DNA from: Clostridia bacterium
GTDB lineage: Bacteria > Bacillota > Clostridia > UMGS1810
DNA length: 64,000 nt
NCBI GenBank assembly: GCA_017621495.1
Contig: JAGATB010000033.1
Span: 70,310 to 134,309 of the forward strand
Reading direction: 5' to 3'
Part shown: positions 1-64,000 of the stretch, piece by piece
Layout: each line of letters begins with the position of its first letter
Numbering within the stretch: the first letter of the stretch is position 1
Notes under the pieces: model-generated
Seen by the model: the letters and a program-made list of their open reading frames with translations, nothing else
Database searches by the model: none
Told to the model about the DNA's origin: nothing
Translations under genes and position numbers: made by a program

Positions 1-13
1 TTCTTGTGATGTT

Positions 14-247
14 GTGTTTATCGAAGATATTTTTGCAGATATTGAATATGTTATATATGAAAAATATCTTGAGCCTCATAGCCTTCTTGATGATTCGCTT
101 ATTCGCATAGTGGCCGATGAGTTTTTGCTTGGTGTTATCGATGAGGCTCAGCCCGAAGAGGATAGATTGGGTATAGACTTTATAAGAGATAATATGCATA
201 CAAATAAGCAGTATGATACTTTCGAATCAGAAGATGTACCTTTTTAA
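14..247 (+). CDS. Hypothetical acidic protein, probably 5'-truncated by the window edge (the frame is open from nt 2)
   Basis: ORF track only. No recognisable motif. Its context is the integrated element. Confidence 0.4.
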   Translation: MFIEDIFADIEYVIYEKYLEPHSLLDDSLIRIVADEFLLGVIDEAQPEEDRLGIDFIRDNMHTNKQYDTFESEDVPF

Positions 248-312
248 AACAAAGTATTGCCTTTTGTCATACTTAGAGTTATACTCAACAGAAAACTTTT
301 GGAGGTGATGTT

Positions 313-519
313 ATGGCAATGACTATAAAGCATCCTGACATATCAGTTCAGTTGGTGGGTCAGAATGGAAATGTTTTTAACCTTATGGGTATTGTAGCGA
401 GAGCTCTGCGTGAGAATGGTTTCGGAGATGAAGTTGATGACTTCGTCTCCGAAGTCACTTCCTCAAAGTCTTATCATGAGGCTCTTGCAGTTATGATGTC
501 TTGGGTAGATGTCCGCTAA
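313..519 (+). CDS. Small hypothetical protein (68 aa), mobile-element associated
   Basis: The ORF has an upstream GGAGGTG Shine-Dalgarno (SD) sequence at 301-307. No catalytic motif is recognised. Confidence 0.5.
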   Translation: MAMTIKHPDISVQLVGQNGNVFNLMGIVARALRENGFGDEVDDFVSEVTSSKSYHEALAVMMSWVDVR

Positions 520-762
520 TGTGGGTATCTATTTTTTTGTGACTTAATATTCTGCACCTAATGATATTATGGACTTCTGGGTGTTAACTCTTAAAAATAT
601 TTTTGATTTTACCCACACATGATGTGGTATTTCTGCATATTTGCTTTAGATTTTACAGTTGAAATGACACCTTGCTTATAAACTTATAAAAGTTAAGCGG
701 ATGTTATGCCTGCATGGTGTTTGATTGGCTTTTAAATAAGTTTTTTTAGGAGGTCCATAGAT

Positions 763-2226
763 ATGGATATTAAAGCGTATAGTGTAGATAATGCTGCTGA
801 AGCATTAGGGTTGGAACCAGAGGATATTCTGGATTTGGTAAAAACAGGTGATTTGGGTGCTATCCAAACAAAAACAAAGACAATTATTCCTATTGCTGCA
901 ATAGATAATTTTCTCTGTGCTTTTTCAACAAATTCTTCAACAAACCTTGACAGCGATGGTGATTGCCAGGTAACATCAGAGCAGTCTAAATCGAAAGGGG
1001 CTGTTGAAGTGAGTGAGATAAAGGTTTATTTCACAAAAGTGAAAAATGATAAGAAACATAATTATATTGCTCAGTTAATTGTTGATGGTGAGCGTGTAAA
1101 GAGCAAGCGTGTTATCAGCAAAGATGAAGGTAATGAGTGGGGTAAAAGTTATGCAGTAGAAAATGGGTATATGACTTCTGAATCAGAAGTTGAAAATGCA
1201 CAGGCGTTAAGCAAAGACCCATTATTCAGGGACTATGCAGAGGCATTTCTCAAAGAGGGCTTTGGTAATGGTACTTCGGTTACCAAAAAGGGTTACTATG
1301 ATGCCATGAAGTCTATTATAAAGGAAATTGGTGACTTTAGGCTAAGTGAGATAACTTTTGATGTAGTTAAAAAGATGTTCAGCAAATTCTCTGAGCGTTA
1401 TGTTCAAAACACAATGAATAAACAGTTTTTGGTTTTAAACAAGGCTTTAACTAATGCCTATGTTGATAAACTTATTCCAGTTGATGTTATGTCTGGGTTC
1501 TATGATAAGTTCGGAAAGCATAATTTTGACTACCCAACAAGTCAAAAGAGAAAAAAGCCTGTTGTTGGCTTTACTGATGAGCAGGTTGATTGGCTTGTGA
1601 CTGCCTCAAAAAAATATCCAGAAGTTTATCCTATTATACAGGTCTTTCTCAGTACAGGTGTTAGGCCAAGTGAATTGAGGGGTATGCTATGGAGAAATGT
1701 TGATTGGGAATCAAAAACAATTACTGTTGAAAGTAGAATTGTTAGAGAGTATGAAACATTATCACTCGATTATCAAAGTACACCTGTTCAAAAGTCAAAA
1801 GAGGGTGTAAAAAATAGTCGTGCAAGAAAAAGTGTAAGAGAAGATATTGGGATTCGTGAATTACCTTTGACAGATGATGCTATTGAGGCTCTTAAAGAAT
1901 GGAAAAAGTATGTTCAAGGGAATCCTGACTATGAGTATTTCAAGGACTCAAAATACATCTTCCCATCTCGTACTGGCGAGTTTATGAGTGAAACTGCTCT
2001 TAAAATGCGTTTTCAAAGATTCCTTAATAGTTCTGGGCTTGGTAAAAAGATGCATTTTACCCCATATATGTTTAGGCATACCTTCTGTACCAGAATGGCT
2101 CTTAATGGGGCGCCTGAAGCAATAACTAAACAGATGATGGGTGATACAAGTTCTGTGATTGTAAACTCTGTTTATACCAATATCGACAAGGCAAGAGGTA
2201 TAAAAGAAGCCAGAAAATATATCTGA
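763..2226 (+). CDS. Tyrosine recombinase / phage-type integrase with an N-terminal excisionase-like HTH
   Basis: The C-terminal catalytic signatures are present: GVRPSELRGMLWRNVDW (Arg), FRHTFCTRMALNG (His-x-x-Arg) and VNSVYTNI (Tyr). The N-terminus YSVDNAAEALGLEPEDILDLVKTGDLGAIQ looks like a MerR/excisionase-type HTH. SD AGGAGG precedes the ATG. Confidence 0.9.
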   Translation: MDIKAYSVDNAAEALGLEPEDILDLVKTGDLGAIQTKTKTIIPIAAIDNFLCAFSTNSSTNLDSDGDCQVTSEQSKSKGAVEVSEIKVYFTKVKNDKKHNYIAQLIVDGERVKSKRVISKDEGNEWGKSYAVENGYMTSESEVENAQALSKDPLFRDYAEAFLKEGFGNGTSVTKKGYYDAMKSIIKEIGDFRLSEITFDVVKKMFSKFSERYVQNTMNKQFLVLNKALTNAYVDKLIPVDVMSGFYDKFGKHNFDYPTSQKRKKPVVGFTDEQVDWLVTASKKYPEVYPIIQVFLSTGVRPSELRGMLWRNVDWESKTITVESRIVREYETLSLDYQSTPVQKSKEGVKNSRARKSVREDIGIRELPLTDDAIEALKEWKKYVQGNPDYEYFKDSKYIFPSRTGEFMSETALKMRFQRFLNSSGLGKKMHFTPYMFRHTFCTRMALNGAPEAITKQMMGDTSSVIVNSVYTNIDKARGIKEARKYI

Positions 2227-2239
2227 GTTGAGACTAAAA

Positions 2240-2276
2240 AGATAGGTTTACTTTGTAGGTAAGCCTATCTTTTTTT
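2240..2276 (+). terminator. Intrinsic terminator after the integrase gene
   Basis: A 12-bp stem (AGATAGGTTTAC / GTAAGCCTATCT, one G-U pair) with a 7-nt loop, followed by a T7 run. Confidence 0.75.
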
Positions 2277-2315
2277 AAAAATAAAAAGAGACTATACTAA
2301 AAATATAGCCTCTCT
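2277..2315 (-). terminator. Intrinsic terminator downstream of tRNA-Thr
   Basis: On the minus strand the stem AGAGAGGCTATA / TATAGTCTCT is followed by TTTTTATTTTT. Confidence 0.6.
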
Positions 2316-2317
2316 AT

Positions 2318-2392
2318 TGGAGCTGGTGACGGGAATCGAACCTGCAACCTGGTCATTACGAATGACCTGCTCTGCCATTGAGCCACACCAGC
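2318..2392 (-). tRNA. tRNA-Thr (anticodon CGU), with encoded CCA
   Basis: The reverse complement GCTGGTGTGGCTCAATGGCAGAGCAGGTCATTCGTAATGACCAGGTTGCAGGTTCGATTCCCGTCACCAGCTCCA folds as a cloverleaf. It has a 7-bp acceptor stem, a GCTC/GAGC D stem, a GGTCA/TGACC anticodon stem with loop TTCGTAA, and a TTCGATT T-loop. There is one A-C mismatch in the T stem. Confidence 0.85.
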
Positions 2393-2530
2393 ATATGAGT
2401 GCATAAGTTGTGCCTATGCACTATTTTTACAACAAATTATTCAACAATTTTCGATTTTCAACAAACTTGAAAGTCTGCAACTGCTGATTGTTACTGAGTT
2501 TGTAGGCACTTTTTCATAACTTTTTATTGC

Positions 2531-2569
2531 ATTACGAATCAGCTGCTCTACCGACTGAGCCACACCAGC
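2531..2569 (-). pseudogene. Truncated tRNA-Thr(CGU) 5' half (acceptor 5' arm through the anticodon loop only)
   Basis: The reverse complement GCTGGTGTGGCTCAGTCGGTAGAGCAGCTGATTCGTAAT matches a tRNA up to the anticodon loop. It then diverges (TGCAATAAAAAG) with no 3' anticodon-stem arm or T arm. Its D-loop differs from that of the intact copy. Confidence 0.75.
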
Positions 2570-2692
2570 ATCAATAGATATATTATACTAAAATTTGTTA
2601 CTGTAGTCAAGGGGTAAATTATAAATTTTTCATTGACATTACGATTATTTAATAGTAAAATTATAAGTAAAGATTATATTTTGGAGGAACAA

Positions 2693-3721
2693 ATGAAAAA
2701 ACTTATTGCTTTACTATTGATTGCAGCTGTCTTTACTTTTGGCGGCTGCGGCAAAAAACAGGATAAACAACCTCAAACCACATCAAAGACAAACACACAG
2801 CAGACTCAGCATGATGAAAAGAAAGATGCCAAAGATACCTTCCGGGAGATGATGCAGACCGATACACGCCCGATTGCTGTCATGATAGACAACGACGGCA
2901 AATCCTCCCGCCCCCAGATAGGCTTGGAGAGTGCCTATATGGTCTACGAGGTTATAGTAGAGGGCGGAGCCAGCAGACTTATGGCGCTCTTTAAGGATGT
3001 GTCGGTTTCCAAGGTTGGTCCGGTGCGTTCTTCCAGACACTATTTCCTTGACTATGCTTTGGAGCACGATGCCATCTATTGTCACGCCGGCTGGAGCCCC
3101 AAGGCAGCGTCGGATATACGCTCTCTCGGTGTTAACAATGTAAACGGTGTAGCCGGTGACGGCGGTGTGTTTTACAGAGACAAGACCTATGACTCCACCT
3201 GGCACAACCTCTACACAGGGGTGGATTCTCTGTATGATTATGCGGTGAATTCCAGAGGTTACAGAGGTACCACCGATGCCAAGCACCTGACATATCATGA
3301 TAAAGATACCGATATTACAGACGGCTCCGATGCTTTGGAGATTTCTCTGCCGTACTCCACATACTACAGGGTTTCTTATACATATGATGCAGACCAAAAG
3401 CTTTACAAGCGATATGTGGACGGTACCGAGCATATGTCGCAGACCGGTGAGTGCCTCACAGCCAAAAATATTATTATAATGCCTGTGCGTAATTACAACC
3501 TGCAGGATGGTGAAAACAAAGGCCGTCAGGAGGTAAATACCGTAGGCAGCGGCTCCGGAAAATATATAACCAACGGCAAAGCAATCGATATCACATGGTC
3601 AAAGGCTTCCAGAAGCGCCAAAACTACATACTCGGACTTATCCGGAAACGAGCTGATACTCAATCCAGGAAATACTTATGTACAGGTAGTTCCCTTAGGT
3701 TCATCGGTAACCGTAAAATAA
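2693..3721 (+). CDS. DUF3048-family lipoprotein (YerB-like)
   Basis: The lipobox signal peptide is MKKLIALLLIAAVFTFGGCG. The motif RPIAVMIDNDGKSSRPQIGLESAYMVYEVIVEGGASRLMALF is typical of DUF3048. The start is set at the SD-supported ATG 2693 (GGAGGA upstream), not the TTG at 2633. Confidence 0.8.
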   Translation: MKKLIALLLIAAVFTFGGCGKKQDKQPQTTSKTNTQQTQHDEKKDAKDTFREMMQTDTRPIAVMIDNDGKSSRPQIGLESAYMVYEVIVEGGASRLMALFKDVSVSKVGPVRSSRHYFLDYALEHDAIYCHAGWSPKAASDIRSLGVNNVNGVAGDGGVFYRDKTYDSTWHNLYTGVDSLYDYAVNSRGYRGTTDAKHLTYHDKDTDITDGSDALEISLPYSTYYRVSYTYDADQKLYKRYVDGTEHMSQTGECLTAKNIIIMPVRNYNLQDGENKGRQEVNTVGSGSGKYITNGKAIDITWSKASRSAKTTYSDLSGNELILNPGNTYVQVVPLGSSVTVK

Positions 3722-3846
3722 AATTGAATATTTTACCTGTAATTTCAGTATAATAAGAATATAAAACCTGCGATTAAGCTTACAGACCGATCGGAACCCA
3801 TTTTTGGAGGGACTGTAAATTAATATGCAGGTTTTCTTAATTTAAA

Positions 3847-3875
3847 TTGACAAAATCTGTCATAAATGGTATTAT
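3847..3875 (+). promoter_or_regulatory. Sigma-A-type promoter upstream of cysK
   Basis: TTGACA (3847-3852), a 17-nt spacer, then TGgTATTAT as an extended -10 (3867-3875). Confidence 0.6.
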
Positions 3876-3906
3876 ATTAAGGTAAGACTTGTTTTAGGAG
3901 GCATAT

Positions 3907-4833
3907 ATGATTTGCAATAATATATTAGAAGCCATGGGAGATACCCCCATGATTAAATTAAATAACCTGGCAGATGAAGACAGTGCCCGTATTCTGGTTA
4001 AGTTTGAAGGGCTCAACGTAGGCGGTTCCATCAAAACCCGTACCGCATACAATATGATTAAAGATGCCGAGGAAAAGGGTATAATAAATAAAGATACAAT
4101 CATAGTGGAGCCCACCAGCGGTAATCAAGGCATAGGTCTGGCTCTTGTTGGTGCAGTGCGTGGCTACAAGACCAAAATCATAATGCCCGATTCTGTCAGC
4201 GAAGAACGCAGAAAGCTTGTAAATCACTACGGCGCAGAGGTTATACTGGTACATGATGCAGGCAACATTGGTGCATGTATAGACGAATGCCTGCAGATTG
4301 CCCTTAAAATGCGAGATGAAGACCCAAATGTATTTGTACCGCAGCAGTTTGAAAATCCCGCCAATCCCTCAATTCAGCGAGAACAGACCGGTATGGAAAT
4401 CCTGCGTCAGGTAGACGGTCCCATTCACGGATTCTGCTCCGGTATAGGCACCGGCGGCACTATCACCGGTATAGGTGAAACCCTCAAGTCAAAAAATCCG
4501 GATATAGAAATCTGGGCTGTGGAGCCTGAACATGCTGCCATACTTTCCGGTGGTTCCATAGGTACTCATTTACAGATGGGTATAGGCGACGGCATCATAC
4601 CGGTAATCCTCAATCAGGATATTTATAATGATGTATGTATTATCAAAGATGAGGAAGCCATACGCACAGCCAAGGAGCTCGCATCAAAAGAGGGCATAAT
4701 GTGCGGTATTTCCAGCGGTACCAACGTAGCGGCGGCAATCAAGCTTGCCAAAAAGCTCGGCAAAGGCAAGACGGTAGTTACCGTGCTCCCGGATACCGCA
4801 GAGAGATATTTTTCCACACCGCTTTTTGAATAA
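3907..4833 (+). CDS. cysK: Cysteine synthase A (O-acetylserine sulfhydrylase, PLP-dependent)
   Basis: Motifs GGSIKTRTAYNMI (PLP Lys), TSGNQGIGLA and GIGTGGTITG. The length is 308 aa. Confidence 0.9.
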   Translation: MICNNILEAMGDTPMIKLNNLADEDSARILVKFEGLNVGGSIKTRTAYNMIKDAEEKGIINKDTIIVEPTSGNQGIGLALVGAVRGYKTKIIMPDSVSEERRKLVNHYGAEVILVHDAGNIGACIDECLQIALKMRDEDPNVFVPQQFENPANPSIQREQTGMEILRQVDGPIHGFCSGIGTGGTITGIGETLKSKNPDIEIWAVEPEHAAILSGGSIGTHLQMGIGDGIIPVILNQDIYNDVCIIKDEEAIRTAKELASKEGIMCGISSGTNVAAAIKLAKKLGKGKTVVTVLPDTAERYFSTPLFE

Positions 4834-4860
4834 GTACATATCTTCAGAAAGGAAATCATT

Positions 4861-5844
4861 ATGGAATTATTAAATAAACTTACGCAAACCTATTCACCCT
4901 CCGGCAGTGAGGAGCAAATCCGTGCCCTCATAGAGTCTGAAGTCGCTCCATATGCTGATGAAGTATATACTGATAACCTCGGCAATCTCATAGTCCGCAA
5001 AAGGGGCAACGGCAATAAAATCATGCTCTCTGCTCACATGGACGAGATAGGTCTGCTTGTTAATTATATAGAAGACAACGGCTTTTTGAGATTTTCACCG
5101 GTGGGTGGTATCATGCCGTACTGTGCACTTTATCAGAGTGTTGTGTTTCAAAACGGTATCAAAGGTACGGTTGCTTATGAGGAAAAAATCGACCTCAAAA
5201 AGGAATTTGATATAACCAAGATGTATATAGATATCGGTGCTTCCAATGCCGAAGAAGCCGAGAATATGATTTCCCTGGGCGACTGTGCGGTTTTCTGCGG
5301 AGAATTCTCACACCACGGAGACATACTCACCTCCAAAGCCATGGACAACAGAGCCGGAGTATACGTGCTCATCAGAGTACTTCGTGCACTTAAGGAGGTC
5401 AAAAATGACCTCTATTTCGTATTTTCATCTCAGGAGGAGCTTGGACTAAGAGGTGCCAAAGCAGCGGCAAATGCCATATCGCCTCATATCGGTCTGGCAG
5501 TTGACGTTACCGATACGGGCGACACTCCCAATTGTAACCGCATGGCTGTAAAACTTGGAAAAGGTGCTTGTATCAAGCTTATGGATAATTCCATAATAAC
5601 CCACAAGATAGTAAACGATGCTCTCAAGGCTTCTGCAGACAGAGTAGGTGCACCTGTTCAGTATGAAGTTTTGTCCTTGGGCGGTACTGATGCCGGTGCT
5701 ATCCATACATCGGGTACCGGAGTTATGACAGGTGCCGTATCTATACCTACACGCTATATTCATACTCCCCGTGAGACCGTGAATATGAATGATATAATCG
5801 GTGCGGTGGATATCATAACAGATTTTGTAAACTCTGATTTTTGA
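4861..5844 (+). CDS. M42 family metallo-aminopeptidase (FrvX/CelM-like)
   Basis: Motifs SAHMDEIGLLV, SKAMDNRAG, SSQEELGLRGA and IPTRYIHTP. The length is 327 aa. Confidence 0.85.
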   Translation: MELLNKLTQTYSPSGSEEQIRALIESEVAPYADEVYTDNLGNLIVRKRGNGNKIMLSAHMDEIGLLVNYIEDNGFLRFSPVGGIMPYCALYQSVVFQNGIKGTVAYEEKIDLKKEFDITKMYIDIGASNAEEAENMISLGDCAVFCGEFSHHGDILTSKAMDNRAGVYVLIRVLRALKEVKNDLYFVFSSQEELGLRGAKAAANAISPHIGLAVDVTDTGDTPNCNRMAVKLGKGACIKLMDNSIITHKIVNDALKASADRVGAPVQYEVLSLGGTDAGAIHTSGTGVMTGAVSIPTRYIHTPRETVNMNDIIGAVDIITDFVNSDF

Positions 5845-5982
5845 GGTGTAAATGCAATGGAGCCCAACCACCCGCAGCATTATTCTGCGAGTGAATAAGC
5901 TCCTATATAATCAACTAACGGCTTATTGCTGTTAGTTGTTGTATTATATAATATGTTTTTTATGGCCGGGAGGTGAATAAAT

Positions 5983-6675
5983 TTGAAGCTGATTACAGCA
6001 GGAAATATATCGGATGCAGTCGCATCTGCATTAAGAGAGCTTGGATTTGATGCTGTGCCTACTTTGGAGAATACCAATGTACTCAGCGGTCTGGGCTATC
6101 ACCCGGATATGCAGCTTGTAAGGGTGGGTAATACGGTGGTTTGTGACCCCGGATTATATGACTATTACAGTGATATCTTCGCCGGGACAAGCTTCAAATT
6201 ACTTTGCGGCAAAGCCCAAACCCAATGTAACTACCCGCAGGATGTGGCATATAATATAAAGGTAGCCGAAAATAACGTTTTCCATAATTTCAAGTATACA
6301 GATGAGGTGCTCTTAGAGTTATTGGACGGCATGAATAAGATAGACGTTTCTCAGGGCTACAGCGGATGCAGTATCTGTACTGCAGGGCACGATGCCATCA
6401 TCACCGCCGATACCGTCATACACGCTGCTGCACTTCGACATGGGATTGACTCTCTTCTTATTTCACCCGGGCATATACAACTGCCGGGATTTAATTACGG
6501 ATTTATAGGTGGTGCCTCATTTTATCATGACGGAGGACTGTATTTTTTCGGCAATGTGAAAACTCATCCCGATTTTGCACAAATTTATGATTTTTGCAGA
6601 AATCACGGCACACGAATATATTCACTCACTACAGATGAGCTATATGACTACGGCGGTGCTGTTACTCTTGATTAA
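5983..6675 (+). CDS. Hypothetical protein, possibly a guanidino-group-modifying-enzyme-fold protein (DUF6873-like)
   Basis: TTG start with GGGAGG 9 nt upstream. The family assignment comes from motif recall (YHPDMQ, NYPQDVAYN, GFIGGAS) and is not verified. Confidence 0.45.
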   Translation: MKLITAGNISDAVASALRELGFDAVPTLENTNVLSGLGYHPDMQLVRVGNTVVCDPGLYDYYSDIFAGTSFKLLCGKAQTQCNYPQDVAYNIKVAENNVFHNFKYTDEVLLELLDGMNKIDVSQGYSGCSICTAGHDAIITADTVIHAAALRHGIDSLLISPGHIQLPGFNYGFIGGASFYHDGGLYFFGNVKTHPDFAQIYDFCRNHGTRIYSLTTDELYDYGGAVTLD

Positions 6676-6718
6676 TTTAAAAAATAATACACATAATATT
6701 CCCGTAAAGGTTGTGAGA

Positions 6719-7453
6719 ATGTTGTGTACGAGAATTATTTTTACAAATGATAAACGGGAAACCGCCGATAAACTTTCGGCTTTTATGTGCAGGGTATGTA
6801 TCGGTCATGAATTTAACGAATACAGCGATACCTGCGAGATTGAAGCCGAACCTGATGATGAAAAACTTTATGAAATGTGTTGTGAATTGTCAGCGCACAT
6901 TACAGATGACTATATAAAGAAAAATATCGAACACTTTCTGGATAAAAATTATGCCTGCTTTAATTCCGATGAGAGCAAGATTATATGCTGCAATGTTCTG
7001 GCACGGGACTGCGTTTCGGAGCTCCCCGGGAGATTGTATGTTTATATCAAGGTAAATAAATCCGTTAATCCCTTTGCATTTTACAGATTTATGTGTACCG
7101 ATATTTCCCGTGAGGTCTTGGATGCCGCCGCACAGGAGGCTGATAAAATTCTTACAATGAATGAAAATTCTGATTTTATAGAGCTTCTTAAGTGTTATGC
7201 CGGTGTGTCACCTGAAAGTGTAGACACCGTGGAGATAGTTGCCGCAGGCAGAGGCATCAGGATAACCGCCTGTAATCCCGATACAGCGGATTACAACGCA
7301 GAGTTCGGACTGGATGAAGCCGATATACTTTCCGAGCTGGTTACCTTAAATCCAAAACGTATATTAATATCCGGTAAGGATGATTTTTTGAGAAACGATA
7401 TTTCAGCCGTCATAACTTCAGTGTTTGAAGGCAGGATAGAATATCTGGATTAA
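6719..7453 (+). CDS. Hypothetical protein, possibly YtxC-like sporulation protein
   Basis: The ORF is trimmed to ATG 6719 to avoid overlap with the upstream gene. The family call is weak (NPFAFYRF-type motif recalled). Confidence 0.4.
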   Translation: MLCTRIIFTNDKRETADKLSAFMCRVCIGHEFNEYSDTCEIEAEPDDEKLYEMCCELSAHITDDYIKKNIEHFLDKNYACFNSDESKIICCNVLARDCVSELPGRLYVYIKVNKSVNPFAFYRFMCTDISREVLDAAAQEADKILTMNENSDFIELLKCYAGVSPESVDTVEIVAAGRGIRITACNPDTADYNAEFGLDEADILSELVTLNPKRILISGKDDFLRNDISAVITSVFEGRIEYLD

Positions 7454-7475
7454 TAAACAAAGGATAGGTAGAATC

Positions 7476-9143
7476 ATGAAACTTGTATTAGCCGCTTTAA
7501 ATACCAAATATATACACACGTCACTTTCCGTGCGCTGTCTGTATGCTTCTGTGAAAGATATATGTCAGTGCGTCCTCAAGGAGTACACCATCAACGATTC
7601 CTTGGACTCCATAGCTGCGGATATCTATGCACAAAGCCCCGACGCTGTGGCTTTTTCGTGTTATATATGGAATATTGATATGGTACTAAAGATTGCTTCG
7701 GTGCTCAAAAAGTCAAATTCACGGTTGGTTGTGATTTTGGGCGGATATGAAGTGGAGTTTGATTCTGAAAATATATTAAAATTAAATCCGCAAGCGGATG
7801 CCGTAGTGCGTGGAGAAGGGGAGATTACCCTGAGAAGCTATGTCAGCTATCTCCAAAATAACGCAGATGCGACATCCCTTTGCGGTGTTACATACCGTCG
7901 TGACGGACAGGTTATATACACACCCGACTGCACCCTTTGTGCAGATATGGATGAGCTTCCATTCGTGTATGACGATACCATAGACCAATTCAAAAACAGG
8001 ATTATATACTATGAATCCTCCAGAGGATGTCCGTACGGATGCACTTATTGCATATCGGGAGAGACTCGGAGGGTGAGATTTCGTAGTGTAGACAGAGTTA
8101 TAAATGAGCTTAAGTTTTTCATGGAGCACAGCGTACCTCTTGTTAAGTTTGTGGACCGTACTTTCAACGCCAATCCCAAACGTGCCAAAGAAATTTTTAA
8201 GTTTATAGCCGAGCACCCGTCGGATACCAAATTTCATATGGAGCTTGCCGGTGATATCATAGATGATGAAACCATAGATATACTTTCTAATGTTAAGAAG
8301 GGGACTCTTCAATTTGAAATAGGTGTCCAGACTACCAACCCCCACACCATGAAAGCCATCGACCGCAATATCAGCTTTGATAAGCTTTCACGTGCAGTTA
8401 CCAAGCTTTTGAAACCGGGCAACATTCATATCCACCTCGACCTTATAGCCGGGCTTCCCCATGAAGATTTGACATCGTTTAAGAATTCCTTCAACGAGGT
8501 AATATCCCTGCGGTCTCATGTGTTGCAGCTTGGATTTCTTAAACTGTTAAAGGGCTCCAAAATACGACTTCATGAGCATAAATACGGATATGTATACCGT
8601 GATTGGCCACCATATGAAGTAATATCCAATGATTTCATATCCTATGATGATATCCTTGAGCTTAAGATGGTGGAGGAAGCTTTGGAAAGGTATTACAACA
8701 GCGGTGCCTTTGTTAATACCATAGAGGTCCTGTTTGAACACTGCGATAATCCCTATGAGGTGTTCTATACAATAGGCAATTATTTCAAACGCAATTATAC
8801 CTCAAATTATGCTTTTTCTAAGCAAGCCTTATATGATATCCTCTATGATTGTTATAAAGATAGGGGAACAGAATTTTTTGAAGCATTAAAGAAGGACTAT
8901 CTCATAAGCTTTCGTCCCGGCAAGAGACCGGGGTGGTTCGATACGCATGACGACACGCTTCTGGCAAAGGCATATGAGCTTTTCAAGGATGAAGAATTTA
9001 AAAAGGCACATTTCCCGCATTATTACGATGTGCCTGCCAAAGAGATACTAAAGCACATACACCCGGAGCGATTTTCATACGGCGTACTCGTATTTGATTA
9101 TTCATACGGCACGGTGCACGATGTGTCCGGATATTTACGATAA
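7476..9143 (+). CDS. B12-binding-domain radical SAM protein with a DUF4080-type C-terminus
   Basis: The N-terminus MKLVLAALNTKYIHTSLSVRCLYA is typical of this family. The radical SAM cluster motif is SSRGCPYGCTYC. Confidence 0.85.
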   Translation: MKLVLAALNTKYIHTSLSVRCLYASVKDICQCVLKEYTINDSLDSIAADIYAQSPDAVAFSCYIWNIDMVLKIASVLKKSNSRLVVILGGYEVEFDSENILKLNPQADAVVRGEGEITLRSYVSYLQNNADATSLCGVTYRRDGQVIYTPDCTLCADMDELPFVYDDTIDQFKNRIIYYESSRGCPYGCTYCISGETRRVRFRSVDRVINELKFFMEHSVPLVKFVDRTFNANPKRAKEIFKFIAEHPSDTKFHMELAGDIIDDETIDILSNVKKGTLQFEIGVQTTNPHTMKAIDRNISFDKLSRAVTKLLKPGNIHIHLDLIAGLPHEDLTSFKNSFNEVISLRSHVLQLGFLKLLKGSKIRLHEHKYGYVYRDWPPYEVISNDFISYDDILELKMVEEALERYYNSGAFVNTIEVLFEHCDNPYEVFYTIGNYFKRNYTSNYAFSKQALYDILYDCYKDRGTEFFEALKKDYLISFRPGKRPGWFDTHDDTLLAKAYELFKDEEFKKAHFPHYYDVPAKEILKHIHPERFSYGVLVFDYSYGTVHDVSGYLR

Positions 9144-9205
9144 TTTATTAAAATAATATAATATGCATATAATAAAGCTACTTTGGTATTTTAGGAGGAC
9201 AATGT

Positions 9206-11827
9206 ATGGACTACCACTGTTTATCAAAAAATGACGTAATTTTAAATTTAAAGACAGATTGTGATAAAGGTATCACAAGCAGCGAAGCGGCTGAAAGGCA
9301 GAATAAATACGGTAAAAATTTACTTGCTGAGAAAAAGCCCAAGACCGTGCTGCAGAGATTTTTGGAGCAATTCAAGGATGCTATGATAATCATACTTCTC
9401 GCAGCAGCGGCAGTTTCATTTGTTATAGCTGTAGTCGAAAATAACCCCAAGGAATTCTTTGAACCCATATTGATTTTGCTTATAGTGATTATCAATGCCG
9501 TAATGGGTGTCATGCAGGAGAGTAAAGCTGAGAAAGCCCTGGAAGCTCTTAAGAGCATGTCAGCTCCCCGTTCACGTGTTCTTCGGGACGGTGAGCAAGT
9601 AATCTTAGATTCATCAGAGCTTGTACCTGGTGACGTTATTTATATGGAAGCCGGAGACTTTGTACCGGCAGATGCACGCCTGATTCATAGTGTTAATTTA
9701 AAGAGCGAAGAGTCGGCACTCACCGGCGAATCCGTGCCTGCGGATAAAAATGCCGATGATACTGTAGATGACAAGGCGCCCATAGGAGACAGAACCACCA
9801 TGGTATATTCGGGCTGCAGTATTACCTACGGCACAGCAGTTGCAGTAGTCACAGCCACCGGCATGAATACCGAAATGGGTAAAATAGCCAATCTCCTTGA
9901 CAGAGAATCAGAAGCACGTACCCCCCTGCAGAAAAAGCTTGCACAGCTTGGTAAATATCTGGGATTTTTGGCATTGGCAGTTTGCGCTGTTATATTCGGT
10001 GTAGGTCTGGCAAACGGTATCCCCGTAATGGAAATCTTTATGACGGCGGTATCTTTGGCAGTTTCCGCCATACCGGAGGGATTGCCGGCTATAGTAACTA
10101 TCGTACTGTCAATAGGTGTCCAGAGACTAGCCAAAAAGAATGCCATAATACGCAGACTTCCAGCAGTGGAAACCCTCGGCGGTGCCTCTGTTATCTGCTC
10201 AGACAAAACAGGCACCCTTACTCAAAATCGTATGACCCTCACCAAGGCGTGGGTTTGCGGACAAAATCAATCTGAGGATATAACTGCAGTTAACAGCGAC
10301 GAAATTAAAAAGCTGCTCACATATGCCACATTGTGCTGTGATGGTACTGTAAGATTTGAGGATGGAAATCCTGTCCATATAGGCGACCCCACCGAGACAG
10401 CCATAATCTTAGCAGCACACAATAACGGCATGCCGCAACAGGAGCTTGGCGAAAAATATCCTCGTATGGCAGAGCTTCCCTTTGATTCTGACAGGAAGCT
10501 TATGACCTCTGTAAATAAAATAAACGATAAACCTGTTGTAATTGTTAAAGGTGCATTTGATATGCTGGCACAGCGCTGTACAAGCGGAGATTTGCAGGAA
10601 GCAAAGAGAATTAATGATGAGATGAGTTCTTCTGCACTAAGGGTTTTGGCAGTGGCGTATAAGGTAATAGACTCTTTGCCGGCAAACTTAACAAGTCAAG
10701 AATTGGAAAACAACCTGGAGCTCATGGGACTTGTGGGTATGATTGACCCGCCCAGACCCGAAGCAGCAGAAGCGGTGAGGGTGTGCCGTGAGGCGGGCAT
10801 AAGACCGGTTATGATTACCGGTGACCACGTAGTTACCGCCTCTGCCATAGCCGGTCAGCTTGGTATCCTCACAGATGGGCAGAGAGCAATCACCGGAGCG
10901 GAGCTTGATGCCATGACAGATGCTGAACTTGATAATATCGTAGAGAGTATTTCTGTTTATGCACGTGTATCGCCCGAAAATAAGATACGGATAGTAAAAG
11001 CATGGCAGAGAAAAGGACAGATAGTATCCATGACAGGAGACGGTGTAAACGATGCTCCGGCACTCAAAGCCGCAGATATCGGCTGTGCTATGGGTATTAC
11101 CGGTACAGATGTAGCCAAAGGTGCCTCGGATATGACCTTGGCTGATGATAACTTTGCCACAATTGTAGACGCAGTCAGAGAGGGCAGGGGCATATATACC
11201 AATATTAAGAAGGTAGTAGGCTTCCTGTTGGGTACCAATATAGGAGAGGTGGTCACGGTGTTTATTGCCATGCTCCTATGGCACAAGACACCTCTGCTAT
11301 CCATGCAGCTTCTTTGGATTAATCTGATTACAGACAGCTTGCCGGCAATAGCCCTGGGTATGGAGCCGGTAGAGGGCGATATCATGACCCATAAACCCCG
11401 CCCGCAAAACGAAGGACTGTTTGCGCACGGTTACGGTGTTCGTATAATTCTTCAGGGCATCATGTTCGGTATACTTGCGCTCATTGCTTTTGTTGTGGGT
11501 GCAAACATCACGGGTCTGCTCGAGGGTGCTCAGACTATGACGTTTATGGTGTTGGCTATTTCCCAGGTGTTGCAGGCGTACAATATGCGCTCCGAACGTT
11601 CACTGTTTAAAACAGGCTTCTTTACAAACAAAAAGCTCAATCAGGCTGCCGCGATTTCTTTGGCACTTATGGCAGTGGTACTGTTTACACCGCTGAGGAT
11701 AGTATTCGGTCTCATAAAATTGCCCGGTAAAGCATATCTCATAAGTGCATTGCTCTTTACTATACCCACAGTTATCATGGAATTTGCCAAAGCATTAGGA
11801 TTAATAAAGTCTGTAAGGAAATCATAA
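9206..11827 (+). CDS. Calcium-translocating P-type ATPase (PMCA/SERCA-like, YloB-type)
   Basis: Motifs TGES, CSDKTGTLTQN, MITGDH and TGDGVNDAPALKAADIG. It has 10-TM style hydrophobic segments and is 873 aa long. Confidence 0.9.
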   Translation: MDYHCLSKNDVILNLKTDCDKGITSSEAAERQNKYGKNLLAEKKPKTVLQRFLEQFKDAMIIILLAAAAVSFVIAVVENNPKEFFEPILILLIVIINAVMGVMQESKAEKALEALKSMSAPRSRVLRDGEQVILDSSELVPGDVIYMEAGDFVPADARLIHSVNLKSEESALTGESVPADKNADDTVDDKAPIGDRTTMVYSGCSITYGTAVAVVTATGMNTEMGKIANLLDRESEARTPLQKKLAQLGKYLGFLALAVCAVIFGVGLANGIPVMEIFMTAVSLAVSAIPEGLPAIVTIVLSIGVQRLAKKNAIIRRLPAVETLGGASVICSDKTGTLTQNRMTLTKAWVCGQNQSEDITAVNSDEIKKLLTYATLCCDGTVRFEDGNPVHIGDPTETAIILAAHNNGMPQQELGEKYPRMAELPFDSDRKLMTSVNKINDKPVVIVKGAFDMLAQRCTSGDLQEAKRINDEMSSSALRVLAVAYKVIDSLPANLTSQELENNLELMGLVGMIDPPRPEAAEAVRVCREAGIRPVMITGDHVVTASAIAGQLGILTDGQRAITGAELDAMTDAELDNIVESISVYARVSPENKIRIVKAWQRKGQIVSMTGDGVNDAPALKAADIGCAMGITGTDVAKGASDMTLADDNFATIVDAVREGRGIYTNIKKVVGFLLGTNIGEVVTVFIAMLLWHKTPLLSMQLLWINLITDSLPAIALGMEPVEGDIMTHKPRPQNEGLFAHGYGVRIILQGIMFGILALIAFVVGANITGLLEGAQTMTFMVLAISQVLQAYNMRSERSLFKTGFFTNKKLNQAAAISLALMAVVLFTPLRIVFGLIKLPGKAYLISALLFTIPTVIMEFAKALGLIKSVRKS

Positions 11828-11892
11828 TAGATTAAACCGTAGTTTGCTGCTGTGAATTGTCCAAGTGAAAGACACTCACTGTGTAAGCTATA

Positions 11893-11938
11893 CTGTCAAC
11901 TTAAGCCGTCTCCCTGAGGAGAAGACTTAAGTTGACAG
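11893..11938. repeat. 46-nt near-perfect hairpin between convergent genes (possible bidirectional terminator without U tracts)
   Basis: CTGTCAACTTAAG ... CTTAAGTTGACAG is a perfect 13-bp inverted repeat, with inner TCTCC/GGAGA pairing. Confidence 0.6.
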
Positions 11939-11959
11939 GCTTTACCTGCTTATTAAATC

Positions 11960-12802
11960 TCAGTTTACATTATGTCGTTTTCTGTATTCTGCCGGTGTCA
12001 ATCCGAATTTGTTTGTAAACACCTTATAAAACCATGATAAATTTTCAAAACCACATTCATAGCATATTTCGGTAACTGTAAGATTACTTGCTATCAGCAG
12101 ATTAACGCAGTATTCCAGTCTCATATCATTTACCAGTGCAGAGGGAGAGGTGTTATAATATTTTTTCAACGAGCGACACAGATGCTCACGACTTTTGGGG
12201 CAGATTTGGTAAAGTCTGTCTATACCTTGTATAAAGTTGGAAGGTTTTTTCATTTTTTCATACGTCATTTCAAGCCATAATGGTATTTCTGTCTTGCTTT
12301 CGGAGTAATTAAAGAAATATTGCATGAATATGTTCATAAGCAGGGCGCGCAGCTTGATTTTTATCGTTGCCTTATCGTCACTGCCGCCGCCAAGCTCTGT
12401 CATTGAATAGAATATCTTTTCACGTTCTCTTTCAGGCAATATCACACTTGGAGGGTACTTGGCACTAAGCAGTTCTCCTGACGGAAATCTTTCTCCCAGA
12501 TATGTAAATAAATCTTCGAGATTGTCTTTGGTGAAAGCCAGATTAATAAATTCGAAGTAATCACCCGTGGCACTTTTGTAGTCGTGCACATCGAAGTCAC
12601 GTATAAACAGTAATTGTCCCGGAATTAAATTTTGCTCCTTGGAGTTTATAACGTGGCAAACATCTCCCTTAAGAACCACAAATATCTCGTAGTAATTGTG
12701 ATAATGCGGGCGAAAGTGCTCCGTATCACTTCTTACATATCTGCATGTGCAGCCACACTCTATATCTATTTGTTTGATTTTGTCCAGCATTTTTATATCC
12801 AT
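11960..12802 (-). CDS. AraC-family transcriptional regulator (cupin sensor domain plus HTH)
   Basis: The C-terminal AraC HTH is TVTEICYECGFENLSWFYKVFTNKFGLTPAEYR. The N-terminus is cupin-like (HYHNYYEIFVVLKGD). It is divergent from the ARH/GH38/HAD genes. Confidence 0.9.
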   Translation of the reverse strand: MDIKMLDKIKQIDIECGCTCRYVRSDTEHFRPHYHNYYEIFVVLKGDVCHVINSKEQNLIPGQLLFIRDFDVHDYKSATGDYFEFINLAFTKDNLEDLFTYLGERFPSGELLSAKYPPSVILPEREREKIFYSMTELGGGSDDKATIKIKLRALLMNIFMQYFFNYSESKTEIPLWLEMTYEKMKKPSNFIQGIDRLYQICPKSREHLCRSLKKYYNTSPSALVNDMRLEYCVNLLIASNLTVTEICYECGFENLSWFYKVFTNKFGLTPAEYRKRHNVN

Positions 12803-12914
12803 AAATAATCACCCTATATCACAATACCATAAAACTTATGTCACGTCAATAGTTGCGGTAAAAAAAATAAAAGTTTATTATATAATTATACTAATGCTTA
12901 TGAGGAGGCGAAAT

Positions 12915-14465
12915 ATGAAAATAAATAATATTAATTTCTTGGACAAGGTGCATGGATGTTGGTACGGAAAGTGTCTTGGAGGTGCCGCAGGTGCACCAAA
13001 GGAAGGAATAAAAAAGCTTATTGATATAAGTGATTTCACAGAAATTTACAATCCTGACCTTCCGAATGATGACTTGGATTTACAGCTTTTATGGTTGGAT
13101 GTTCTGGAAAACAAGGGATATGAAATCACTTCCTGCGATCTGGCAGATGCGTGGACAGAAAAATGTTGGTATACATTTTCGGAATATGGTTATTTTATGA
13201 AAAATTATATGCGCGGAATAAAGCCGCCGTATTCAGGAATAATAAATAACTCATTTTTCAAGGAAGGCATGGGTTGTCCTATTCGTTCTGAAATATGGGG
13301 AATTATCTGTGCAGGCAGACCTGAATTGGCAGTAAAATACGCTTATCTTGATGGCTGTCTTGACCACGCAGACAATTCTGTTTATGCTGAGCAATTTCTT
13401 TCTGCGGTTGAAGCAATGGCGTTTTTTGAGGATGATATCGAAAAACTGATAAGGCAGGGGATGAAATATATTCCGTCAGATTGCAAGCTATATGAATGCT
13501 TCGAAATGATTCTGAGCATGCAGGATAAGCCATGGCAATATGTAAGGCAAGAAGCTTTGAATAATTTTGGACATCCTGATTTTACTAATGTTGTACAGAA
13601 TCTTGCTATGATAGTGATTGCCTTGTTGTACGGAAAAGGTGATATGAGGCAAACAATAAATATTGCTTTAAGATGCGGATATGACACGGATTGTACCTGT
13701 GGCTCTGCTGCTTCAATTGTCGGGATTATCAAAGGATATAGTAATTTGGGTGAGCTTGCAGGTCTTATTAATGACTATTTTGTATGCGGTATAGATGTAC
13801 ATCGTCCGTCCGATAGCATTAAAAAGCTGGCAGAGGATACTGTTCGCTTAGCAGAAAATATGCCTGAAATTGTTAATCTTGACCTTATATATCCTACAAA
13901 TGAGGGAATTGAAGAAGCAAAAAAGGTAACTGAGCCTGTCAAGTGGCGGATATACGGTCCGTATTATGACCAGCTTAATAAGCCGATAAATCCGGATTAT
14001 CCCAGCCCTCATGGTGAGGGGTGTGTTCTTCCTGACCTTGTATGTATGGTTAACAATGAAGCTTTTCTGGAAAAAGAATATGATAAGGGCGAATTGGCAT
14101 ATACCATAGAGGCATACGAGGACTTAATAGATATTGAGGGGTATATCCGCATGGAAGGACAGTATGCTTGCATGGCGGAAACAACTGTTGTTTCGCATGA
14201 AGATAAAAGGGTGTGGGCGATAATTGGAAACAATGATGCTTTTTCACTTTGCGTAAACGGTGAAAAGCTTCTTGAAAAGGATGAAATAAGGCTATGGACT
14301 CCCTACAATAATTTTTGCCTTATTGATTTGAAAAAGGGAGAAAACAAGCTCAGCATAAAGCTGCTCAGGAGAACAGAAAAGCTCAAGTTTTCAATAGGTC
14401 TCAGGATTTATAACGGACAGCACTGGCACAGAAGCAGATGGTGTACAGATTTGAAATACAAATAA
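12915..14465 (+). CDS. ADP-ribosylglycohydrolase (ARH)-fold protein with a C-terminal ~170-aa beta-sandwich-like domain
   Basis: ARH signatures are present: GKCLGGAAGAPKEG, LPNDDLDLQLLW and RCGYDTDCTCGSAASIVGIIKG. The start is set at ATG 12915 (GAGGAGG SD). There is no signal peptide. Confidence 0.8.
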   Translation: MKINNINFLDKVHGCWYGKCLGGAAGAPKEGIKKLIDISDFTEIYNPDLPNDDLDLQLLWLDVLENKGYEITSCDLADAWTEKCWYTFSEYGYFMKNYMRGIKPPYSGIINNSFFKEGMGCPIRSEIWGIICAGRPELAVKYAYLDGCLDHADNSVYAEQFLSAVEAMAFFEDDIEKLIRQGMKYIPSDCKLYECFEMILSMQDKPWQYVRQEALNNFGHPDFTNVVQNLAMIVIALLYGKGDMRQTINIALRCGYDTDCTCGSAASIVGIIKGYSNLGELAGLINDYFVCGIDVHRPSDSIKKLAEDTVRLAENMPEIVNLDLIYPTNEGIEEAKKVTEPVKWRIYGPYYDQLNKPINPDYPSPHGEGCVLPDLVCMVNNEAFLEKEYDKGELAYTIEAYEDLIDIEGYIRMEGQYACMAETTVVSHEDKRVWAIIGNNDAFSLCVNGEKLLEKDEIRLWTPYNNFCLIDLKKGENKLSIKLLRRTEKLKFSIGLRIYNGQHWHRSRWCTDLKYK

Positions 14466-14523
14466 TCAGAGAATGGATTGATTTTTAAAATTATTGTATA
14501 GTGATTTTGGGAGGAAAAGGAAA

Positions 14524-17289
14524 ATGAAAATGCATGTTATATCCAATACACATTGGGACAGAGAACATAGACATTCTTTTCAGTATACAAGACTAATGCT
14601 TGTAAAACTAATGGATGATCTAATTGAAATTATGGAAAAAGATTCGGAATATAAATTTTTTACTCTGGATGGTCAGAGTATAATGCTTCATGATTATCTT
14701 GAAGTCAGACCACATATGAGACTAAGACTTGAAAAGCTTATTAAAGACGGAAGAATTTTAATCGGACCATGGTATAGTCTCGTGGATTGCTATAGTGTTA
14801 ATCCGGAAAGTATTATCCGTAACCTGCTCTACGGTGATAAGATTTGCCACGAATTCGGTAAGCCAATGAAAGTAGGATATTCCATTTTTTCATTTGGACA
14901 AATTGCCCAGCTTCCGCAGATTTATAATGGTTTTGGTATAAAAGATATAATGTTTTACAAAGGTGCTAATGACAAGGCGTTTCCCAAAAGTGAATTCATT
15001 TGGACTGCACCGGACGGTAGCAAAGCAATTGCTACAAGACTCGGCAAGGAAAAAAGATGGAATTTTTATTTTGCATTTACAATTCCGGTTGTTTTGGGCG
15101 GCAATGCTTTCAAACCGGGATGGGCATCAAGCTTTCTGAACGAGAATCGTTTGGTGCATATGATAGACAATACATATAAAAATTTGTATGCTGATGAAAT
15201 GCAGACAAAGAGAAGCATTAATATTGACAAAATAGAAGCTGCTGTTTCCGAATTAATAGACGATACAAAAAGCAGTGTTTCTGATGATGTAAAAGTTGGG
15301 TTTGATGGCACAGACTTCATTGCTCCCATAAAAGAAATTCCGGCTGCATTAAAGTCAGCTAATGAAACGCAGGAGCGCATGGAATTTATTCATTCCAACC
15401 CTGTTGAATATTTTAAGGAGTTTCGTGAAAATGTAATGGGTAAAGAAATGCAGGAGTATACCGGGGAGATGCGTTTTGGTCCTGTTGATAGTTTGCATAG
15501 CGAAACAATGGGGAATAACATTGAAATTAAAATACTCGATGCAAATGTAGAAAATCAGCTTATAGCATATGCAGAGACTTTATCTTCATTATCATTCATG
15601 CTTAACGGCAAGTATCCGAAAGATGAATTAGATACAGCTTGGAGATATTTATTTCAGGCTCATGCTCATGATTCAATACATGGCTCAGGCGACCCTCAAA
15701 TTAAACTTGATAACATTAACAGACTTCAGCAAATAGATGAAATGTCAAAGTATATTATAAAGAACTCTGTTCAGACTATAGCAGCACATATTGATTTGTC
15801 GGAATATGAAAATGATGATATTCTGATTATGGTATTTAACCCGACTATTTACAGCAGAAACGAAGTAATTAATTTGCATTTGGATATTCCTCGCGAAGAG
15901 CGTGTTAAAGATTTCTGGATTGAGGAATCTGACGGCAGCCGTGTTGAAATGTATTCCATCGAAAAAAAAGATGTCAATATGGCAATGATGAATGAAGCTA
16001 TGCGTCCCAAAACCGTTATGTGCGAAAGAGCAGACGTTGATATTTTTGTTAAGGATATACCTGCATACGGATATAAGCTTTTGAAATTAAAAAGACAAAA
16101 GGGAAGTGCTGATGATTATCCGGCTCCATTTCCTCCGGGCGTATTTCCATACAATCCAATCGGCAAATCGGGAAATGTATTGGACAATGGTTTTATTCGT
16201 GCAGAAATAAAGTCTGACGGTACAATTGATGTTTATGATTACGAAACCAATAAGAGATATACAAAACTTCATTATTTTGAAGATACGGGTTGCAGCGGTG
16301 ATTTCTGGGTTCACAGAGAACCGGAGTCCAATCGGGTGATTTCTTCAATCGGAATGAATACGACAATTTCTCTTGTTCGAAATTCTTCACTGTGTGCAAC
16401 ATACAGGGTTAAGATAGATATGAGTATACCCAAGTCCTTATCTCAGGACAAGAAAAGCAGGAGTGATGAAAATACTATCAATCAGATTGTGTATGAAGTT
16501 ACTTTGGCTAAAAATGATAAAAAGCTTACATTCAAAACAATGGTGATTAATAACGCAAGCGGACATATGCTTACACTGAATATACCGACCTCAATACAGT
16601 TTGATGAGGTTTTGACAGACGTGGCATTTGAAACAAGAAAAAGAAAAATTAATGATTTTACAAATAATAACGGAAAAATGGGACCTGAGCTTTCAAGGTT
16701 TGCAGTACAGAACTTTGTTGATGCATTCGACGGCAACAGCGGTTTGACACTTATGACAAAGGGGCTAAAGGAAATAGGAGCATATAAGGAATTTGACGGG
16801 ATTTTGTACAAACTGACATTGCTACGCTCTGTGAGTGGTACTTTCCCGGTTCATAATGATTGTTTCGTTTCATTTGATAACGAAAATTCCGACAGCATTG
16901 GTAAAATCAACTATGAGTATGCATTGTATTTCCATAGCGAAAAGGCAAACATAATAGAAGAAACCAAGAAATATATTACACCTATGATTTCTGCCGAGAT
17001 TGGAAACGGAAGCGGCGGAATTTTGCCGGAGGTACACAGCTTTATCAATTCTAATGTAACTGTAGCTGCAATTAAGCTTGCAGAAAATAAAAAAGGTCTG
17101 ATAATAAGATTAAGCAATCCTACTGACATATCTGAATTTGCAAATGTCGAATTCTTTAAGTCAATTAAAACAGCTTTCTTATGCAATATGCTGGAGGAAA
17201 AAGAGACAGATGTTTCAATTGATAATAATAAGATATCATTTGAGCTCAGTGCGTATAAAATAGCTACTTTATATGTTGAATTTAATTGA
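14524..17289 (+). CDS. GH38-like protein (alpha-mannosidase / mannosylglycerate-hydrolase family) lacking the canonical nucleophile Asp
   Basis: The N-terminus NTHWDREH, LIGPWYSLVD, GKPMKVGYSIFSFGQIAQLPQIYNGFGI and QAHAHDSIHGSG align with bacterial GH38 (MngB-type) motifs. The expected PD(S/T)FG reads IFSFG. The start is at the SD-supported ATG 14524. Confidence 0.8.
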   Translation: MKMHVISNTHWDREHRHSFQYTRLMLVKLMDDLIEIMEKDSEYKFFTLDGQSIMLHDYLEVRPHMRLRLEKLIKDGRILIGPWYSLVDCYSVNPESIIRNLLYGDKICHEFGKPMKVGYSIFSFGQIAQLPQIYNGFGIKDIMFYKGANDKAFPKSEFIWTAPDGSKAIATRLGKEKRWNFYFAFTIPVVLGGNAFKPGWASSFLNENRLVHMIDNTYKNLYADEMQTKRSINIDKIEAAVSELIDDTKSSVSDDVKVGFDGTDFIAPIKEIPAALKSANETQERMEFIHSNPVEYFKEFRENVMGKEMQEYTGEMRFGPVDSLHSETMGNNIEIKILDANVENQLIAYAETLSSLSFMLNGKYPKDELDTAWRYLFQAHAHDSIHGSGDPQIKLDNINRLQQIDEMSKYIIKNSVQTIAAHIDLSEYENDDILIMVFNPTIYSRNEVINLHLDIPREERVKDFWIEESDGSRVEMYSIEKKDVNMAMMNEAMRPKTVMCERADVDIFVKDIPAYGYKLLKLKRQKGSADDYPAPFPPGVFPYNPIGKSGNVLDNGFIRAEIKSDGTIDVYDYETNKRYTKLHYFEDTGCSGDFWVHREPESNRVISSIGMNTTISLVRNSSLCATYRVKIDMSIPKSLSQDKKSRSDENTINQIVYEVTLAKNDKKLTFKTMVINNASGHMLTLNIPTSIQFDEVLTDVAFETRKRKINDFTNNNGKMGPELSRFAVQNFVDAFDGNSGLTLMTKGLKEIGAYKEFDGILYKLTLLRSVSGTFPVHNDCFVSFDNENSDSIGKINYEYALYFHSEKANIIEETKKYITPMISAEIGNGSGGILPEVHSFINSNVTVAAIKLAENKKGLIIRLSNPTDISEFANVEFFKSIKTAFLCNMLEEKETDVSIDNNKISFELSAYKIATLYVEFN

Positions 17290-17314
17290 GTCTTGCTACA
17301 GAAGGGATGCGTTG

Positions 17315-18244
17315 ATGATGAATGAAATACAAAAAAATCAGTTGTTCGAGTCAGGAAAAGACGGGGTGAGAAAAATCCTTACCCCTGATGACAAAAAAAT
17401 AGACATAGTTGAATTCGATGATAAAAAGCTCTGTTATGTAAAAAGCGGTATGGGTTATCCTGGGATTTATCCCATGCATGAAACATATTTTGAACCTAAA
17501 GCGGAAGCAATTCTTATGGACTTAGACGGCACCAGTGTACATAGTGAAAGCTTTTGGATGTGGGTGATTGAGCAAACAACGGCGAGACTTCTGGGCGATA
17601 AGAGTTTTAAAAGAGAAGCAGAAGACGAACCGTTCATATCAGGACATTCAGTTTCGGAACACCTGCAATATATGATTGATAAATATGCAAAAGACAGTAG
17701 TCTAGAATTGGCAAGGCAGTATTATTTTGAAATTGTAAATTACGAAATGGATGAAATCATGAAGGGCAGAGGCAAACAGGACGCATTTACTCCTGCGCCA
17801 AACCTTAAGGAGTTTTTAACTACCGTAAAAAAAGAAGGCATAAAGATAGGGCTTGTCACAAGCGGACTTTATGAGAAAGCCATGCCGGAAATTATTTCTG
17901 CATTTAAACAGCTTGATATGGGAAATCCGGTTGATTTCTATGATGCAATTATAACGGCAGGGCAAGCGCTGCGCAGAGGGCAGACCGGAACTCTCGGTGA
18001 GCTTGCTCCCAAGCCGCATCCCTGGCTTTATGCAGAAACAGCAAGAGTTGGTCTGGGTATTCCGTTTGAAAGGAGACACAAGGTAATCGGCATAGAGGAC
18101 TCTTCGGCAGGTGTTGTGTCAATCAAACTTGCAGGTTTCAGCTGCGCCGGTATATCAGGCGGTAATATACTGCAAGCAGGTGTAGGAGATATGTGTGATT
18201 ATAAGATTAATAATCTTATGGATTTGCTTGATATTATATTATAA
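17315..18244 (+). CDS. HAD-IA family hydrolase (beta-phosphoglucomutase/phosphatase-like) with a ~75-aa N-terminal extension
   Basis: HAD motifs LMDLDGTSV (DxD), GLVTSG and IEDSSAGVVSIKLAGF. The start choice (ATG 17315) follows GAAGGGA. Confidence 0.8.
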   Translation: MMNEIQKNQLFESGKDGVRKILTPDDKKIDIVEFDDKKLCYVKSGMGYPGIYPMHETYFEPKAEAILMDLDGTSVHSESFWMWVIEQTTARLLGDKSFKREAEDEPFISGHSVSEHLQYMIDKYAKDSSLELARQYYFEIVNYEMDEIMKGRGKQDAFTPAPNLKEFLTTVKKEGIKIGLVTSGLYEKAMPEIISAFKQLDMGNPVDFYDAIITAGQALRRGQTGTLGELAPKPHPWLYAETARVGLGIPFERRHKVIGIEDSSAGVVSIKLAGFSCAGISGGNILQAGVGDMCDYKINNLMDLLDIIL

Positions 18245-18344
18245 TTTTTTGTATATGTGTTAAATTTACTTCATAATGTGGTTATATGAGGTAGTTACCC
18301 TGAAGTTCGTTAGATAATAATTTTTAAATTTTTTAAAATAATAG

Positions 18345-18373
18345 TTGAAATATTCTCAAAAATAGTGTATAAT
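18345..18373 (+). promoter_or_regulatory. Sigma-A promoter of the SRP RNA gene
   Basis: TTGAAA (18345-18350), a 17-nt spacer, then TGtTATAAT (18366-18373). This predicts a TSS at about 18380, which coincides with the RNA 5' helix. Confidence 0.7.
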
Positions 18374-18379
18374 AATAAA

Positions 18380-18644
18380 GTCGTACAGCCGGGGCAGTAG
18401 CGGCGCCCTGTACTTGCAATCCGCTATAGCAAGGGTTATATCCTTTTTGAGGGTTTATCAGAATAGTAAAGTGTCAGTTAAGTGGTGTTGAGAGCCGGGT
18501 CTTGCGCGATGAACGCGCGTGAACCTGGTCAGGTGAGGAATCAAGCAGCCATAAGCGTTTGCGAACATGTGCCGCGAGGCAGCCCGGTTTGAGCTAACTG
18601 ATTGATAACGGCTGTTCTGTGAATTCGATTTAAGGATGTACGAC
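18380..18644 (+). ncRNA. ffs: Signal recognition particle RNA, long Bacillus-type (Alu domain plus S domain)
   Basis: GGCAGTAGCGGCGCCCTGTACTTGCAATCCGCTATAGCAAGGG matches the Bacillus scRNA Alu domain from memory, as do GAACCTGGTCAGGTGAGGAATCAAGCAGCCATAAG and GAGCTAACTG. The 5' GTCGTACAGCCG pairs with 3' CGGCTGT...GTACGAC. A T6 run follows. It sits in the conserved position upstream of dnaX. Confidence 0.93.
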
Positions 18645-18680
18645 TTTTTTATTAAGTATGATTTGTACGGAGGATTTATT

Positions 18681-20291
18681 ATGGCGTACCAAACCCTTTA
18701 CAGAAAGTGGAGACCTCAAAACTTTGATGAAGTAGTTGGTCAGACTCATATTACAAACACACTGAAAAATGAGATTATCAGCGGCAAAACCGCTCACGCA
18801 TATATGTTTACCGGTACCAGAGGTACCGGTAAGACCTCCACTGCCAAAATCCTCAGTCGTGCTCTTAATTGTGAAGCTCCGCAGGGTGGTAATCCCTGCA
18901 ATCAATGTCCTACCTGTATGGGTATATTAAATGAGAGCATTCTTGATGTTGTGGAGATGGATGCTGCTTCCAATAACGGTGTTGAGAATATCAGAGATAT
19001 TATAGACCAGGTTCGCTATTCTACTGCCAGCAGTAAGTATAAAGTTTATATCATCGACGAAGTCCACATGCTATCTATGGGTGCTTTTAATGCACTTTTA
19101 AAGACTCTGGAGGAGCCTCCCTCTCATGTGGTTTTCATTCTTGCTACTACGGAAATCCACAAGGTTCCTGCTACCATTCTTTCCAGATGTCAGAGATTTG
19201 ATTTTAAAAATATCACTGCCGCAGATATATCCGGCGCTGTTGCGAGGATTTTGCAGGCAGAGGGTATCACTGCCCAAAGCGATGCAGTAGAGTATATAGC
19301 ATATTTGGGCAATGGCTCTATGAGAGATGCCCTCAGTATTACGGAGCAGTGTCTTGCTTATAAACCGAATGACCTTACTTATTCCGATGTTACGGAAATT
19401 CTGGGCACATTGGATGATGAATTCCTTTATAATGCCGCTTCTCATATAGCCAATGCGGATACCAAGCAACTTCTCATATTATTCAATGATTGTATCGCCG
19501 GTGGCAAAAATCCCGACAGCTTTATAGAGGGCTTGCTTAAGGCAATGAGAGATATCCTGCTGTATAATATGGCTCCGGAAATATGCGATTTTACCACCAA
19601 GAAAAAACAATTAATAGAGAAAACCGCTTCTTTGTATACTCAGGAAAAACTCGTTCGCTGTATAGACATGCTGGGAGGGGCACTTCGTGATATCAAGCTT
19701 TCATCCAACTCACGGGTAATTACAGAGTGCACTTTGGTGCGTCTTTCGGCGCCACAATATGACGTAGACACCGCTTCGCTTTTAGATAGGATTTCTTCTT
19801 TGGAGAATAAGCTTGCCCGGGGCAATTTTGCCTTAGCGGCACCCAAACAAGTATTGACAGATGCGTCTTCTGAACCACAGCAGACAGCGCAAGCTGAGCC
19901 ACCTGCAGAAGCCAAGGTTCATCAGCCTGTTCCGGCTGTACCTGCAAATGCGGATATCAATGCAGTTGTTACTCGGTGGGATGATGTCAAACGTGTCCTT
20001 GAGCAAAACGGTAAGCTTATATCATTTGTATCTCTGTATGGTGTTGTGCCCAGGGGAGAGGGTGATACACTTATCTTGCCATTTGATACCAAAGAGGCTG
20101 CTGCTAAGTTCAATTCCGGTTCTGCCTTGGCTGATGTTAAAGAGGCCATTAATATGATTTTCGGCTTGCAGCCGCAGGTGAAATGCATTTTTGAGGAAGC
20201 AAATAACGAAAATATCCCCGCCGGGAATGATATTTTTGATAATCTTGCTAAAATAAGCACACAATTCCCGGAAAATTTTAAAATTGATTAA
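18681..20291 (+). CDS. dnaX: DNA polymerase III subunits gamma/tau
   Basis: Motifs MAYQTLYRKWRPQNFDEVVGQ, GTRGTGKTS (Walker A), the zinc module CNQCPTC, and IIDEVHMLS. The start is set at 18681 (GGAGG SD) because the upstream ATG lies inside the SRP RNA terminator. Confidence 0.93.
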   Translation: MAYQTLYRKWRPQNFDEVVGQTHITNTLKNEIISGKTAHAYMFTGTRGTGKTSTAKILSRALNCEAPQGGNPCNQCPTCMGILNESILDVVEMDAASNNGVENIRDIIDQVRYSTASSKYKVYIIDEVHMLSMGAFNALLKTLEEPPSHVVFILATTEIHKVPATILSRCQRFDFKNITAADISGAVARILQAEGITAQSDAVEYIAYLGNGSMRDALSITEQCLAYKPNDLTYSDVTEILGTLDDEFLYNAASHIANADTKQLLILFNDCIAGGKNPDSFIEGLLKAMRDILLYNMAPEICDFTTKKKQLIEKTASLYTQEKLVRCIDMLGGALRDIKLSSNSRVITECTLVRLSAPQYDVDTASLLDRISSLENKLARGNFALAAPKQVLTDASSEPQQTAQAEPPAEAKVHQPVPAVPANADINAVVTRWDDVKRVLEQNGKLISFVSLYGVVPRGEGDTLILPFDTKEAAAKFNSGSALADVKEAINMIFGLQPQVKCIFEEANNENIPAGNDIFDNLAKISTQFPENFKID

Positions 20292-20299
20292 TACAAAAA

Positions 20300-20328
20300 T
20301 TGACAAATGCTTACAAAAGTGGTATAAT
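20300..20328 (+). promoter_or_regulatory. Sigma-A promoter of hom-thrB-aspartokinase
   Basis: TTGACA (20300-20305), a 17-nt spacer, then TGgTATAAT (20320-20328). Confidence 0.7.
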
Positions 20329-20374
20329 AGAATGCAAATTTGACTTGGTATACAAATAGTTTGGAGGAAAACAA

Positions 20375-21580
20375 ATGGCAAAGGTATGTATAATAGGTTT
20401 CGGATGTATCGGTTCCGGAACGTATGAGATTTTAAAACATAATCAGGATATTATAGCAGCACGCACCGGTGAGAGTATCGAAGTTAAGTACATTGTAGAT
20501 ATCAGAGATTTCTCTCAGCATGAAGTTGCTCCTCTTGTAACCACCGATTTTGATAAGATTTTAGCTGATGATGACCTTGATATAGTGGTAGAAACCATGG
20601 GCGGTGTCGGTCCTGCATATACATACACCAAGGCAGCGCTTGAACACGGTAAGAGTGTTGTTACTTCCAACAAGGAGTTGGTAGCATCCAAGGGCGATGA
20701 GCTTTTCGGTATTGCACGTCAGAACGGCTGCAAGTATTTTTATGAAGCATCCGTAGGCGGCGGTATCCCCATAATCAGACCTATGCTCACCAGTCTTAAT
20801 GCTAATAATATAACAGAAATTACAGGTATTTTAAACGGTACCACTAACTATATACTTACCAAGATGATTAAAGAGGGCACTGACTTTGATACAGCAGTAT
20901 CCAATGCTCAGAAGCTTGGATACGCAGAGCGTGATCCCTCTGCCGATGTGGAAGGTCATGATACCTGCAAGAAGATATCCATACTGTCATCTATGGCCTT
21001 GGGTAGGAAGGTTAATTATGAGGACGTATATACACAGGGTATAACTGCCGTCACAAGTGAAGATACCAAGTATGCCGAGTCTCTCGGATGCGCTATAAAG
21101 CTTATAGGCAGATTTAAGCAAGCTGCAGACGGTGCAGAGGTTTTGGTATCTCCTATGCTTGTAGACAGCTCAAGCCCGCTCTATGGCGTGGAGGATGTAT
21201 TCAATGCCGTTAAGGTTACAGGCGATATGCTGGGAGATGCTCTTTTCTACGGTAAAGGTGCAGGTAAGCTTGCTACTGCAAGTGCCGTAGTTTCCGATAT
21301 TATAGAAGTATTAAAGGATGCACGTGATGACATAAACGCACCGTGGCTGCCATGCTCGGAAAAGATAATTAAGGATTACTCCCATATCAGAGGCAGTTTC
21401 CTTGTGAGAATTAAAAATGAGCCTGATGCCTTTGCATTGGCACTTGAACGTTTTGACAATGCCCGTACACTTGAATTTATCGACGGCGAGTTTGCCGTTG
21501 TTACAGGCGAGCTTTCTGTAGCAGAGCTTGAAGCTTCACTTGAAGGATTAGATGTTATAAGCAAATATATGTTTGCTTAA
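20375..21580 (+). CDS. hom: Homoserine dehydrogenase
   Basis: The Rossmann N-terminus is IIGFGCIGSG. Motifs SNKELVA, EASVGGGIPII and GILNGTTNYILT. A C-terminal ACT-like domain is present. Confidence 0.92.
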   Translation: MAKVCIIGFGCIGSGTYEILKHNQDIIAARTGESIEVKYIVDIRDFSQHEVAPLVTTDFDKILADDDLDIVVETMGGVGPAYTYTKAALEHGKSVVTSNKELVASKGDELFGIARQNGCKYFYEASVGGGIPIIRPMLTSLNANNITEITGILNGTTNYILTKMIKEGTDFDTAVSNAQKLGYAERDPSADVEGHDTCKKISILSSMALGRKVNYEDVYTQGITAVTSEDTKYAESLGCAIKLIGRFKQAADGAEVLVSPMLVDSSSPLYGVEDVFNAVKVTGDMLGDALFYGKGAGKLATASAVVSDIIEVLKDARDDINAPWLPCSEKIIKDYSHIRGSFLVRIKNEPDAFALALERFDNARTLEFIDGEFAVVTGELSVAELEASLEGLDVISKYMFA

Positions 21581-21590
21581 GGAGGATAAA

Positions 21591-22481
21591 ATGGTTACTG
21601 TCAGAGTTCCTGCTTCAAGTGCAAATATAGGTCCCGGATTTGATTCCCTGGGTATTGCACTTAGCTTATACAACACAGCTGAATTTGAACTCACTGACGG
21701 TGGGCTTGAGATTATTATTAAAGATGATGCCCCCCACATTCCCCTTAATGAGAACAATTATGTTTATGTGGGTTTTAAGAGAGTGTTTGATGAAGCCGGA
21801 GAAACCTTTGACGGTGTACGCATCAGCCTCATAAGTGATATCCCCGTAACACGTGGCTTGGGGAGCAGTTCATCAAGCATAGTTCTGGGTCTTATGGGTG
21901 CCAACCGCATTTTAAATGACCGCTTTACCAAAGATGAGCTTCTGCGTATGGCGTATGATATAGAGGGGCATCCCGACAATGTGACACCTGCTCTTATGGG
22001 CGGTTTCACCGTAGCAGTCCCTGACAATGGCAGAGTTGTCTACTCCAGGACGGATGTATCACTCAAGCTTAGATTTGCAGCCATGATACCGGAATTTTAT
22101 TTTCAAACCAGGAAATCCCGTGGGATTTTGCCGTCGTTTGTTACATTCAGAGCTGCGGCTTTTAATGTGGCTCATTCGGCACTTGTGGCTGCCGCTTTTT
22201 CAAAGGGGGATTATTCACTGCTTAAGTCTGCCGTTAAAGACAGACTTCATGAGCGATTACGTTTCGGCAAAATCAAAAGCGGAGAATATGTTACGCGTTG
22301 TGCACGTCGCTCAGGTGCTATATGCAGTTATTTAAGCGGGGCAGGCCCCACAATTTTGTCAATTGTCGATGAGGACTTTGAACACTTTGAAGAGCAGATG
22401 AATAATCTTATAAAAACGAACCTTAAAGATTGGCGGCTTGTAATGCTTACTGCCGACAATGAAGGTGCGACATATATTTAA
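21591..22481 (+). CDS. thrB: Homoserine kinase
   Basis: VPASSANIGPGFDSLG and the GHMP motif PVTRGLGSSSSS. The start is at the SD-supported ATG 21591. Confidence 0.92.
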   Translation: MVTVRVPASSANIGPGFDSLGIALSLYNTAEFELTDGGLEIIIKDDAPHIPLNENNYVYVGFKRVFDEAGETFDGVRISLISDIPVTRGLGSSSSSIVLGLMGANRILNDRFTKDELLRMAYDIEGHPDNVTPALMGGFTVAVPDNGRVVYSRTDVSLKLRFAAMIPEFYFQTRKSRGILPSFVTFRAAAFNVAHSALVAAAFSKGDYSLLKSAVKDRLHERLRFGKIKSGEYVTRCARRSGAICSYLSGAGPTILSIVDEDFEHFEEQMNNLIKTNLKDWRLVMLTADNEGATYI

Positions 22482-22512
22482 ATATTTGCTAAATATAAAG
22501 GAGGTAAACTTT

Positions 22513-23721
22513 GTGAGCTTAATAGTACAAAAATTCGGCGGTTCCTCTGTCAGAGACGCTGAAAGAGTGATGAATGTTGCAAGGCGTGTTGTAGACACAT
22601 ACAAAGCGGGTAATTCCGTAGTAGTTGTTGTTTCTGCCCAAGGCGACACCACAGATGATTTAATCGAAAAAGCCAAGGAGATTAACCCCAAGGCTTCCAA
22701 AAGAGAAATGGATATGCTTTTATCCACCGGAGAACAGATTTCTATTGCACTTCTGGCAATGGCGATTCAGACTCTGGGTGTGAATGCAGTATCTCTTACC
22801 GGATGGCAGGTAGGTATGAAAACCGATTCCAAATACGGTATGGCGAGAATTAAGAGCATAGACGGTGAAAGAATTCGTAACGAGCTTGATGATAATAAAA
22901 TTGTTATCGTTGCAGGCTTCCAGGGTATCAATAAATATGATGATATCACTACCCTGGGCAGAGGCGGCTCGGATACTACTGCCGTAGCTATTGCGGCAGG
23001 GCTTCATGCGGACCTTTGCGAAATATATACAGATGTTGACGGTGTATATACCACCGACCCCAGAATCGTTCCCGAGGCGAGAAAGCTTACCGAGGTTTCT
23101 TTTGATGAGATGCTTGAGCTTGCCAGCCTTGGAGCAAACGTTCTTCATAACCGTTCGGTTGAAATGGCTAAAAAATATAATGTAAATATGAGTGTTCGTT
23201 CGAGTCTTAACTTAAACGAAGGAACATATGTTAAGGAGGAAAGTAAAGTGGAAAAGACACTTGTAAGAGGCGTAGCGCGTGATAATGATGTTGCAAGAAT
23301 AGCTGTTTGTAATTTAAAGGATGAACCCGGTATTGCATTTAAAATATTCTCCCTTTTGGCAAAGAATGGTATCAATGTAGATATAATTCTTCAGTCCATC
23401 GGCAGAGAAGGCTTCAAGGATATCAGCTTTACCGTATCTGAATCCAACGCAGAGAAAGCAGAGGAAATCCTTACAGCAGAAAAATCATATCTCGGATTTG
23501 AAGATATTAAGATTTCCACAAACTTCTCCAAGGTTTCCATAGTAGGAAGCGGTATGGTAAACAACCCCGGAGTTGCAAGCAAGATGTTTGAGGCACTCTA
23601 CGATGCCAATATCAATATCCACATGATAGCAACTTCCGAAATCAAGGTATCCGTGCTTGTAAATAAGGACAATGCCGATGCTGCGGTAAAGGCTATCCAT
23701 GACAAGTTTAACCTTGCATAA
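22513..23721 (+). CDS. lysC: Aspartate kinase (with tandem ACT domains)
   Basis: Motifs LIVQKFGGSSV, TLGRGGSDTTA and IYTDVDGVYTTDPR. GTG start at 22513, 7 nt after AAGGAGG. Confidence 0.9.
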   Translation: MSLIVQKFGGSSVRDAERVMNVARRVVDTYKAGNSVVVVVSAQGDTTDDLIEKAKEINPKASKREMDMLLSTGEQISIALLAMAIQTLGVNAVSLTGWQVGMKTDSKYGMARIKSIDGERIRNELDDNKIVIVAGFQGINKYDDITTLGRGGSDTTAVAIAAGLHADLCEIYTDVDGVYTTDPRIVPEARKLTEVSFDEMLELASLGANVLHNRSVEMAKKYNVNMSVRSSLNLNEGTYVKEESKVEKTLVRGVARDNDVARIAVCNLKDEPGIAFKIFSLLAKNGINVDIILQSIGREGFKDISFTVSESNAEKAEEILTAEKSYLGFEDIKISTNFSKVSIVGSGMVNNPGVASKMFEALYDANINIHMIATSEIKVSVLVNKDNADAAVKAIHDKFNLA

Positions 23722-23819
23722 TTTTAGAATAAAATAACGATAGGGGAACACGGTCCTTGGTTTGGTGTATTGCCATGCCATGGCATAGTGTTCCCCAAAA
23801 GTATATAAAGAGGTGTATA

Positions 23820-24587
23820 ATGAGTAACAACGAAGCCCAAAATACAACCAATAGAATAGAAGGCAGAAATCCCGTGACAGAAGCACTGAAATCAGGCAGG
23901 ACCATAGACAAGATTTTAGTTCAGTCCGGTGATAAAAACGGCTCCATACGTAAGATAATTGCGCTTGCACGTGAGAAAAAAATTGTCATCACAGAAGTAG
24001 AGCGTTCTAAGCTTGACAAGCTATCGGAGACCAAATCACATCAGGGTGTCATAGCGTTTGCGGCAGCCAAGGAATACAGCACTATAGATGAAATCCTGCA
24101 ATTTGCTATGGATAAGGGAGAGCCTCCTTTTGTGATAATAGCAGATGATTTAAATGACCCTCATAACCTGGGTTCAATAATACGTACAGCTAATGCTGCA
24201 GGTGCTCACGGTGTGATTATACCCAAACGTAATTCTGTGGGCCTCAGCCCCGTAGTGGAGAAAACATCTGCAGGAGCACTGGAATTTATGAAGGTAGCCA
24301 GAGTGTCCAATCTCGCCTCGGCTATAGATACCCTTAAGAAAGCCAATGTGTGGATTGTAGGTGCTGATATGGATGGTGATAATACTATCTATACACATGA
24401 CTTTTCGGGCAGTGTGGGCATAGTGGTAGGCTCTGAGGGCAAGGGGATATCACGCCTTGTAAAGGAAAAGTGCGATTTTATTGTGAGAATACCTATGTTC
24501 GGACAGATAAATTCATTAAATGCATCCGTTGCGGCGGCTCTTATGATCTATGAAGTTGCTCGCACCAGATGCAATAAGGAAGGATGA
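23820..24587 (+). CDS. rlmB: 23S rRNA (guanosine-2'-O)-methyltransferase RlmB (SpoU/TrmH family)
   Basis: Motifs IEGRNPVTEAL, HQGVIA, DPHNLGSIIRTA and VGSEGKGIS. The start is at the SD-supported ATG 23820. Confidence 0.88.
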   Translation: MSNNEAQNTTNRIEGRNPVTEALKSGRTIDKILVQSGDKNGSIRKIIALAREKKIVITEVERSKLDKLSETKSHQGVIAFAAAKEYSTIDEILQFAMDKGEPPFVIIADDLNDPHNLGSIIRTANAAGAHGVIIPKRNSVGLSPVVEKTSAGALEFMKVARVSNLASAIDTLKKANVWIVGADMDGDNTIYTHDFSGSVGIVVGSEGKGISRLVKEKCDFIVRIPMFGQINSLNASVAAALMIYEVARTRCNKEG

Positions 24588-26809
24588 AATTTAAATTGAA
24601 AAAGTCTTATTTTACCGTTACCGGCATGTCATGTGCCGCTTGCTCGGCAAGTGTGGAGAGGGCAGTTTCTTCACTAAACGGTGTAAGCAGTGCGGCAGTT
24701 AATCTTACCACGGGTAAGCTTACCGTGGAGTATGATGAGACACTGTTGTGCGGTAAGGATATTGAAGCGGCAATTATTAAAATCGGCTTTGGTGTGAATC
24801 ATGACAGTTTTGAAGAGAATCTTTCTCATAAAACCGACGAAGTAACTGTCATGAAGCATAAGCTTACTGCGTCGGCGATATTTGCCATTCCGTTGTTCTA
24901 TGTCTCTATGGGTCATATGTTAGGTCTGCCCGTACCGGCATTTATGGACCCAGGTATTAATCCCTTTATGTATGCTCTCGTACAGCTTATACTTGCGGTG
25001 GGATGTATGATAGCCGGCTATAAGTTCTATGTAAATGGTTTCAGGAATCTTTTTGCTATGAGACCAAATATGGATTCTCTCGTCGCTGTAGGTACTACTG
25101 CTGCATTTGTATATGGTGTGGTTTTAATGTACGATATGACAGTTAACACTCATGCCAATCATGCACATAACCTTTATTTTGAATCTGTGGGTGTTATTAT
25201 AACACTGATACAGCTTGGCAAATACTTGGAGAATCGCTCCAAGCTTCGTACCAATGATGCTATCATCAAGCTTATAGAGCTTGCACCCAAACAGGCTACT
25301 GTTATAAGAGATGGTGAAAAGGTTATCATTGACGCTGATGATATACAGATAGGTGACATAGTTGCCATATCGCCCGGCGAAAAAATCCCCGTGGACGGTA
25401 TTGTTGTCAGCGGCAATACTACAGTGGATGAATCCATGCTTACCGGAGAGAGTATTCCTGTAGAAAAAGCGGTGGACAGCAGAGTATATACCGGCTGTAT
25501 CAACAAATACGGATATATAGAGGTGGAGTGCAAGGTATCTAACGAGGATACCGTAATTGCACGTATTGTGAGTATGGTAGAGGAGGCTTCCGGCTCCAAG
25601 CCCAAGCTTGCACATCTCGCTGATAAAATTTGTTCGGTTTTCGTACCGTGCGTTATAGGCTCAGCACTTCTTACTGCGTTTATTTGGAGCCTTATCGGTG
25701 CAGATTTGTCCTATGTTATAGATAGATTTATCAGCGTATTGGTAGTGGCTTGCCCCTGTGCATTGGGTCTGGCTACCCCTACAGCAGTCATAGTTTCCGT
25801 GGGCAGAGCCGCAAATGAGGGTATTCTGGTAAAGGATGCTCAGTCTATGGAGCTTTTAAATTCTGTTGATACATTTGTTTTTGATAAGACAGGCACACTT
25901 ACCAAGGGTGAGCCTGCAGTGACAGATATATCTGTTGCCGGTGGCTTTAATGAAACCGAGGTGCTCACCTATGCTATGAGTGTAGAAGCTGTCTCGGAAC
26001 ATCCTCTCAGTGATGCTGTATATGAATTTGCTTCTTCCAAAGGCATCGTCGAAGTTAAAACAGAAAATTTTGAAGCCATAAGCGGCAAGGGTATCAAAGC
26101 AACAGTTAAGGGCAAAGAAATTCTTGTGGGCAACAGATTACTTATGCAAGAAAATTCTGTCTCGGTTTCTTGCGATGAATCTATATATACATCTGATGGC
26201 AAGACGGTAATGTTTATGGCTGTAGATGGCGATTTTGCGGCTGCTATAGCTGCCAGAGATACCCTTAAAGCTGATGCCCGCCAAATGATAGACAGGCTTC
26301 ATAAGTCCGGCTGCAAAACAGTTCTTCTCACTGGAGACAATGCTCTTGTTGCCAATGCTATGGCAAAGGAACTTGGTATGGACGAAAGCATCGCCGAGGT
26401 ACTCCCGGAGGATAAGGCAAACAAGATTAAATCCCTCATGCAAAGCGGTAAGAGAGTAGCCATGGTAGGAGATGGCATTAACGATAGTGTGGCGCTTACT
26501 ATGGCAGATGTGGGTATATCTGTAGGCTCCGGTACTGAAATCGCTGTAGAAGCCGCAGATATAGTTATAATGAAAGATGAACTTACAGATATAGTAAAGG
26601 CAAAAAATATAAGCCATGTTACCATAAAAAATATAAAGCAGAATCTTTTCTATGCTTTTATATACAACACACTTCTCATTCCCGTAGCGGCAGGAGCACT
26701 AAATTTTGCAGGTATTACATTTAATCCTATGATAGCTGCTACTGCTATGGCTATGAGTTCTGTATCGGTTGTTTTGAATGCTTTAAGATTAAAAAAATCT
26801 AAGATATAA
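24584..26809 (+). CDS. copA: Copper-translocating P1B-type ATPase
   Basis: The N-terminal HMA domain has GMSCAACSASVE. Motifs TGES, the transmembrane ACPCALGLATP (CPC), DKTGTLT and VGDGINDS. The ATG overlaps the rlmB stop (ATGA). Confidence 0.92.
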   Translation: MKFKLKKSYFTVTGMSCAACSASVERAVSSLNGVSSAAVNLTTGKLTVEYDETLLCGKDIEAAIIKIGFGVNHDSFEENLSHKTDEVTVMKHKLTASAIFAIPLFYVSMGHMLGLPVPAFMDPGINPFMYALVQLILAVGCMIAGYKFYVNGFRNLFAMRPNMDSLVAVGTTAAFVYGVVLMYDMTVNTHANHAHNLYFESVGVIITLIQLGKYLENRSKLRTNDAIIKLIELAPKQATVIRDGEKVIIDADDIQIGDIVAISPGEKIPVDGIVVSGNTTVDESMLTGESIPVEKAVDSRVYTGCINKYGYIEVECKVSNEDTVIARIVSMVEEASGSKPKLAHLADKICSVFVPCVIGSALLTAFIWSLIGADLSYVIDRFISVLVVACPCALGLATPTAVIVSVGRAANEGILVKDAQSMELLNSVDTFVFDKTGTLTKGEPAVTDISVAGGFNETEVLTYAMSVEAVSEHPLSDAVYEFASSKGIVEVKTENFEAISGKGIKATVKGKEILVGNRLLMQENSVSVSCDESIYTSDGKTVMFMAVDGDFAAAIAARDTLKADARQMIDRLHKSGCKTVLLTGDNALVANAMAKELGMDESIAEVLPEDKANKIKSLMQSGKRVAMVGDGINDSVALTMADVGISVGSGTEIAVEAADIVIMKDELTDIVKAKNISHVTIKNIKQNLFYAFIYNTLLIPVAAGALNFAGITFNPMIAATAMAMSSVSVVLNALRLKKSKI

Positions 26810-26832
26810 ATTACAAAAGGAGAATAAGTACT

Positions 26833-27105
26833 ATGAAAAAAGCAATTGTAACTGTAGTAGGTAAAGATACCGTTGGTATTATCAGTTCTGTCAGCGGTGT
26901 TCTGTCGGAAAATAATGTAAATATATTGGATATATCGCAGACCATTCTTGACGGTATGTTTACTATGATGATGATTGTAGATGTTGAAAATATCAAAGTT
27001 GGATTTGCACAGCTTTCTGATGTTATGTCGCAGCTTGGCGCAAAAATCGGCGTAGATATCAGAATACAGCTTGAAGAGATATTTGAAGCTATGCACAGAA
27101 TTTAA
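26833..27105 (+). CDS. ACT-domain protein (UPF0237 family)
   Basis: MKKAIVTVVGKDTVGIISSVSGVLSENNVNILDISQT. It is the conserved partner of the downstream UPF0210 gene. Confidence 0.85.
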   Translation: MKKAIVTVVGKDTVGIISSVSGVLSENNVNILDISQTILDGMFTMMMIVDVENIKVGFAQLSDVMSQLGAKIGVDIRIQLEEIFEAMHRI

Positions 27106-27126
27106 CTTCGGAAAGGGTGATATATT

Positions 27127-28485
27127 ATGATAAACAAAGGAGAAGCATATGAAACCCTTCATATGATTGAAAATGAGCATCTTGACGTAAGAACGATTAC
27201 AATGGGTATATCTCTGCTTGATTGCATAGATTCTTCTGCTCAAAAAGCCTGTGAGCGCATTTATGATAAAATTACGAAAAAAGCTGAAAAATTGGTTAAA
27301 ACAGGCGAAGATATAGAGAAGGATTTTGGTATACCTATTATCAATAAGAGAGTTTCCGTTACACCTATGGCTCTTGTAGCCGGTGCGAGTGATGCAGACA
27401 ACTATGTGATGTTTGCCAAGACCATGGACAAGGCAGCCAAAGAGGTTGGAGTTAATTTCATAGGTGGATTTTCTGCACTTGTACAGAAAGGCTTTGCCAA
27501 AGGTGATAAAATTCTTATCGATTCTATACCACAGGCGTTGGCTGAAACAGATATAGTATGTTCTTCTGTTAATGTAGGCAGTACCAAAGCCGGTATCAAT
27601 ATGGATGCAGTTCGTCTTATGGGAGAGGTTATTAAGAAATCGGCAGATTTAACCAAGGCTTCAGACGGCTTTGGCTGTGCTAAGCTTGTTGTGTTTGCAA
27701 ATGCTGTAGAGGACAATCCCTTCATGGCAGGAGCTTTTCATGGGGTAGGTGAAGCAGACTGTGTTATTAACGTAGGTGTCAGCGGACCCGGTGTCGTCAA
27801 ATGTGCTCTTGAAAAGGTTAAGGGAGCAGATTTCGGCACTGTAGCAGAAACTATAAAGAAAACTGCCTTCAAGGTTACCCGTATGGGTCAGCTTGTTGCC
27901 CGTGAAGCTTCTCAAAGGCTTGGAGTGCCTTTCGGTATAGTAGACCTGTCATTAGCTCCTACTCCGGCAGTAGGAGACAGTGTTGCATATATATTAGAAG
28001 AAATGGGTCTCGAAAAATGCGGCACACATGGTACTACAGCAGCTTTGGCACTGTTAAACGATGCGGTTAAAAAGGGCGGTGTATTCGCTTCATCATCAGT
28101 AGGCGGTCTCAGCGGAGCATTTATACCAGTCAGTGAAGATGCGGGTATGATATCTGCTGCAAGCATCGGTGCATTATCTTTGGAGAAGCTTGAGGCTATG
28201 ACCTGCGTATGCTCTGTAGGACTTGATATGATAGTTATCCCCGGAGATACTACTGCGTCTACCATATCTGCAATTATAGCCGATGAAGCTGCTATCGGTA
28301 TGATAAATAATAAGACTACCGCTGTACGTATTATTCCCGCACCGGGTAAAAAAGTCGGTGATGTAGTTGAATTCGGAGGACTTCTGGGTACAGGACCTGT
28401 AATGAAGGTAAGCGAGTTTTCCAGTGAAGAATTTATAGCCAGAGGCGGCAGAATACCTGCTCCGATTCATAGCTTGAGAAACTAA
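27127..28485 (+). CDS. UPF0210 / DUF711 (PFL-like fold) protein
   Basis: The N-terminus [23 protein letters not shown] is typical of UPF0210. The length is 452 aa. Confidence 0.85.
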
Positions 28486-28506
28486 TAAGTTGGTATAGGT
28501 GTTTGT

Positions 28507-29103
28507 ATGCTAAGGATTAAAGAAGTGATAATAGTAGAAGGTAATTATGATAAATCCAAACTTGCGTCCTTGGTTGATGCTACGATAGTAGTGACAGACG
28601 GCTTTCTCATATTTAAGGATAAGAAGAAGTGCGATATGATAAAAGCTCTTGCCAAGGAAAACGGTGCCATCATTTTTACCGATAGTGACAGTGCAGGTTT
28701 TAAAATCAGAAACTATTTGAAGAACATTCTAGCGGATTGTAAAGTGCGTCACGCATATATTCCCGATATTAAGGGTAAAGAAAAACGCAAAAATCACCAT
28801 TCTAAGGAGGGTTTCCTCGGCGTAGAGGGTGTAAGTGACTCTGTGATACTAAAAGCACTTGAAAACGCAGGATTTGAGCTCGCTATAGATTCTGATGTTA
28901 AAAAGATAACCAAATCTGATTTTTTCGCTGATGGTCTCACAGGGAGCGGAGACAGCGCCCTGAAGAGGGAAGTATTGAAGAAGAAGCTTAACCTACCAAA
29001 GCATCTTTCGGCAAACATGCTTCTTGATGTTCTCAATAAGCTTTACGGTTACGATGAGTATAAAAAAATACTCTCAGCAATTGATAACGATAAAAAAATG
29101 TGA
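28507..29103 (+). CDS. Toprim-domain protein, RNase M5-like (DUF4093-type C-terminus)
   Basis: Toprim motifs are IIVEGNYDKSKL (the Glu) and IFTDSDSAGFKIRNYL (DxD). Confidence 0.7.
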   Translation: MLRIKEVIIVEGNYDKSKLASLVDATIVVTDGFLIFKDKKKCDMIKALAKENGAIIFTDSDSAGFKIRNYLKNILADCKVRHAYIPDIKGKEKRKNHHSKEGFLGVEGVSDSVILKALENAGFELAIDSDVKKITKSDFFADGLTGSGDSALKREVLKKKLNLPKHLSANMLLDVLNKLYGYDEYKKILSAIDNDKKM

Positions 29104-29137
29104 CGAGTTTCTACTATTATATATAAATATACAAGTT

Positions 29138-29174
29138 TCGACATCGGATTTTAACGTTCGATGTCGTTTTTTTT
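29138..29174 (+). terminator. Intrinsic terminator after the Toprim gene
   Basis: Stem TCGACATCG / CGATGTCG with a 12-nt loop, followed by T8. Confidence 0.8.
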
Positions 29175-29557
29175 ACGCCGAAATGGTTTACATAATATAT
29201 TTAAGGGCAATATTTATTAATATAAAAAGCGACGATTTTTGTGTCGTTCGAGACACAAAATGATGTTTTAACTTTTATTTTAACATATTTTCATGGACGA
29301 AACACTATATATAGATATTGAGAAAGGGGGCGACACTACATATTGTTTAAAAAATAAGCTAAATTTTGTTTATTGTGCACAAAATTATTTAATTTTGTAA
29401 TAATTTCGTAATCAGAGGTTAATATACTAAGAACCTCGAAAACTTAGTGTTGGTCTGTTTTTGGACGATGTTTGGTCAAAAAAAGCGAAGAATGTTGGAT
29501 GTGTCAAAAAACAGTAATTTTTTTGTTTAAGATGCACAACGAAAAAATGACCCGGAT

Positions 29558-29586
29558 TTGACAAAAATGATTTTTTGCCATAAAAT
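29558..29586 (+). promoter_or_regulatory. Sigma-A promoter of the 3D-domain gene
   Basis: TTGACA (29558-29563), a 17-nt spacer, then TAAAAT (29581-29586). Confidence 0.6.
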
Positions 29587-29625
29587 GAACGACGAACGCT
29601 AAAAAAATCTATTAAGGAGGAAATT

Positions 29626-30738
29626 ATGTTTTCAGATTTTGTTTCAAACATTATGTCAAAACTAAATACGTCTGAGCATAAACATCGCCACGATAGAAAT
29701 ATTTATGATGTGTTTAAAAAGGTGATTAAATTCAGAAAAGGAGTTGCCACGGTATTCACGGTTCTGTTTTCATTTGCTGTAACAGTTTCTTACGCTTCTC
29801 CGCAGTATTTTGAAGTAGCAATTGTTGATGGCGATAATTTTTATGAATTGACATCACCCAGAACGACGGTTGCAGATTTACTTGCAAATTCCGGTATTGA
29901 GATTTCTAAGTATGATATCGTTTCACCGGAGCTTGACAATTATATCTTGTCTTCACAGACGGTCGTTGTTCAAAGAGTAAACAAAGTGAGCGTATCCATT
30001 GCAGGCGAGACCAAGGATTACTTTACCACAGTAGACACGGTCGGAGAGTTCCTTGACGAGAAGGGGATTGATGTTAACTATCACGATATAGTCAGTCTTC
30101 CCATGGAGCACGAGCTTGGCAGTGATACCCAACTGGAGATTGTAAGAGTAGTTAAGCGTATTGTTAAGGTTGAGACAGAGATTCCTTTCGAGACCAAAAC
30201 AGTTCGTGACACATCAATGAGTATTTCAGACAGCAGGATTGTTACAGAAGGTGTAACAGGAATTGACTGTCAGACATATGAGGTTCTCATGCACGATGGT
30301 GTTGAGGTTAGCCGTGAGCTTATCTCTACAGAGCGTACCAGAGAACCCGTAAATGAGGTCAAAGCTGTAGGTACGAGGGGCGGCAAGGTAACTGATAAAG
30401 GTGACGATTTCAGCTATTCAAAGCTTATCACTTGTAACGCAACAGCATATGACTTATCATTCCAAAGTTGTGGCAAGAGGCCGGGAGACAGAGGCTACGG
30501 TATCACCGCATCGGGCACACATGCTCAGTATGGTACGGTTGCTGTTGACCCCAGGGTCATACCCCTCGGAACCAGAATGTTTATTGAGTCCGCAGACGGC
30601 AGCTTTGTATATGGTTACTGTGTAGCCGAAGATACAGGCGGAGCCATCAAGGGCAATAAGGTTGACTTATTCTTCAATACCAACAGCGAATGTATGCAGT
30701 TTGGCAGAAGAAATGTTAATGTCTATATTTTAGATTAA
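29626..30738 (+). CDS. Cell-wall-associated protein with DUF348 repeats, a G5 domain and a C-terminal 3D (MltA-like) domain (YabE/Rpf-like)
   Basis: An N-terminal TM anchor is present. Repeated ...TVADLLANSGIEI / TVGEFLDEKGIDV ubiquitin-like segments are followed by a G5-like middle region. The C-terminus is ATAYDLSFQSCGKRPGDRGYGITASG...VAVDPRVIPLGTRMFIE...AEDTGGAIKGNKVDLFF. Confidence 0.85.
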   Translation: MFSDFVSNIMSKLNTSEHKHRHDRNIYDVFKKVIKFRKGVATVFTVLFSFAVTVSYASPQYFEVAIVDGDNFYELTSPRTTVADLLANSGIEISKYDIVSPELDNYILSSQTVVVQRVNKVSVSIAGETKDYFTTVDTVGEFLDEKGIDVNYHDIVSLPMEHELGSDTQLEIVRVVKRIVKVETEIPFETKTVRDTSMSISDSRIVTEGVTGIDCQTYEVLMHDGVEVSRELISTERTREPVNEVKAVGTRGGKVTDKGDDFSYSKLITCNATAYDLSFQSCGKRPGDRGYGITASGTHAQYGTVAVDPRVIPLGTRMFIESADGSFVYGYCVAEDTGGAIKGNKVDLFFNTNSECMQFGRRNVNVYILD

Positions 30739-31796
30739 TTTTTATGAGAAGAGGGACTTAGTTTCCCTCTTCTTTTATTTACGCACATGTATGCACATAT
30801 GCACATTACAGTTGCTGCGCATATGACTAAGCCCCATACTCTCATACTTTTCAGCGGAAGCATGCATACTATATCGTCCGTATGTCCTGATACAGTATAT
30901 ACCAATACAGCAGATGCCACAGCTATATAAGCTCGTGTCAGATAATACTTTTTCATCGACAGATTTGTTTCTTTAATTACGCTTTTTACCTGCATATGTA
31001 CAGATAGTCCCGACCATCCGAGTGCTGCTGCTATTAGCGCAAGCTTTGTATCCAATACATGAATGTGTGAAGCAGTGTAGGTTATAGAGTTGGTAATTTC
31101 TATAATACCGGTAAAAATGCATCTGAGCCATACAGGCAATACATTCATGCATGGCATTATAAGAGTGTTAATCACTGCAAAAAATATTATAAATCCGCAT
31201 ACGTTAATCACGTTTACGCTGCTTTCACATATGGCTTCTGTAAAAGTCTTTTTGTGATGCTTACTCTGTGATATTATGGACTTTGAGTATGTGTAGGGCT
31301 TTAGGAGTAAAGCTGCAGACAATGCGCATATTACATGAATCGTATACAGCAGTATTCCTGCTTTCATGGAGTGAAGTATGGAGCACCCTGCCGCACCGAT
31401 TATAAACAAAGGACCGGAATTATTGGCATACGCAAGCAAACTTTCTGCTTCCGAGCGTGATATCCTGCCGCTAAGGTACAATTCGGCGGTGCACTTGGCA
31501 CCTATGGGATATCCGCATACTATACCGCATATGAATGCGGCTGCGGAATAATTACTTATGCCAAATACCTTTTTCAGTGCTTTTGAAATATATCTGAAGG
31601 ATTTATCTGTTATACTGCCCACAAAAAGTGACGACAATACCATAAAGGGAAATAAAGAGGGTATAATAGTCGAGAAGCATAAGACAAGTGCTCCTTTTGC
31701 TGCATCTATTACTTGCACAGAATTAAATATCAGTGCAAGCATAATCGTAAAAATACCAAAAGTTTTTAAAGAATTATTAATTTTAAAATTTATCAT
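30735..31796 (-). CDS. ylbJ: Sporulation integral membrane protein YlbJ-like (nucleoside-recognition/Gate domain)
   Basis: A polytopic membrane protein. The N-terminus MINFKINNSLKTFGIFTIMLALIF...IIPSLFPFMVLSSL resembles YlbJ. The start is at the SD-supported ATG 31796. Confidence 0.65.
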   Translation of the reverse strand: MINFKINNSLKTFGIFTIMLALIFNSVQVIDAAKGALVLCFSTIIPSLFPFMVLSSLFVGSITDKSFRYISKALKKVFGISNYSAAAFICGIVCGYPIGAKCTAELYLSGRISRSEAESLLAYANNSGPLFIIGAAGCSILHSMKAGILLYTIHVICALSAALLLKPYTYSKSIISQSKHHKKTFTEAICESSVNVINVCGFIIFFAVINTLIMPCMNVLPVWLRCIFTGIIEITNSITYTASHIHVLDTKLALIAAALGWSGLSVHMQVKSVIKETNLSMKKYYLTRAYIAVASAVLVYTVSGHTDDIVCMLPLKSMRVWGLVICAATVMCICAYMCVNKRRGKLSPSSHKN

Positions 31797-31860
31797 ACCA
31801 AACCTCCACATATATCAAACTTTATCTTCATAAAGTATTTTATGATGGAGGTTTTTTCAT

Positions 31861-32151
31861 ATGTCTGTACTTGATAAAATTAAAGATATAACCGATACTG
31901 TGGAGGCACTGACAAAGGAGAACACTGTAGTCACGATTACAGGAGATGTTCATATGATTATTGAAAATTACATTTCCATTAAGCTTTTTAGTGAAGATAA
32001 ACTTTTGGTGGAATTAGATGGATTTGATTTGCTGGTGTCAGGCAAAGGACTTGTGATAGAATTTTTTTCACCATCCAGACTGGTACTTACCGGTACCATA
32101 AAAAATATTTCATATCTGTCAGACGGCTCAGAGCCTTGGGAGGAATTATGA
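31861..32151 (+). CDS. yqfC: Sporulation protein YqfC
   Basis: 96 aa, with the motifs VTITGDVHMIIENYISI and GKGLVIEFFS. It lies in conserved synteny with yqfD-phoH-ybeY. Confidence 0.85.
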   Translation: MSVLDKIKDITDTVEALTKENTVVTITGDVHMIIENYISIKLFSEDKLLVELDGFDLLVSGKGLVIEFFSPSRLVLTGTIKNISYLSDGSEPWEEL

Positions 32152-33359
32152 GCGCAAGATCGTGGAAGAATACGGTTACAATCAGAATAACAGAAAAAAA
32201 TTTCGAGAAATTTTTAAACGAATGTCGATGTGAGAATATTTTAATCACAGATATCAGCAAAGATTCATGCGGATATCTGTGCTCCATGTCATTTAAGAGC
32301 TTTAAGAGGATAAGAAAAGCCGCCCGTATGTCGGGAGTGAGGATATCTATAGTACACAAGCAAGGCGCAGGCTATTTTGTGCGTATGCACAAAAAGCGCT
32401 ATGGATTTTATGCCGGTGCATTGATATCTGTTTTGTTGCTCGTATATCTCACATCATGTATTTGGGTTGTAGAGGTGGTAGGCAATGAGGCTACACCTAC
32501 ACAAGAAATTTTAAGTGTCCTTAATGATAACGGAATTGGTATAGGCAAGCTGAGATACGGAAAAGATATATCATACATCAAAAATAAAAGCTTGATTGAG
32601 CTTGACAGCCTTTCATGGCTATGGGTAACTGTCGAAGGTACGCGAGCTGTTGTAGAAGTACGGGAAAGTACACCCGGTTTGGAAATTTTAAATACGGATA
32701 TTCCTCATAATCTTGTAGCTTCTCACTCCGGTCTCATAACCGACATGCAGGTTAAATACGGTCAAAAGGTCGTCGCCAGAGACTCTGTTGTGTCGGAGGG
32801 GGATTTATTGGTCACGGGTGTTTGCACCACCAAAACCCGTGGCAACAGATACGTCAACGCATATGGTACGGTCACAGCCCGTACATGGCGAACCAAAAGC
32901 GGTGAATACCACCATACTGCAAGACACGAAATTAAAACAGGGAGCAGGCAGATAAAACGAAGTATACAGGTGTTTGGCAAAAAAATTAAGTTGTATACTG
33001 ATTCAAAACCGGACTTTAAGCATTATACAAAACAAACAAAAATTAAACAAATAAAACTTTTTAAAAATATTTATTTGCCTTTATCCTTTACAACTGACGA
33101 ATTTTGTGAGATAATAATAGAAAATGAGATTTTGTCGGATGATGTTGTTGCTTCACAGGCGGCAGACTTCCTTACCGATGAAATTAAAAAAGAGCGTTCC
33201 GATGATGCAGTCACTATAAACAGGACCTACAGCTATGAAGAATTAAGAAACGGCAATCTGTATGTTACCGTCACCCTCGAGAGTGAGGAGAACATAGCAA
33301 GACCCGTTAAAATAGAAGTTGATACCACGGAGGAAGATGCAAGTGGAGAAAGTAATTGA
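32148..33359 (+). CDS. yqfD: Stage IV sporulation protein YqfD
   Basis: About 400 aa with a single central TM (FYAGALISVLLLVYLTSCIWVVEV). Synteny supports the call. The ATG at 32148 follows GGGAGGA. Confidence 0.85.
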   Translation: MSARSWKNTVTIRITEKNFEKFLNECRCENILITDISKDSCGYLCSMSFKSFKRIRKAARMSGVRISIVHKQGAGYFVRMHKKRYGFYAGALISVLLLVYLTSCIWVVEVVGNEATPTQEILSVLNDNGIGIGKLRYGKDISYIKNKSLIELDSLSWLWVTVEGTRAVVEVRESTPGLEILNTDIPHNLVASHSGLITDMQVKYGQKVVARDSVVSEGDLLVTGVCTTKTRGNRYVNAYGTVTARTWRTKSGEYHHTARHEIKTGSRQIKRSIQVFGKKIKLYTDSKPDFKHYTKQTKIKQIKLFKNIYLPLSFTTDEFCEIIIENEILSDDVVASQAADFLTDEIKKERSDDAVTINRTYSYEELRNGNLYVTVTLESEENIARPVKIEVDTTEEDASGESN

Positions 33360-34314
33360 ATTTGACAGTATTGATAAAATAATATCCGTATTCGGTGAGT
33401 ATGATAAAAACGTTAAGCTCATATCCTCAGAGTTTGGCGTAGATATCATAAGCCGGGGCGAGAAAATTAAAATTACCGGAAGTGAAGCCGGTGTTCATAT
33501 GACATCAAAGGTTATTGAGCACCTTATACAGCTTCTTAACAACGGCGATTCATTAAATGACCAAAATGTAAGCTACGCTATAGACAGTGCCAAGGACGGC
33601 GTAGACCCCGGAGAGCTTTACGGCAGCGACTGTGTATGCATTACCGCTAAGGGTAAGCCTGTTAAAAGCAAAACCCTGGGGCAGAAATCATATGTAGATG
33701 CCATAAAAACTAATACCATAACCTTTGGTATAGGACCTGCAGGTACCGGTAAGACATATCTTGCAGTTGCTATGGCTGTGAAAGCATTTAAGAACAAAGA
33801 GGTCTCCAGGATTATCCTTACACGTCCTGCGGTGGAAGCAGGAGAGAAGCTTGGATTTCTTCCCGGCGATTTGCAAAACAAAGTAGACCCTTATCTCAGA
33901 CCATTATACGATGCGTTGTATGAGATGTTTGGTATGGAGAGCTTCATGCGTCTGTCAGAGAAGGGAGCTATAGAGGTAGCGCCGCTTGCCTATATGCGAG
34001 GCAGGACACTTGATGATAGCTTTATAATTCTGGACGAAGCTCAAAATACCACCCCAGAACAAATGAAGATGTTTCTTACTCGTATAGGATTTAATTCCAA
34101 GGCTATAGTTACAGGCGACATTACTCAGATAGATTTGCCCGACGGCAAGAAAAGTGGCTTAAGAGACGTAATACACGTGCTTAAAAATATAGATGACATA
34201 GCATTTTGTTATTTTACCGAGCGTGATGTAGTGAGACATCGCCTTGTACAAAAGATTATCAAAGCATATGAAAAAAGAGATTCCGCATACAGAAGAAAGG
34301 CAGATGATAAATGA
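33337..34314 (+). CDS. phoH: PhoH-family ATPase
   Basis: Walker A GPAGTGKTYLAVA, plus ILTRPAVEAGEKLGFLPGD and IILDEAQNTT. The start is uncertain: ATG 33337, or GTG 33343 with better SD spacing. Confidence 0.9.
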   Translation: MQVEKVIEFDSIDKIISVFGEYDKNVKLISSEFGVDIISRGEKIKITGSEAGVHMTSKVIEHLIQLLNNGDSLNDQNVSYAIDSAKDGVDPGELYGSDCVCITAKGKPVKSKTLGQKSYVDAIKTNTITFGIGPAGTGKTYLAVAMAVKAFKNKEVSRIILTRPAVEAGEKLGFLPGDLQNKVDPYLRPLYDALYEMFGMESFMRLSEKGAIEVAPLAYMRGRTLDDSFIILDEAQNTTPEQMKMFLTRIGFNSKAIVTGDITQIDLPDGKKSGLRDVIHVLKNIDDIAFCYFTERDVVRHRLVQKIIKAYEKRDSAYRRKADDK

Positions 34315-34799
34315 TGCAGATTGCAATCGATATACTAAATGAACAGGATAAAATCACCATCACTGAAGATTGTGTTAAGCTTATAGAAGATGTTATAAGA
34401 GCCGCCCTTGCTCACGAAGGATTTAACAGGGATTGTTTTGTAAGCGTTACACTTACAGACAATGATAATATCAGGATTATAAACAACGAACAACGTGCTA
34501 TAGACAGTGCTACAGATGTTCTCAGCTTCCCTGTGCTTGAATTTGAAAACGGGGAAATTGTAGAAAATATAGGCGATTATTACGAAGATAAGCTTATTCT
34601 TGGTGATATAGTTCTCTCTGTGGAAAGGGCAGAGGAGCAAAGAATTGAATTTGGTCATTCATTTGACAGAGAGCTGGGTTATCTTATCTGTCACAGTGTA
34701 CTGCATCTTTTGGGCTATGACCATGAAAACGATGCCGAACGTGAAATAATGCGTTCCAAGGAGGAGGAAACTCTTGAAACACTGTCGCTTACGAGATAG
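34311..34799 (+). CDS. ybeY: rRNA maturation endoribonuclease YbeY
   Basis: The zinc motif is HSVLHLLGYDHE. The ATGA overlaps the phoH stop. Confidence 0.92.
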   Translation: MMQIAIDILNEQDKITITEDCVKLIEDVIRAALAHEGFNRDCFVSVTLTDNDNIRIINNEQRAIDSATDVLSFPVLEFENGEIVENIGDYYEDKLILGDIVLSVERAEEQRIEFGHSFDRELGYLICHSVLHLLGYDHENDAEREIMRSKEEETLETLSLTR

Positions 34800-35256
34800 A
34801 AGCTTCTGGGGCTTCAAATACGCCTTCAAAGGTATATGGCGTACGCTCTGCACAGAGAGCCATTTTCGGTTTCATATATCCGCTGCTGTAGGTACGGTTA
34901 TGTTTACCGAGTATTTTAAGCTCAGCAGAGCCGATTATATGTTTTTAGCTTTGGCGATTACACTGATGCTTGCAAGTGAGCTTGTAAACACAGCCTTGGA
35001 AAATACGGTTGACCTGTGTGCGGATGAGTACCGTCCCAAGGCAGAGATTGCCAAGGATGCTGCGGCAGGCTTTGTGCTGATATGTGCGTTTTTTGCACTG
35101 GCGGTAGCTGCAATGCTGTTTTTGAAACCAAACCTTATTGCATCATTGGCTCACATATTTACAAGACCTAAATACCTGGTATATTTTATTCTGACTGTAA
35201 TTTTTATAAGAGGCGGTTTTTTACATATCGATAAGGAGAAGAGAAATGGAAAATAA
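34774..35256 (+). CDS. dgkA: Diacylglycerol/undecaprenol kinase (DgkA family)
   Basis: Motifs FKYAFKGIWRTL and SELVNTALENTVD, with three TM segments. TTG start 7 nt after AGGAGGAGG. Confidence 0.85.
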   Translation: MKHCRLRDRSFWGFKYAFKGIWRTLCTESHFRFHISAAVGTVMFTEYFKLSRADYMFLALAITLMLASELVNTALENTVDLCADEYRPKAEIAKDAAAGFVLICAFFALAVAAMLFLKPNLIASLAHIFTRPKYLVYFILTVIFIRGGFLHIDKEKRNGK

Positions 35257-36148
35257 CTTTAAATCAGGATACGTAGGCATAGTCGGTAAACCAAACGTAG
35301 GTAAATCCACGATTTTAAATAAGCTTGTAGGTCAGAAAATAGCTATCATATCACCCAAACCCCAAACCACACGCAATAAAATCCTGGGAATTCTTCACGG
35401 TGAGGGATATCAGGCGGTATTTTTGGATACGCCGGGATTTCACAAGCCCAGAACAAAGCTTGGCGAAAACATGGTCAAAGCCGTAAACGAGGCTATAGGT
35501 GATGTGGATTTGATTATGCTGGTAGTGGAGCCCAATACGGAGATTGCACCTGCAGAGCAGGCGATTATAGATAAACTGGGCGATATCCCTGCAATACTGG
35601 TTATAAATAAGACCGATACCGTTAAGAGGGATGAGCTTCTAAACGTAATTGCACTATACAGCCAAAAGTACAATTTCTGTGATATAGTTCCGGTGAGTGC
35701 ACGCACCGGAGAAAACCTGGACGAGCTTAAATCCGTAATTAATCAAAACCTCACAGAAGGTCCTATGTACTATCCCGAGGATATGGTAACCGACCAGCAG
35801 GAAAAGGAGATAGTAGCGGAGCTTATCCGTGAAAAAATGCTCAAATGTTTAAGAGACGAGATTCCTCACGGTACTGCCGTTGAGATTGTAAAAATGAAGT
35901 ACACTAAGTCCGATAAAGGTGATATGTACAATATTAGTGCAAATATTTTTTGTGAAAAAAATTCCCACAAAGGTATAATTATAGGCAAAGGCGGCAAGAC
36001 CTTAAAGGATATCGGCACTGCTGCCAGGATTGATTGTGAAAAAATGCTTGATGCCAAAGTTTACCTTGAGCTTTGGGTTAAGGTAAAAGAGGATTGGCGT
36101 AATTCCAATAACCTTATGAAGGAGCTTGGTATAATCGAACAGTCATAA
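35246..36148 (+). CDS. era: GTPase Era
   Basis: G1 GKPNVGKST, G3 DTPG and G4 NKTD. The C-terminal KH domain has IIIGKGGKTLKDIG. Confidence 0.93.
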   Translation: MENNFKSGYVGIVGKPNVGKSTILNKLVGQKIAIISPKPQTTRNKILGILHGEGYQAVFLDTPGFHKPRTKLGENMVKAVNEAIGDVDLIMLVVEPNTEIAPAEQAIIDKLGDIPAILVINKTDTVKRDELLNVIALYSQKYNFCDIVPVSARTGENLDELKSVINQNLTEGPMYYPEDMVTDQQEKEIVAELIREKMLKCLRDEIPHGTAVEIVKMKYTKSDKGDMYNISANIFCEKNSHKGIIIGKGGKTLKDIGTAARIDCEKMLDAKVYLELWVKVKEDWRNSNNLMKELGIIEQS

Positions 36149-36218
36149 AATCTTCCAACATATTAAGACATAATGTGCGTAAACTAAGATTATCAATCAA
36201 AGAAGGGGAGAGTACATT

Positions 36219-36353
36219 ATGTGGTGGGATATGTTTACCAATTACGGGTATGTGGAGCTGTATATACTCTACAGACTCATGCAAAATCAGGAGGCACAAA
36301 ATGCAGGAGATGAAAACGGCGGGACTCATATTGACCGCGGCAAATTTGAATGA
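36219..36353 (+). CDS. Small YqzL-like protein (44 aa), missing from the ORF track because of the length cutoff
   Basis: ATG 36219 lies 8 nt after AAGGGGAG. The product is MWWDMFTNYGYVELYILYRLMQNQEAQNAGDENGGTHIDRGKFE. Its position between era and recO matches B. subtilis yqzL. Its 3' end overlaps the recO start in another frame. Confidence 0.5.
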   Translation: MWWDMFTNYGYVELYILYRLMQNQEAQNAGDENGGTHIDRGKFE

Positions 36354-37077
36354 CAATGATAAAATATTTACCATTCAGACCCGTGATGCCGGGAAGGTGA
36401 CAGCCATATCAAAGGGCATACGGTCGCACAAACACAAGGATTTTGCAGCACTTCAGAACTTTTGCTACAGCGATATGGTGCTATCTAAAAAAACGGGACT
36501 GTACTATGTGTCATCGGCTTCGGTAATCAATAATTTTTTCGGTATACGTAATTCAGTAGAGCAGATGTCTTTTGCTGCTTATTTCGCAGACGTTATAAAG
36601 AGCTTTCCGGAGGAGCTTCCGCTGGAGGATGATTATTTTAATTTTGTATTAAATACACTTTATCTTACGGGCAAAGCAGAGCAAAAATGCAAAGACGGCG
36701 ACATTACGGAATATCTGCTGCGACTAAAATCCGTTTTTGAATTTAAAACTGTATGCTTTGCCGGCTTAATGCCCTCTGTTACCGAGTGTGAGTCCTGTGG
36801 CAGCAAGAAGGATATCGAGTATTTTGATACCTCAAGCGGAGGCGTTATATGTAAAAACTGCCATATCTCATCTGCGGGAGACCTTATCAGGGTGACACCA
36901 ACCGTACTTAAGCTGCTGAATTTTCTGTGCAATGCGGATTATAAGTCTGTTTTTGCCTATAACGGGCAAGAGTCAGATGTTAAGATAATCTCTCATATAA
37001 CGGAAGCTTATATGATTAATTCGCTGGAAATGTATCCTGCGAGCCTTACATACTTAAAAAACACCGTTTCGGGATAA
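36301..37077 (+). CDS. recO: DNA repair protein RecO
   Basis: The OB-fold N-terminus is KTAGLILTAANLNDNDKIFTIQT. The zinc motif is CESCGS...CKNC. The start is at the SD-supported ATG 36301 (CAGGAGG). Confidence 0.88.
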   Translation: MQEMKTAGLILTAANLNDNDKIFTIQTRDAGKVTAISKGIRSHKHKDFAALQNFCYSDMVLSKKTGLYYVSSASVINNFFGIRNSVEQMSFAAYFADVIKSFPEELPLEDDYFNFVLNTLYLTGKAEQKCKDGDITEYLLRLKSVFEFKTVCFAGLMPSVTECESCGSKKDIEYFDTSSGGVICKNCHISSAGDLIRVTPTVLKLLNFLCNADYKSVFAYNGQESDVKIISHITEAYMINSLEMYPASLTYLKNTVSG

Positions 37078-37253
37078 AAATAATGTTTTAAAATTTGTCT
37101 AAATGGTGACAATTTTTAGTGCATGTCTAACAAAAATGCTAAAAAATCACCAAACTATTAAAAAAATATTAAAAAACACTGGAATTTTATGCCGTTTTGT
37201 TATAAAATAGACGGTGTGAATAAATCAGATTATTTTAATGGAGGTATATGAAA

Positions 37254-39884
37254 ATGGCAAAGAAATTTGTTTATCTTTTCAAAGAGGGCGACGCAAGCAT
37301 GAGAGAGCTCCTCGGTGGTAAGGGTGCAAACCTCGCTGAGATGACTAAGCTTGGTCTTCCCGTTCCCCAGGGTTTCACAGTATCTACAGAGGCTTGTACT
37401 CAGTATTATGAAGACGGCCGCAAGATTAATGACGAAATCCAGGCAGAAATTATGGAAAACATCACTAAGATGGAAGAAATCTGCGGTAAGAAGTTCGGCG
37501 ATAAGGAAAACCCCCTTCTCGTTTCCGTACGTTCCGGTGCCAGAGCATCTATGCCCGGTATGATGGACACAATCTTAAACCTCGGTCTTAACGAAGAAGT
37601 TGTAGAGACAATGTCCGCAAAGTCCGGTAACCCCAGATGGGCTTGGGACTGCTACAGAAGATTTATCCAGATGTATTCCGACGTTGTTATGGAAGTTGGT
37701 AAGAAATACTTTGAACAGCTTATCGACGAGATGAAGGAAGCTAAGGGTGTAACTCAGGATATCGAGCTTACAGCTGAAGACCTCAAGGTTCTCGCAGGAC
37801 AGTTCAAAGAAGAATACAAAAATAAAATCGGCAAAGACTTCCCCTCTGATCCTAAGGAACAGTTAATGGGTGCTGTTGAAGCCGTATTCCGTTCATGGGA
37901 CAACCCCAGAGCTAATGTTTACCGTCGTGACAATGATATCCCTTATTCCTGGGGTACAGCTGTTAACGTACAGATGATGGCGTTCGGTAACATGGGTGAT
38001 AACTGCGGTACAGGTGTTGCATTCACACGTGACCCTGCTACAGGTGAACCCGGACTCATGGGTGAATTCCTCGTAAATGCTCAGGGTGAGGACGTTGTTG
38101 CAGGTGTACGTACACCTATGCCTATCGCTCAGATGGCAGAGAAGTTCCCCGAAGCTTTTGAAGAGTTCAATAAGGTTTGTGCTACTTTGGAAGACCACTA
38201 CAGAGACATGCAGGACATGGAGTTCACTATCGAAGACAGAAAGCTCTACATGCTCCAGACCAGAAACGGTAAGAGAACCGCTAAGGCTGCTCTCAAGATT
38301 GCATGTGACTTAGTTGACGAAGGTATGATCGATAAGAAGAAAGCTGTTGCAATGATCGATCCCAGAAACCTCGATACACTTCTCCATCCCCAGTTTGATG
38401 CTAAGGCTCTTAAGGCTGCTACTCCGGTTGGCAGAGGTCTCGGTGCATCTCCCGGTGCTGCTTGCGGTAAGATAGTATTTACTGCTGAAGATGCAGAAGC
38501 TTGGAACGCAAGAGGTGAGAAGGTAGTTCTCGTTCGTCTTGAAACTTCTCCTGAAGATATCACAGGTATGAAGGCTTCTCAGGGTATCCTCACAGTTCGT
38601 GGTGGTATGACAAGCCATGCTGCCGTTGTTGCTCGTGGTATGGGTACATGCTGTGTATCCGGTTGCGGCGATATCAACATGGACGAAGAAAACAAGAAGT
38701 TTACACTTGCCGGTAAGACCTACAATGAAGGTGACTTCATCTCCATCGACGGTTCTACAGGTAACATATATGATGGTATCATCCCCACAGTTGATGCTGA
38801 AATCGCAGGTGAGTTCGGCAGAATCATGGCTTGGGCTGATGAATTCAGAACTCTCAAGGTTCGTACAAATGCAGATACTCCTGCAGATGCTAAGAAAGCT
38901 CGTGAGCTTGGCGCTGAAGGTATTGGTCTTTGCCGTACAGAGCACATGTTCTTTGAAGCAGAGAGAATCGCTGCATTCCGCGAGATGATTTGTGCAGATA
39001 CAGTTGAAGAAAGAGAAGCTGCTCTTGAAAAGATTCTTCCTTATCAGCAGGGAGACTTTGAAGCTCTCTATGAAGCACTCGAGGGTAACCCCGTAACAAT
39101 CCGTTTCTTGGATCCTCCGCTTCATGAGTTCGTTCCCACTGAGGAAGCTGATATTGCTGCACTTGCTAAAGCTCAGAACAAGTCTGTGGAAGATATCAAG
39201 GCTATCATTGCAAGCCTCCACGAATTCAACCCCATGATGGGTCACCGTGGCTGCCGTCTTGCTGTAACATATCCTGAAATCGCTAAGATGCAGACAAAGG
39301 CAGTTATCCGTGCTGCTATCAATGTTAAGAAGGCTCATCCCGATTGGAATATAGTTCCTGAAATTATGATTCCTCTCGTAGGAGATATCAAAGAGCTCAA
39401 ATATGTTAAGAATGACGTTGTAGCTACTGCTGATGCAGAAATCGCTGCTGCAGGTATTGAACTCAAGTACGAAGTTGGTACTATGATTGAAATCCCCAGA
39501 GCTGCTCTTACTGCTGACGTTATAGCTTCTGAAGCTGAGTTCTTCTGCTTCGGTACAAACGACTTAACACAGATGACATACGGCTTCTCCCGTGATGACG
39601 CAGGTAAGTTCCTCGATGCTTACTATGATGCTAAGATTTTCGAGAACGATCCCTTTGCTAAGCTTGACCAGACAGGTGTTGGTAAGCTTATGGAAATGGC
39701 TGTTACTCTCGGTAAGAAGGTTCGTCCCGAAATGCACTGCGGTATCTGCGGTGAGCACGGTGGTGACCCCGTATCTGTTGAGTTCTGCCACAACATCGGT
39801 CTTGATTATGTATCCTGCTCTCCCTTCAGAGTACCGATTGCAAGACTCGCTGCTGCACAGGCTAAGATTAAGGAAATGGAATAA
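37254..39884 (+). CDS. ppdK: Pyruvate, phosphate dikinase
   Basis: Motifs LLGGKGANLAEM, the phosphohistidine loop GGMTSHAAVVARG, GLCRTEHMF and FFCFGTNDLTQ. The length is about 876 aa. Confidence 0.95.
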   Translation: MAKKFVYLFKEGDASMRELLGGKGANLAEMTKLGLPVPQGFTVSTEACTQYYEDGRKINDEIQAEIMENITKMEEICGKKFGDKENPLLVSVRSGARASMPGMMDTILNLGLNEEVVETMSAKSGNPRWAWDCYRRFIQMYSDVVMEVGKKYFEQLIDEMKEAKGVTQDIELTAEDLKVLAGQFKEEYKNKIGKDFPSDPKEQLMGAVEAVFRSWDNPRANVYRRDNDIPYSWGTAVNVQMMAFGNMGDNCGTGVAFTRDPATGEPGLMGEFLVNAQGEDVVAGVRTPMPIAQMAEKFPEAFEEFNKVCATLEDHYRDMQDMEFTIEDRKLYMLQTRNGKRTAKAALKIACDLVDEGMIDKKKAVAMIDPRNLDTLLHPQFDAKALKAATPVGRGLGASPGAACGKIVFTAEDAEAWNARGEKVVLVRLETSPEDITGMKASQGILTVRGGMTSHAAVVARGMGTCCVSGCGDINMDEENKKFTLAGKTYNEGDFISIDGSTGNIYDGIIPTVDAEIAGEFGRIMAWADEFRTLKVRTNADTPADAKKARELGAEGIGLCRTEHMFFEAERIAAFREMICADTVEEREAALEKILPYQQGDFEALYEALEGNPVTIRFLDPPLHEFVPTEEADIAALAKAQNKSVEDIKAIIASLHEFNPMMGHRGCRLAVTYPEIAKMQTKAVIRAAINVKKAHPDWNIVPEIMIPLVGDIKELKYVKNDVVATADAEIAAAGIELKYEVGTMIEIPRAALTADVIASEAEFFCFGTNDLTQMTYGFSRDDAGKFLDAYYDAKIFENDPFAKLDQTGVGKLMEMAVTLGKKVRPEMHCGICGEHGGDPVSVEFCHNIGLDYVSCSPFRVPIARLAAAQAKIKEME

Positions 39885-39905
39885 TCCATTAAATAAATTA
39901 TATTC

Positions 39906-39936
39906 AAAGCACCGGCTATTTAGTCGGTGCTTTGGT
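39906..39936 (+). terminator. Intrinsic terminator after ppdK
   Basis: Stem AAAGCACCG / CGGTGCTTT with a 10-nt loop. The downstream T tract is short. Confidence 0.6.
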
Positions 39937-39971
39937 ATACATGCATTATAAAATTTACAGAGGGTAATTTT

Positions 39972-41807
39972 ATGGATAAATATGGGGTTTTAAATAAATA
40001 TTACGGCTATTCGAATTTCAGAGACGGACAGGAAGAGATAATCGATGCCATATTGATTGGTCGTGATGCCTTGGCTATAATGCCAACCGGAGGCGGCAAG
40101 AGTCTTTGTTATCAGATACCTGCTATGCTTATGCCGGGTATCACGGTAGTTGTTTCTCCTTTGATTTCTCTTATGAAAGACCAGGTAATGGCACTGAAAA
40201 ACATAGGTATTCCTGCGGCATATATAAACAGCACACTTACTTATGAGCAGCATATAAAGGTATATAACAATTTAAAAAACGGTGTGTATAAGATTGTATA
40301 TGTGGCTCCGGAAAGACTTGATACAGAGGGATTTGCAGATTTAGCTTCTGAGCTTGACATAAGCCTTATAGCAGTAGATGAGGCACACTGTATATCTCAG
40401 TGGGGTCAGGACTTCAGACCCAGCTACCTCAAAATAGTTGATTTTATGCTGCATTTACGCAAACGCCCTGTTATAGCAGCCTTTACCGCTACAGCCACGC
40501 AGACGGTACGTGATGATATAAGTAATATTCTTAAGCTAAGCAACCCTATAAATATAACCACCGGTTTTGACCGTCCTAATCTTAACTTTGAGGTTATTAC
40601 TCCCAAAAATAAGCTTAAGGAAATTCACCATATATTATTGGAGCACCAAGGAAAAAGCGGAATCATATACTGTGCCACACGAAATAATGTAGAAAAGGTC
40701 TGTGATGAGCTTCAACTGCTCGGACTCTCTGTTACAAGATATCACGCCGGTCTTAAAGATTCCGAGCGCAAACAAAATCAAGAGGATTTCATATACGACA
40801 AACGTCAGATTATGGTTGCTACAAATGCCTTCGGTATGGGTATCAATAAGTCTAATGTGAGCTTTGTAATCCACTATAATATGCCCTTGAGCCTTGAGGC
40901 GTATTATCAGGAAGCCGGGCGAGCCGGCAGAGACGGCGAACCTGCCGACTGTATATTGCTTTTCGGTATTGGCGATGTGGCTACAGCTACAAGACTTTTG
41001 CAGATTCCGGGCTCCAATGATGAACTAACCGAGGCTCAGCGCGAAGAATTGTCCATTAGAGACCTTAGCCGTCTTAATAAGATGATTGACTATTGCAAGA
41101 CCACAAAATGCCTCAGAGGCGAAATTCTGGAGCATTTCGGACAGGCACATGCCCAAAGATGTGAAAATTGCGGTAACTGCCGCACACAATTCAAATGGCG
41201 CGATATAACTACAGAAGCCCAGATGGTTCTGTCTTGTGTTAAACGTCTGTATACCAAGCTTGGATATTACACAGGCAAGGGCACAGTGGTAAATACTCTT
41301 CACGGAAGCAAAAGCAGTCGATTGCTTGACCTGGGTATAGATGAAATTAAAACCTACGGCATTATGAGTAGTGTTCCCACTATGCAGATACGCGAACTGA
41401 TTGACTATCTTGAGGATAACGAATATCTGTACACCGATACCTTGTACAAGACAATCCGCCTCACAGATAAAGCAAAGGAAATTCTCTTTGACAACAAGCA
41501 TATAGAAATGCCCTACAAAGACATGCCAAAAAATAAGAAAGTAAGGACGAATACCTTCTCCGTTGAACAGTATTTGAAAACTGATGAAAATCTCTACGAG
41601 GTTTTGAGACAGCTCAGATATGAAATATCTCAGAGGGAAAATATACCGGCATATATAGTATTTTCAAACGCATCTCTTAAGGATATGTCATCAAAGAAAC
41701 CCACGACTTATGAGGAGTTTTTAAATGTAACCGGAGTAGGAGAGGTCAAAGCCGAAAGATACGGCGAAGAATTTATAAAAGCTGTTAAAACATATATGAA
41801 AAGCTGA
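39972..41807 (+). CDS. recQ: ATP-dependent DNA helicase RecQ (helicase, RQC and HRDC domains)
   Basis: Motifs FRDGQEEII, MPTGGGKSLCYQIP, DEAHCISQWGQDFRP, the zinc finger CENCGNC and a C-terminal HRDC (IPAYIVFSNASLKDM). Confidence 0.93.
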   Translation: MDKYGVLNKYYGYSNFRDGQEEIIDAILIGRDALAIMPTGGGKSLCYQIPAMLMPGITVVVSPLISLMKDQVMALKNIGIPAAYINSTLTYEQHIKVYNNLKNGVYKIVYVAPERLDTEGFADLASELDISLIAVDEAHCISQWGQDFRPSYLKIVDFMLHLRKRPVIAAFTATATQTVRDDISNILKLSNPINITTGFDRPNLNFEVITPKNKLKEIHHILLEHQGKSGIIYCATRNNVEKVCDELQLLGLSVTRYHAGLKDSERKQNQEDFIYDKRQIMVATNAFGMGINKSNVSFVIHYNMPLSLEAYYQEAGRAGRDGEPADCILLFGIGDVATATRLLQIPGSNDELTEAQREELSIRDLSRLNKMIDYCKTTKCLRGEILEHFGQAHAQRCENCGNCRTQFKWRDITTEAQMVLSCVKRLYTKLGYYTGKGTVVNTLHGSKSSRLLDLGIDEIKTYGIMSSVPTMQIRELIDYLEDNEYLYTDTLYKTIRLTDKAKEILFDNKHIEMPYKDMPKNKKVRTNTFSVEQYLKTDENLYEVLRQLRYEISQRENIPAYIVFSNASLKDMSSKKPTTYEEFLNVTGVGEVKAERYGEEFIKAVKTYMKS

Positions 41808-41847
41808 TGCTTCTTTGTAAAAGCTACCAAGAAAACATTAGATACTG

Positions 41848-41886
41848 AAAATTGCCCTTGCTTACAAATCGAGCAGGGGCAATTTT
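41848..41886. terminator. Bidirectional hairpin terminator between recQ and carB-dapF
   Basis: AAAATTGCCCtTGCT / AGCAgGGGCAATTTT, with A and T tracts on either side. Confidence 0.55.
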
Positions 41887-41978
41887 ACAATTATTTAGTA
41901 AAAAAATTAAATTTCATAATTTAAAACCCCTTCTTATGTATTTAAGGGCAGCAAATCAATGCTGCCCTTATATAAATC

Positions 41979-44900
41979 TTATTCTATACAAATTGTTCCT
42001 TCAAAGGACTTTACGGCATCTCCTGTCATATAAACAGTTCCTTCATCTGTATATCTTATGATGAGGTCACCGCCTACGAGCTTAACCGTGATATCGGTGT
42101 TCTTTTTGCAAAGTCCCATTTCACAAGCTGCCACAGCCGCTGCACAAGCGCCTGTACCGCAAGCCCATGTCTCGCCGTTGCCTCTTTCCCATACACGCAT
42201 CTTAATTGTATTTTCACCTACAATTTTAATAAACTCTGTATTAACTCTTTGAGGGAAGAGTGCGCTGTTTTCAAATTTGGGTCCCAGTGTATTGATATCA
42301 AGCTTATCAACGTTGTCTACAAATACTATACAGTGGGGATTGCCCATGGAAACAGTGGTTATATCGTATTCATCGTCTGCTATTGTTACCCTGCGGTTTA
42401 CTACCTTGTCGCCGTCTAAGTTAACAGGAATGCTCTCAGGTTTCAAATCCGGCTTGCCCATGTTAACCTCTGCGGCTGCAATTTTGCCGCTCTGACGCAG
42501 TAACTTCACTTCTTTGATACCGCTTGCTGTTTCTATTGTTACATCCAGCTTGTCCACAATTTTGTTTTCGTAGAGGTATTTACCTACACAACGGATTGCA
42601 TTACCGCCCATTTGACCTTCACTGCCGTCCAAGTTGAATATCCTCATCTTGGCATCTGCAATCTTTGAAGGGCATATAAGCACCACGCCGTCTCCGCCGA
42701 TTCCGAAACGTCTGTTGGAGAGACTCACACCGAGACCTTCCGGATTGTCTATCTTCTGATCAAAGCAATTGAAATATATATAGTCATTACCGGTACCGTG
42801 CATTTTGGTAAACTTAAGCACTGTTTTTTCTGTTCTTAAGTTATTTATGTCTACAAGCTCAGTACTGAATTCGCTGTAACGGCTCTTTATGCTGTCTGCC
42901 AGTGCCGCAGCTGTGTCCAGAGAGGTAAGACAAGGTACGTTTCTTTCAATCGCTTTACGGCGTATTTTTACGCTGTCACGGGTAGGTATTCTTCCCTTGG
43001 AGGATGTTGATATTACGTAGTTTACCTTTCCGCTTTCTATAAGTGTGAGTGTATTGTTCTCGGGGTCTTCGTGTATCTTGCTTACTGCTTCAACTTCCAG
43101 GTCATCAAGTCTCAGAACTTCCGCTGTACCCTGGGTAGCATAGAGCTTAAATCCCAGGTCGGCATACTTTCTTGCTACAGAAGCTATCTCACTCTTGTCG
43201 GAGTTTCGTACCGTTACGAATACACCGCCGCGCTGCTTCATGTTGCATCCGCTGGAGAGCAGACCTTTATATATAGCTTCCTCACGAGTGTTTGCCAGTC
43301 CCAGAACTTCACCTGTAGACTTCATTTCCGGTCCTAAGTGATTATCAACATTTGCCAGCTTTTCAAATGAGAATACCGGTACTTTAACTGCAACATAGGG
43401 TGATGACGGATACAGACCTGTGCCATAGCCCATGTCCTTTAACTTCTCTCCGAGCATTGTTCTCGTAGCCAAATCCACCATAGGAATACCGGTAACCTTA
43501 CTGATGTAGGGGATAGTCCTTGAGCTTCGGGGATTGACTTCAATTACATAAAGCTCATTTTTGTATATGAGGTACTGTATATTTACCAGACCTATTACAT
43601 TAAGTGAAGCAGACAGATTTTTGGTGCTTTCAATTATCTTCTCTGTAAGCTCGTCGGATATATTCCATGCAGGGTATACAGCAATAGAGTCTCCGGAGTG
43701 TACACCGGTTCTCTCTATGTGTTCCATTATACCGGGGATTAATATATCTTCACCGTCACAGATTGCATCAACCTCAAGCTCTGTACCCATGAGATACTTA
43801 TCTATAAGCACGGGGTTTTCTATATTTGTCTCAAGGATAATCTTCATGTATTCCTTGATATCACTTTCGTTGAAAGCTATAATCATATTCTGACCGCCAA
43901 GCACATACGAAGGACGCATAAGCACAGGGTATCCGATTTCTTCTGCAGCCTTAAGTGCTTCTTCGGTTGTCATTATGGTTGAACCCTTGGGTCTTGCTAT
44001 GTTGTGTTTCTCTAAAAGTGCATCAAAGAGCTCTCTGTCCTCTGCTGCATCTATACTTTCAGCGGGAGTTCCCAGGATTTTCACACCCTGTGCACTTAAA
44101 TAGTTGGTAAGCTTAATTGCTGTCTGTCCGCCGAATGCTACAACCACACCCACGGGTTTTTCTACTCTTATGATGTTCATTACATCTTCATTTGTCAAAG
44201 GTTCAAAATAGAGTCTGTCTGCAGTGTCAAAGTCTGTAGATACGGTTTCCGGGTTATTATTAACTATAACAACTTCATATCCGGCTTTCTTAAGTGACCA
44301 TACACAGTGTACAGAAGCGTAGTCGAATTCTACACCCTGACCGATTCTTATGGGTCCGGAGCCGAATACTATGATAGTATCTTTCTTTTCTTTCCTTGCT
44401 TCGAGGAACTCAACTGCTTCGTTTTCTTCTTCGTATGCAGAGTAGAAGTAGGGGGTAGTTGCCTTGTATTCTGCTGCACATGTATCAACCATCTTGAATG
44501 ATGCATATGCGTGATTGATTACTTTTTTACCGCTTATTCTTTCTATGGCGGTATCGGGGTAACCGAGCTTCTTTGCACGCATGTACAATTCATCACTGAG
44601 CTCGCTTGAGTCTGCAAGCTCTTTCTCAAACAGTGCCAGATTAAGGAGTTTAGCAAGGAACCATTCATCAATCATTGTAATTTCATGAATTTTTGCTATA
44701 CTTATACCTCTTTTTAAAGCTGCATATACTACAAATAATCTCTGATCGTCACAATCATACAGACGTGATTCTATTTCTTCATCGGTAAGTGAGTGAAGCT
44801 TGGGGTTGTCCAGTGTATCAAGCTTAATTTCGGCACCGCGTACTGCTTTCATTATAGCTTCTTCAAATGATGAACCTATACTCATTACTTCACCGGTAGC

Positions 44901-46031
44901 CTTCATCTGAGTGCCGAGCTTCTTGGTAGCATATACGAATTTATCAAAGGGCCACTTGGGGAACTTGACCACGCAGTAGTCAACCGTGGGCTCAAATGCC
45001 GCATAGGTAGCACCGGTTACGTCGTTTAATATTTCATCAAGAGTGTAACCTATAGCTATCTTTGTAGCAACCTTTGCAATTGGGTATCCCGTAGCCTTGG
45101 AGGCAAGTGCAGATGAACGAGATACTCTGGGGTTAACTTCAATCACTGCATATTCAAAGCTCTCGGGATTGAGGGCAAACTGGCAGTTACAGCCGCCTTC
45201 CACTTCCAGTGTGTTTACTATATCGAGGGCTGCGTTTTTAAGCATTGCAAACTCTTTTGAAGCCAATGTCACAGCCGGAGCTACAACTATGGAGTCACCG
45301 GTGTGTACACCTACAGGGTCCACGTTTTCCATAGAGCATACGATTATACAGTTGCCCTTGCTGTCACGGATAACTTCAAATTCAATCTCTTTCCAGCCTG
45401 AAATACATTTCTCTACCAGTATCTGTGTAATAGGTGATTGATAAAGTCCGTTTGCAGCAATTTCACGCAGCTCTTCTTCGTCATTTGCTATACCGCCGCC
45501 GGTACCGCCAAGTGTAAATGCAGGACGGATAATCAAGGGATATCCTGTCTCATCAGCAAATGCTACAGCATCTTCAACTGTTGTTACAACTATTGACGGT
45601 ATGCAGGGCTGACCTATGGATTCCATGGTGTCTTTAAACATCTGACGGTCTTCTGCTTTATCAATTGTTTCGGGCTTTGCACCCAGGAGAGTGACACCGT
45701 GCTTTTCTAAAAAGCCTTCCTTGGCAAGCTGCATGGAGAGAGTAAGGCCTGTCTGACCGCCAAGTGTAGAGAGCAGACTGTCCGGCTTTTCTTTTTCTAT
45801 AATTCTTTTTATAGTTGTAAGATTAAGAGGTTCTAAGTATATTTCATCGGCCATTGCGTTGTCGGTCATTATGGTAGCGGGGTTGGAGTTTACCAGCACT
45901 ACTTCAAGCCCTGCCTGCTTTAACGCACGGCAAGCCTGGGTACCTGCGTAGTCAAACTCAGCAGCCTGACCGATAACTATAGGACCTGAGCCTATAACCA
46001 TAACTTTTTTGAGATTTTTATTAAGAGGCAT
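41979..46031 (-). CDS. carB: Carbamoyl-phosphate synthase large subunit fused in frame to a C-terminal DapF-like (diaminopimelate epimerase fold) domain
   Basis: Residues 1 to about 1070 are CarB: VMVIGSGPIVIGQAAEFDYAGTQA, two ATP-grasp halves, a second IVFGSGPIRIGQGVEFDY, and an MGS-like tail. Residues 1071-1350 are (V)LKFTKMHGTGNDY...FNLDGSEGQMGGNAIRC...SMGNPHCIVFV...NTEF...WERGNGETWACGTGACA, which is DapF-like. No stop codon separates the two parts. Confidence 0.9.
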   Translation of the reverse strand: MPLNKNLKKVMVIGSGPIVIGQAAEFDYAGTQACRALKQAGLEVVLVNSNPATIMTDNAMADEIYLEPLNLTTIKRIIEKEKPDSLLSTLGGQTGLTLSMQLAKEGFLEKHGVTLLGAKPETIDKAEDRQMFKDTMESIGQPCIPSIVVTTVEDAVAFADETGYPLIIRPAFTLGGTGGGIANDEEELREIAANGLYQSPITQILVEKCISGWKEIEFEVIRDSKGNCIIVCSMENVDPVGVHTGDSIVVAPAVTLASKEFAMLKNAALDIVNTLEVEGGCNCQFALNPESFEYAVIEVNPRVSRSSALASKATGYPIAKVATKIAIGYTLDEILNDVTGATYAAFEPTVDYCVVKFPKWPFDKFVYATKKLGTQMKATGEVMSIGSSFEEAIMKAVRGAEIKLDTLDNPKLHSLTDEEIESRLYDCDDQRLFVVYAALKRGISIAKIHEITMIDEWFLAKLLNLALFEKELADSSELSDELYMRAKKLGYPDTAIERISGKKVINHAYASFKMVDTCAAEYKATTPYFYSAYEEENEAVEFLEARKEKKDTIIVFGSGPIRIGQGVEFDYASVHCVWSLKKAGYEVVIVNNNPETVSTDFDTADRLYFEPLTNEDVMNIIRVEKPVGVVVAFGGQTAIKLTNYLSAQGVKILGTPAESIDAAEDRELFDALLEKHNIARPKGSTIMTTEEALKAAEEIGYPVLMRPSYVLGGQNMIIAFNESDIKEYMKIILETNIENPVLIDKYLMGTELEVDAICDGEDILIPGIMEHIERTGVHSGDSIAVYPAWNISDELTEKIIESTKNLSASLNVIGLVNIQYLIYKNELYVIEVNPRSSRTIPYISKVTGIPMVDLATRTMLGEKLKDMGYGTGLYPSSPYVAVKVPVFSFEKLANVDNHLGPEMKSTGEVLGLANTREEAIYKGLLSSGCNMKQRGGVFVTVRNSDKSEIASVARKYADLGFKLYATQGTAEVLRLDDLEVEAVSKIHEDPENNTLTLIESGKVNYVISTSSKGRIPTRDSVKIRRKAIERNVPCLTSLDTAAALADSIKSRYSEFSTELVDINNLRTEKTVLKFTKMHGTGNDYIYFNCFDQKIDNPEGLGVSLSNRRFGIGGDGVVLICPSKIADAKMRIFNLDGSEGQMGGNAIRCVGKYLYENKIVDKLDVTIETASGIKEVKLLRQSGKIAAAEVNMGKPDLKPESIPVNLDGDKVVNRRVTIADDEYDITTVSMGNPHCIVFVDNVDKLDINTLGPKFENSALFPQRVNTEFIKIVGENTIKMRVWERGNGETWACGTGACAAAVAACEMGLCKKNTDITVKLVGGDLIIRYTDEGTVYMTGDAVKSFEGTICIE

Positions 46032-46032
46032 A

Positions 46033-47112
46033 TTAGTTTTCTCCTTTCATAATGCTTACAAACTTTAGGATAATGTGACTTGTATTGTGAGGTCCGTTAC
46101 ACAGATTAGGCATAAACTGTGTTGACAGGGCTTTCTTGTCTGCGTATTCCAGACCTTCGATTGTCTTATCGTTGACGTTTATAAAGCTGATTTTGGCATT
46201 AGACGGGAGAGTAGCCTCGTCTACTATATAGCCGTGGTTCTGGCTTGTAATGAATATTTTTTCGAGCGATGTATCCTTAACCGGCTGATTGGCACCTCTG
46301 TGTCCGTATTTATGCTTCTTGGTTTCGGCACCCATAGCCAGAGCAAGTATCTGATGTCCAAGACCGCAGCCGTACACAGGGATATCTTTATCCAATAATT
46401 TCTTAACTTCTTCTGTAACTGACTTGCAATCGGCAGGGTTACCCGGTCCCTCCGAAATCACTACACCGTCAGCGTTTAGTGACTCTATTTCATCCGCTTT
46501 CGTGTCATATGGAACCACAGTTACATTAATACCGCTTTGTGTAAATATATCTATGAAAGAATCCGTAGCACCCATGTCTATCATGCAAACATTCATTGCA
46601 GCATCCTCTGCATTAACTGTTCTTTGGTTTGCAGTGCTTACAGCATTGTAATCAATCTCACCTGTGTGAGCCTTGAGCTCATTGATTATACTATCTATAT
46701 TTGATATATCTTTGGTTATCTTGCCGTTCATGGTACCGTTTTCACGGATAATTCTGGTAAGCTCTCTTGTATCGATGCCTGCAAGACCGACTATACCTTT
46801 TGACTTTAGAAAATCTTCCAGATTGCCTTCGGTTCTGAAATTCGATGGGGCATCACACATGGATTTGACAATGTAACCTCCAATCACAGGCTCCTTACTT
46901 TCCAATTCTTCGGAAATAACTCCGTAGTTTCCTATAAGTGGAAATGTCTGTACAACAATCTGACCGCAGTATTTGGGGTCTGTTAAAGTTTCGTTATAGC
47001 CGAGTACAGCAGTTTGGAAAACTGTCTCACCAACTGCTTCACCTTCAGCTCCTATGGCATATCCTTTAAAGATTTTGCCGTTTTCGAGTACAAGGTACAA
47101 TGTCTTATCCAT
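46033..47112 (-). CDS. carA: Carbamoyl-phosphate synthase small-subunit homologue with a substituted glutaminase triad
   Basis: The CPSase small-chain N-domain is present (GYAIGAEGEAVGETVFQTAVLGYNETLTDPKYCGQIVV, GIDTRELTR). The GATase domain scaffold is also present (VISEGPGNP, QNHGYIVDEATLP). However, GICLGHQ reads GCGLGHQ and GHPE reads FMPN. Its stop lies 1 nt before the carB ATG. Confidence 0.88.
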   Translation of the reverse strand: MDKTLYLVLENGKIFKGYAIGAEGEAVGETVFQTAVLGYNETLTDPKYCGQIVVQTFPLIGNYGVISEELESKEPVIGGYIVKSMCDAPSNFRTEGNLEDFLKSKGIVGLAGIDTRELTRIIRENGTMNGKITKDISNIDSIINELKAHTGEIDYNAVSTANQRTVNAEDAAMNVCMIDMGATDSFIDIFTQSGINVTVVPYDTKADEIESLNADGVVISEGPGNPADCKSVTEEVKKLLDKDIPVYGCGLGHQILALAMGAETKKHKYGHRGANQPVKDTSLEKIFITSQNHGYIVDEATLPSNAKISFINVNDKTIEGLEYADKKALSTQFMPNLCNGPHNTSHIILKFVSIMKGEN

Positions 47113-47180
47113 AAAGTTCTCCTCCGGGTTAATAAAGATTTACGCCAAACAGACGTATTGAAGTTCGGATAAAAATGCTC

Positions 47181-47218
47181 AAAAAAACAGGGAAGACATA
47201 AGCTGCCGTCCCTTTTTA
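47181..47218 (-). promoter_or_regulatory. Terminator-like hairpin plus U7 in the carA leader (possible attenuator)
   Basis: On the minus strand, AGGGACGGCAGCTTATGTCTTCCCT is followed by GTTTTTTT, about 70 nt upstream of the carA ATG. The stem is imperfect. Confidence 0.4.
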
Positions 47219-47262
47219 TTTTAAATCAGTTTAAAACAGATTATGTTATTTTTATCTTATAT

Positions 47263-47292
47263 ATTTTACAACAAAATATAGTGTGTTGTCAA
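47263..47292 (-). promoter_or_regulatory. Sigma-A promoter for the carA-carB/dapF operon
   Basis: On the minus strand: TTGACA, an 18-nt spacer, then TAAAAT. Confidence 0.55.
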
Positions 47293-47367
47293 CCTTTAAC
47301 GACATAAATATTGAAATATTTTTAAAAATTTTCCATATTTTTATGTTACACTATCCTTAAACACGTA

Positions 47368-47401
47368 AAATATGTAAAAAGGAGCACGAAAATCATGCTC
47401 C
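47368..47401 (-). terminator. Intrinsic terminator after the DeoR gene
   Basis: On the minus strand: GGAGCA-TGATTTTCG-TGCTCC followed by TTTTTACATATTTT. Confidence 0.8.
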
Positions 47402-47409
47402 CAAACAAC

Positions 47410-48171
47410 TCAAACAGTGAGGACTTTTACATTTAAGTCCTCCAATATTTTTTGTATATCGTCACTGAATCCTTTTTCAGATATAAAACAATCAAGTTCA
47501 TCAAAATCAGCAAGCTTGGCAAAGCCTATTCTGCCTATTTTTGACTTGTCACATAAGTAATATTTTTTATTGGAATTCTTTATCATACATTGCTTTATGG
47601 CCCATTCGGTTTCGTTGCTGTCCAGTACTCCGCCGCTTGCTGTCACACCACGGCTTGAGAAAAACACCTTATTGGCATAGCAGTTATTTTGTATGTAATT
47701 GCATGCAAGTGTACCTACGAAGGATTGGTTGTTGCTCACAAATCCTCCTACGCCTATTACTTTTAAGTTGTTAAGACCTGCAAGCTCCGTTATAACGCGT
47801 ATGGAATTCGTCACTATAGTGATATCCTTCATGTTTTTCAGTTCTCTTGCCATATAGAAGGTTGTTGTAGAAGCATCTAGAAATATGGTATCTCCCGGTA
47901 CAATGTGCTTTACTGCTTCCTTGGCGAGCAGCTCTTTGGCATCTGCGTTAAGGTGCTTTCGCTTTTCAAGTGACATCTCATGATTGCTTTCATCTACAGG
48001 TATTGCACCGCCGTGAGTTCTTACCAGTGCTTCCTGCTTTTCCAATTTTTCAAGGTCACGGCGTACGGTTTCCTCGGTAACACCAAGCTCCTGGCTCAGT
48101 TTGCTTACCCATACAGCACCGTCGGATTTTAAAGTTTCTATAATTTTTTTCTGTCTTTCTACCGCAAACAT
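47410..48171 (-). CDS. DeoR/GlpR-family transcriptional regulator
   Basis: The N-terminal wHTH is RQKKIIETLKSDGAVWVSKLSQELGVTEETVRRDLEKLE. The C-terminal DeoR sugar-phosphate sensor domain has IFLDASTTT and VFFSSRGV. Confidence 0.9.
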   Translation of the reverse strand: MFAVERQKKIIETLKSDGAVWVSKLSQELGVTEETVRRDLEKLEKQEALVRTHGGAIPVDESNHEMSLEKRKHLNADAKELLAKEAVKHIVPGDTIFLDASTTTFYMARELKNMKDITIVTNSIRVITELAGLNNLKVIGVGGFVSNNQSFVGTLACNYIQNNCYANKVFFSSRGVTASGGVLDSNETEWAIKQCMIKNSNKKYYLCDKSKIGRIGFAKLADFDELDCFISEKGFSDDIQKILEDLNVKVLTV

Positions 48172-48202
48172 TTGTTCACCTCAGATAAATAAGATTATAT
48201 TA

Positions 48203-48231
48203 ATTATAAACCAAAATATGTAATAAGTCAA
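48203..48231 (-). promoter_or_regulatory. Sigma-A promoter of the DeoR gene
   Basis: On the minus strand: TTGACT, a 17-nt spacer, then TATAAT. Confidence 0.65.
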
Positions 48232-48241
48232 TTAAATTTAA

Positions 48242-48274
48242 AAGGCAGTAAATCTTTTGTAAGTTCACTGCCTT
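48242..48274 (-). terminator. Hairpin terminator at the end of the microcompartment operon
   Basis: AAGGCAGT / ACTGCCTT, an 8-bp stem with a 17-nt loop. It is followed on the minus strand by a T/A-rich tract (TTTAAATTTAATT). Confidence 0.55.
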
Positions 48275-48282
48275 AAAAAATG

Positions 48283-48918
48283 CTATTTAATTATTTTTAC
48301 CATATCGCCGTTTTTAATCCCTGCGGAATTGGCATCATCGGTATCAATATGCATTTCTACATTAAAGTCATCACGTACTCTTACCTGCACGTCATAAAAC
48401 TTTGTTGGTTTTACACTTTCTACCATCACGTCAACGTAATCGCCGTCTTTTATGCCATGACGCTCAGCGTATTCAGGTGTCAGATGTATGTGCCTGTTGG
48501 CGATTATTACACCTTGTTTCAGATACACACTGCCTTTAGGACCCACGATTACCAGCTTTTCCGAGCCTTCAACCTCTCCGGAAGGACGCACCGGGGGGCT
48601 AACCTTAAGCACAAATGTATCGGTCTTAGATATCTCTACCTGAGTGTTCTTTCTGACAGGACCAAGTACACGCACCTTTTCTATGGATTTGAGGGAAGGA
48701 CCAACTAAGGTTACACATTCTTCAGAAGCGAATTCTCTGCCCATAAGAGTTTTCTTTTTGGTAAGCTCGTAGCCTTTACCAAATAGGGTATCAAGGTCTT
48801 CCCTGGAAAGATGGATGTGTCTCTGGGACACACCTATTTTAATTTCGTTATTTTGGTCCTGCTTATATTCTTTTAAGATTTTACTTACAGCTTGTTCTAT
48901 CTTTTTTGCATCATACAT
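48283..48918 (-). CDS. pduL: Phosphate propanoyltransferase PduL with an N-terminal encapsulation-peptide-like helix
   Basis: The duplicated PduL motifs are GVSQRHIHLSREDLDTLFG and IIANRHIHLTPEYAERHG. The N-terminus is KKIEQAVSKILKEY. Confidence 0.9.
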   Translation of the reverse strand: MYDAKKIEQAVSKILKEYKQDQNNEIKIGVSQRHIHLSREDLDTLFGKGYELTKKKTLMGREFASEECVTLVGPSLKSIEKVRVLGPVRKNTQVEISKTDTFVLKVSPPVRPSGEVEGSEKLVIVGPKGSVYLKQGVIIANRHIHLTPEYAERHGIKDGDYVDVMVESVKPTKFYDVQVRVRDDFNVEMHIDTDDANSAGIKNGDMVKIIK

Positions 48919-48921
48919 TGT

Positions 48922-49590
48922 TTATTTCTCCTCGTCTGACGGGTCATTAAGTATGCTCAAATCAAAAAACTTAAGAAGCTCTGAGTGGGGGCTGGCTATG
49001 CATTCTGTGCCATATACCTCACCAACCGGCGAAGCTGCAGCACTTCCGTGCTCTATAGCTGCCTTTACTGCAGATACACTTCCTGCAACTACCAGTGTTA
49101 CCAGTCTGCCGCCGAGCCTTTCTTCCTTGTGCAAAAGGCGAACATCTGCCGCTTTACACATAGCATCAAGCCCTACTACAGAAGCAGTAAATCCGGAAAT
49201 CTCAAGTATTCCTATGGATTTGCCGAAGCCGGCTTCGGGAGCTTCAAATCCCTTCATGGTTTTGGGGAATTTCTTGTTGAATTTGTCCTTGTTTATATCC
49301 ATAAGATATGCCATCTTTTCTGTGCTGTCGTCGGGACGTGCTATTATATGAGATACTATGTATCTGCCTTTGTTCTCAGCGTATTCGGTACCTGCTTCTA
49401 TTGCAGCCTTAACTGCAGCTACACTGCCTTCGACTTTTACTACCATTATAAGCGGAGCGGGAGCATCCGGAGCGAAAGGCCTGTTTCTGTCAAAAGCTAT
49501 AACCTTTACGTCAGCAGACTTAGCCATTAAATCTGCAACGCACAGAGCAGTTGTAAAACTGTATACTTCAATTAAACCTAATGCATTCAT
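48922..49590 (-). CDS. Tandem-BMC-domain shell protein (BMC-T), 222 aa
   Basis: Two BMC repeats are present: NALGLIEVYSFTTALCVADLMAKSADVKVI and SIGILEISGFTASVVGLDAMCKAADVRLL. Confidence 0.85.
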   Translation of the reverse strand: MNALGLIEVYSFTTALCVADLMAKSADVKVIAFDRNRPFAPDAPAPLIMVVKVEGSVAAVKAAIEAGTEYAENKGRYIVSHIIARPDDSTEKMAYLMDINKDKFNKKFPKTMKGFEAPEAGFGKSIGILEISGFTASVVGLDAMCKAADVRLLHKEERLGGRLVTLVVAGSVSAVKAAIEHGSAAASPVGEVYGTECIASPHSELLKFFDLSILNDPSDEEK

Positions 49591-49615
49591 AATTTATAAC
49601 CGTACTCTTTCTCTA

Positions 49616-51025
49616 TTATACTATATGTAATCCGTCTACCAATACACATCTTCTGCTTCTTGTAAATGAATGTGCTGCAGTGAGGCCTTCACCTGTAGGT
49701 CCTGCTATGGTGAAAGTAGTGTAGCCTTCTCCGCCTGCACCTATTCCTGCATAGGAGGGGGCATTCTTTACAAATATAGTAGTTTCTACAGCTTTAGCAA
49801 ATTTCGACAGGTGGTCTACGTTCTTGGAATGGATATGTGCCGAATGTCTGTTTCCGTGTTCAGCCTGACAAGCTTTTGCTATAGCTTCGTCTATATCATT
49901 AACTCTGACTATAGCGAGTATAGGCATCATGAGCTCAACCTGTACAAATGGGTGAGAAGCATCTGTTTCACAGATTATGAGTTTAGTACCCGCCGGAGCG
50001 TTTATACCGATTGCTTCCAGGAACTTATATGCATCCTTGCCAACCCATTTTTTGTTTATGGAGTATTTACCGTCCTTATTTACCAGACATGTGTCCATAA
50101 GCTTCTGTATTTCGTCACCTTTTATAAGATAAGCACCGTGTTTCTGCATTTCTGTTATGAGAGTGTCTGCAATATTGTTAAATGCAAAACATTCCTTTTC
50201 TGCTATACAGGGCAGGTTGTTGTCAAAGCTTGCTCCGTCTACAATATCCTTTGCAGCTTTCAATACATCAGCTGTATCATCAACTATAACCGGGGGATTA
50301 CCTGCGCCTGCACCAATTGCCTTTTTGCCCGATGACAGGAGTGCTTTTACTACTCCGGGACCGCCTGTAGCTACAAGCATTCTCACGATAGGAGACTGCA
50401 TCATCTCATCAGAGGATTCCTTGGTAGGATTCTCTACAGATACTACGATGTTCTCAGGTCCGCCTGCTTCAAGTACAGCACGGTTTACCAGGTCAACTGC
50501 GTAGTTGGCTACATCCTTTGCGTTAGGATGCGGATTAAACACTACACCGTTACCGCCGGCTATCATACCCATGGAATTACATATTACTGTTTCTGAAGGA
50601 TTGGTAGAAGGAGTAATACTGCCTATTACACCGTAGGGTGCCATTTCTACCAAAGTAAGACCTGCATCTCCGGTCATTACCGATGGCTTCAAATCTTCTG
50701 TTCCGGGTGTCTTTTTTGCCACAAGCTGATGCTTTATAATCTTGTCGTTGACATTACCCATGCCGGTTTCTTTCACACCCATTACAGCCATTGTTTCTGC
50801 TTCTTCCAGAGTGAGACGTCTTATGTTTTTTATCATTTCCTCTCTCTGTGCTACAGAATAGTTCTTAAGCTCGTTGTATGCTTTGTTTACAGCCTGCAGA
50901 GCATCGGTCATTGAAGTAAATACACCTTTTTTGTGTGTCGCTGCCGATGTCTTAACTTCGCCGCCTGCATTTATTGACTTAATTACATTTGCTACAATTT
51001 CACTGATATACTTTTCGTTATCCAT
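49616..51025 (-). CDS. pduP: CoA-acylating aldehyde dehydrogenase (PduP/EutE-like) with an N-terminal encapsulation-peptide-like helix
   Basis: An ALDH fold with the catalytic Cys context NNLPCIAEKE. It is 469 aa long. The N-terminus is EKYISEIVANVIKSI. Confidence 0.9.
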   Translation of the reverse strand: MDNEKYISEIVANVIKSINAGGEVKTSAATHKKGVFTSMTDALQAVNKAYNELKNYSVAQREEMIKNIRRLTLEEAETMAVMGVKETGMGNVNDKIIKHQLVAKKTPGTEDLKPSVMTGDAGLTLVEMAPYGVIGSITPSTNPSETVICNSMGMIAGGNGVVFNPHPNAKDVANYAVDLVNRAVLEAGGPENIVVSVENPTKESSDEMMQSPIVRMLVATGGPGVVKALLSSGKKAIGAGAGNPPVIVDDTADVLKAAKDIVDGASFDNNLPCIAEKECFAFNNIADTLITEMQKHGAYLIKGDEIQKLMDTCLVNKDGKYSINKKWVGKDAYKFLEAIGINAPAGTKLIICETDASHPFVQVELMMPILAIVRVNDIDEAIAKACQAEHGNRHSAHIHSKNVDHLSKFAKAVETTIFVKNAPSYAGIGAGGEGYTTFTIAGPTGEGLTAAHSFTRSRRCVLVDGLHIV

Positions 51026-51052
51026 TTTTAACCAGGCCTTTCTTTATGTATT

Positions 51053-51601
51053 TTAAAGTATAGATTTCCAAAGATTTTTATCAGGACGTGGTATAACTGC
51101 ACTATCCAGGTACATACCTTCGTCTTTTATGGTTTCTCTTGCCTTTTCTATAGCTGCAGTTACAGCAGCTACTTCTCCGGTAATAAACAGATATGATTTA
51201 CCGCTCATACCCTTGGCAAGACGCAGTTCAATCAGCTTAACTATGGCTGTTTTAGCGGCAATATCTGCAGCTACAATTGCAGATGCTACAGAAAATGTCT
51301 CCAGTACACCAAGGGCAGAGACATCGCCCGGATCTGTAGATGCATAAATTGCAGGGAATATATCCTCGTGGGGATTACCAAGTACAAAGCTGTCCACCAG
51401 CTTGTTTGGAAACCGCTCCCTGGATGCTTCTACAGATGCTTTAACAGCACTTAGCTCACCTGATATTATTACTATGTATTTTCCGGGGCACACAGTCATT
51501 GCTTCAATAATTTCCACATCAGCGGTTTTTGCCATTATATCAGCCGCCTGTACACCGGTAGTTACATTAAAGTATTCAACCATTCCTAATGCTTTTGCCA
51601 T
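51053..51601 (-). CDS. pduT: PduT-like tandem BMC shell protein (BMC-T, putative 4Fe-4S pore)
   Basis: 182 aa with two BMC repeats. TVCPGKYIV carries the Cys at the PduT cluster-ligand position. Confidence 0.85.
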   Translation of the reverse strand: MAKALGMVEYFNVTTGVQAADIMAKTADVEIIEAMTVCPGKYIVIISGELSAVKASVEASRERFPNKLVDSFVLGNPHEDIFPAIYASTDPGDVSALGVLETFSVASAIVAADIAAKTAIVKLIELRLAKGMSGKSYLFITGEVAAVTAAIEKARETIKDEGMYLDSAVIPRPDKNLWKSIL

Positions 51602-51624
51602 GGAAGTTTATCCTTTCTGATTGC

Positions 51625-52953
51625 TTATTTTGACGATATCAGTATATATTTATCCGTGATATCTGTTACAGTACCGTTTATGGAACTGTGAAGTGCAAGA
51701 GAGAGAGCAGCATCCTTGGGGTCAGCTATCTTATCACCGGTCTTAACTGCATCGCCGATTTCTACACATGGTACGGCAGGTGCGCCTATTGACTGAGAAA
51801 GATATATCTTTACTTTCTTACACTCTATGCCTTCATCGCAGAGTGGGGCAGGTACATCGTACTTTACTATGTCCAGTCTGCGTATAAGTCTAGACATTGG
51901 GATTTGTCTGTAATTTCTTTCTTCTTTTGCACTTTGGGGTGCACTTAGCTTTTCGGGCTTAATATTATTCTTCCTAAGCCCGGATTTATATATTCCAATG
52001 AGCGTAGCAGGACTCAGTCCCTGAGGGCAGGCATACATTTCGCATACTCCGCATTGTGAGCAGTATTGAGTGTTTAATAAGACATTTGTGTTTGCGATAT
52101 CAGATGTCAGTGACCTCATAAAATCTCCGGGATTTATAGGGTGTCCCAACAGATTTCTGGGGCACATTTCTGTGCAGGTCTTGCACTGACAGCATGCACT
52201 CATAGCTCGTTTTACGCTCATGGTTACTTTCTGATTTCGTTTGTTTATAAGATAGTGTTCATTGGGCAATACCAATACAGCATTTGTTGTCTTGGTAACC
52301 GTATCATTTTCTGTGGCTTTTCTGCCGGTCATGGGACCGCCTTGTATTAATGCCGTGTCGCTAACGGTCTTGCCGCCGCAAAACTCCAACAGTGTAGAAA
52401 ACTTAGTGCCTATAGGCACCTTTACGGTCTGAGGTTTATGTACCTCGCCGGCTACGGTTACGTACTTATGTGTTACATTTTTACCGAGTTTTACCGCATT
52501 GTAAATGTTAAGTACGGTTTCTACGTTGTATACTATAACACCTACATCTATCGGTATACCTCCCGGCGGTACAAGCCTCTTTGTAACATCATAGGTTAAG
52601 ATTACCTCATCACCTGAGGGATACACTTCATTTAAAAGGTGTATTCTGCCGTTTTTATAATCTTTAATTTCTGTTTTTACAGCTTCTACAGCTTCTGTAT
52701 ATTCTTTTTTTATGCCTACTGCGAATTCCTTGGCACCTATGACTTCGGTTATCATAGACATAGTATTTATGATTTCGCTTGCATATACAGCCAGAAGCTG
52801 ACGGTGAACTTTAAGGAGAGGCTCACACTCTGCACAGTTTAATATTACAACATCAGCGTTTTTATTCAGTTTTGCATATGAGGGGAAACCGGCACCGCCG
52901 GCACCGGTTACACCCGCGTTTTGTAAGATGTCTTTTAATTTAGCAATATCCAT
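51625..52953 (-). CDS. pduS: PduS/RnfC-like flavoprotein with two 4Fe-4S motifs
   Basis: Motifs GVTGAGGAGFPSYAKL, an SLBB region, CCQCKTCTEMCP and CSQCGVCEMYACP. Confidence 0.85.
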   Translation of the reverse strand: MDIAKLKDILQNAGVTGAGGAGFPSYAKLNKNADVVILNCAECEPLLKVHRQLLAVYASEIINTMSMITEVIGAKEFAVGIKKEYTEAVEAVKTEIKDYKNGRIHLLNEVYPSGDEVILTYDVTKRLVPPGGIPIDVGVIVYNVETVLNIYNAVKLGKNVTHKYVTVAGEVHKPQTVKVPIGTKFSTLLEFCGGKTVSDTALIQGGPMTGRKATENDTVTKTTNAVLVLPNEHYLINKRNQKVTMSVKRAMSACCQCKTCTEMCPRNLLGHPINPGDFMRSLTSDIANTNVLLNTQYCSQCGVCEMYACPQGLSPATLIGIYKSGLRKNNIKPEKLSAPQSAKEERNYRQIPMSRLIRRLDIVKYDVPAPLCDEGIECKKVKIYLSQSIGAPAVPCVEIGDAVKTGDKIADPKDAALSLALHSSINGTVTDITDKYILISSK

Positions 52954-52959
52954 TTAAAA

Positions 52960-53223
52960 TCAAAACTCCAATTCTGTGCCGGAATCTACTATACCGACAA
53001 TTGCGGCGTCAATAGGAGAGTGCTCCATATTACAGCCTATCCTTGCTGCACTCCCTGTTGCTACAAGTACTATTTCTCCAATACCTGCGCCCACGTTATC
53101 TACAGCTACGAATCGTGACTGAGCCATGCCTTGGCAGGGCTCAATCACCATAAATTTACTTCCGACCAGATTTTCATTTTTTCTTGTTGATACGATGCTT
53201 CCTGTTACTTTACCGATAATCAC
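52960..53223 (-). CDS. eutN: BMC vertex pentamer protein (EutN/PduN/CcmL family)
   Basis: 87 aa, with MIIGKVTGSIVSTRKNENLVGSKFMVIEP and AAIVGIVD. Confidence 0.9.
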   Translation of the reverse strand: MIIGKVTGSIVSTRKNENLVGSKFMVIEPCQGMAQSRFVAVDNVGAGIGEIVLVATGSAARIGCNMEHSPIDAAIVGIVDSGTELEF

Positions 53224-53259
53224 AATATCACCTCATAATAAATATTTAGTGAGAGGGGA

Positions 53260-53613
53260 TTACTTAAGTGTAGGAATAATCTTTTCAACGTCACCGTGAG
53301 GTCTGGGAATTACGTATGTAGCGATGATTTCGCCAAGTCTGGAAGCGTTTGCCTGTCCTGCTTCTACAGCAGACTTAACAGCGCCTACGTCTCCTCTTAC
53401 CATAACACTTACGAGACCGGAACCGATTTTTTCTGTACCTACGAGCTGAACGTTTGCAGCCTTAAGCATAGCATCTGCAGCTTCAACTGCAGCAACTAAA
53501 CCTCTTGTTTCAATAATACCTAATGCTTCTAATGACATTTTCTTTTCCTCCTTAACAGTTTCGACAGCCGGGGCTGCCTTTGTAGTTTTTTTAGTAGTTT
53601 TTGATGCAGCCAT
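53260..53613 (-). CDS. BMC-H shell protein (PduA/PduJ-like) with a Lys/Thr-rich 25-aa N-terminal extension. An alternative internal start at 53538 is also SD-supported.
   Basis: The core is [58 protein letters not shown]. Both ATGs have SD sequences (GGTGG and AAGGAGG). Confidence 0.88.
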
Positions 53614-53631
53614 TTTTATCCCACCTTTAAA

Positions 53632-53907
53632 TTAGAATTTGGGGAGAATCTTTTCTACATCGTCGTGGGGTCTGGGAATTACATGAACAGCGATAAGCTC
53701 ACCGAGTCTTGCAGCGGTAGTTGCACCGGCTTCTGTAGCTGCCTTAACAGCACCTACGTCACCTCTTACCATTACGGTTACAAGACCTGAACCGATTTTT
53801 TCTGTACCTACGAGAGATACCTCTGCTGCTTTTACCATTGCGTCAGCTGCCTCAACTGCTGCTGTTAAACCTCTTGTTTCAATCATTCCTAATGCTTCTT
53901 TAGCCAT
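53632..53907 (-). CDS. BMC-H shell protein (PduA/EutM-like)
   Basis: [58 protein letters not shown]. Confidence 0.92.
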
Positions 53908-53927
53908 TTTTATATCCTCCTAAAAAA

Positions 53928-55130
53928 TTATTCATTAATTATAGCTATCTTAAGCCCCTTCATTTCAAGGTTTGTTCTGTGGGCTTCGTTGATTTGTGAA
54001 AGCGGGAACTTGTGTGTTATGAGCTTCTCAATAGGAAGTCCTATTCCCTTAGCACGTTTGAGAAAATCAAAAGTTGTTGCGTAGTCACGTAGGGTATATA
54101 CCCATGAGCCTACTGTTGTGATTTCCTTTGCACATATATCAAAGTGGGGATTAATTGTAGCATCGCCGCCGTTGATAAAGAATCCAAGCTCGCAAAGACC
54201 GCCGCCGTTGCGAATGAATTTATATATGTTGCTGTGTGCAACCGGTGAGCCTGTGCACTGGAAAGCAAAGTCTGCCAGGTATCCGCCTAATGCACTCTTT
54301 ACACCTTCTGCCAATGCATCCTGTCCTTTGAATTCTGTGAAGTTTACAGTTGCTGTAGCGCCCAGCTCCTTAGCAAAGTCAAGTCTCTGCTGCTGACCAT
54401 CAATTGCAACTATATTTTCTATACCCATGGTCCTCAGTACTGCAATACATATAAGTCCTATAGGACCGCAGCCCTGAACTGCCACTCGTGAGTTAAATCT
54501 TAAAATTCCTGTTGTCTTAGCACGTTCTACAGCATGGATTAATACTGCGCAGGGCTCGATAAGTATTCTCAAATCGAGACTTAAGTCACTTACATTAAAC
54601 ACAGTGGAGCCGCCTCTTATTACGAGGTAATCTGCAAACCATCCGTTTAAGTGAATGTCGTCATCAGGCAGGAGTCCGTAAACATCCGCACCGCCTACGT
54701 TTTGCTTGTTTAAGTCGAACATGGTAATATCCGGGTTATCCTTGAATATCATACATGTTACGACCTTGTCGCCGACAGCTAAGGGCTTTCCTGCACTGTC
54801 TTTGGTTACGTTTTTACCCATTTTAACTATTTCGCCTGTTCCTTCGTGACCGAGGACTAACGGAATGAGACCGAATGGGTCGCGTTTAAATTCGTGAGCA
54901 TCTGTTCCGCAGATACCGCAGCCTTCTACTTTAACCAGGATATCATCATCGCCGAGCTCCGGGATGGGGAATTCCTTGATTTCGTAGTTTTCGAGCTTAG
55001 TGAGCATCGCTGCACGGCTGGTTTTGGGTATTTCACCGTTTGAGCTTGCTTTTGCAGGAGCAGAACCCTGGTTCATTCCTGCTAAAATCTGCTGAACAAT
55101 AGCCTGAATTTGGTCTTGATTTACATTCAT
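53928..55130 (-). CDS. Zinc-dependent medium-chain alcohol dehydrogenase (sorbitol/threonine/butanediol-DH family) with an N-terminal encapsulation-peptide-like helix
   Basis: Motifs VEGCGICGTDAHEF, LGHEGTGEIV and the Rossmann VAVQGCGPIGL. The SD AAGGAG lies 7 nt before ATG 55130. The N-terminus is MNVNQDQIQAIVQQILAGM. The frame stays open upstream to 55499 (see findings). Confidence 0.85.
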   Translation of the reverse strand: MNVNQDQIQAIVQQILAGMNQGSAPAKASSNGEIPKTSRAAMLTKLENYEIKEFPIPELGDDDILVKVEGCGICGTDAHEFKRDPFGLIPLVLGHEGTGEIVKMGKNVTKDSAGKPLAVGDKVVTCMIFKDNPDITMFDLNKQNVGGADVYGLLPDDDIHLNGWFADYLVIRGGSTVFNVSDLSLDLRILIEPCAVLIHAVERAKTTGILRFNSRVAVQGCGPIGLICIAVLRTMGIENIVAIDGQQQRLDFAKELGATATVNFTEFKGQDALAEGVKSALGGYLADFAFQCTGSPVAHSNIYKFIRNGGGLCELGFFINGGDATINPHFDICAKEITTVGSWVYTLRDYATTFDFLKRAKGIGLPIEKLITHKFPLSQINEAHRTNLEMKGLKIAIINE

Positions 55131-55483
55131 AGCTATTCTCCTTGTATTAATTGAGTTTTCACATATGACTCCCACAGCACCGAAATTGAGTTCGGTGTTA
55201 GCTGCTTTGTCATTTGCGTGTGTTTCATAAATTATAAAACTATGATTTGAGGCTGTTACAGCTTTGATATTATACAGTACAGCCTGTAAGCTTTCAGTGG
55301 TCTTTGCCGCCTTGAGCATCATGTCACGTTGTTTTGCTGATGCAAGGTAACCTCCGTTTTCTATAAGATGATATATAAATTCATCCTTGATATCCCGGGA
55401 AACCCTGACAACGATATTTGAGCATATGTTTTTGGTAAGCTCTTTTACATGAAGGGAGGGATTATTCTCAATATTATATGTAT

Positions 55484-55996
55484 TTATGATAACTCCTCCT
55501 CAAAGACCTCAGCACCAAACTTAGCAAGATAGGTGTCTTGCTTTTCACTGCCTCCGCTTACTCCCAGTCCTCCGATTATTTCTCCGTTATATATAAGCGG
55601 AACACCGCCTCCGAAAATCACTATCTGTCCTTGATTGGTGAATTGTATACCGTAGAGTTCATCTCCGGGATTTGTCAGAGTTTTGAGAGTGCTCGTGGGC
55701 ATCTTGAGCGCCACCGATGTGTAAGCTTTGTTCAGTGCAACGTCATAGCTTGCAATGTAGGAGTCATCCATACATTCTATTATTACGGGTCTTGCGGCGG
55801 CGTTTGACACAGCAACCACTGCCTTGACTCCGATTTTTTCTGCTTCCTTTTCCACTCTTCGTACAAGCTTTCTTGCAGTATCGAGTGTTATGTATCCTTT
55901 GGAATAATCCGTCTTGGAAGTCTTTGATACACTCAGTACACTTTTTGTAACGGCATCGACCAAATCATTCAGTGTTTTGTCGTCCATAGTGTCCAC
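55484..55996 (-). CDS. GlcG/HbpS-like (DUF336, PduO C-terminal-domain-like) haem-binding protein with an N-terminal encapsulation-peptide-like helix
   Basis: The DUF336 core is ITLDTARKLVRRVEKEAEKIGVKAVVAVSNAAARPV...GGGVPLIYNGEIIGGLGVSGGSEKQD. The N-terminus is TLNDLVDAVTKSVLSV. Confidence 0.8.
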   Translation of the reverse strand: MDTMDDKTLNDLVDAVTKSVLSVSKTSKTDYSKGYITLDTARKLVRRVEKEAEKIGVKAVVAVSNAAARPVIIECMDDSYIASYDVALNKAYTSVALKMPTSTLKTLTNPGDELYGIQFTNQGQIVIFGGGVPLIYNGEIIGGLGVSGGSEKQDTYLAKFGAEVFEEELS

Positions 55997-56002
55997 CTTG
56001 GC

Positions 56003-56800
56003 TTATTTGCCCAATTCTTCCATTACCTTCTTTGTGATAGAAGCGATGAGGTCAGCATCAACATTTGATGAACATTTGGAATCCACGCCCTGCTTGCAGT
56101 TGTGACAGCTGTCTCCGTGAACGTTGAGGCAGATATCTGCAGGGTGCTTACCTGTCATGCCGAATGCTTTTCTGATTTCATAAAGTCTCTTAACCTGTGC
56201 AGAGGATAATTCCTTAGGTCCGCCGAGAACCTTTGAATGATAGAGAAGCTCTGCATAAAATTCGAGAGATTCCATCTTGTGATATGCAGAAAGAAGACTG
56301 TCTGAGTAGGAGAGTGCACCGTGATTTGCAAGAAGAACTGCATCAAAGTGCTGTAAGTATTTCTCTACTGCATCGGGGATTTCTTCTGTGGAAGGTGTAC
56401 CGTAGTCCGCAATCGGTACGCATCCGAGAGCGATTACTGCTTCAGGCATAATCGGCTGTGTGAGCGGAATGCCTGCTATAGCAAAGCTTGTTGCATAGAT
56501 AGGATGTGCATGTACGACTGATTTAACATCAGGTCTCTCTCTGTAAACTCTCATATGCATTTTGATTTCGGAAGATGGACGGAAGTTACCGTTTGCGGAA
56601 ATTACATTGCCGTTACCGTCTACCTTACAGATATAGTCGGGAGTCATGAAGCCCTTACTTACACCTGTAGGTGTGCAGAGAAATTCATTTTCGCCAATCT
56701 TAACGGAGATGTTACCGTCGTTGGAAGCAACCATTCCTCTGTCGTAAATTCTCTTACCGATTTCGCAGATTTGTTTTTTGATTTCGTATTCGTTTACCAT
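56003..56800 (-). CDS. Class II aldolase (L-fuculose/rhamnulose-1-phosphate aldolase family) with a Cys-rich linker and a C-terminal encapsulation-peptide-like helix
   Basis: Motifs SNDGNISV, RPSSEIKMHMRVY, the Zn ligands VVHAHPIYAT and LANHGALS. The C-terminal 50 aa are HGDSCHNCKQGVDSKCSSNVDADLIASITKKVMEELGK. Confidence 0.88.
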   Translation of the reverse strand: MVNEYEIKKQICEIGKRIYDRGMVASNDGNISVKIGENEFLCTPTGVSKGFMTPDYICKVDGNGNVISANGNFRPSSEIKMHMRVYRERPDVKSVVHAHPIYATSFAIAGIPLTQPIMPEAVIALGCVPIADYGTPSTEEIPDAVEKYLQHFDAVLLANHGALSYSDSLLSAYHKMESLEFYAELLYHSKVLGGPKELSSAQVKRLYEIRKAFGMTGKHPADICLNVHGDSCHNCKQGVDSKCSSNVDADLIASITKKVMEELGK

Positions 56801-56841
56801 TTCTATATCTCCTTATATAAAATTTTATTGCTTATAATGTA

Positions 56842-56870
56842 ATGATACCACATTTAACATAAACTGTCAA
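56842..56870 (-). promoter_or_regulatory. Putative internal sigma-A promoter ahead of the aldolase gene
   Basis: On the minus strand: TTGACA, a 17-nt spacer, then TGgTATCAT. It is embedded in a 9-bp-stem hairpin (56847-56884). Confidence 0.45.
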
Positions 56871-56888
56871 TACAAAAATGTGGTTTTT

Positions 56889-57377
56889 TTAATTTTTTTC
56901 TTTGTTTTTGTTGGTTTTTGTTTCAGGCCACCCTAAATAAGCTTTTATTTCGTCAATTCCTTGGTTTGCAAGAGAGTTGACTTTAAAGATTTTTTTGCAT
57001 CCGGCTAGCCTCAACCAATTTTCTGCGTTATGAACATTTGCGTTTTTGTGGTCTACCTTTGTTATTATTCCTATTACCTCTTTGGTAGTCATGCAAGTTA
57101 TGTTGGGGCTGTACAGAGAATAGGGCTCGGTGGCACTTAGCAGGAGTCCTATCACGTCAGCTTCATATGAATAAATAGCAAGTGCAGTACCGAAGTTCTT
57201 GGTTTGTATATATTCACCCGGAGTGTCTATAAGCAAATCATCCATGCTTATTGCCTGTGTTTTTTCGTACTCAATCGGTTTTTGACGAAGAGCCTGCGTT
57301 AATGTGGTTTTGCCGGCTTCGCTTCTGCCTATGAGCATCAGTCGTTTATGCTTTCTCATGTTTTTGTAATGGAGCAC
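56889..57377 (-). CDS. pduV: EutP/PduV-family small GTPase
   Basis: The P-loop is LIGRSEAGKTTLTQAL, followed by DTPGEY. The true start may be the Met at 57359 (MRKHKRLMLIG). Confidence 0.85.
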   Translation of the reverse strand: MLHYKNMRKHKRLMLIGRSEAGKTTLTQALRQKPIEYEKTQAISMDDLLIDTPGEYIQTKNFGTALAIYSYEADVIGLLLSATEPYSLYSPNITCMTTKEVIGIITKVDHKNANVHNAENWLRLAGCKKIFKVNSLANQGIDEIKAYLGWPETKTNKNKEKN

Positions 57378-57751
57378 ACTTCATATCCGAGGGTGCTTTT
57401 CATATAATCACTTACCGCATCGAAAGCCGCCTGAACCGAAGATACAGTACCTGTAATTATCAAAGTACCGCTGAATCTGTCCACGAAGCCAATCTCTGCA
57501 CCGGAGGCTTTGATTGCTATATCTCCCGCTATGATTGCTGTTTCACTGGGGGACACCGTCATTACTCCGATTGCTCCTTTGTTGTAGTCTTCGGAGGTGT
57601 CAAGACCGAGCTTTTGATATAGTATATCATCGGGGTTTGCTATTATATGGAGCAGTGTTATTTGTTTGCCGGGTACTAACTCTTGAACTATCCTTACTTT
57701 ATCCTGAAGCGATAATTTGTCCATAATATCTATCCTTTCTTCATCCGCCAA
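57356..57751 (-). CDS. Circularly permuted BMC-H shell protein (EutS/PduU type)
   Basis: RIVQELVPGKQITLLHIIANP and GVMTVSPSETAIIAGDIAIKASGAEIGFVDRFSGTLIITG are typical of EutS/PduU. Confidence 0.85.
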   Translation of the reverse strand: MADEERIDIMDKLSLQDKVRIVQELVPGKQITLLHIIANPDDILYQKLGLDTSEDYNKGAIGVMTVSPSETAIIAGDIAIKASGAEIGFVDRFSGTLIITGTVSSVQAAFDAVSDYMKSTLGYEVCSITKT

Positions 57752-58526
57752 TCTGACATTTGAGACCGCAGCTTTCCACAGCGGATTTCAAATCGTTCAT
57801 CTTTTCGTCTGATGGTGTAGTTAAGTCTTTTAACTCATAGCATCTGCCCAGGTATGTATACTTGTCTTCACCGAGTCTGTGGTAGGGCAATAGATGAAGC
57901 TCGTCAACTGTTCCCAATTCCTTAGTAAATCTGGCTATATCGGTTATTTCAGATACAGTATCGTTAAAGGTGGGAATCACCGGAACTCTTATTATGAGTC
58001 TATTTGCATTTTTTGCAATCTTTTTCGCATTTTCCAGTATCAGCTCATTTGACTGCGATGTAAACAGCTTATGCTTTTGTGAGTTCATATGCTTGATATC
58101 CATCAAGTAAACATCTATGTAAGGCAAAAGCTTTTCTATTGTCTCATACTTGGCAAAGCCGGTACTTTCAATCGCTGTGGTGATACCGTTTTCTTTAGCA
58201 GCCATAAACAGTGCCTTGGCAAATTCCGGCTGCAGCAAGGTTTCTCCGCCGGAGAGGGTTATTCCTCCGCCGGAACGTCTGAAGTAGGGCATATCCTTTA
58301 ATATGTCTTCGATTATTTCTCCTACACTGACGTCTCTGCCTATGGTTTTGGTACCCTGAGGAGTGTTCATCGTCTGTATTTCCGCTGATTGTGATTCCGG
58401 ATTACAGCACCACTTACACCTAAGTGCACAGCCCTTTAAAAACACAATTGTTCTTATTCCCGGACCGTCATGTACGGAGAATTTTTGTATGTCAAATATT
58501 CGGCCTCTTACATTATATATATCCAT
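57741..58526 (-). CDS. Glycyl-radical enzyme activating enzyme (radical SAM), short PflA-like form
   Basis: Motifs FSVHDGPGIRTIVFLKGCALRCKWCCNPE (CX3CX2C) and ITLSGGE. It is 261 aa long, with no additional CX2CX2CX3C ferredoxin-like insert. Confidence 0.9.
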   Translation of the reverse strand: MDIYNVRGRIFDIQKFSVHDGPGIRTIVFLKGCALRCKWCCNPESQSAEIQTMNTPQGTKTIGRDVSVGEIIEDILKDMPYFRRSGGGITLSGGETLLQPEFAKALFMAAKENGITTAIESTGFAKYETIEKLLPYIDVYLMDIKHMNSQKHKLFTSQSNELILENAKKIAKNANRLIIRVPVIPTFNDTVSEITDIARFTKELGTVDELHLLPYHRLGEDKYTYLGRCYELKDLTTPSDEKMNDLKSAVESCGLKCQIGG

Positions 58527-61045
58527 CAGAATCCACCTTGCTCCGTTCTTCTTATGATGTCATCCTGCAGTGATTTGGAAAGAGTAGTAAACAGAGCACT
58601 GTATCCTGCCACACGCACCACAAGGCTCTTGTAATTTTCGGGATGCTTCTGGGCATCAATCAGTGTGTCACGGCTTACTACGTTAAACTGCATGTGACTG
58701 CCTTTCTGGTCAAAATACCCTCTCACCAGTGCAGCGAAGCTTTCGAGACCGCTCTGTCCTTTAAGTGCTGTGGGATGGAACTTCATATTAAACAGAGTTC
58801 CGTTGGATGCTATAAAGTGGTCAAGCTTTGCTACCGAGTTACAGGAAGCTGTGGGACCGTTTACATCTCTGCCGGCACAGGGAGACACACCGTCAGCTAC
58901 GGGAGTGAATGCAAGTCTGCCGTCGGGAGTAGCACCGGTCTGAGCACCGAGAGGTACATTGGCAGATACAGGGTATAAGCCTGCCTGATACATACCGCCT
59001 CTTGGATTTTTGTGCTTTTCAAGGGGTTTGGTGTATGTATATGCCACTTCTCTTGCCAGGAGGTCTATCTCTTCTATATCATTTCCATACTTGGGAAGTG
59101 CTTCTATAGCTTCATAGAGTTCTTTGTATCTGTCATCAAATTTTTCCGACTTCGCTCTCATATATACATCTGCAATTTGCTTTTCGGTAAGCTCTACACC
59201 GCTTGAATACAGATGTTTTACTATAGCCGTAGTTACTGCTTGAGCATCGCTGTCGTTTAAAGCTCCGAAGCCGAAGTTGTTTTCCATGGCTTCTTTGAAT
59301 TGACAAAGAGTAAACCTCTTTTCATCATATACAAGCTTCTTTACAGCATACATAGCATCTGCCATATTTGCAATTCCAAATCCCTGCGGACCGGTAAAGT
59401 TGTAAATCGCACCGCCCTCCTGTACGGATTTTCCTCTGCCTATGCAGTCCTCAATCATAGAGGAAAGGAAGGGCAGCGGACATCTCTTGGCGTGTGCCAC
59501 GTCTATTGCATTGTCTGCGTTTACCAGAAGCTTAATCTGGTATTCCATCTGCTTCTTGTATGCATCAAAGAATTTTTCAAATGTATCTAATTCGGGCAGT
59601 TCGCCTGTGCGTATACCCACAAGCTCACCTTTGTCCATACCGTTGTTAAATACAAGTTCTATTATACGGCACATATTGAAGAATGCCGCATCGTGCCAAC
59701 CATCGGTTTTTCCTGATTTTTGAGGTTCTACACAGCCTATTATATTGTAATCTCTGGCATCTTCAAGACTTAGTCCCCGGCTTACCAAAGCAGGGATTAT
59801 AACCTCGTCATTGTAAAATGCAGGCAAGCCCAAGCCCATTCTGGTAAGCTTGGCTGCAGCTATCATAAAGCTGTGAGGAGTACCATTCCATATTCTCACA
59901 GAGAAAGACGGCTGCGGCAGAGCAACATGCATCGTAGCATATATTGTCATAAATGACAGCTCGTTGGTAGCATCGAGACCCTCAGAGGTCTGACCGCCTG
60001 CAATTAAATTCTGGAACAGGCTGTATCCTGCAAATCCTTCAGCAGAAGCAGCATCTCTGACTTTGTTGAGGTCATTGAGCTTTACCCATATGCAGTCTAT
60101 GAGCTCCTGAGCACTTTCCAATGTTATGACACCCTTGTCAAGGTCCGCCTTAAAGTAGGGGTACATGTACTGGTCAAATCTTCCCGGTGATATAGAATGT
60201 CCTGATGACTCGGTCTGCAGGAGCATCTGCACAAACCAGAATGCCTGGCAGGCTTCGTAAAAGGACTTTGCGCCGTTTTCGAGTGCAGTTGAGCACACTT
60301 CTGATATTTTCATCAACTCGGACTTTCTTGTCGGGTCACTCTCTTTTAATGCCATCTCCTTAGCCAATGCACTATAGCGTTTGGAGTAATTTACGGCGGC
60401 ATCTATACTTTCGATTACAGCATTTAAAAAAGAGGATTTTGTTATGTAATCTTCATCTTCAAAGCTGCATCGAGCCAGCTCAGCCTTAGCTTTGTCTGCT
60501 ATACCTTTAAGACCCGATTCCAGGATTTCTCCGTAATTTACAGTGACATGACCTACACCGTTATAAAAATAATTTCCTGGTGTGAATATGTTGTGCTCCA
60601 TAGCGGTGAGAGTTTCTTTTGACATGAATGAGGTTGCCAGGTCGCTGGTTGTTTTGCCGCCCCAGTATGCATATACTTCTTTGAGCTTGGCTTTGGTTTC
60701 ATCCGATATATAGAATGGGTCTGCACTTCTGGTTGCAACAGTTTCAAACTCATCTTCAAGCCACTTATATGAAAACTCAGGGAATGTCTGACAGCCTCTG
60801 GGAGCTTTGGTAGCACTGCCTACTATAAGCTCATTATCCCTTATAGTAATCGGTATATTGTTTAATATGTGACTGAAAGCCTTTGCTCTTCTCTCTATTA
60901 CGGGTAGATTTTCCGTAGATTTATAGCTTTCGGTAAGCAGTATGGCTCTGTCAGCTTCAATCTCGGGCATTTTGGCAAACAGTGCATCCTTCAGCATATC
61001 AATTCTGGGACTTTTTGCTATCTCTTTAAAGTTAAAGTGTTTCAT
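58526..61045 (-). CDS. Glycyl radical enzyme, diol/glycerol-dehydratase-like
   Basis: The C-terminal glycyl radical motif is VVRVAGYSALF. The Cys loop is IIGCVEPQKSGKTDGWHDAAFFN, which is dehydratase-type rather than CutC-type. It is 839 aa long. Confidence 0.9.
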   Translation of the reverse strand: MKHFNFKEIAKSPRIDMLKDALFAKMPEIEADRAILLTESYKSTENLPVIERRAKAFSHILNNIPITIRDNELIVGSATKAPRGCQTFPEFSYKWLEDEFETVATRSADPFYISDETKAKLKEVYAYWGGKTTSDLATSFMSKETLTAMEHNIFTPGNYFYNGVGHVTVNYGEILESGLKGIADKAKAELARCSFEDEDYITKSSFLNAVIESIDAAVNYSKRYSALAKEMALKESDPTRKSELMKISEVCSTALENGAKSFYEACQAFWFVQMLLQTESSGHSISPGRFDQYMYPYFKADLDKGVITLESAQELIDCIWVKLNDLNKVRDAASAEGFAGYSLFQNLIAGGQTSEGLDATNELSFMTIYATMHVALPQPSFSVRIWNGTPHSFMIAAAKLTRMGLGLPAFYNDEVIIPALVSRGLSLEDARDYNIIGCVEPQKSGKTDGWHDAAFFNMCRIIELVFNNGMDKGELVGIRTGELPELDTFEKFFDAYKKQMEYQIKLLVNADNAIDVAHAKRCPLPFLSSMIEDCIGRGKSVQEGGAIYNFTGPQGFGIANMADAMYAVKKLVYDEKRFTLCQFKEAMENNFGFGALNDSDAQAVTTAIVKHLYSSGVELTEKQIADVYMRAKSEKFDDRYKELYEAIEALPKYGNDIEEIDLLAREVAYTYTKPLEKHKNPRGGMYQAGLYPVSANVPLGAQTGATPDGRLAFTPVADGVSPCAGRDVNGPTASCNSVAKLDHFIASNGTLFNMKFHPTALKGQSGLESFAALVRGYFDQKGSHMQFNVVSRDTLIDAQKHPENYKSLVVRVAGYSALFTTLSKSLQDDIIRRTEQGGF

Positions 61046-61063
61046 AATCCTACCTCCTGTATC

Positions 61064-61768
61064 TTAAATTATCCTTGCAATTTCATCTTCTATATTATAT
61101 GTAACTTTGTCCGCACACTTTTTGACGGAAGGCAATGCACCTGCCACAGCATAGGAGGTGTCGCATTCATTAAACATTCCCAAGTCGTTTGTATTGTCGC
61201 CAAATGCATATGCGTCTTTAGAGTTAACCTCCAGTTTACTTAAAATAAGCCTCACAGCCTTGCCTTTGTCTGCGTTAGCTGAAATATATTCATTCATTTC
61301 ATGATTCTTATAAACTACCGACAGCGGGCAGGGTACACTCATGTCAAAATCAGATATTTTGTATATATCTTCCGATATATCCCACACTGATTCAATCTTC
61401 ATTACATGATTGCGGTATCGCTTCATGGTTTCACGTATGGTCAGGGAGCTTTTGCTGCAGATATATGTCACATACTTACCATGTGCAGTAAAGCTTTTGA
61501 AGTGTTCAAAGAGCTTCTTATCGACAGCTTCGCCGAGCAGTGTTTGTTCTCGCCTGACTACAAGTGAGCCGTCATTGGCAGCAAACCATATGTCGTTTTC
61601 AAATTCTTTAAACAGATGTTTAAGCTCGATGTATGTTCTGCCGGATGCTACTGCGAATTCATTACCGCTGTCCAGGATGGAGTATATTGACTTTTTAATA
61701 TTCTTATTAAGTTCGGTTTCGCCTTTTAGAAGCAAAGTACCGTCCAAATCGGAAAAAATAACCTTCAT
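61064..61768 (-). CDS. Cof-type HAD-IIB phosphatase, first gene of the microcompartment operon
   Basis: Motifs VIFSDLDGTLL, VASGRT and the C-terminal AFGDNTNDLGMF. It lies 19 nt upstream of the GRE gene on the same strand. Confidence 0.8.
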   Translation of the reverse strand: MKVIFSDLDGTLLLKGETELNKNIKKSIYSILDSGNEFAVASGRTYIELKHLFKEFENDIWFAANDGSLVVRREQTLLGEAVDKKLFEHFKSFTAHGKYVTYICSKSSLTIRETMKRYRNHVMKIESVWDISEDIYKISDFDMSVPCPLSVVYKNHEMNEYISANADKGKAVRLILSKLEVNSKDAYAFGDNTNDLGMFNECDTSYAVAGALPSVKKCADKVTYNIEDEIARII

Positions 61769-61796
61769 TCTGATACTCCTTATATTAGATATCTAT

Positions 61797-61825
61797 ATTG
61801 TATAACATAAATGAGAAAAAGTCAA
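61797..61825 (-). promoter_or_regulatory. Sigma-A promoter of the microcompartment operon
   Basis: On the minus strand: TTGACT, a 17-nt spacer, then TACAAT. This is followed by a leader and AAGGAG before the HAD ATG. Confidence 0.6.
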
Positions 61826-61908
61826 GAGAAACTAACAAAAATAAAAGCAAAAACAAATAAAACAAAGATTTTCCAAAAAATAAGTTTAAAAGTTATTTGA
61901 TAAAGTTG

Positions 61909-61937
61909 TTGAAATCTCGTTTATTTTTTGATATAAT
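61909..61937 (+). promoter_or_regulatory. Sigma-A promoter of the NagD-like gene
   Basis: TTGAAA, a 17-nt spacer, then TATAAT. Confidence 0.6.
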
Positions 61938-62039
61938 ATCCATAATATGTTAAGATGGATTTAATATAATCATGATATCAGATTTTACACAACCTGTGTT
62001 ATCATTATATATAGCTATGATAAAATGGAGGTAATAATA

Positions 62040-62837
62040 ATGGGAAAAATTAATTTTAATGAGATGAAGGGATTTATATGCGATATGGACGGTGTCATAT
62101 ATCACGGCAATAAAATTCTGCCCGGAGTTGTAGAATTCATTGACTGGCTGCACGAAAATAACAAGGAATACCTCTTCCTCACCAACAGCAGTAATTGTAC
62201 ACCCAGGGAATTAAATCAAAAGCTTGCACGTATGGGGCTGGATGTCCCCGAGGAGCACTTTTATACCAGTGCCTTGGCTACTGCCGCATTTCTTAAGGAG
62301 CAGGCTCCCGGCTGTTCTGTATATGCTATCGGTGAGGCAGGCTTATTTAATGCGTTATATGATGCCGGTATCACAATGAATGACGTGAATCCCGATTATG
62401 TAGTTATAGGAGAGGGCAAGACCTATTCACTTGATACACTCACCAAAGCTACCAATCTCGTGCTTAAGGGTGCCAAATTAATCGGTGCCAACTCCGACCT
62501 TACAGGTCCCATAGAGAACGGCATTGCACCTGCATGCAAGGCACTTACTGCACCAATCGAGATGGCTACAGGCAAGCAGGCGTATTTCTGCGGTAAGCCC
62601 AATCCCCTTATGATGCGCACCGGGCTTAGGATACTTAACTGTCATTCCCGTGATGCGGTTATGGTGGGTGACCGTATGGATACAGATGTCATCTCCGGTC
62701 TGGAGAGCGGTATGTCTACCGTCCTTGTGCTGTCCGGAATATCCACCAGAGAAACTCTTGCCACATATGCATATCGTCCTACGGTAGTGCTGGATGGTGT
62801 GGGTGATATTGTCAAAGAAGCCAAAGCGAGCTTATAA
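62040..62837 (+). CDS. HAD-IIA family phosphatase (NagD/UMPase-like)
   Basis: Motifs FICDMDGVIYHGN, LFLTNSS and MVGDRMDTDVISG. The start is at the SD-supported ATG 62040. Confidence 0.85.
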   Translation: MGKINFNEMKGFICDMDGVIYHGNKILPGVVEFIDWLHENNKEYLFLTNSSNCTPRELNQKLARMGLDVPEEHFYTSALATAAFLKEQAPGCSVYAIGEAGLFNALYDAGITMNDVNPDYVVIGEGKTYSLDTLTKATNLVLKGAKLIGANSDLTGPIENGIAPACKALTAPIEMATGKQAYFCGKPNPLMMRTGLRILNCHSRDAVMVGDRMDTDVISGLESGMSTVLVLSGISTRETLATYAYRPTVVLDGVGDIVKEAKASL

Positions 62838-62943
62838 TAATTATTATAGATTATTTTATACATTATATTATTGACTTTATATGCCAAATGGGTGTATAAT
62901 TAAATGTCAATATTATACAGCAGGGTCAAAAGGAGGAAATGGT

Positions 62944-63951
62944 ATGAACAAATTGTATGTACCCGCAGGTTATAAACCACAGCTTGACAGATACGATACT
63001 CAGAGAGCTATCGCATACATAAAGCAAACATTTCAGGAGGAGTTTTCTTCTGCGCTTAATTTAAAGCGTGTGTCGGCTCCGCTGTTTGTTACCGAGTCTT
63101 CGGGTCTCAATGATAATCTTAACGGATATGAAAGACCGGTTTCCTTTGATGTACCTGCCATAGGTACTGATGCTCAGATTGTACATTCGCTTGCCAAATG
63201 GAAGCGACTCGCACTAAAGAGGTACGATTTCAGTGTGGGCAACGGTCTGTATACAGACATGAATGCTATAAGACGTGATGAAGAATTGGATAATCTCCAT
63301 TCAATATACGTTGACCAGTGGGACTGGGAAAAGGTCATCACACGTGAGTCCCGCAATGTTGATTACCTCAAGCTGGTGGTCAGTGCCATTGTCAAAGCAA
63401 TATGCGATACCAATGACAGATTAAGGGTTCGCTACCCCACATTGTCTGCCAATCTTTGCCCCAAGGTTTCCTTTGTTACCACTCAGGAGCTTGAGGATAT
63501 GTATCCGGATATGACTGCCAATGAAAGGGAAAATGCATATGTCAAAGAGCATAAGACAGCATTTATCATGCAGATAGGCGGAGCACTCAAATCCGGCAAG
63601 CCCCATGATGGCAGAGCTCCGGATTATGATGATTGGAGCTTAAACGGAGATATATTCTTCTGGAATGAAACCCTGGGCAGAGGTATAGAGATATCCTCCA
63701 TGGGTATCAGAGTAGATGCTGATTCCCTGGACAGACAGCTTACCATTGCCGGCTGTGACGACAGAAGGAATTTGGAGTTTCATAAGATGCTCTTAAATGA
63801 TGAGCTTCCCCTTACCATAGGCGGCGGCATAGGTCAGTCCAGACTTTGTATGCTTATGCTGGGCTGTGCTCATATCGGCGAAGTGCAGGTAAGTATATGG
63901 GATGACGAAACTGTAAAGAAATGTGAACAAGCGGGCATACCGTTATTATAA
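62944..63951 (+). CDS. asnA: Aspartate--ammonia ligase (asparagine synthetase A)
   Basis: Motifs TQRAIAYIKQTFQEEFSSALNLKRVSAPLFV, IRRDEELDNLHSIYVDQWDWE and GGGIGQSRLCMLML. The start is at ATG 62944 after AAAGGAGG. Confidence 0.92.
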   Translation: MNKLYVPAGYKPQLDRYDTQRAIAYIKQTFQEEFSSALNLKRVSAPLFVTESSGLNDNLNGYERPVSFDVPAIGTDAQIVHSLAKWKRLALKRYDFSVGNGLYTDMNAIRRDEELDNLHSIYVDQWDWEKVITRESRNVDYLKLVVSAIVKAICDTNDRLRVRYPTLSANLCPKVSFVTTQELEDMYPDMTANERENAYVKEHKTAFIMQIGGALKSGKPHDGRAPDYDDWSLNGDIFFWNETLGRGIEISSMGIRVDADSLDRQLTIAGCDDRRNLEFHKMLLNDELPLTIGGGIGQSRLCMLMLGCAHIGEVQVSIWDDETVKKCEQAGIPLL

Positions 63952-64000
63952 ATTATTACTGAGGTGTAGATATGAAGATTAAAGAATTATACAGGACATA

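What the first reader, a model, noticed from the sequence alone, without database searches (positions are those of the whole stretch)
46033..47112. CarA homologue with all three glutaminase catalytic-triad positions substituted
The protein aligns without gaps to the class-I amidotransferase domain of carbamoyl-phosphate synthetase small subunits. E. coli CarA motifs are recalled from memory.
- PVFGICLGHQLLALA aligns with PVYGCGLGHQILALA. The nucleophile-elbow Cys position is Gly250 (codon 46363-46365), and a Cys sits one residue earlier.
- SFQGHPEASPGPHD aligns with STQFMPNLCNGPHN. His becomes Met334 (46111-46113) and Glu becomes Asn336 (46105-46107).
- The flanking scaffold is conserved (GPGNP, QNHGY.VDEATLP, GPH), so this does not look like random decay.

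A Cys/His/Glu-less small subunit cannot hydrolyse glutamine by the canonical mechanism. The only well-known analogue is the dead glutaminase domain of ammonia-dependent mitochondrial CPS I. A bacterial operon of this kind suggests either an ammonia-dependent CPS or a repurposed scaffold subunit.
Basis: partly seen in the sequence, partly recalled or inferred. Interest (0 to 1): 0.72.

Follow-up and report, generated by a model that had tools for sequence, protein, structure and literature searches.

The report
Bacterial CarA with dead glutaminase site
This gut/rumen Clostridia gene encodes the small subunit of carbamoyl-phosphate synthetase with its glutamine-splitting catalytic residues replaced but the rest kept under selection, so the enzyme most likely runs on free ammonia, which has not been demonstrated biochemically for a bacterial enzyme of this type.

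Summary
ORF 46033-47112(-) is a full-length CarA homologue. A gapless alignment to E. coli CarA puts Gly250, Met334 and Asn336 at Cys269, His353 and Glu355.

It is not an assembly error or a decaying gene:
- The identical protein occurs in five contigs, three shown from different samples.
- 35 protein clusters at 61-99% identity share [YF][GA]CGLGH[QE] and QF.PN.C.
- The glutaminase-like domain shows dN/dS of about 0.1. It evolves about 2.5 times faster relative to CarB than in canonical relatives.

The partner CarB keeps both ATP sites and the tunnel residues. It is translationally coupled to carA and fused to a DapF domain that has itself lost one catalytic Cys.

Nucleophile loss is not rare:
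- At least five independent losses occur among close Oscillospirales relatives.
- 94 of the 150 nearest 50%-identity representatives lack the Cys, mostly as Cys->Gly.
- Two such pairs sit inside arg and pyr biosynthetic operons.

Best reading: a working CPS that uses free ammonia, with CarA retained as a non-catalytic subunit. This is a two-gene bacterial analogue of mitochondrial CPS I.

Whether the same genome also holds a canonical carA could not be resolved. There are no biochemical data.

The parts
46033..47112 (-). carA-like gene, 359 aa: CPSase small-subunit homologue without the Cys-His-Glu triad
   Evidence: The identical protein is on 5 contigs; the 3 shown come from different samples.
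46708..47112 (-). N-terminal CPSase_sm_chain domain (residues 1-135). In E. coli this is the main CarB-binding domain (structural role stated from my own knowledge).
   Evidence: Pfam PF00988, 4e-50. dN/dS 0.02-0.06. 76-92% identity within clade A.
46036..46599 (-). Class-I amidotransferase-like domain (residues 172-359), catalytically degenerate
   Evidence: Pfam PF00117, 4.9e-39. dN/dS about 0.07-0.11. dN is 4.1-6.9 times that of CarB, against 1.2-3.7 in canonical pairs.
46363..46368 (-). Cys249-Gly250 (TGC GGT). Gly250 sits at the nucleophile-elbow position of E. coli Cys269. Cys249 replaces the core Ile268.
46105..46113 (-). Met334-Pro335-Asn336 in place of His353-Pro354-Glu355
   Evidence: Asn336 is invariant in the 35-sequence clade. 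Position 334 varies among M/I/L/V/A/T/N.
46972..46974 (-). Lys47 in place of Ser47. In E. coli Ser47 contacts the glutamine carbonyl (role from my own knowledge). It is 100% Ser in canonical relatives.
46087..46095 (-). Gly340-Pro341-His342, equivalent to E. coli G359-P360-H361 at the small-subunit end of the ammonia tunnel. Kept and invariant in this clade.
41979..46031 (-). carB::dapF gene, 1350 aa. Its start lies 1 nt after the carA stop, and its ribosome-binding site is inside the end of carA.
   Evidence: NCBIfam PRK05294 1479.6 bits, TIGR00652 286.5 bits.
42852..46031 (-). CarB synthetase plus allosteric part (residues 1-1060). Both ATP-site residue sets and the ammonia- and carbamate-tunnel residues are intact.
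   Evidence: residue list from memory. 92-95% identity within the clade. dN/dS 0.02-0.03.
45246..45260 (-). CarB Ser258 and Ala262 (E. coli Asp258 and Gln262, next to tunnel-lining Tyr261). These are 98-100% conserved in canonical relatives and replaced in 3-4 of 5 Cys-less lineages.
41982..42815 (-). C-terminal DapF-like domain (residues 1073-1350). Gly1143 (42603-42605) replaces the first catalytic Cys (H. influenzae C73). The second Cys (1291, at 42159-42161) and the DAP-binding residues are kept.
   Evidence: dN/dS about 0.04.
47263..47292 (-). Promoter-like TTGACA-18-TAAAAT upstream of carA
   Evidence: This block is nearly identical in the four clade-A loci.
47181..47213 (-). Leader hairpin plus U-run between the promoter and the carA start. 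Possible attenuator; effector unknown.
   Evidence: -14.3 kcal/mol for the 55-nt stretch. Conserved in clade A, absent from clade B. No Rfam family.

Best explanation
The two genes encode a working carbamoyl-phosphate synthetase whose nitrogen source is free ammonia rather than glutamine.

**CarB.** CarB carries out the normal chemistry: bicarbonate phosphorylation, attack by NH3, then carbamate phosphorylation.

**CarA.** The CarA homologue can no longer form the gamma-glutamyl thioester. The nucleophile is Gly, the general base is Met, and its partner is Asn. It is kept as a non-catalytic partner that binds and stabilises CarB and completes its small-subunit interface. It may also still provide the entry or tunnel for NH3.

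**Analogue.** This is the two-gene bacterial counterpart of the dead glutaminase domain of mitochondrial CPS I.

**Evolutionary route (inferred).** The ancestral operon belonged to a low-ammonium regulon, glnA-ANTAR-carA-carB::dapF-dapL. In lineages living in constantly ammonia-rich gut or rumen habitats the operon left that control. Both of its low-ammonium catalytic modules then lost their catalytic Cys: the glutaminase, and the DapF epimerase that works with DapL.

**Shown:** triad loss, clade conservation, purifying selection with relaxation, an intact CarB, recurrent loss, and biosynthetic operon context in other Cys-less lineages.

**Inferred:** ammonia use, the structural role of CarA, and the ecological driver.

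**Open:** whether this is the cell's only CPS or a high-ammonium isozyme alongside a canonical one.
For: 1. **Triad replaced.** The alignment is gapless and the model puts Gly250 at the elbow.

2. **A real, selected gene.** The identical protein is on 5 contigs. There are 35 clusters at 61-99% identity in which G250 and N336 are invariant and the GLGH, QNHG and GPH motifs are kept. The GATase-like domain has dN/dS of about 0.07-0.11.

3. **Constraint is relaxed where catalysis would need it.**
   - dN(GATase)/dN(CarB) is 4.1-6.9 in Cys-less pairs, against 1.2-3.7 in 16 canonical pairs.
   - At equal CarB divergence, GATase-domain identity is 61% against 85%.
   - Across 94 Cys-less representatives, S47, H353, E355, G359 and P360 vary freely. 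All five are 100% conserved in the canonical sequences. The fold motifs stay.
   - CarB D258 and Q262, beside the tunnel, are also released.

4. **CarB is fully competent on sequence.** Both ATP sites and both tunnels are conserved. It scores 1479.6 bits to PRK05294 and is 92-95% identical within the clade. The two genes are 1 nt apart, consistent with translational coupling.

5. **Other Cys-less CarA/CarB pairs are embedded in anabolic operons.** L062 has argC-J-B-D-F-carA-carB::dapF. L031 has pyrR-pyrC-x-pyrF-carA-carB.

6. **Loss recurred at least 5 times**.

7. **Precedents in the literature.**
   - Purified bacterial CarB alone is an ammonium-dependent CPS, and B. thetaiotaomicron needs an orphan CarB2 at high ammonium (PMC8121099).
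   - E. coli variants with a blocked ammonia tunnel lose glutamine use but keep ammonia use, and CPS1 is ammonia-specific with Cys->Ser (PMC4655335).
   - A C269S E. coli enzyme has been crystallised as the holoenzyme (1c30).

8. **Context.** The samples are ruminant gut metagenomes. An ammonia-dependent AsnA lies in the window and also near carA in L011.
Against: - There is no enzymology. Ammonia dependence is an inference.
- Bacterial CarB has a poor affinity for ammonia in E. coli (my own knowledge), and no adaptation that would lower it is demonstrated here.
- In this particular clade Asn336 and Gly340-Pro341-His342 are invariant, and the glutamine-pocket residues Q/E254, N292 and G294 are kept. 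That is more conservation than a pure scaffold needs, and it leaves room for ligand binding or a tunnel role.
- I could not determine whether the genome has a canonical carA. If it does, this pair could have a narrower or different role.
- The association with loss of the glnA-ANTAR context is weak: 0/9 against 22/68, Fisher p = 0.053, not corrected for phylogeny.
Confidence: 0.6

Rival explanations
1. Sensor or regulatory pseudoenzyme. The dead pocket still binds glutamine or a related ligand without hydrolysing it, and it tunes CarB activity to nitrogen status. The Cys-less DapF domain could similarly sense diaminopimelate. CarB would still use ammonia.
For: Pocket residues G222/G224, L251, Q/E254, N292 and G294, and the new Asn336, are invariant or nearly invariant in the clade. 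The DapF domain keeps all the DAP-binding residues I checked (N11, N64, N157, N190, E208, R209 equivalents) and has dN/dS of about 0.04 despite losing C73.
Against: Ser47 is 100% conserved in canonical CarA but is K/A/I here. Across Cys-less lineages the pocket positions drift: Q273 falls to 61% and S47 to 23%.
Confidence: 0.12
2. The subunit is still an amidotransferase with a non-canonical mechanism. It would use Cys249 or another residue as nucleophile, or a different amide donor.
For: A Cys sits one residue before the elbow and is present in 34 of 35 clade members. The tunnel-end GPH motif is retained.
Against: The model puts residue 249 at the end of the beta-strand and residue 250 at the elbow. 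Position 249 is the core Ile268 of canonical enzymes. It is I/V/L in other Cys-less lineages and Ser in P0027. His and Glu are also gone, with a variable hydrophobic residue at the His site. Ser47 is lost. The evolutionary rate is accelerated.
Confidence: 0.06
3. The operon is decaying and no longer makes carbamoyl phosphate. It would be a redundant copy on its way to loss.
For: Two catalytic modules, the glutaminase and DapF, have lost key residues. CarA evolves faster than in canonical relatives.
Against: Both ORFs are intact in every locus. CarB has dN/dS of 0.02-0.03 and keeps all the catalytic residues I checked. The clade spans 61-99% identity with synonymous sites saturated. The promoter and leader are conserved. 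Cys-less pairs occur inside arg and pyr operons.
Confidence: 0.04
4. Sequencing or assembly artefact at the three codons.
For: None found.
Against: The identical protein occurs in 5 contigs, and the three shown come from three different samples. The same residues occur in dozens of diverged homologues.
Confidence: 0.01

Closest known systems
E. coli CarA/CarB (glutamine-dependent CPS, 'CPS II' type; PDB 1jdb, 1bxr, 1cs0)
   Same: Same two-gene architecture. Both CarA domains are present. 38-39% identity over the Foldseek structural alignment, TM 0.9, and a gapless amidotransferase-domain alignment. CarB catalytic and tunnel residues are conserved, with 47% identity.
   Different: Cys269, His353, Glu355 and Ser47 are all replaced. 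CarB carries an extra C-terminal DapF-like domain. CarB D258 and Q262 are replaced.
Mitochondrial CPS I (human CPS1; PDB 5dou, 5dot)
   Same: An amidotransferase-like domain is retained but catalytically dead, and the enzyme takes free ammonia (PMC4655335). Foldseek TM 0.83.
   Different: CPS1 is a single polypeptide and strictly needs N-acetylglutamate. It has lost only the Cys (to Ser294), and the old tunnel is blocked by Gln318 (PMC4655335). Here there are two separate genes, all three triad residues are lost, the nucleophile is Gly, and the tunnel-end GPH and the CarB gate residues C232, A251 and A311 are kept. The origin is independent.
E. coli CarA Cys269 mutants (C269S structure 1c30; C269G/S enzymes of Rubino, Nyunoya and Lusty 1986, recalled from my own knowledge)
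   Same: The same position is changed, to the same residues found in nature here: Gly in clade A and Ser in clade B. As I recall, the mutants lose glutamine-dependent activity but keep ammonia-dependent activity.
   Different: Those are laboratory point mutants. Here the change is natural, is fixed in whole clades, and is accompanied by loss of His, Glu and Ser47.
Bacteroides thetaiotaomicron CarB2 (BT3866), proposed ammonium-dependent bacterial CPS (PMC8121099)
   Same: A gut bacterium in which a CPS without glutaminase activity is proposed to serve at high ammonium. In the same paper carAB and dapLF are the paired low-ammonium enzymes and share one locus. This mirrors the glnA-ANTAR-carA-carB::dapF-dapL operon of the canonical relatives found here.
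   Different: CarB2 is an orphan large subunit with no CarA partner. Here a CarA-like subunit is retained and co-translated. The phylum is different. Neither enzyme has been tested biochemically.
Diaminopimelate epimerase DapF (for the fused C-terminal domain)
   Same: Full-length match: TIGR00652 at 286.5 bits, and Pfam DAP_epimerase twice. The second catalytic Cys and the substrate-binding residues are kept.
   Different: The first catalytic Cys (C73) is Gly. The domain is fused to CarB. No dapL lies next to it, unlike DapF-intact fusions: 19/31 against 0/16.

Membership tests
CPSase small subunit (CarA; Pfam PF00988 + PF00117; NCBIfam TIGR01368 / PRK12838) | N-terminal CPSase_sm_chain domain | tested here: met
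   PF00988 4e-50, full-length 1-126/126
CPSase small subunit (CarA; Pfam PF00988 + PF00117; NCBIfam TIGR01368 / PRK12838) | C-terminal class-I amidotransferase fold | tested here: met
   PF00117 4.9e-39. AF2 model TM 0.9 to E. coli CarA.
CPSase small subunit (CarA; Pfam PF00988 + PF00117; NCBIfam TIGR01368 / PRK12838) | Whole-protein score above the curated cut-off | tested here: met
   PRK12838 401.3 bits (cut-off 221). TIGR01368 391.7 bits (cut-off 307.35).
CPSase small subunit (CarA; Pfam PF00988 + PF00117; NCBIfam TIGR01368 / PRK12838) | Encoded next to carB and co-expressed with it | tested here: met
   The carB start is 1 nt after the carA stop. The pairing is conserved in all loci.
Glutamine-hydrolysing amidotransferase (active class-I GATase) | Cys-His-Glu catalytic triad, with the Cys at the nucleophile elbow | tested here: not met
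   Gly250, Met334 and Asn336 at the three positions
Glutamine-hydrolysing amidotransferase (active class-I GATase) | Glutamine hydrolysis | not testable with these tools
   Needs an enzyme assay
Ammonia-specific CPS of the CPS I type | Amidotransferase-like module present but lacking the nucleophile | tested here: met
   CPS1 has Ser294 (PMC4655335).
Ammonia-specific CPS of the CPS I type | Single polypeptide with fused small and large moieties | tested here: not met
   Two separate ORFs
Ammonia-specific CPS of the CPS I type | Obligate activation by N-acetylglutamate, and use of NH3 only | not testable with these tools
   Needs kinetics
CPSase large subunit (CarB) | Two ATP-grasp synthetase halves with their catalytic residues, an oligomerisation domain and an MGS-like allosteric domain | tested here: met
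   Pfam domains. PRK05294 1479.6 bits. Residue check (residue list from memory).
Diaminopimelate epimerase (DapF) | Two catalytic cysteines (H. influenzae C73 and C217) | tested here: not met
   C73 equivalent is Gly1143. C217 equivalent is Cys1291.

The most novel reading that the evidence does not exclude
Gut and rumen Oscillospirales have repeatedly (at least 5 times) converted a glutamine-dependent CPS into a bacterial analogue of CPS I, an obligately ammonia-dependent enzyme that keeps a pseudo-glutaminase subunit. In this lineage the conversion was part of a coordinated dismantling of a low-ammonium operon (glnA-ANTAR-carA-carB::dapF-dapL). The fused DapF epimerase module was also silenced. 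Both dead modules are kept under selection, possibly as ligand-sensing or structural parts.
Probability: 0.45. Interest if true: 0.75.

Novelty: new variant of a known kind. Interest (0 to 1): 0.66.

Why it matters
A 2021 functional-genetics paper states that all eubacterial CPSs studied so far are glutamine dependent, and that prokaryotic ammonium-dependent CPSs are known only from Archaea (PMC8121099). I found no paper describing Cys-less bacterial CarA.

If these enzymes run on free ammonia, several things follow:

- **Convergence with CPS I.** Pseudo-glutaminase CPSs would be a common, convergently evolved feature of gut and rumen Clostridia.
- **A sequence marker.** Gly at the elbow would flag organisms that depend on ambient ammonia for arginine and pyrimidine synthesis. 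This bears on rumen nitrogen nutrition and on diet-dependent gut ecology.
- **Annotation errors.** Current pipelines would name these proteins 'glutamine-hydrolyzing' because they pass TIGR01368. Clade-B member P0047 is already named that way. Metabolic models built from such annotation would assign the wrong nitrogen donor.

The hypothesis can be tested directly with one heterologous expression and two assays.

Tried and rejected
**Leads that gave nothing**
It returned only relatives at or below 52% identity and none of the clade itself. Neither the taxonomy of the clade nor a second carA in the same genome could be established.
- Cluster look-ups returned no accession numbers, so proteins could not be tied to assemblies.
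- No second carA, carB or dapF is in the 64-kb window.
- Rfam found nothing in the carA leader at gathering threshold. At permissive threshold there were only sub-threshold, unrelated hits.
- Six literature searches found no description of Cys-less bacterial CarA or of CarB-DapF fusions.

**Ideas considered and dropped**
- *Clades A and B share a single ancestral loss.* My first NJ tree suggested this. It fell once the canonical L094 lineage was added: (B,(L094,A)) was recovered in 200 of 200 bootstraps.
- *CarA-triad loss and DapF-Cys loss are strictly coupled.* Rejected. L063 has a dead CarA with an intact DapF, and 13 loci have a canonical CarA with a Cys-less DapF.
- *Cys-less loci have specifically lost the ANTAR/glnA context.* This is only marginal: 0/9 against 22/68, p = 0.053, not corrected for phylogeny.
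- *Cys249 is a shifted nucleophile.* Rejected on the structure model and on comparative grounds.

**Caveat on dN/dS.** Synonymous sites are saturated (dS 1.3-3.4, some not computable). The ratios are rough, and I rely mainly on dN ratios between domains.
Full report
**1.

The minus-strand ORF 46033-47112 encodes a 359-aa protein. It has a complete CPSase small-chain domain (PF00988, 4e-50) and a class-I amidotransferase domain (PF00117, 4.9e-39). It scores above the curated cut-offs of both NCBIfam CarA models.

phmmer against solved structures aligns residues 169/170-355 to E. coli CarA 188/189-374 with no gap. This places three substitutions:

| Window residue | Codon and coordinates | E. 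coli residue |
|---|---|---|
| Gly250 | GGT, 46363-46365 | Cys269 |
| Met334 | ATG, 46111-46113 | His353 |
| Asn336 | AAT, 46105-46107 | Glu355 |

The codons were read directly from the sequence.

An AlphaFold2 model built on 35 homologues has mean pLDDT 90.1. It shows strand 246-249 followed by helix 251-259. The elbow residue is therefore Gly250, and Cys249 is the last strand residue. The model superposes on E. coli CarA at TM 0.9 and on the amino-terminal moiety of human CPS1 at TM 0.83.

No HMM or structural alignment places a Cys at the elbow. Raw reads could not be inspected and no assay could be run. However, the identical protein is found on five contigs. The three shown come from different samples.

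**2. It is a conserved clade under selection, not decay**

Among the 120 best homologues, P0001-P0035 (61-99% identity) all carry [YF][GA]CGLGH[QE] and QF[MILVATN][PV]N.C (P0027 has Ser at the Cys249 position). G250 and N336 are invariant.

Codon analysis of four clade members gives dN/dS of about 0.07-0.11 for the amidotransferase-like domain and 0.02-0.06 for the N-terminal domain. Synonymous sites are saturated, so these ratios are rough.

Constraint is nevertheless relaxed:
- dN(GATase domain)/dN(CarB) is 4.1-6.9 in Cys-less pairs, against 1.2-3.7 in 16 canonical pairs.
- At 90-95% CarB identity, the GATase domain is 61% identical in Cys-less pairs and 85% in canonical pairs.

**3. The partner enzyme is intact**

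The downstream gene (41979-46031) starts 1 nt after the carA stop. Its ribosome-binding site lies inside the end of carA. It encodes a 1350-aa protein that scores 1479.6 bits to the CarB equivalog model.

The positions I recalled for the two ATP sites, the ammonia tunnel (including the gate C232/A251/A311 named in PMC4655335) and the carbamate tunnel are conserved. The residue lists come from memory.

CarB is 92-95% identical within the clade and has dN/dS of 0.02-0.03.

**4. Nucleophile loss is recurrent and common**

A second clade (B, about 53% identity) has Ser, Leu/Arg/Gln and Ser/Phe at the triad positions.

In 80 loci from GTDB species representatives, further Cys-less CarAs appear:
- L031, L036, L043: Gly-Tyr-Lys/Arg.
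- L062: Gly-Thr-Asp.
- L063: Gly-His-Asp.

A bootstrapped NJ tree of CarB::DapF places the canonical L094 lineage as sister to clade A, with clade B outside, in 200 of 200 replicates. The losses in A and B are therefore independent. With the placements of L062, L063 and L031/36 among canonical sequences, this makes at least five independent losses.

In an exhaustive HMMER search of 1.84 billion 50%-identity representatives, 94 of the 150 best hits lack the Cys, and 81% of those have Gly.

Across these 94 representatives, five positions that are 100% conserved in the 52 canonical representatives vary freely: S47, H353, E355, G359 and P360. The fold motifs GLGHQ, NHG and G241 stay.

The position before the elbow is Ile in all canonical sequences and I/V/L in most Cys-less ones. 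The Cys249 of this clade is therefore a core substitution, not a relocated nucleophile.

CarB D258 and Q262 lie beside tunnel-lining Tyr261 and are 98-100% conserved in canonical relatives. They are replaced in three to four of the five Cys-less lineages.

**5. Cys-less pairs are biosynthetic CPSs**

- In L062 the Cys-less carA follows argC-argJ-argB-argD-argF directly.
- In L031 it follows pyrR-pyrC-(unknown)-pyrF.

This is hard to reconcile with a non-CPS function. Together with the intact CarB, it points to carbamoyl-phosphate synthesis from free ammonia.

The literature supplies the precedent:
- Purified bacterial CarB alone works with ammonium (PMC8121099).
- Tunnel-blocked E. coli enzymes lose glutamine use but keep ammonia use (PMC4655335).
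- CPS1 is ammonia-specific through Cys->Ser (PMC4655335).

PMC8121099 also states that all eubacterial CPSs examined so far are glutamine dependent. It proposes an orphan CarB2 as the first exception.

**6. Operon history**

The CarB-DapF fusion is widespread in Oscillospirales, including Ruminococcus bicirculans.

The closest canonical relative of the window's CarA is P0037 at 57% identity. Its CarB::DapF is 85% identical to the window's. It lies in glnA-ANTAR-carA-carB::dapF-dapL, and the dapL assignment rests on TIGR03542 at 556.8 bits.

[quoted passage not shown] There, carAB and dapLF are the low-ammonium alternatives to CarB2 and Ddh (PMC8121099).

The window's operon has none of these neighbours. 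It sits between recQ and a DeoR regulator.

Its DapF domain has Gly at the C73 position. It keeps C217 and the DAP-binding residues.

Two associations were counted across loci. Neither is corrected for phylogeny.

| Feature | With | Without | Fisher p |
|---|---|---|---|
| dapL downstream | 19/31 fusions that keep DapF C73 | 0/16 fusions that lack it | 2e-5 |
| ANTAR directly upstream | 22/68 canonical loci | 0/9 Cys-less loci | 0.053 |

My reading is that low-ammonium modules decay in lineages living at constantly high ammonia. This is an inference. The source samples are ruminant gut metagenomes, and an ammonia-dependent AsnA lies nearby.

**7. What remains open**

- I could not establish whether the genome also has a canonical carA.
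- Weak synteny between clade B (L009) and a canonical relative (L097) suggests in-situ inactivation rather than a diverged paralogue. Both have a divergent Mem_trans neighbour, 46% identical.
- In this clade Asn336 and Gly-Pro-His 340-342 are invariant. A residual role of the pocket or tunnel, as an NH3 entry or in ligand sensing, is therefore not excluded.
- A conserved promoter-like block and a leader hairpin with a U-run precede carA in clade A. They match no Rfam family.

**8. Verdict**

This is a natural, selected, Cys-less CarA paired with an intact CarB. It is most likely an ammonia-dependent bacterial CPS analogous to CPS I (confidence about 0.6). It belongs to a large set of such enzymes in gut Clostridia that the literature searched here does not describe.

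I rate it a new variant of a known kind, with interest 0.66.

Noticed in passing
window 41979-46031 (-); DapF-like part 41982-42815; Gly1143 at 42603-42605: CarB is fused at its C-terminus to a full-length DapF domain. The first catalytic Cys of that domain (H. influenzae C73) is Gly. The second Cys and all the DAP-binding residues I checked are kept, and the domain has dN/dS of about 0.04. Its function is unknown.
   Followed up: partly
loci L012-L091: The CarB::DapF fusion is widespread in Oscillospirales. 13 loci with a canonical CarA also lack DapF C73, with A, G or S in its place. None of the 16 C73-less fusions has dapL downstream, against 19 of 31 C73-containing fusions.
   Followed up: partly
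L094 1197-9456 (also L095, L096): The closest canonical relatives carry glnA-ANTAR regulator-carA-carB::dapF-dapL as one same-strand cluster. This is a Firmicute counterpart of the Bacteroides high-affinity-ammonium locus that pairs carAB with dapLF.
   Followed up: partly
L062 4816-15096; L031 6432-14285: Cys-less carA genes lie inside an argCJBDF-carAB operon (an Acutalibacteraceae MAG) and a pyrR-pyrC-x-pyrF-carAB operon (an Oscillospiraceae MAG).
   Followed up: yes
window 47181-47292 (-): A promoter-like TTGACA-18-TAAAAT is followed by a leader hairpin plus U-run before carA. The block is nearly identical in four clade-A loci that share only 64-73% CarA identity. It is absent from clade B and matches no Rfam family. 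It may be an attenuator with an unknown effector.
   Followed up: partly
window 48283-61045 (-), regulator 47410-48171 (-): A glycyl-radical-enzyme microcompartment locus. It holds a PFL-like enzyme (58526-61045), its radical-SAM activase, a class II aldolase, PduV, an Fe-S RnfC-like protein, an aldehyde dehydrogenase, PTAC, a zinc alcohol dehydrogenase and five BMC/EutN shell genes, next to a DeoR regulator. It also lies upstream of carA in L004 and L008.
   Followed up: no
window 62881-63951 (+); L011 4033-5040: Ammonia-dependent asparagine synthetase AsnA (TIGR00669, 334 bits) lies within 16 kb of carA in the window and 3 kb from it in L011. This is another enzyme that uses free ammonia instead of glutamine.
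   Followed up: no
(P0047): The Cys-less protein passes the cut-off of TIGR01368, 'glutamine-hydrolyzing carbamoyl-phosphate synthase small subunit'. Clade-B member P0047 is already named that way in NCBI. This looks like a systematic annotation error.
   Followed up: no
P0262 and its cluster (611 aa): A Cys-less CarA homologue (Gly-His-Asp) carries an N-terminal extension of about 255 residues. It is present in 16 cluster members. The nature of the extension was not examined.
   Followed up: no
window 763-2226 (+) and 2321-2392 (-): A phage-type integrase gene lies next to a tRNA gene at the left end of the window, where GC content is lower (0.36). This may be the edge of an integrated element.
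   Followed up: no
window 30735-31811 (-): A 358-aa ORF with no Pfam match, on the opposite strand to its neighbours.
   Followed up: no
window 20375-23721 (+): Homoserine dehydrogenase, a GHMP kinase (probably homoserine kinase) and an ACT-domain aspartate kinase form a cluster. This is the aspartate-family pathway that also feeds DAP and lysine. No ddh or dapL is in the window.
   Followed up: no
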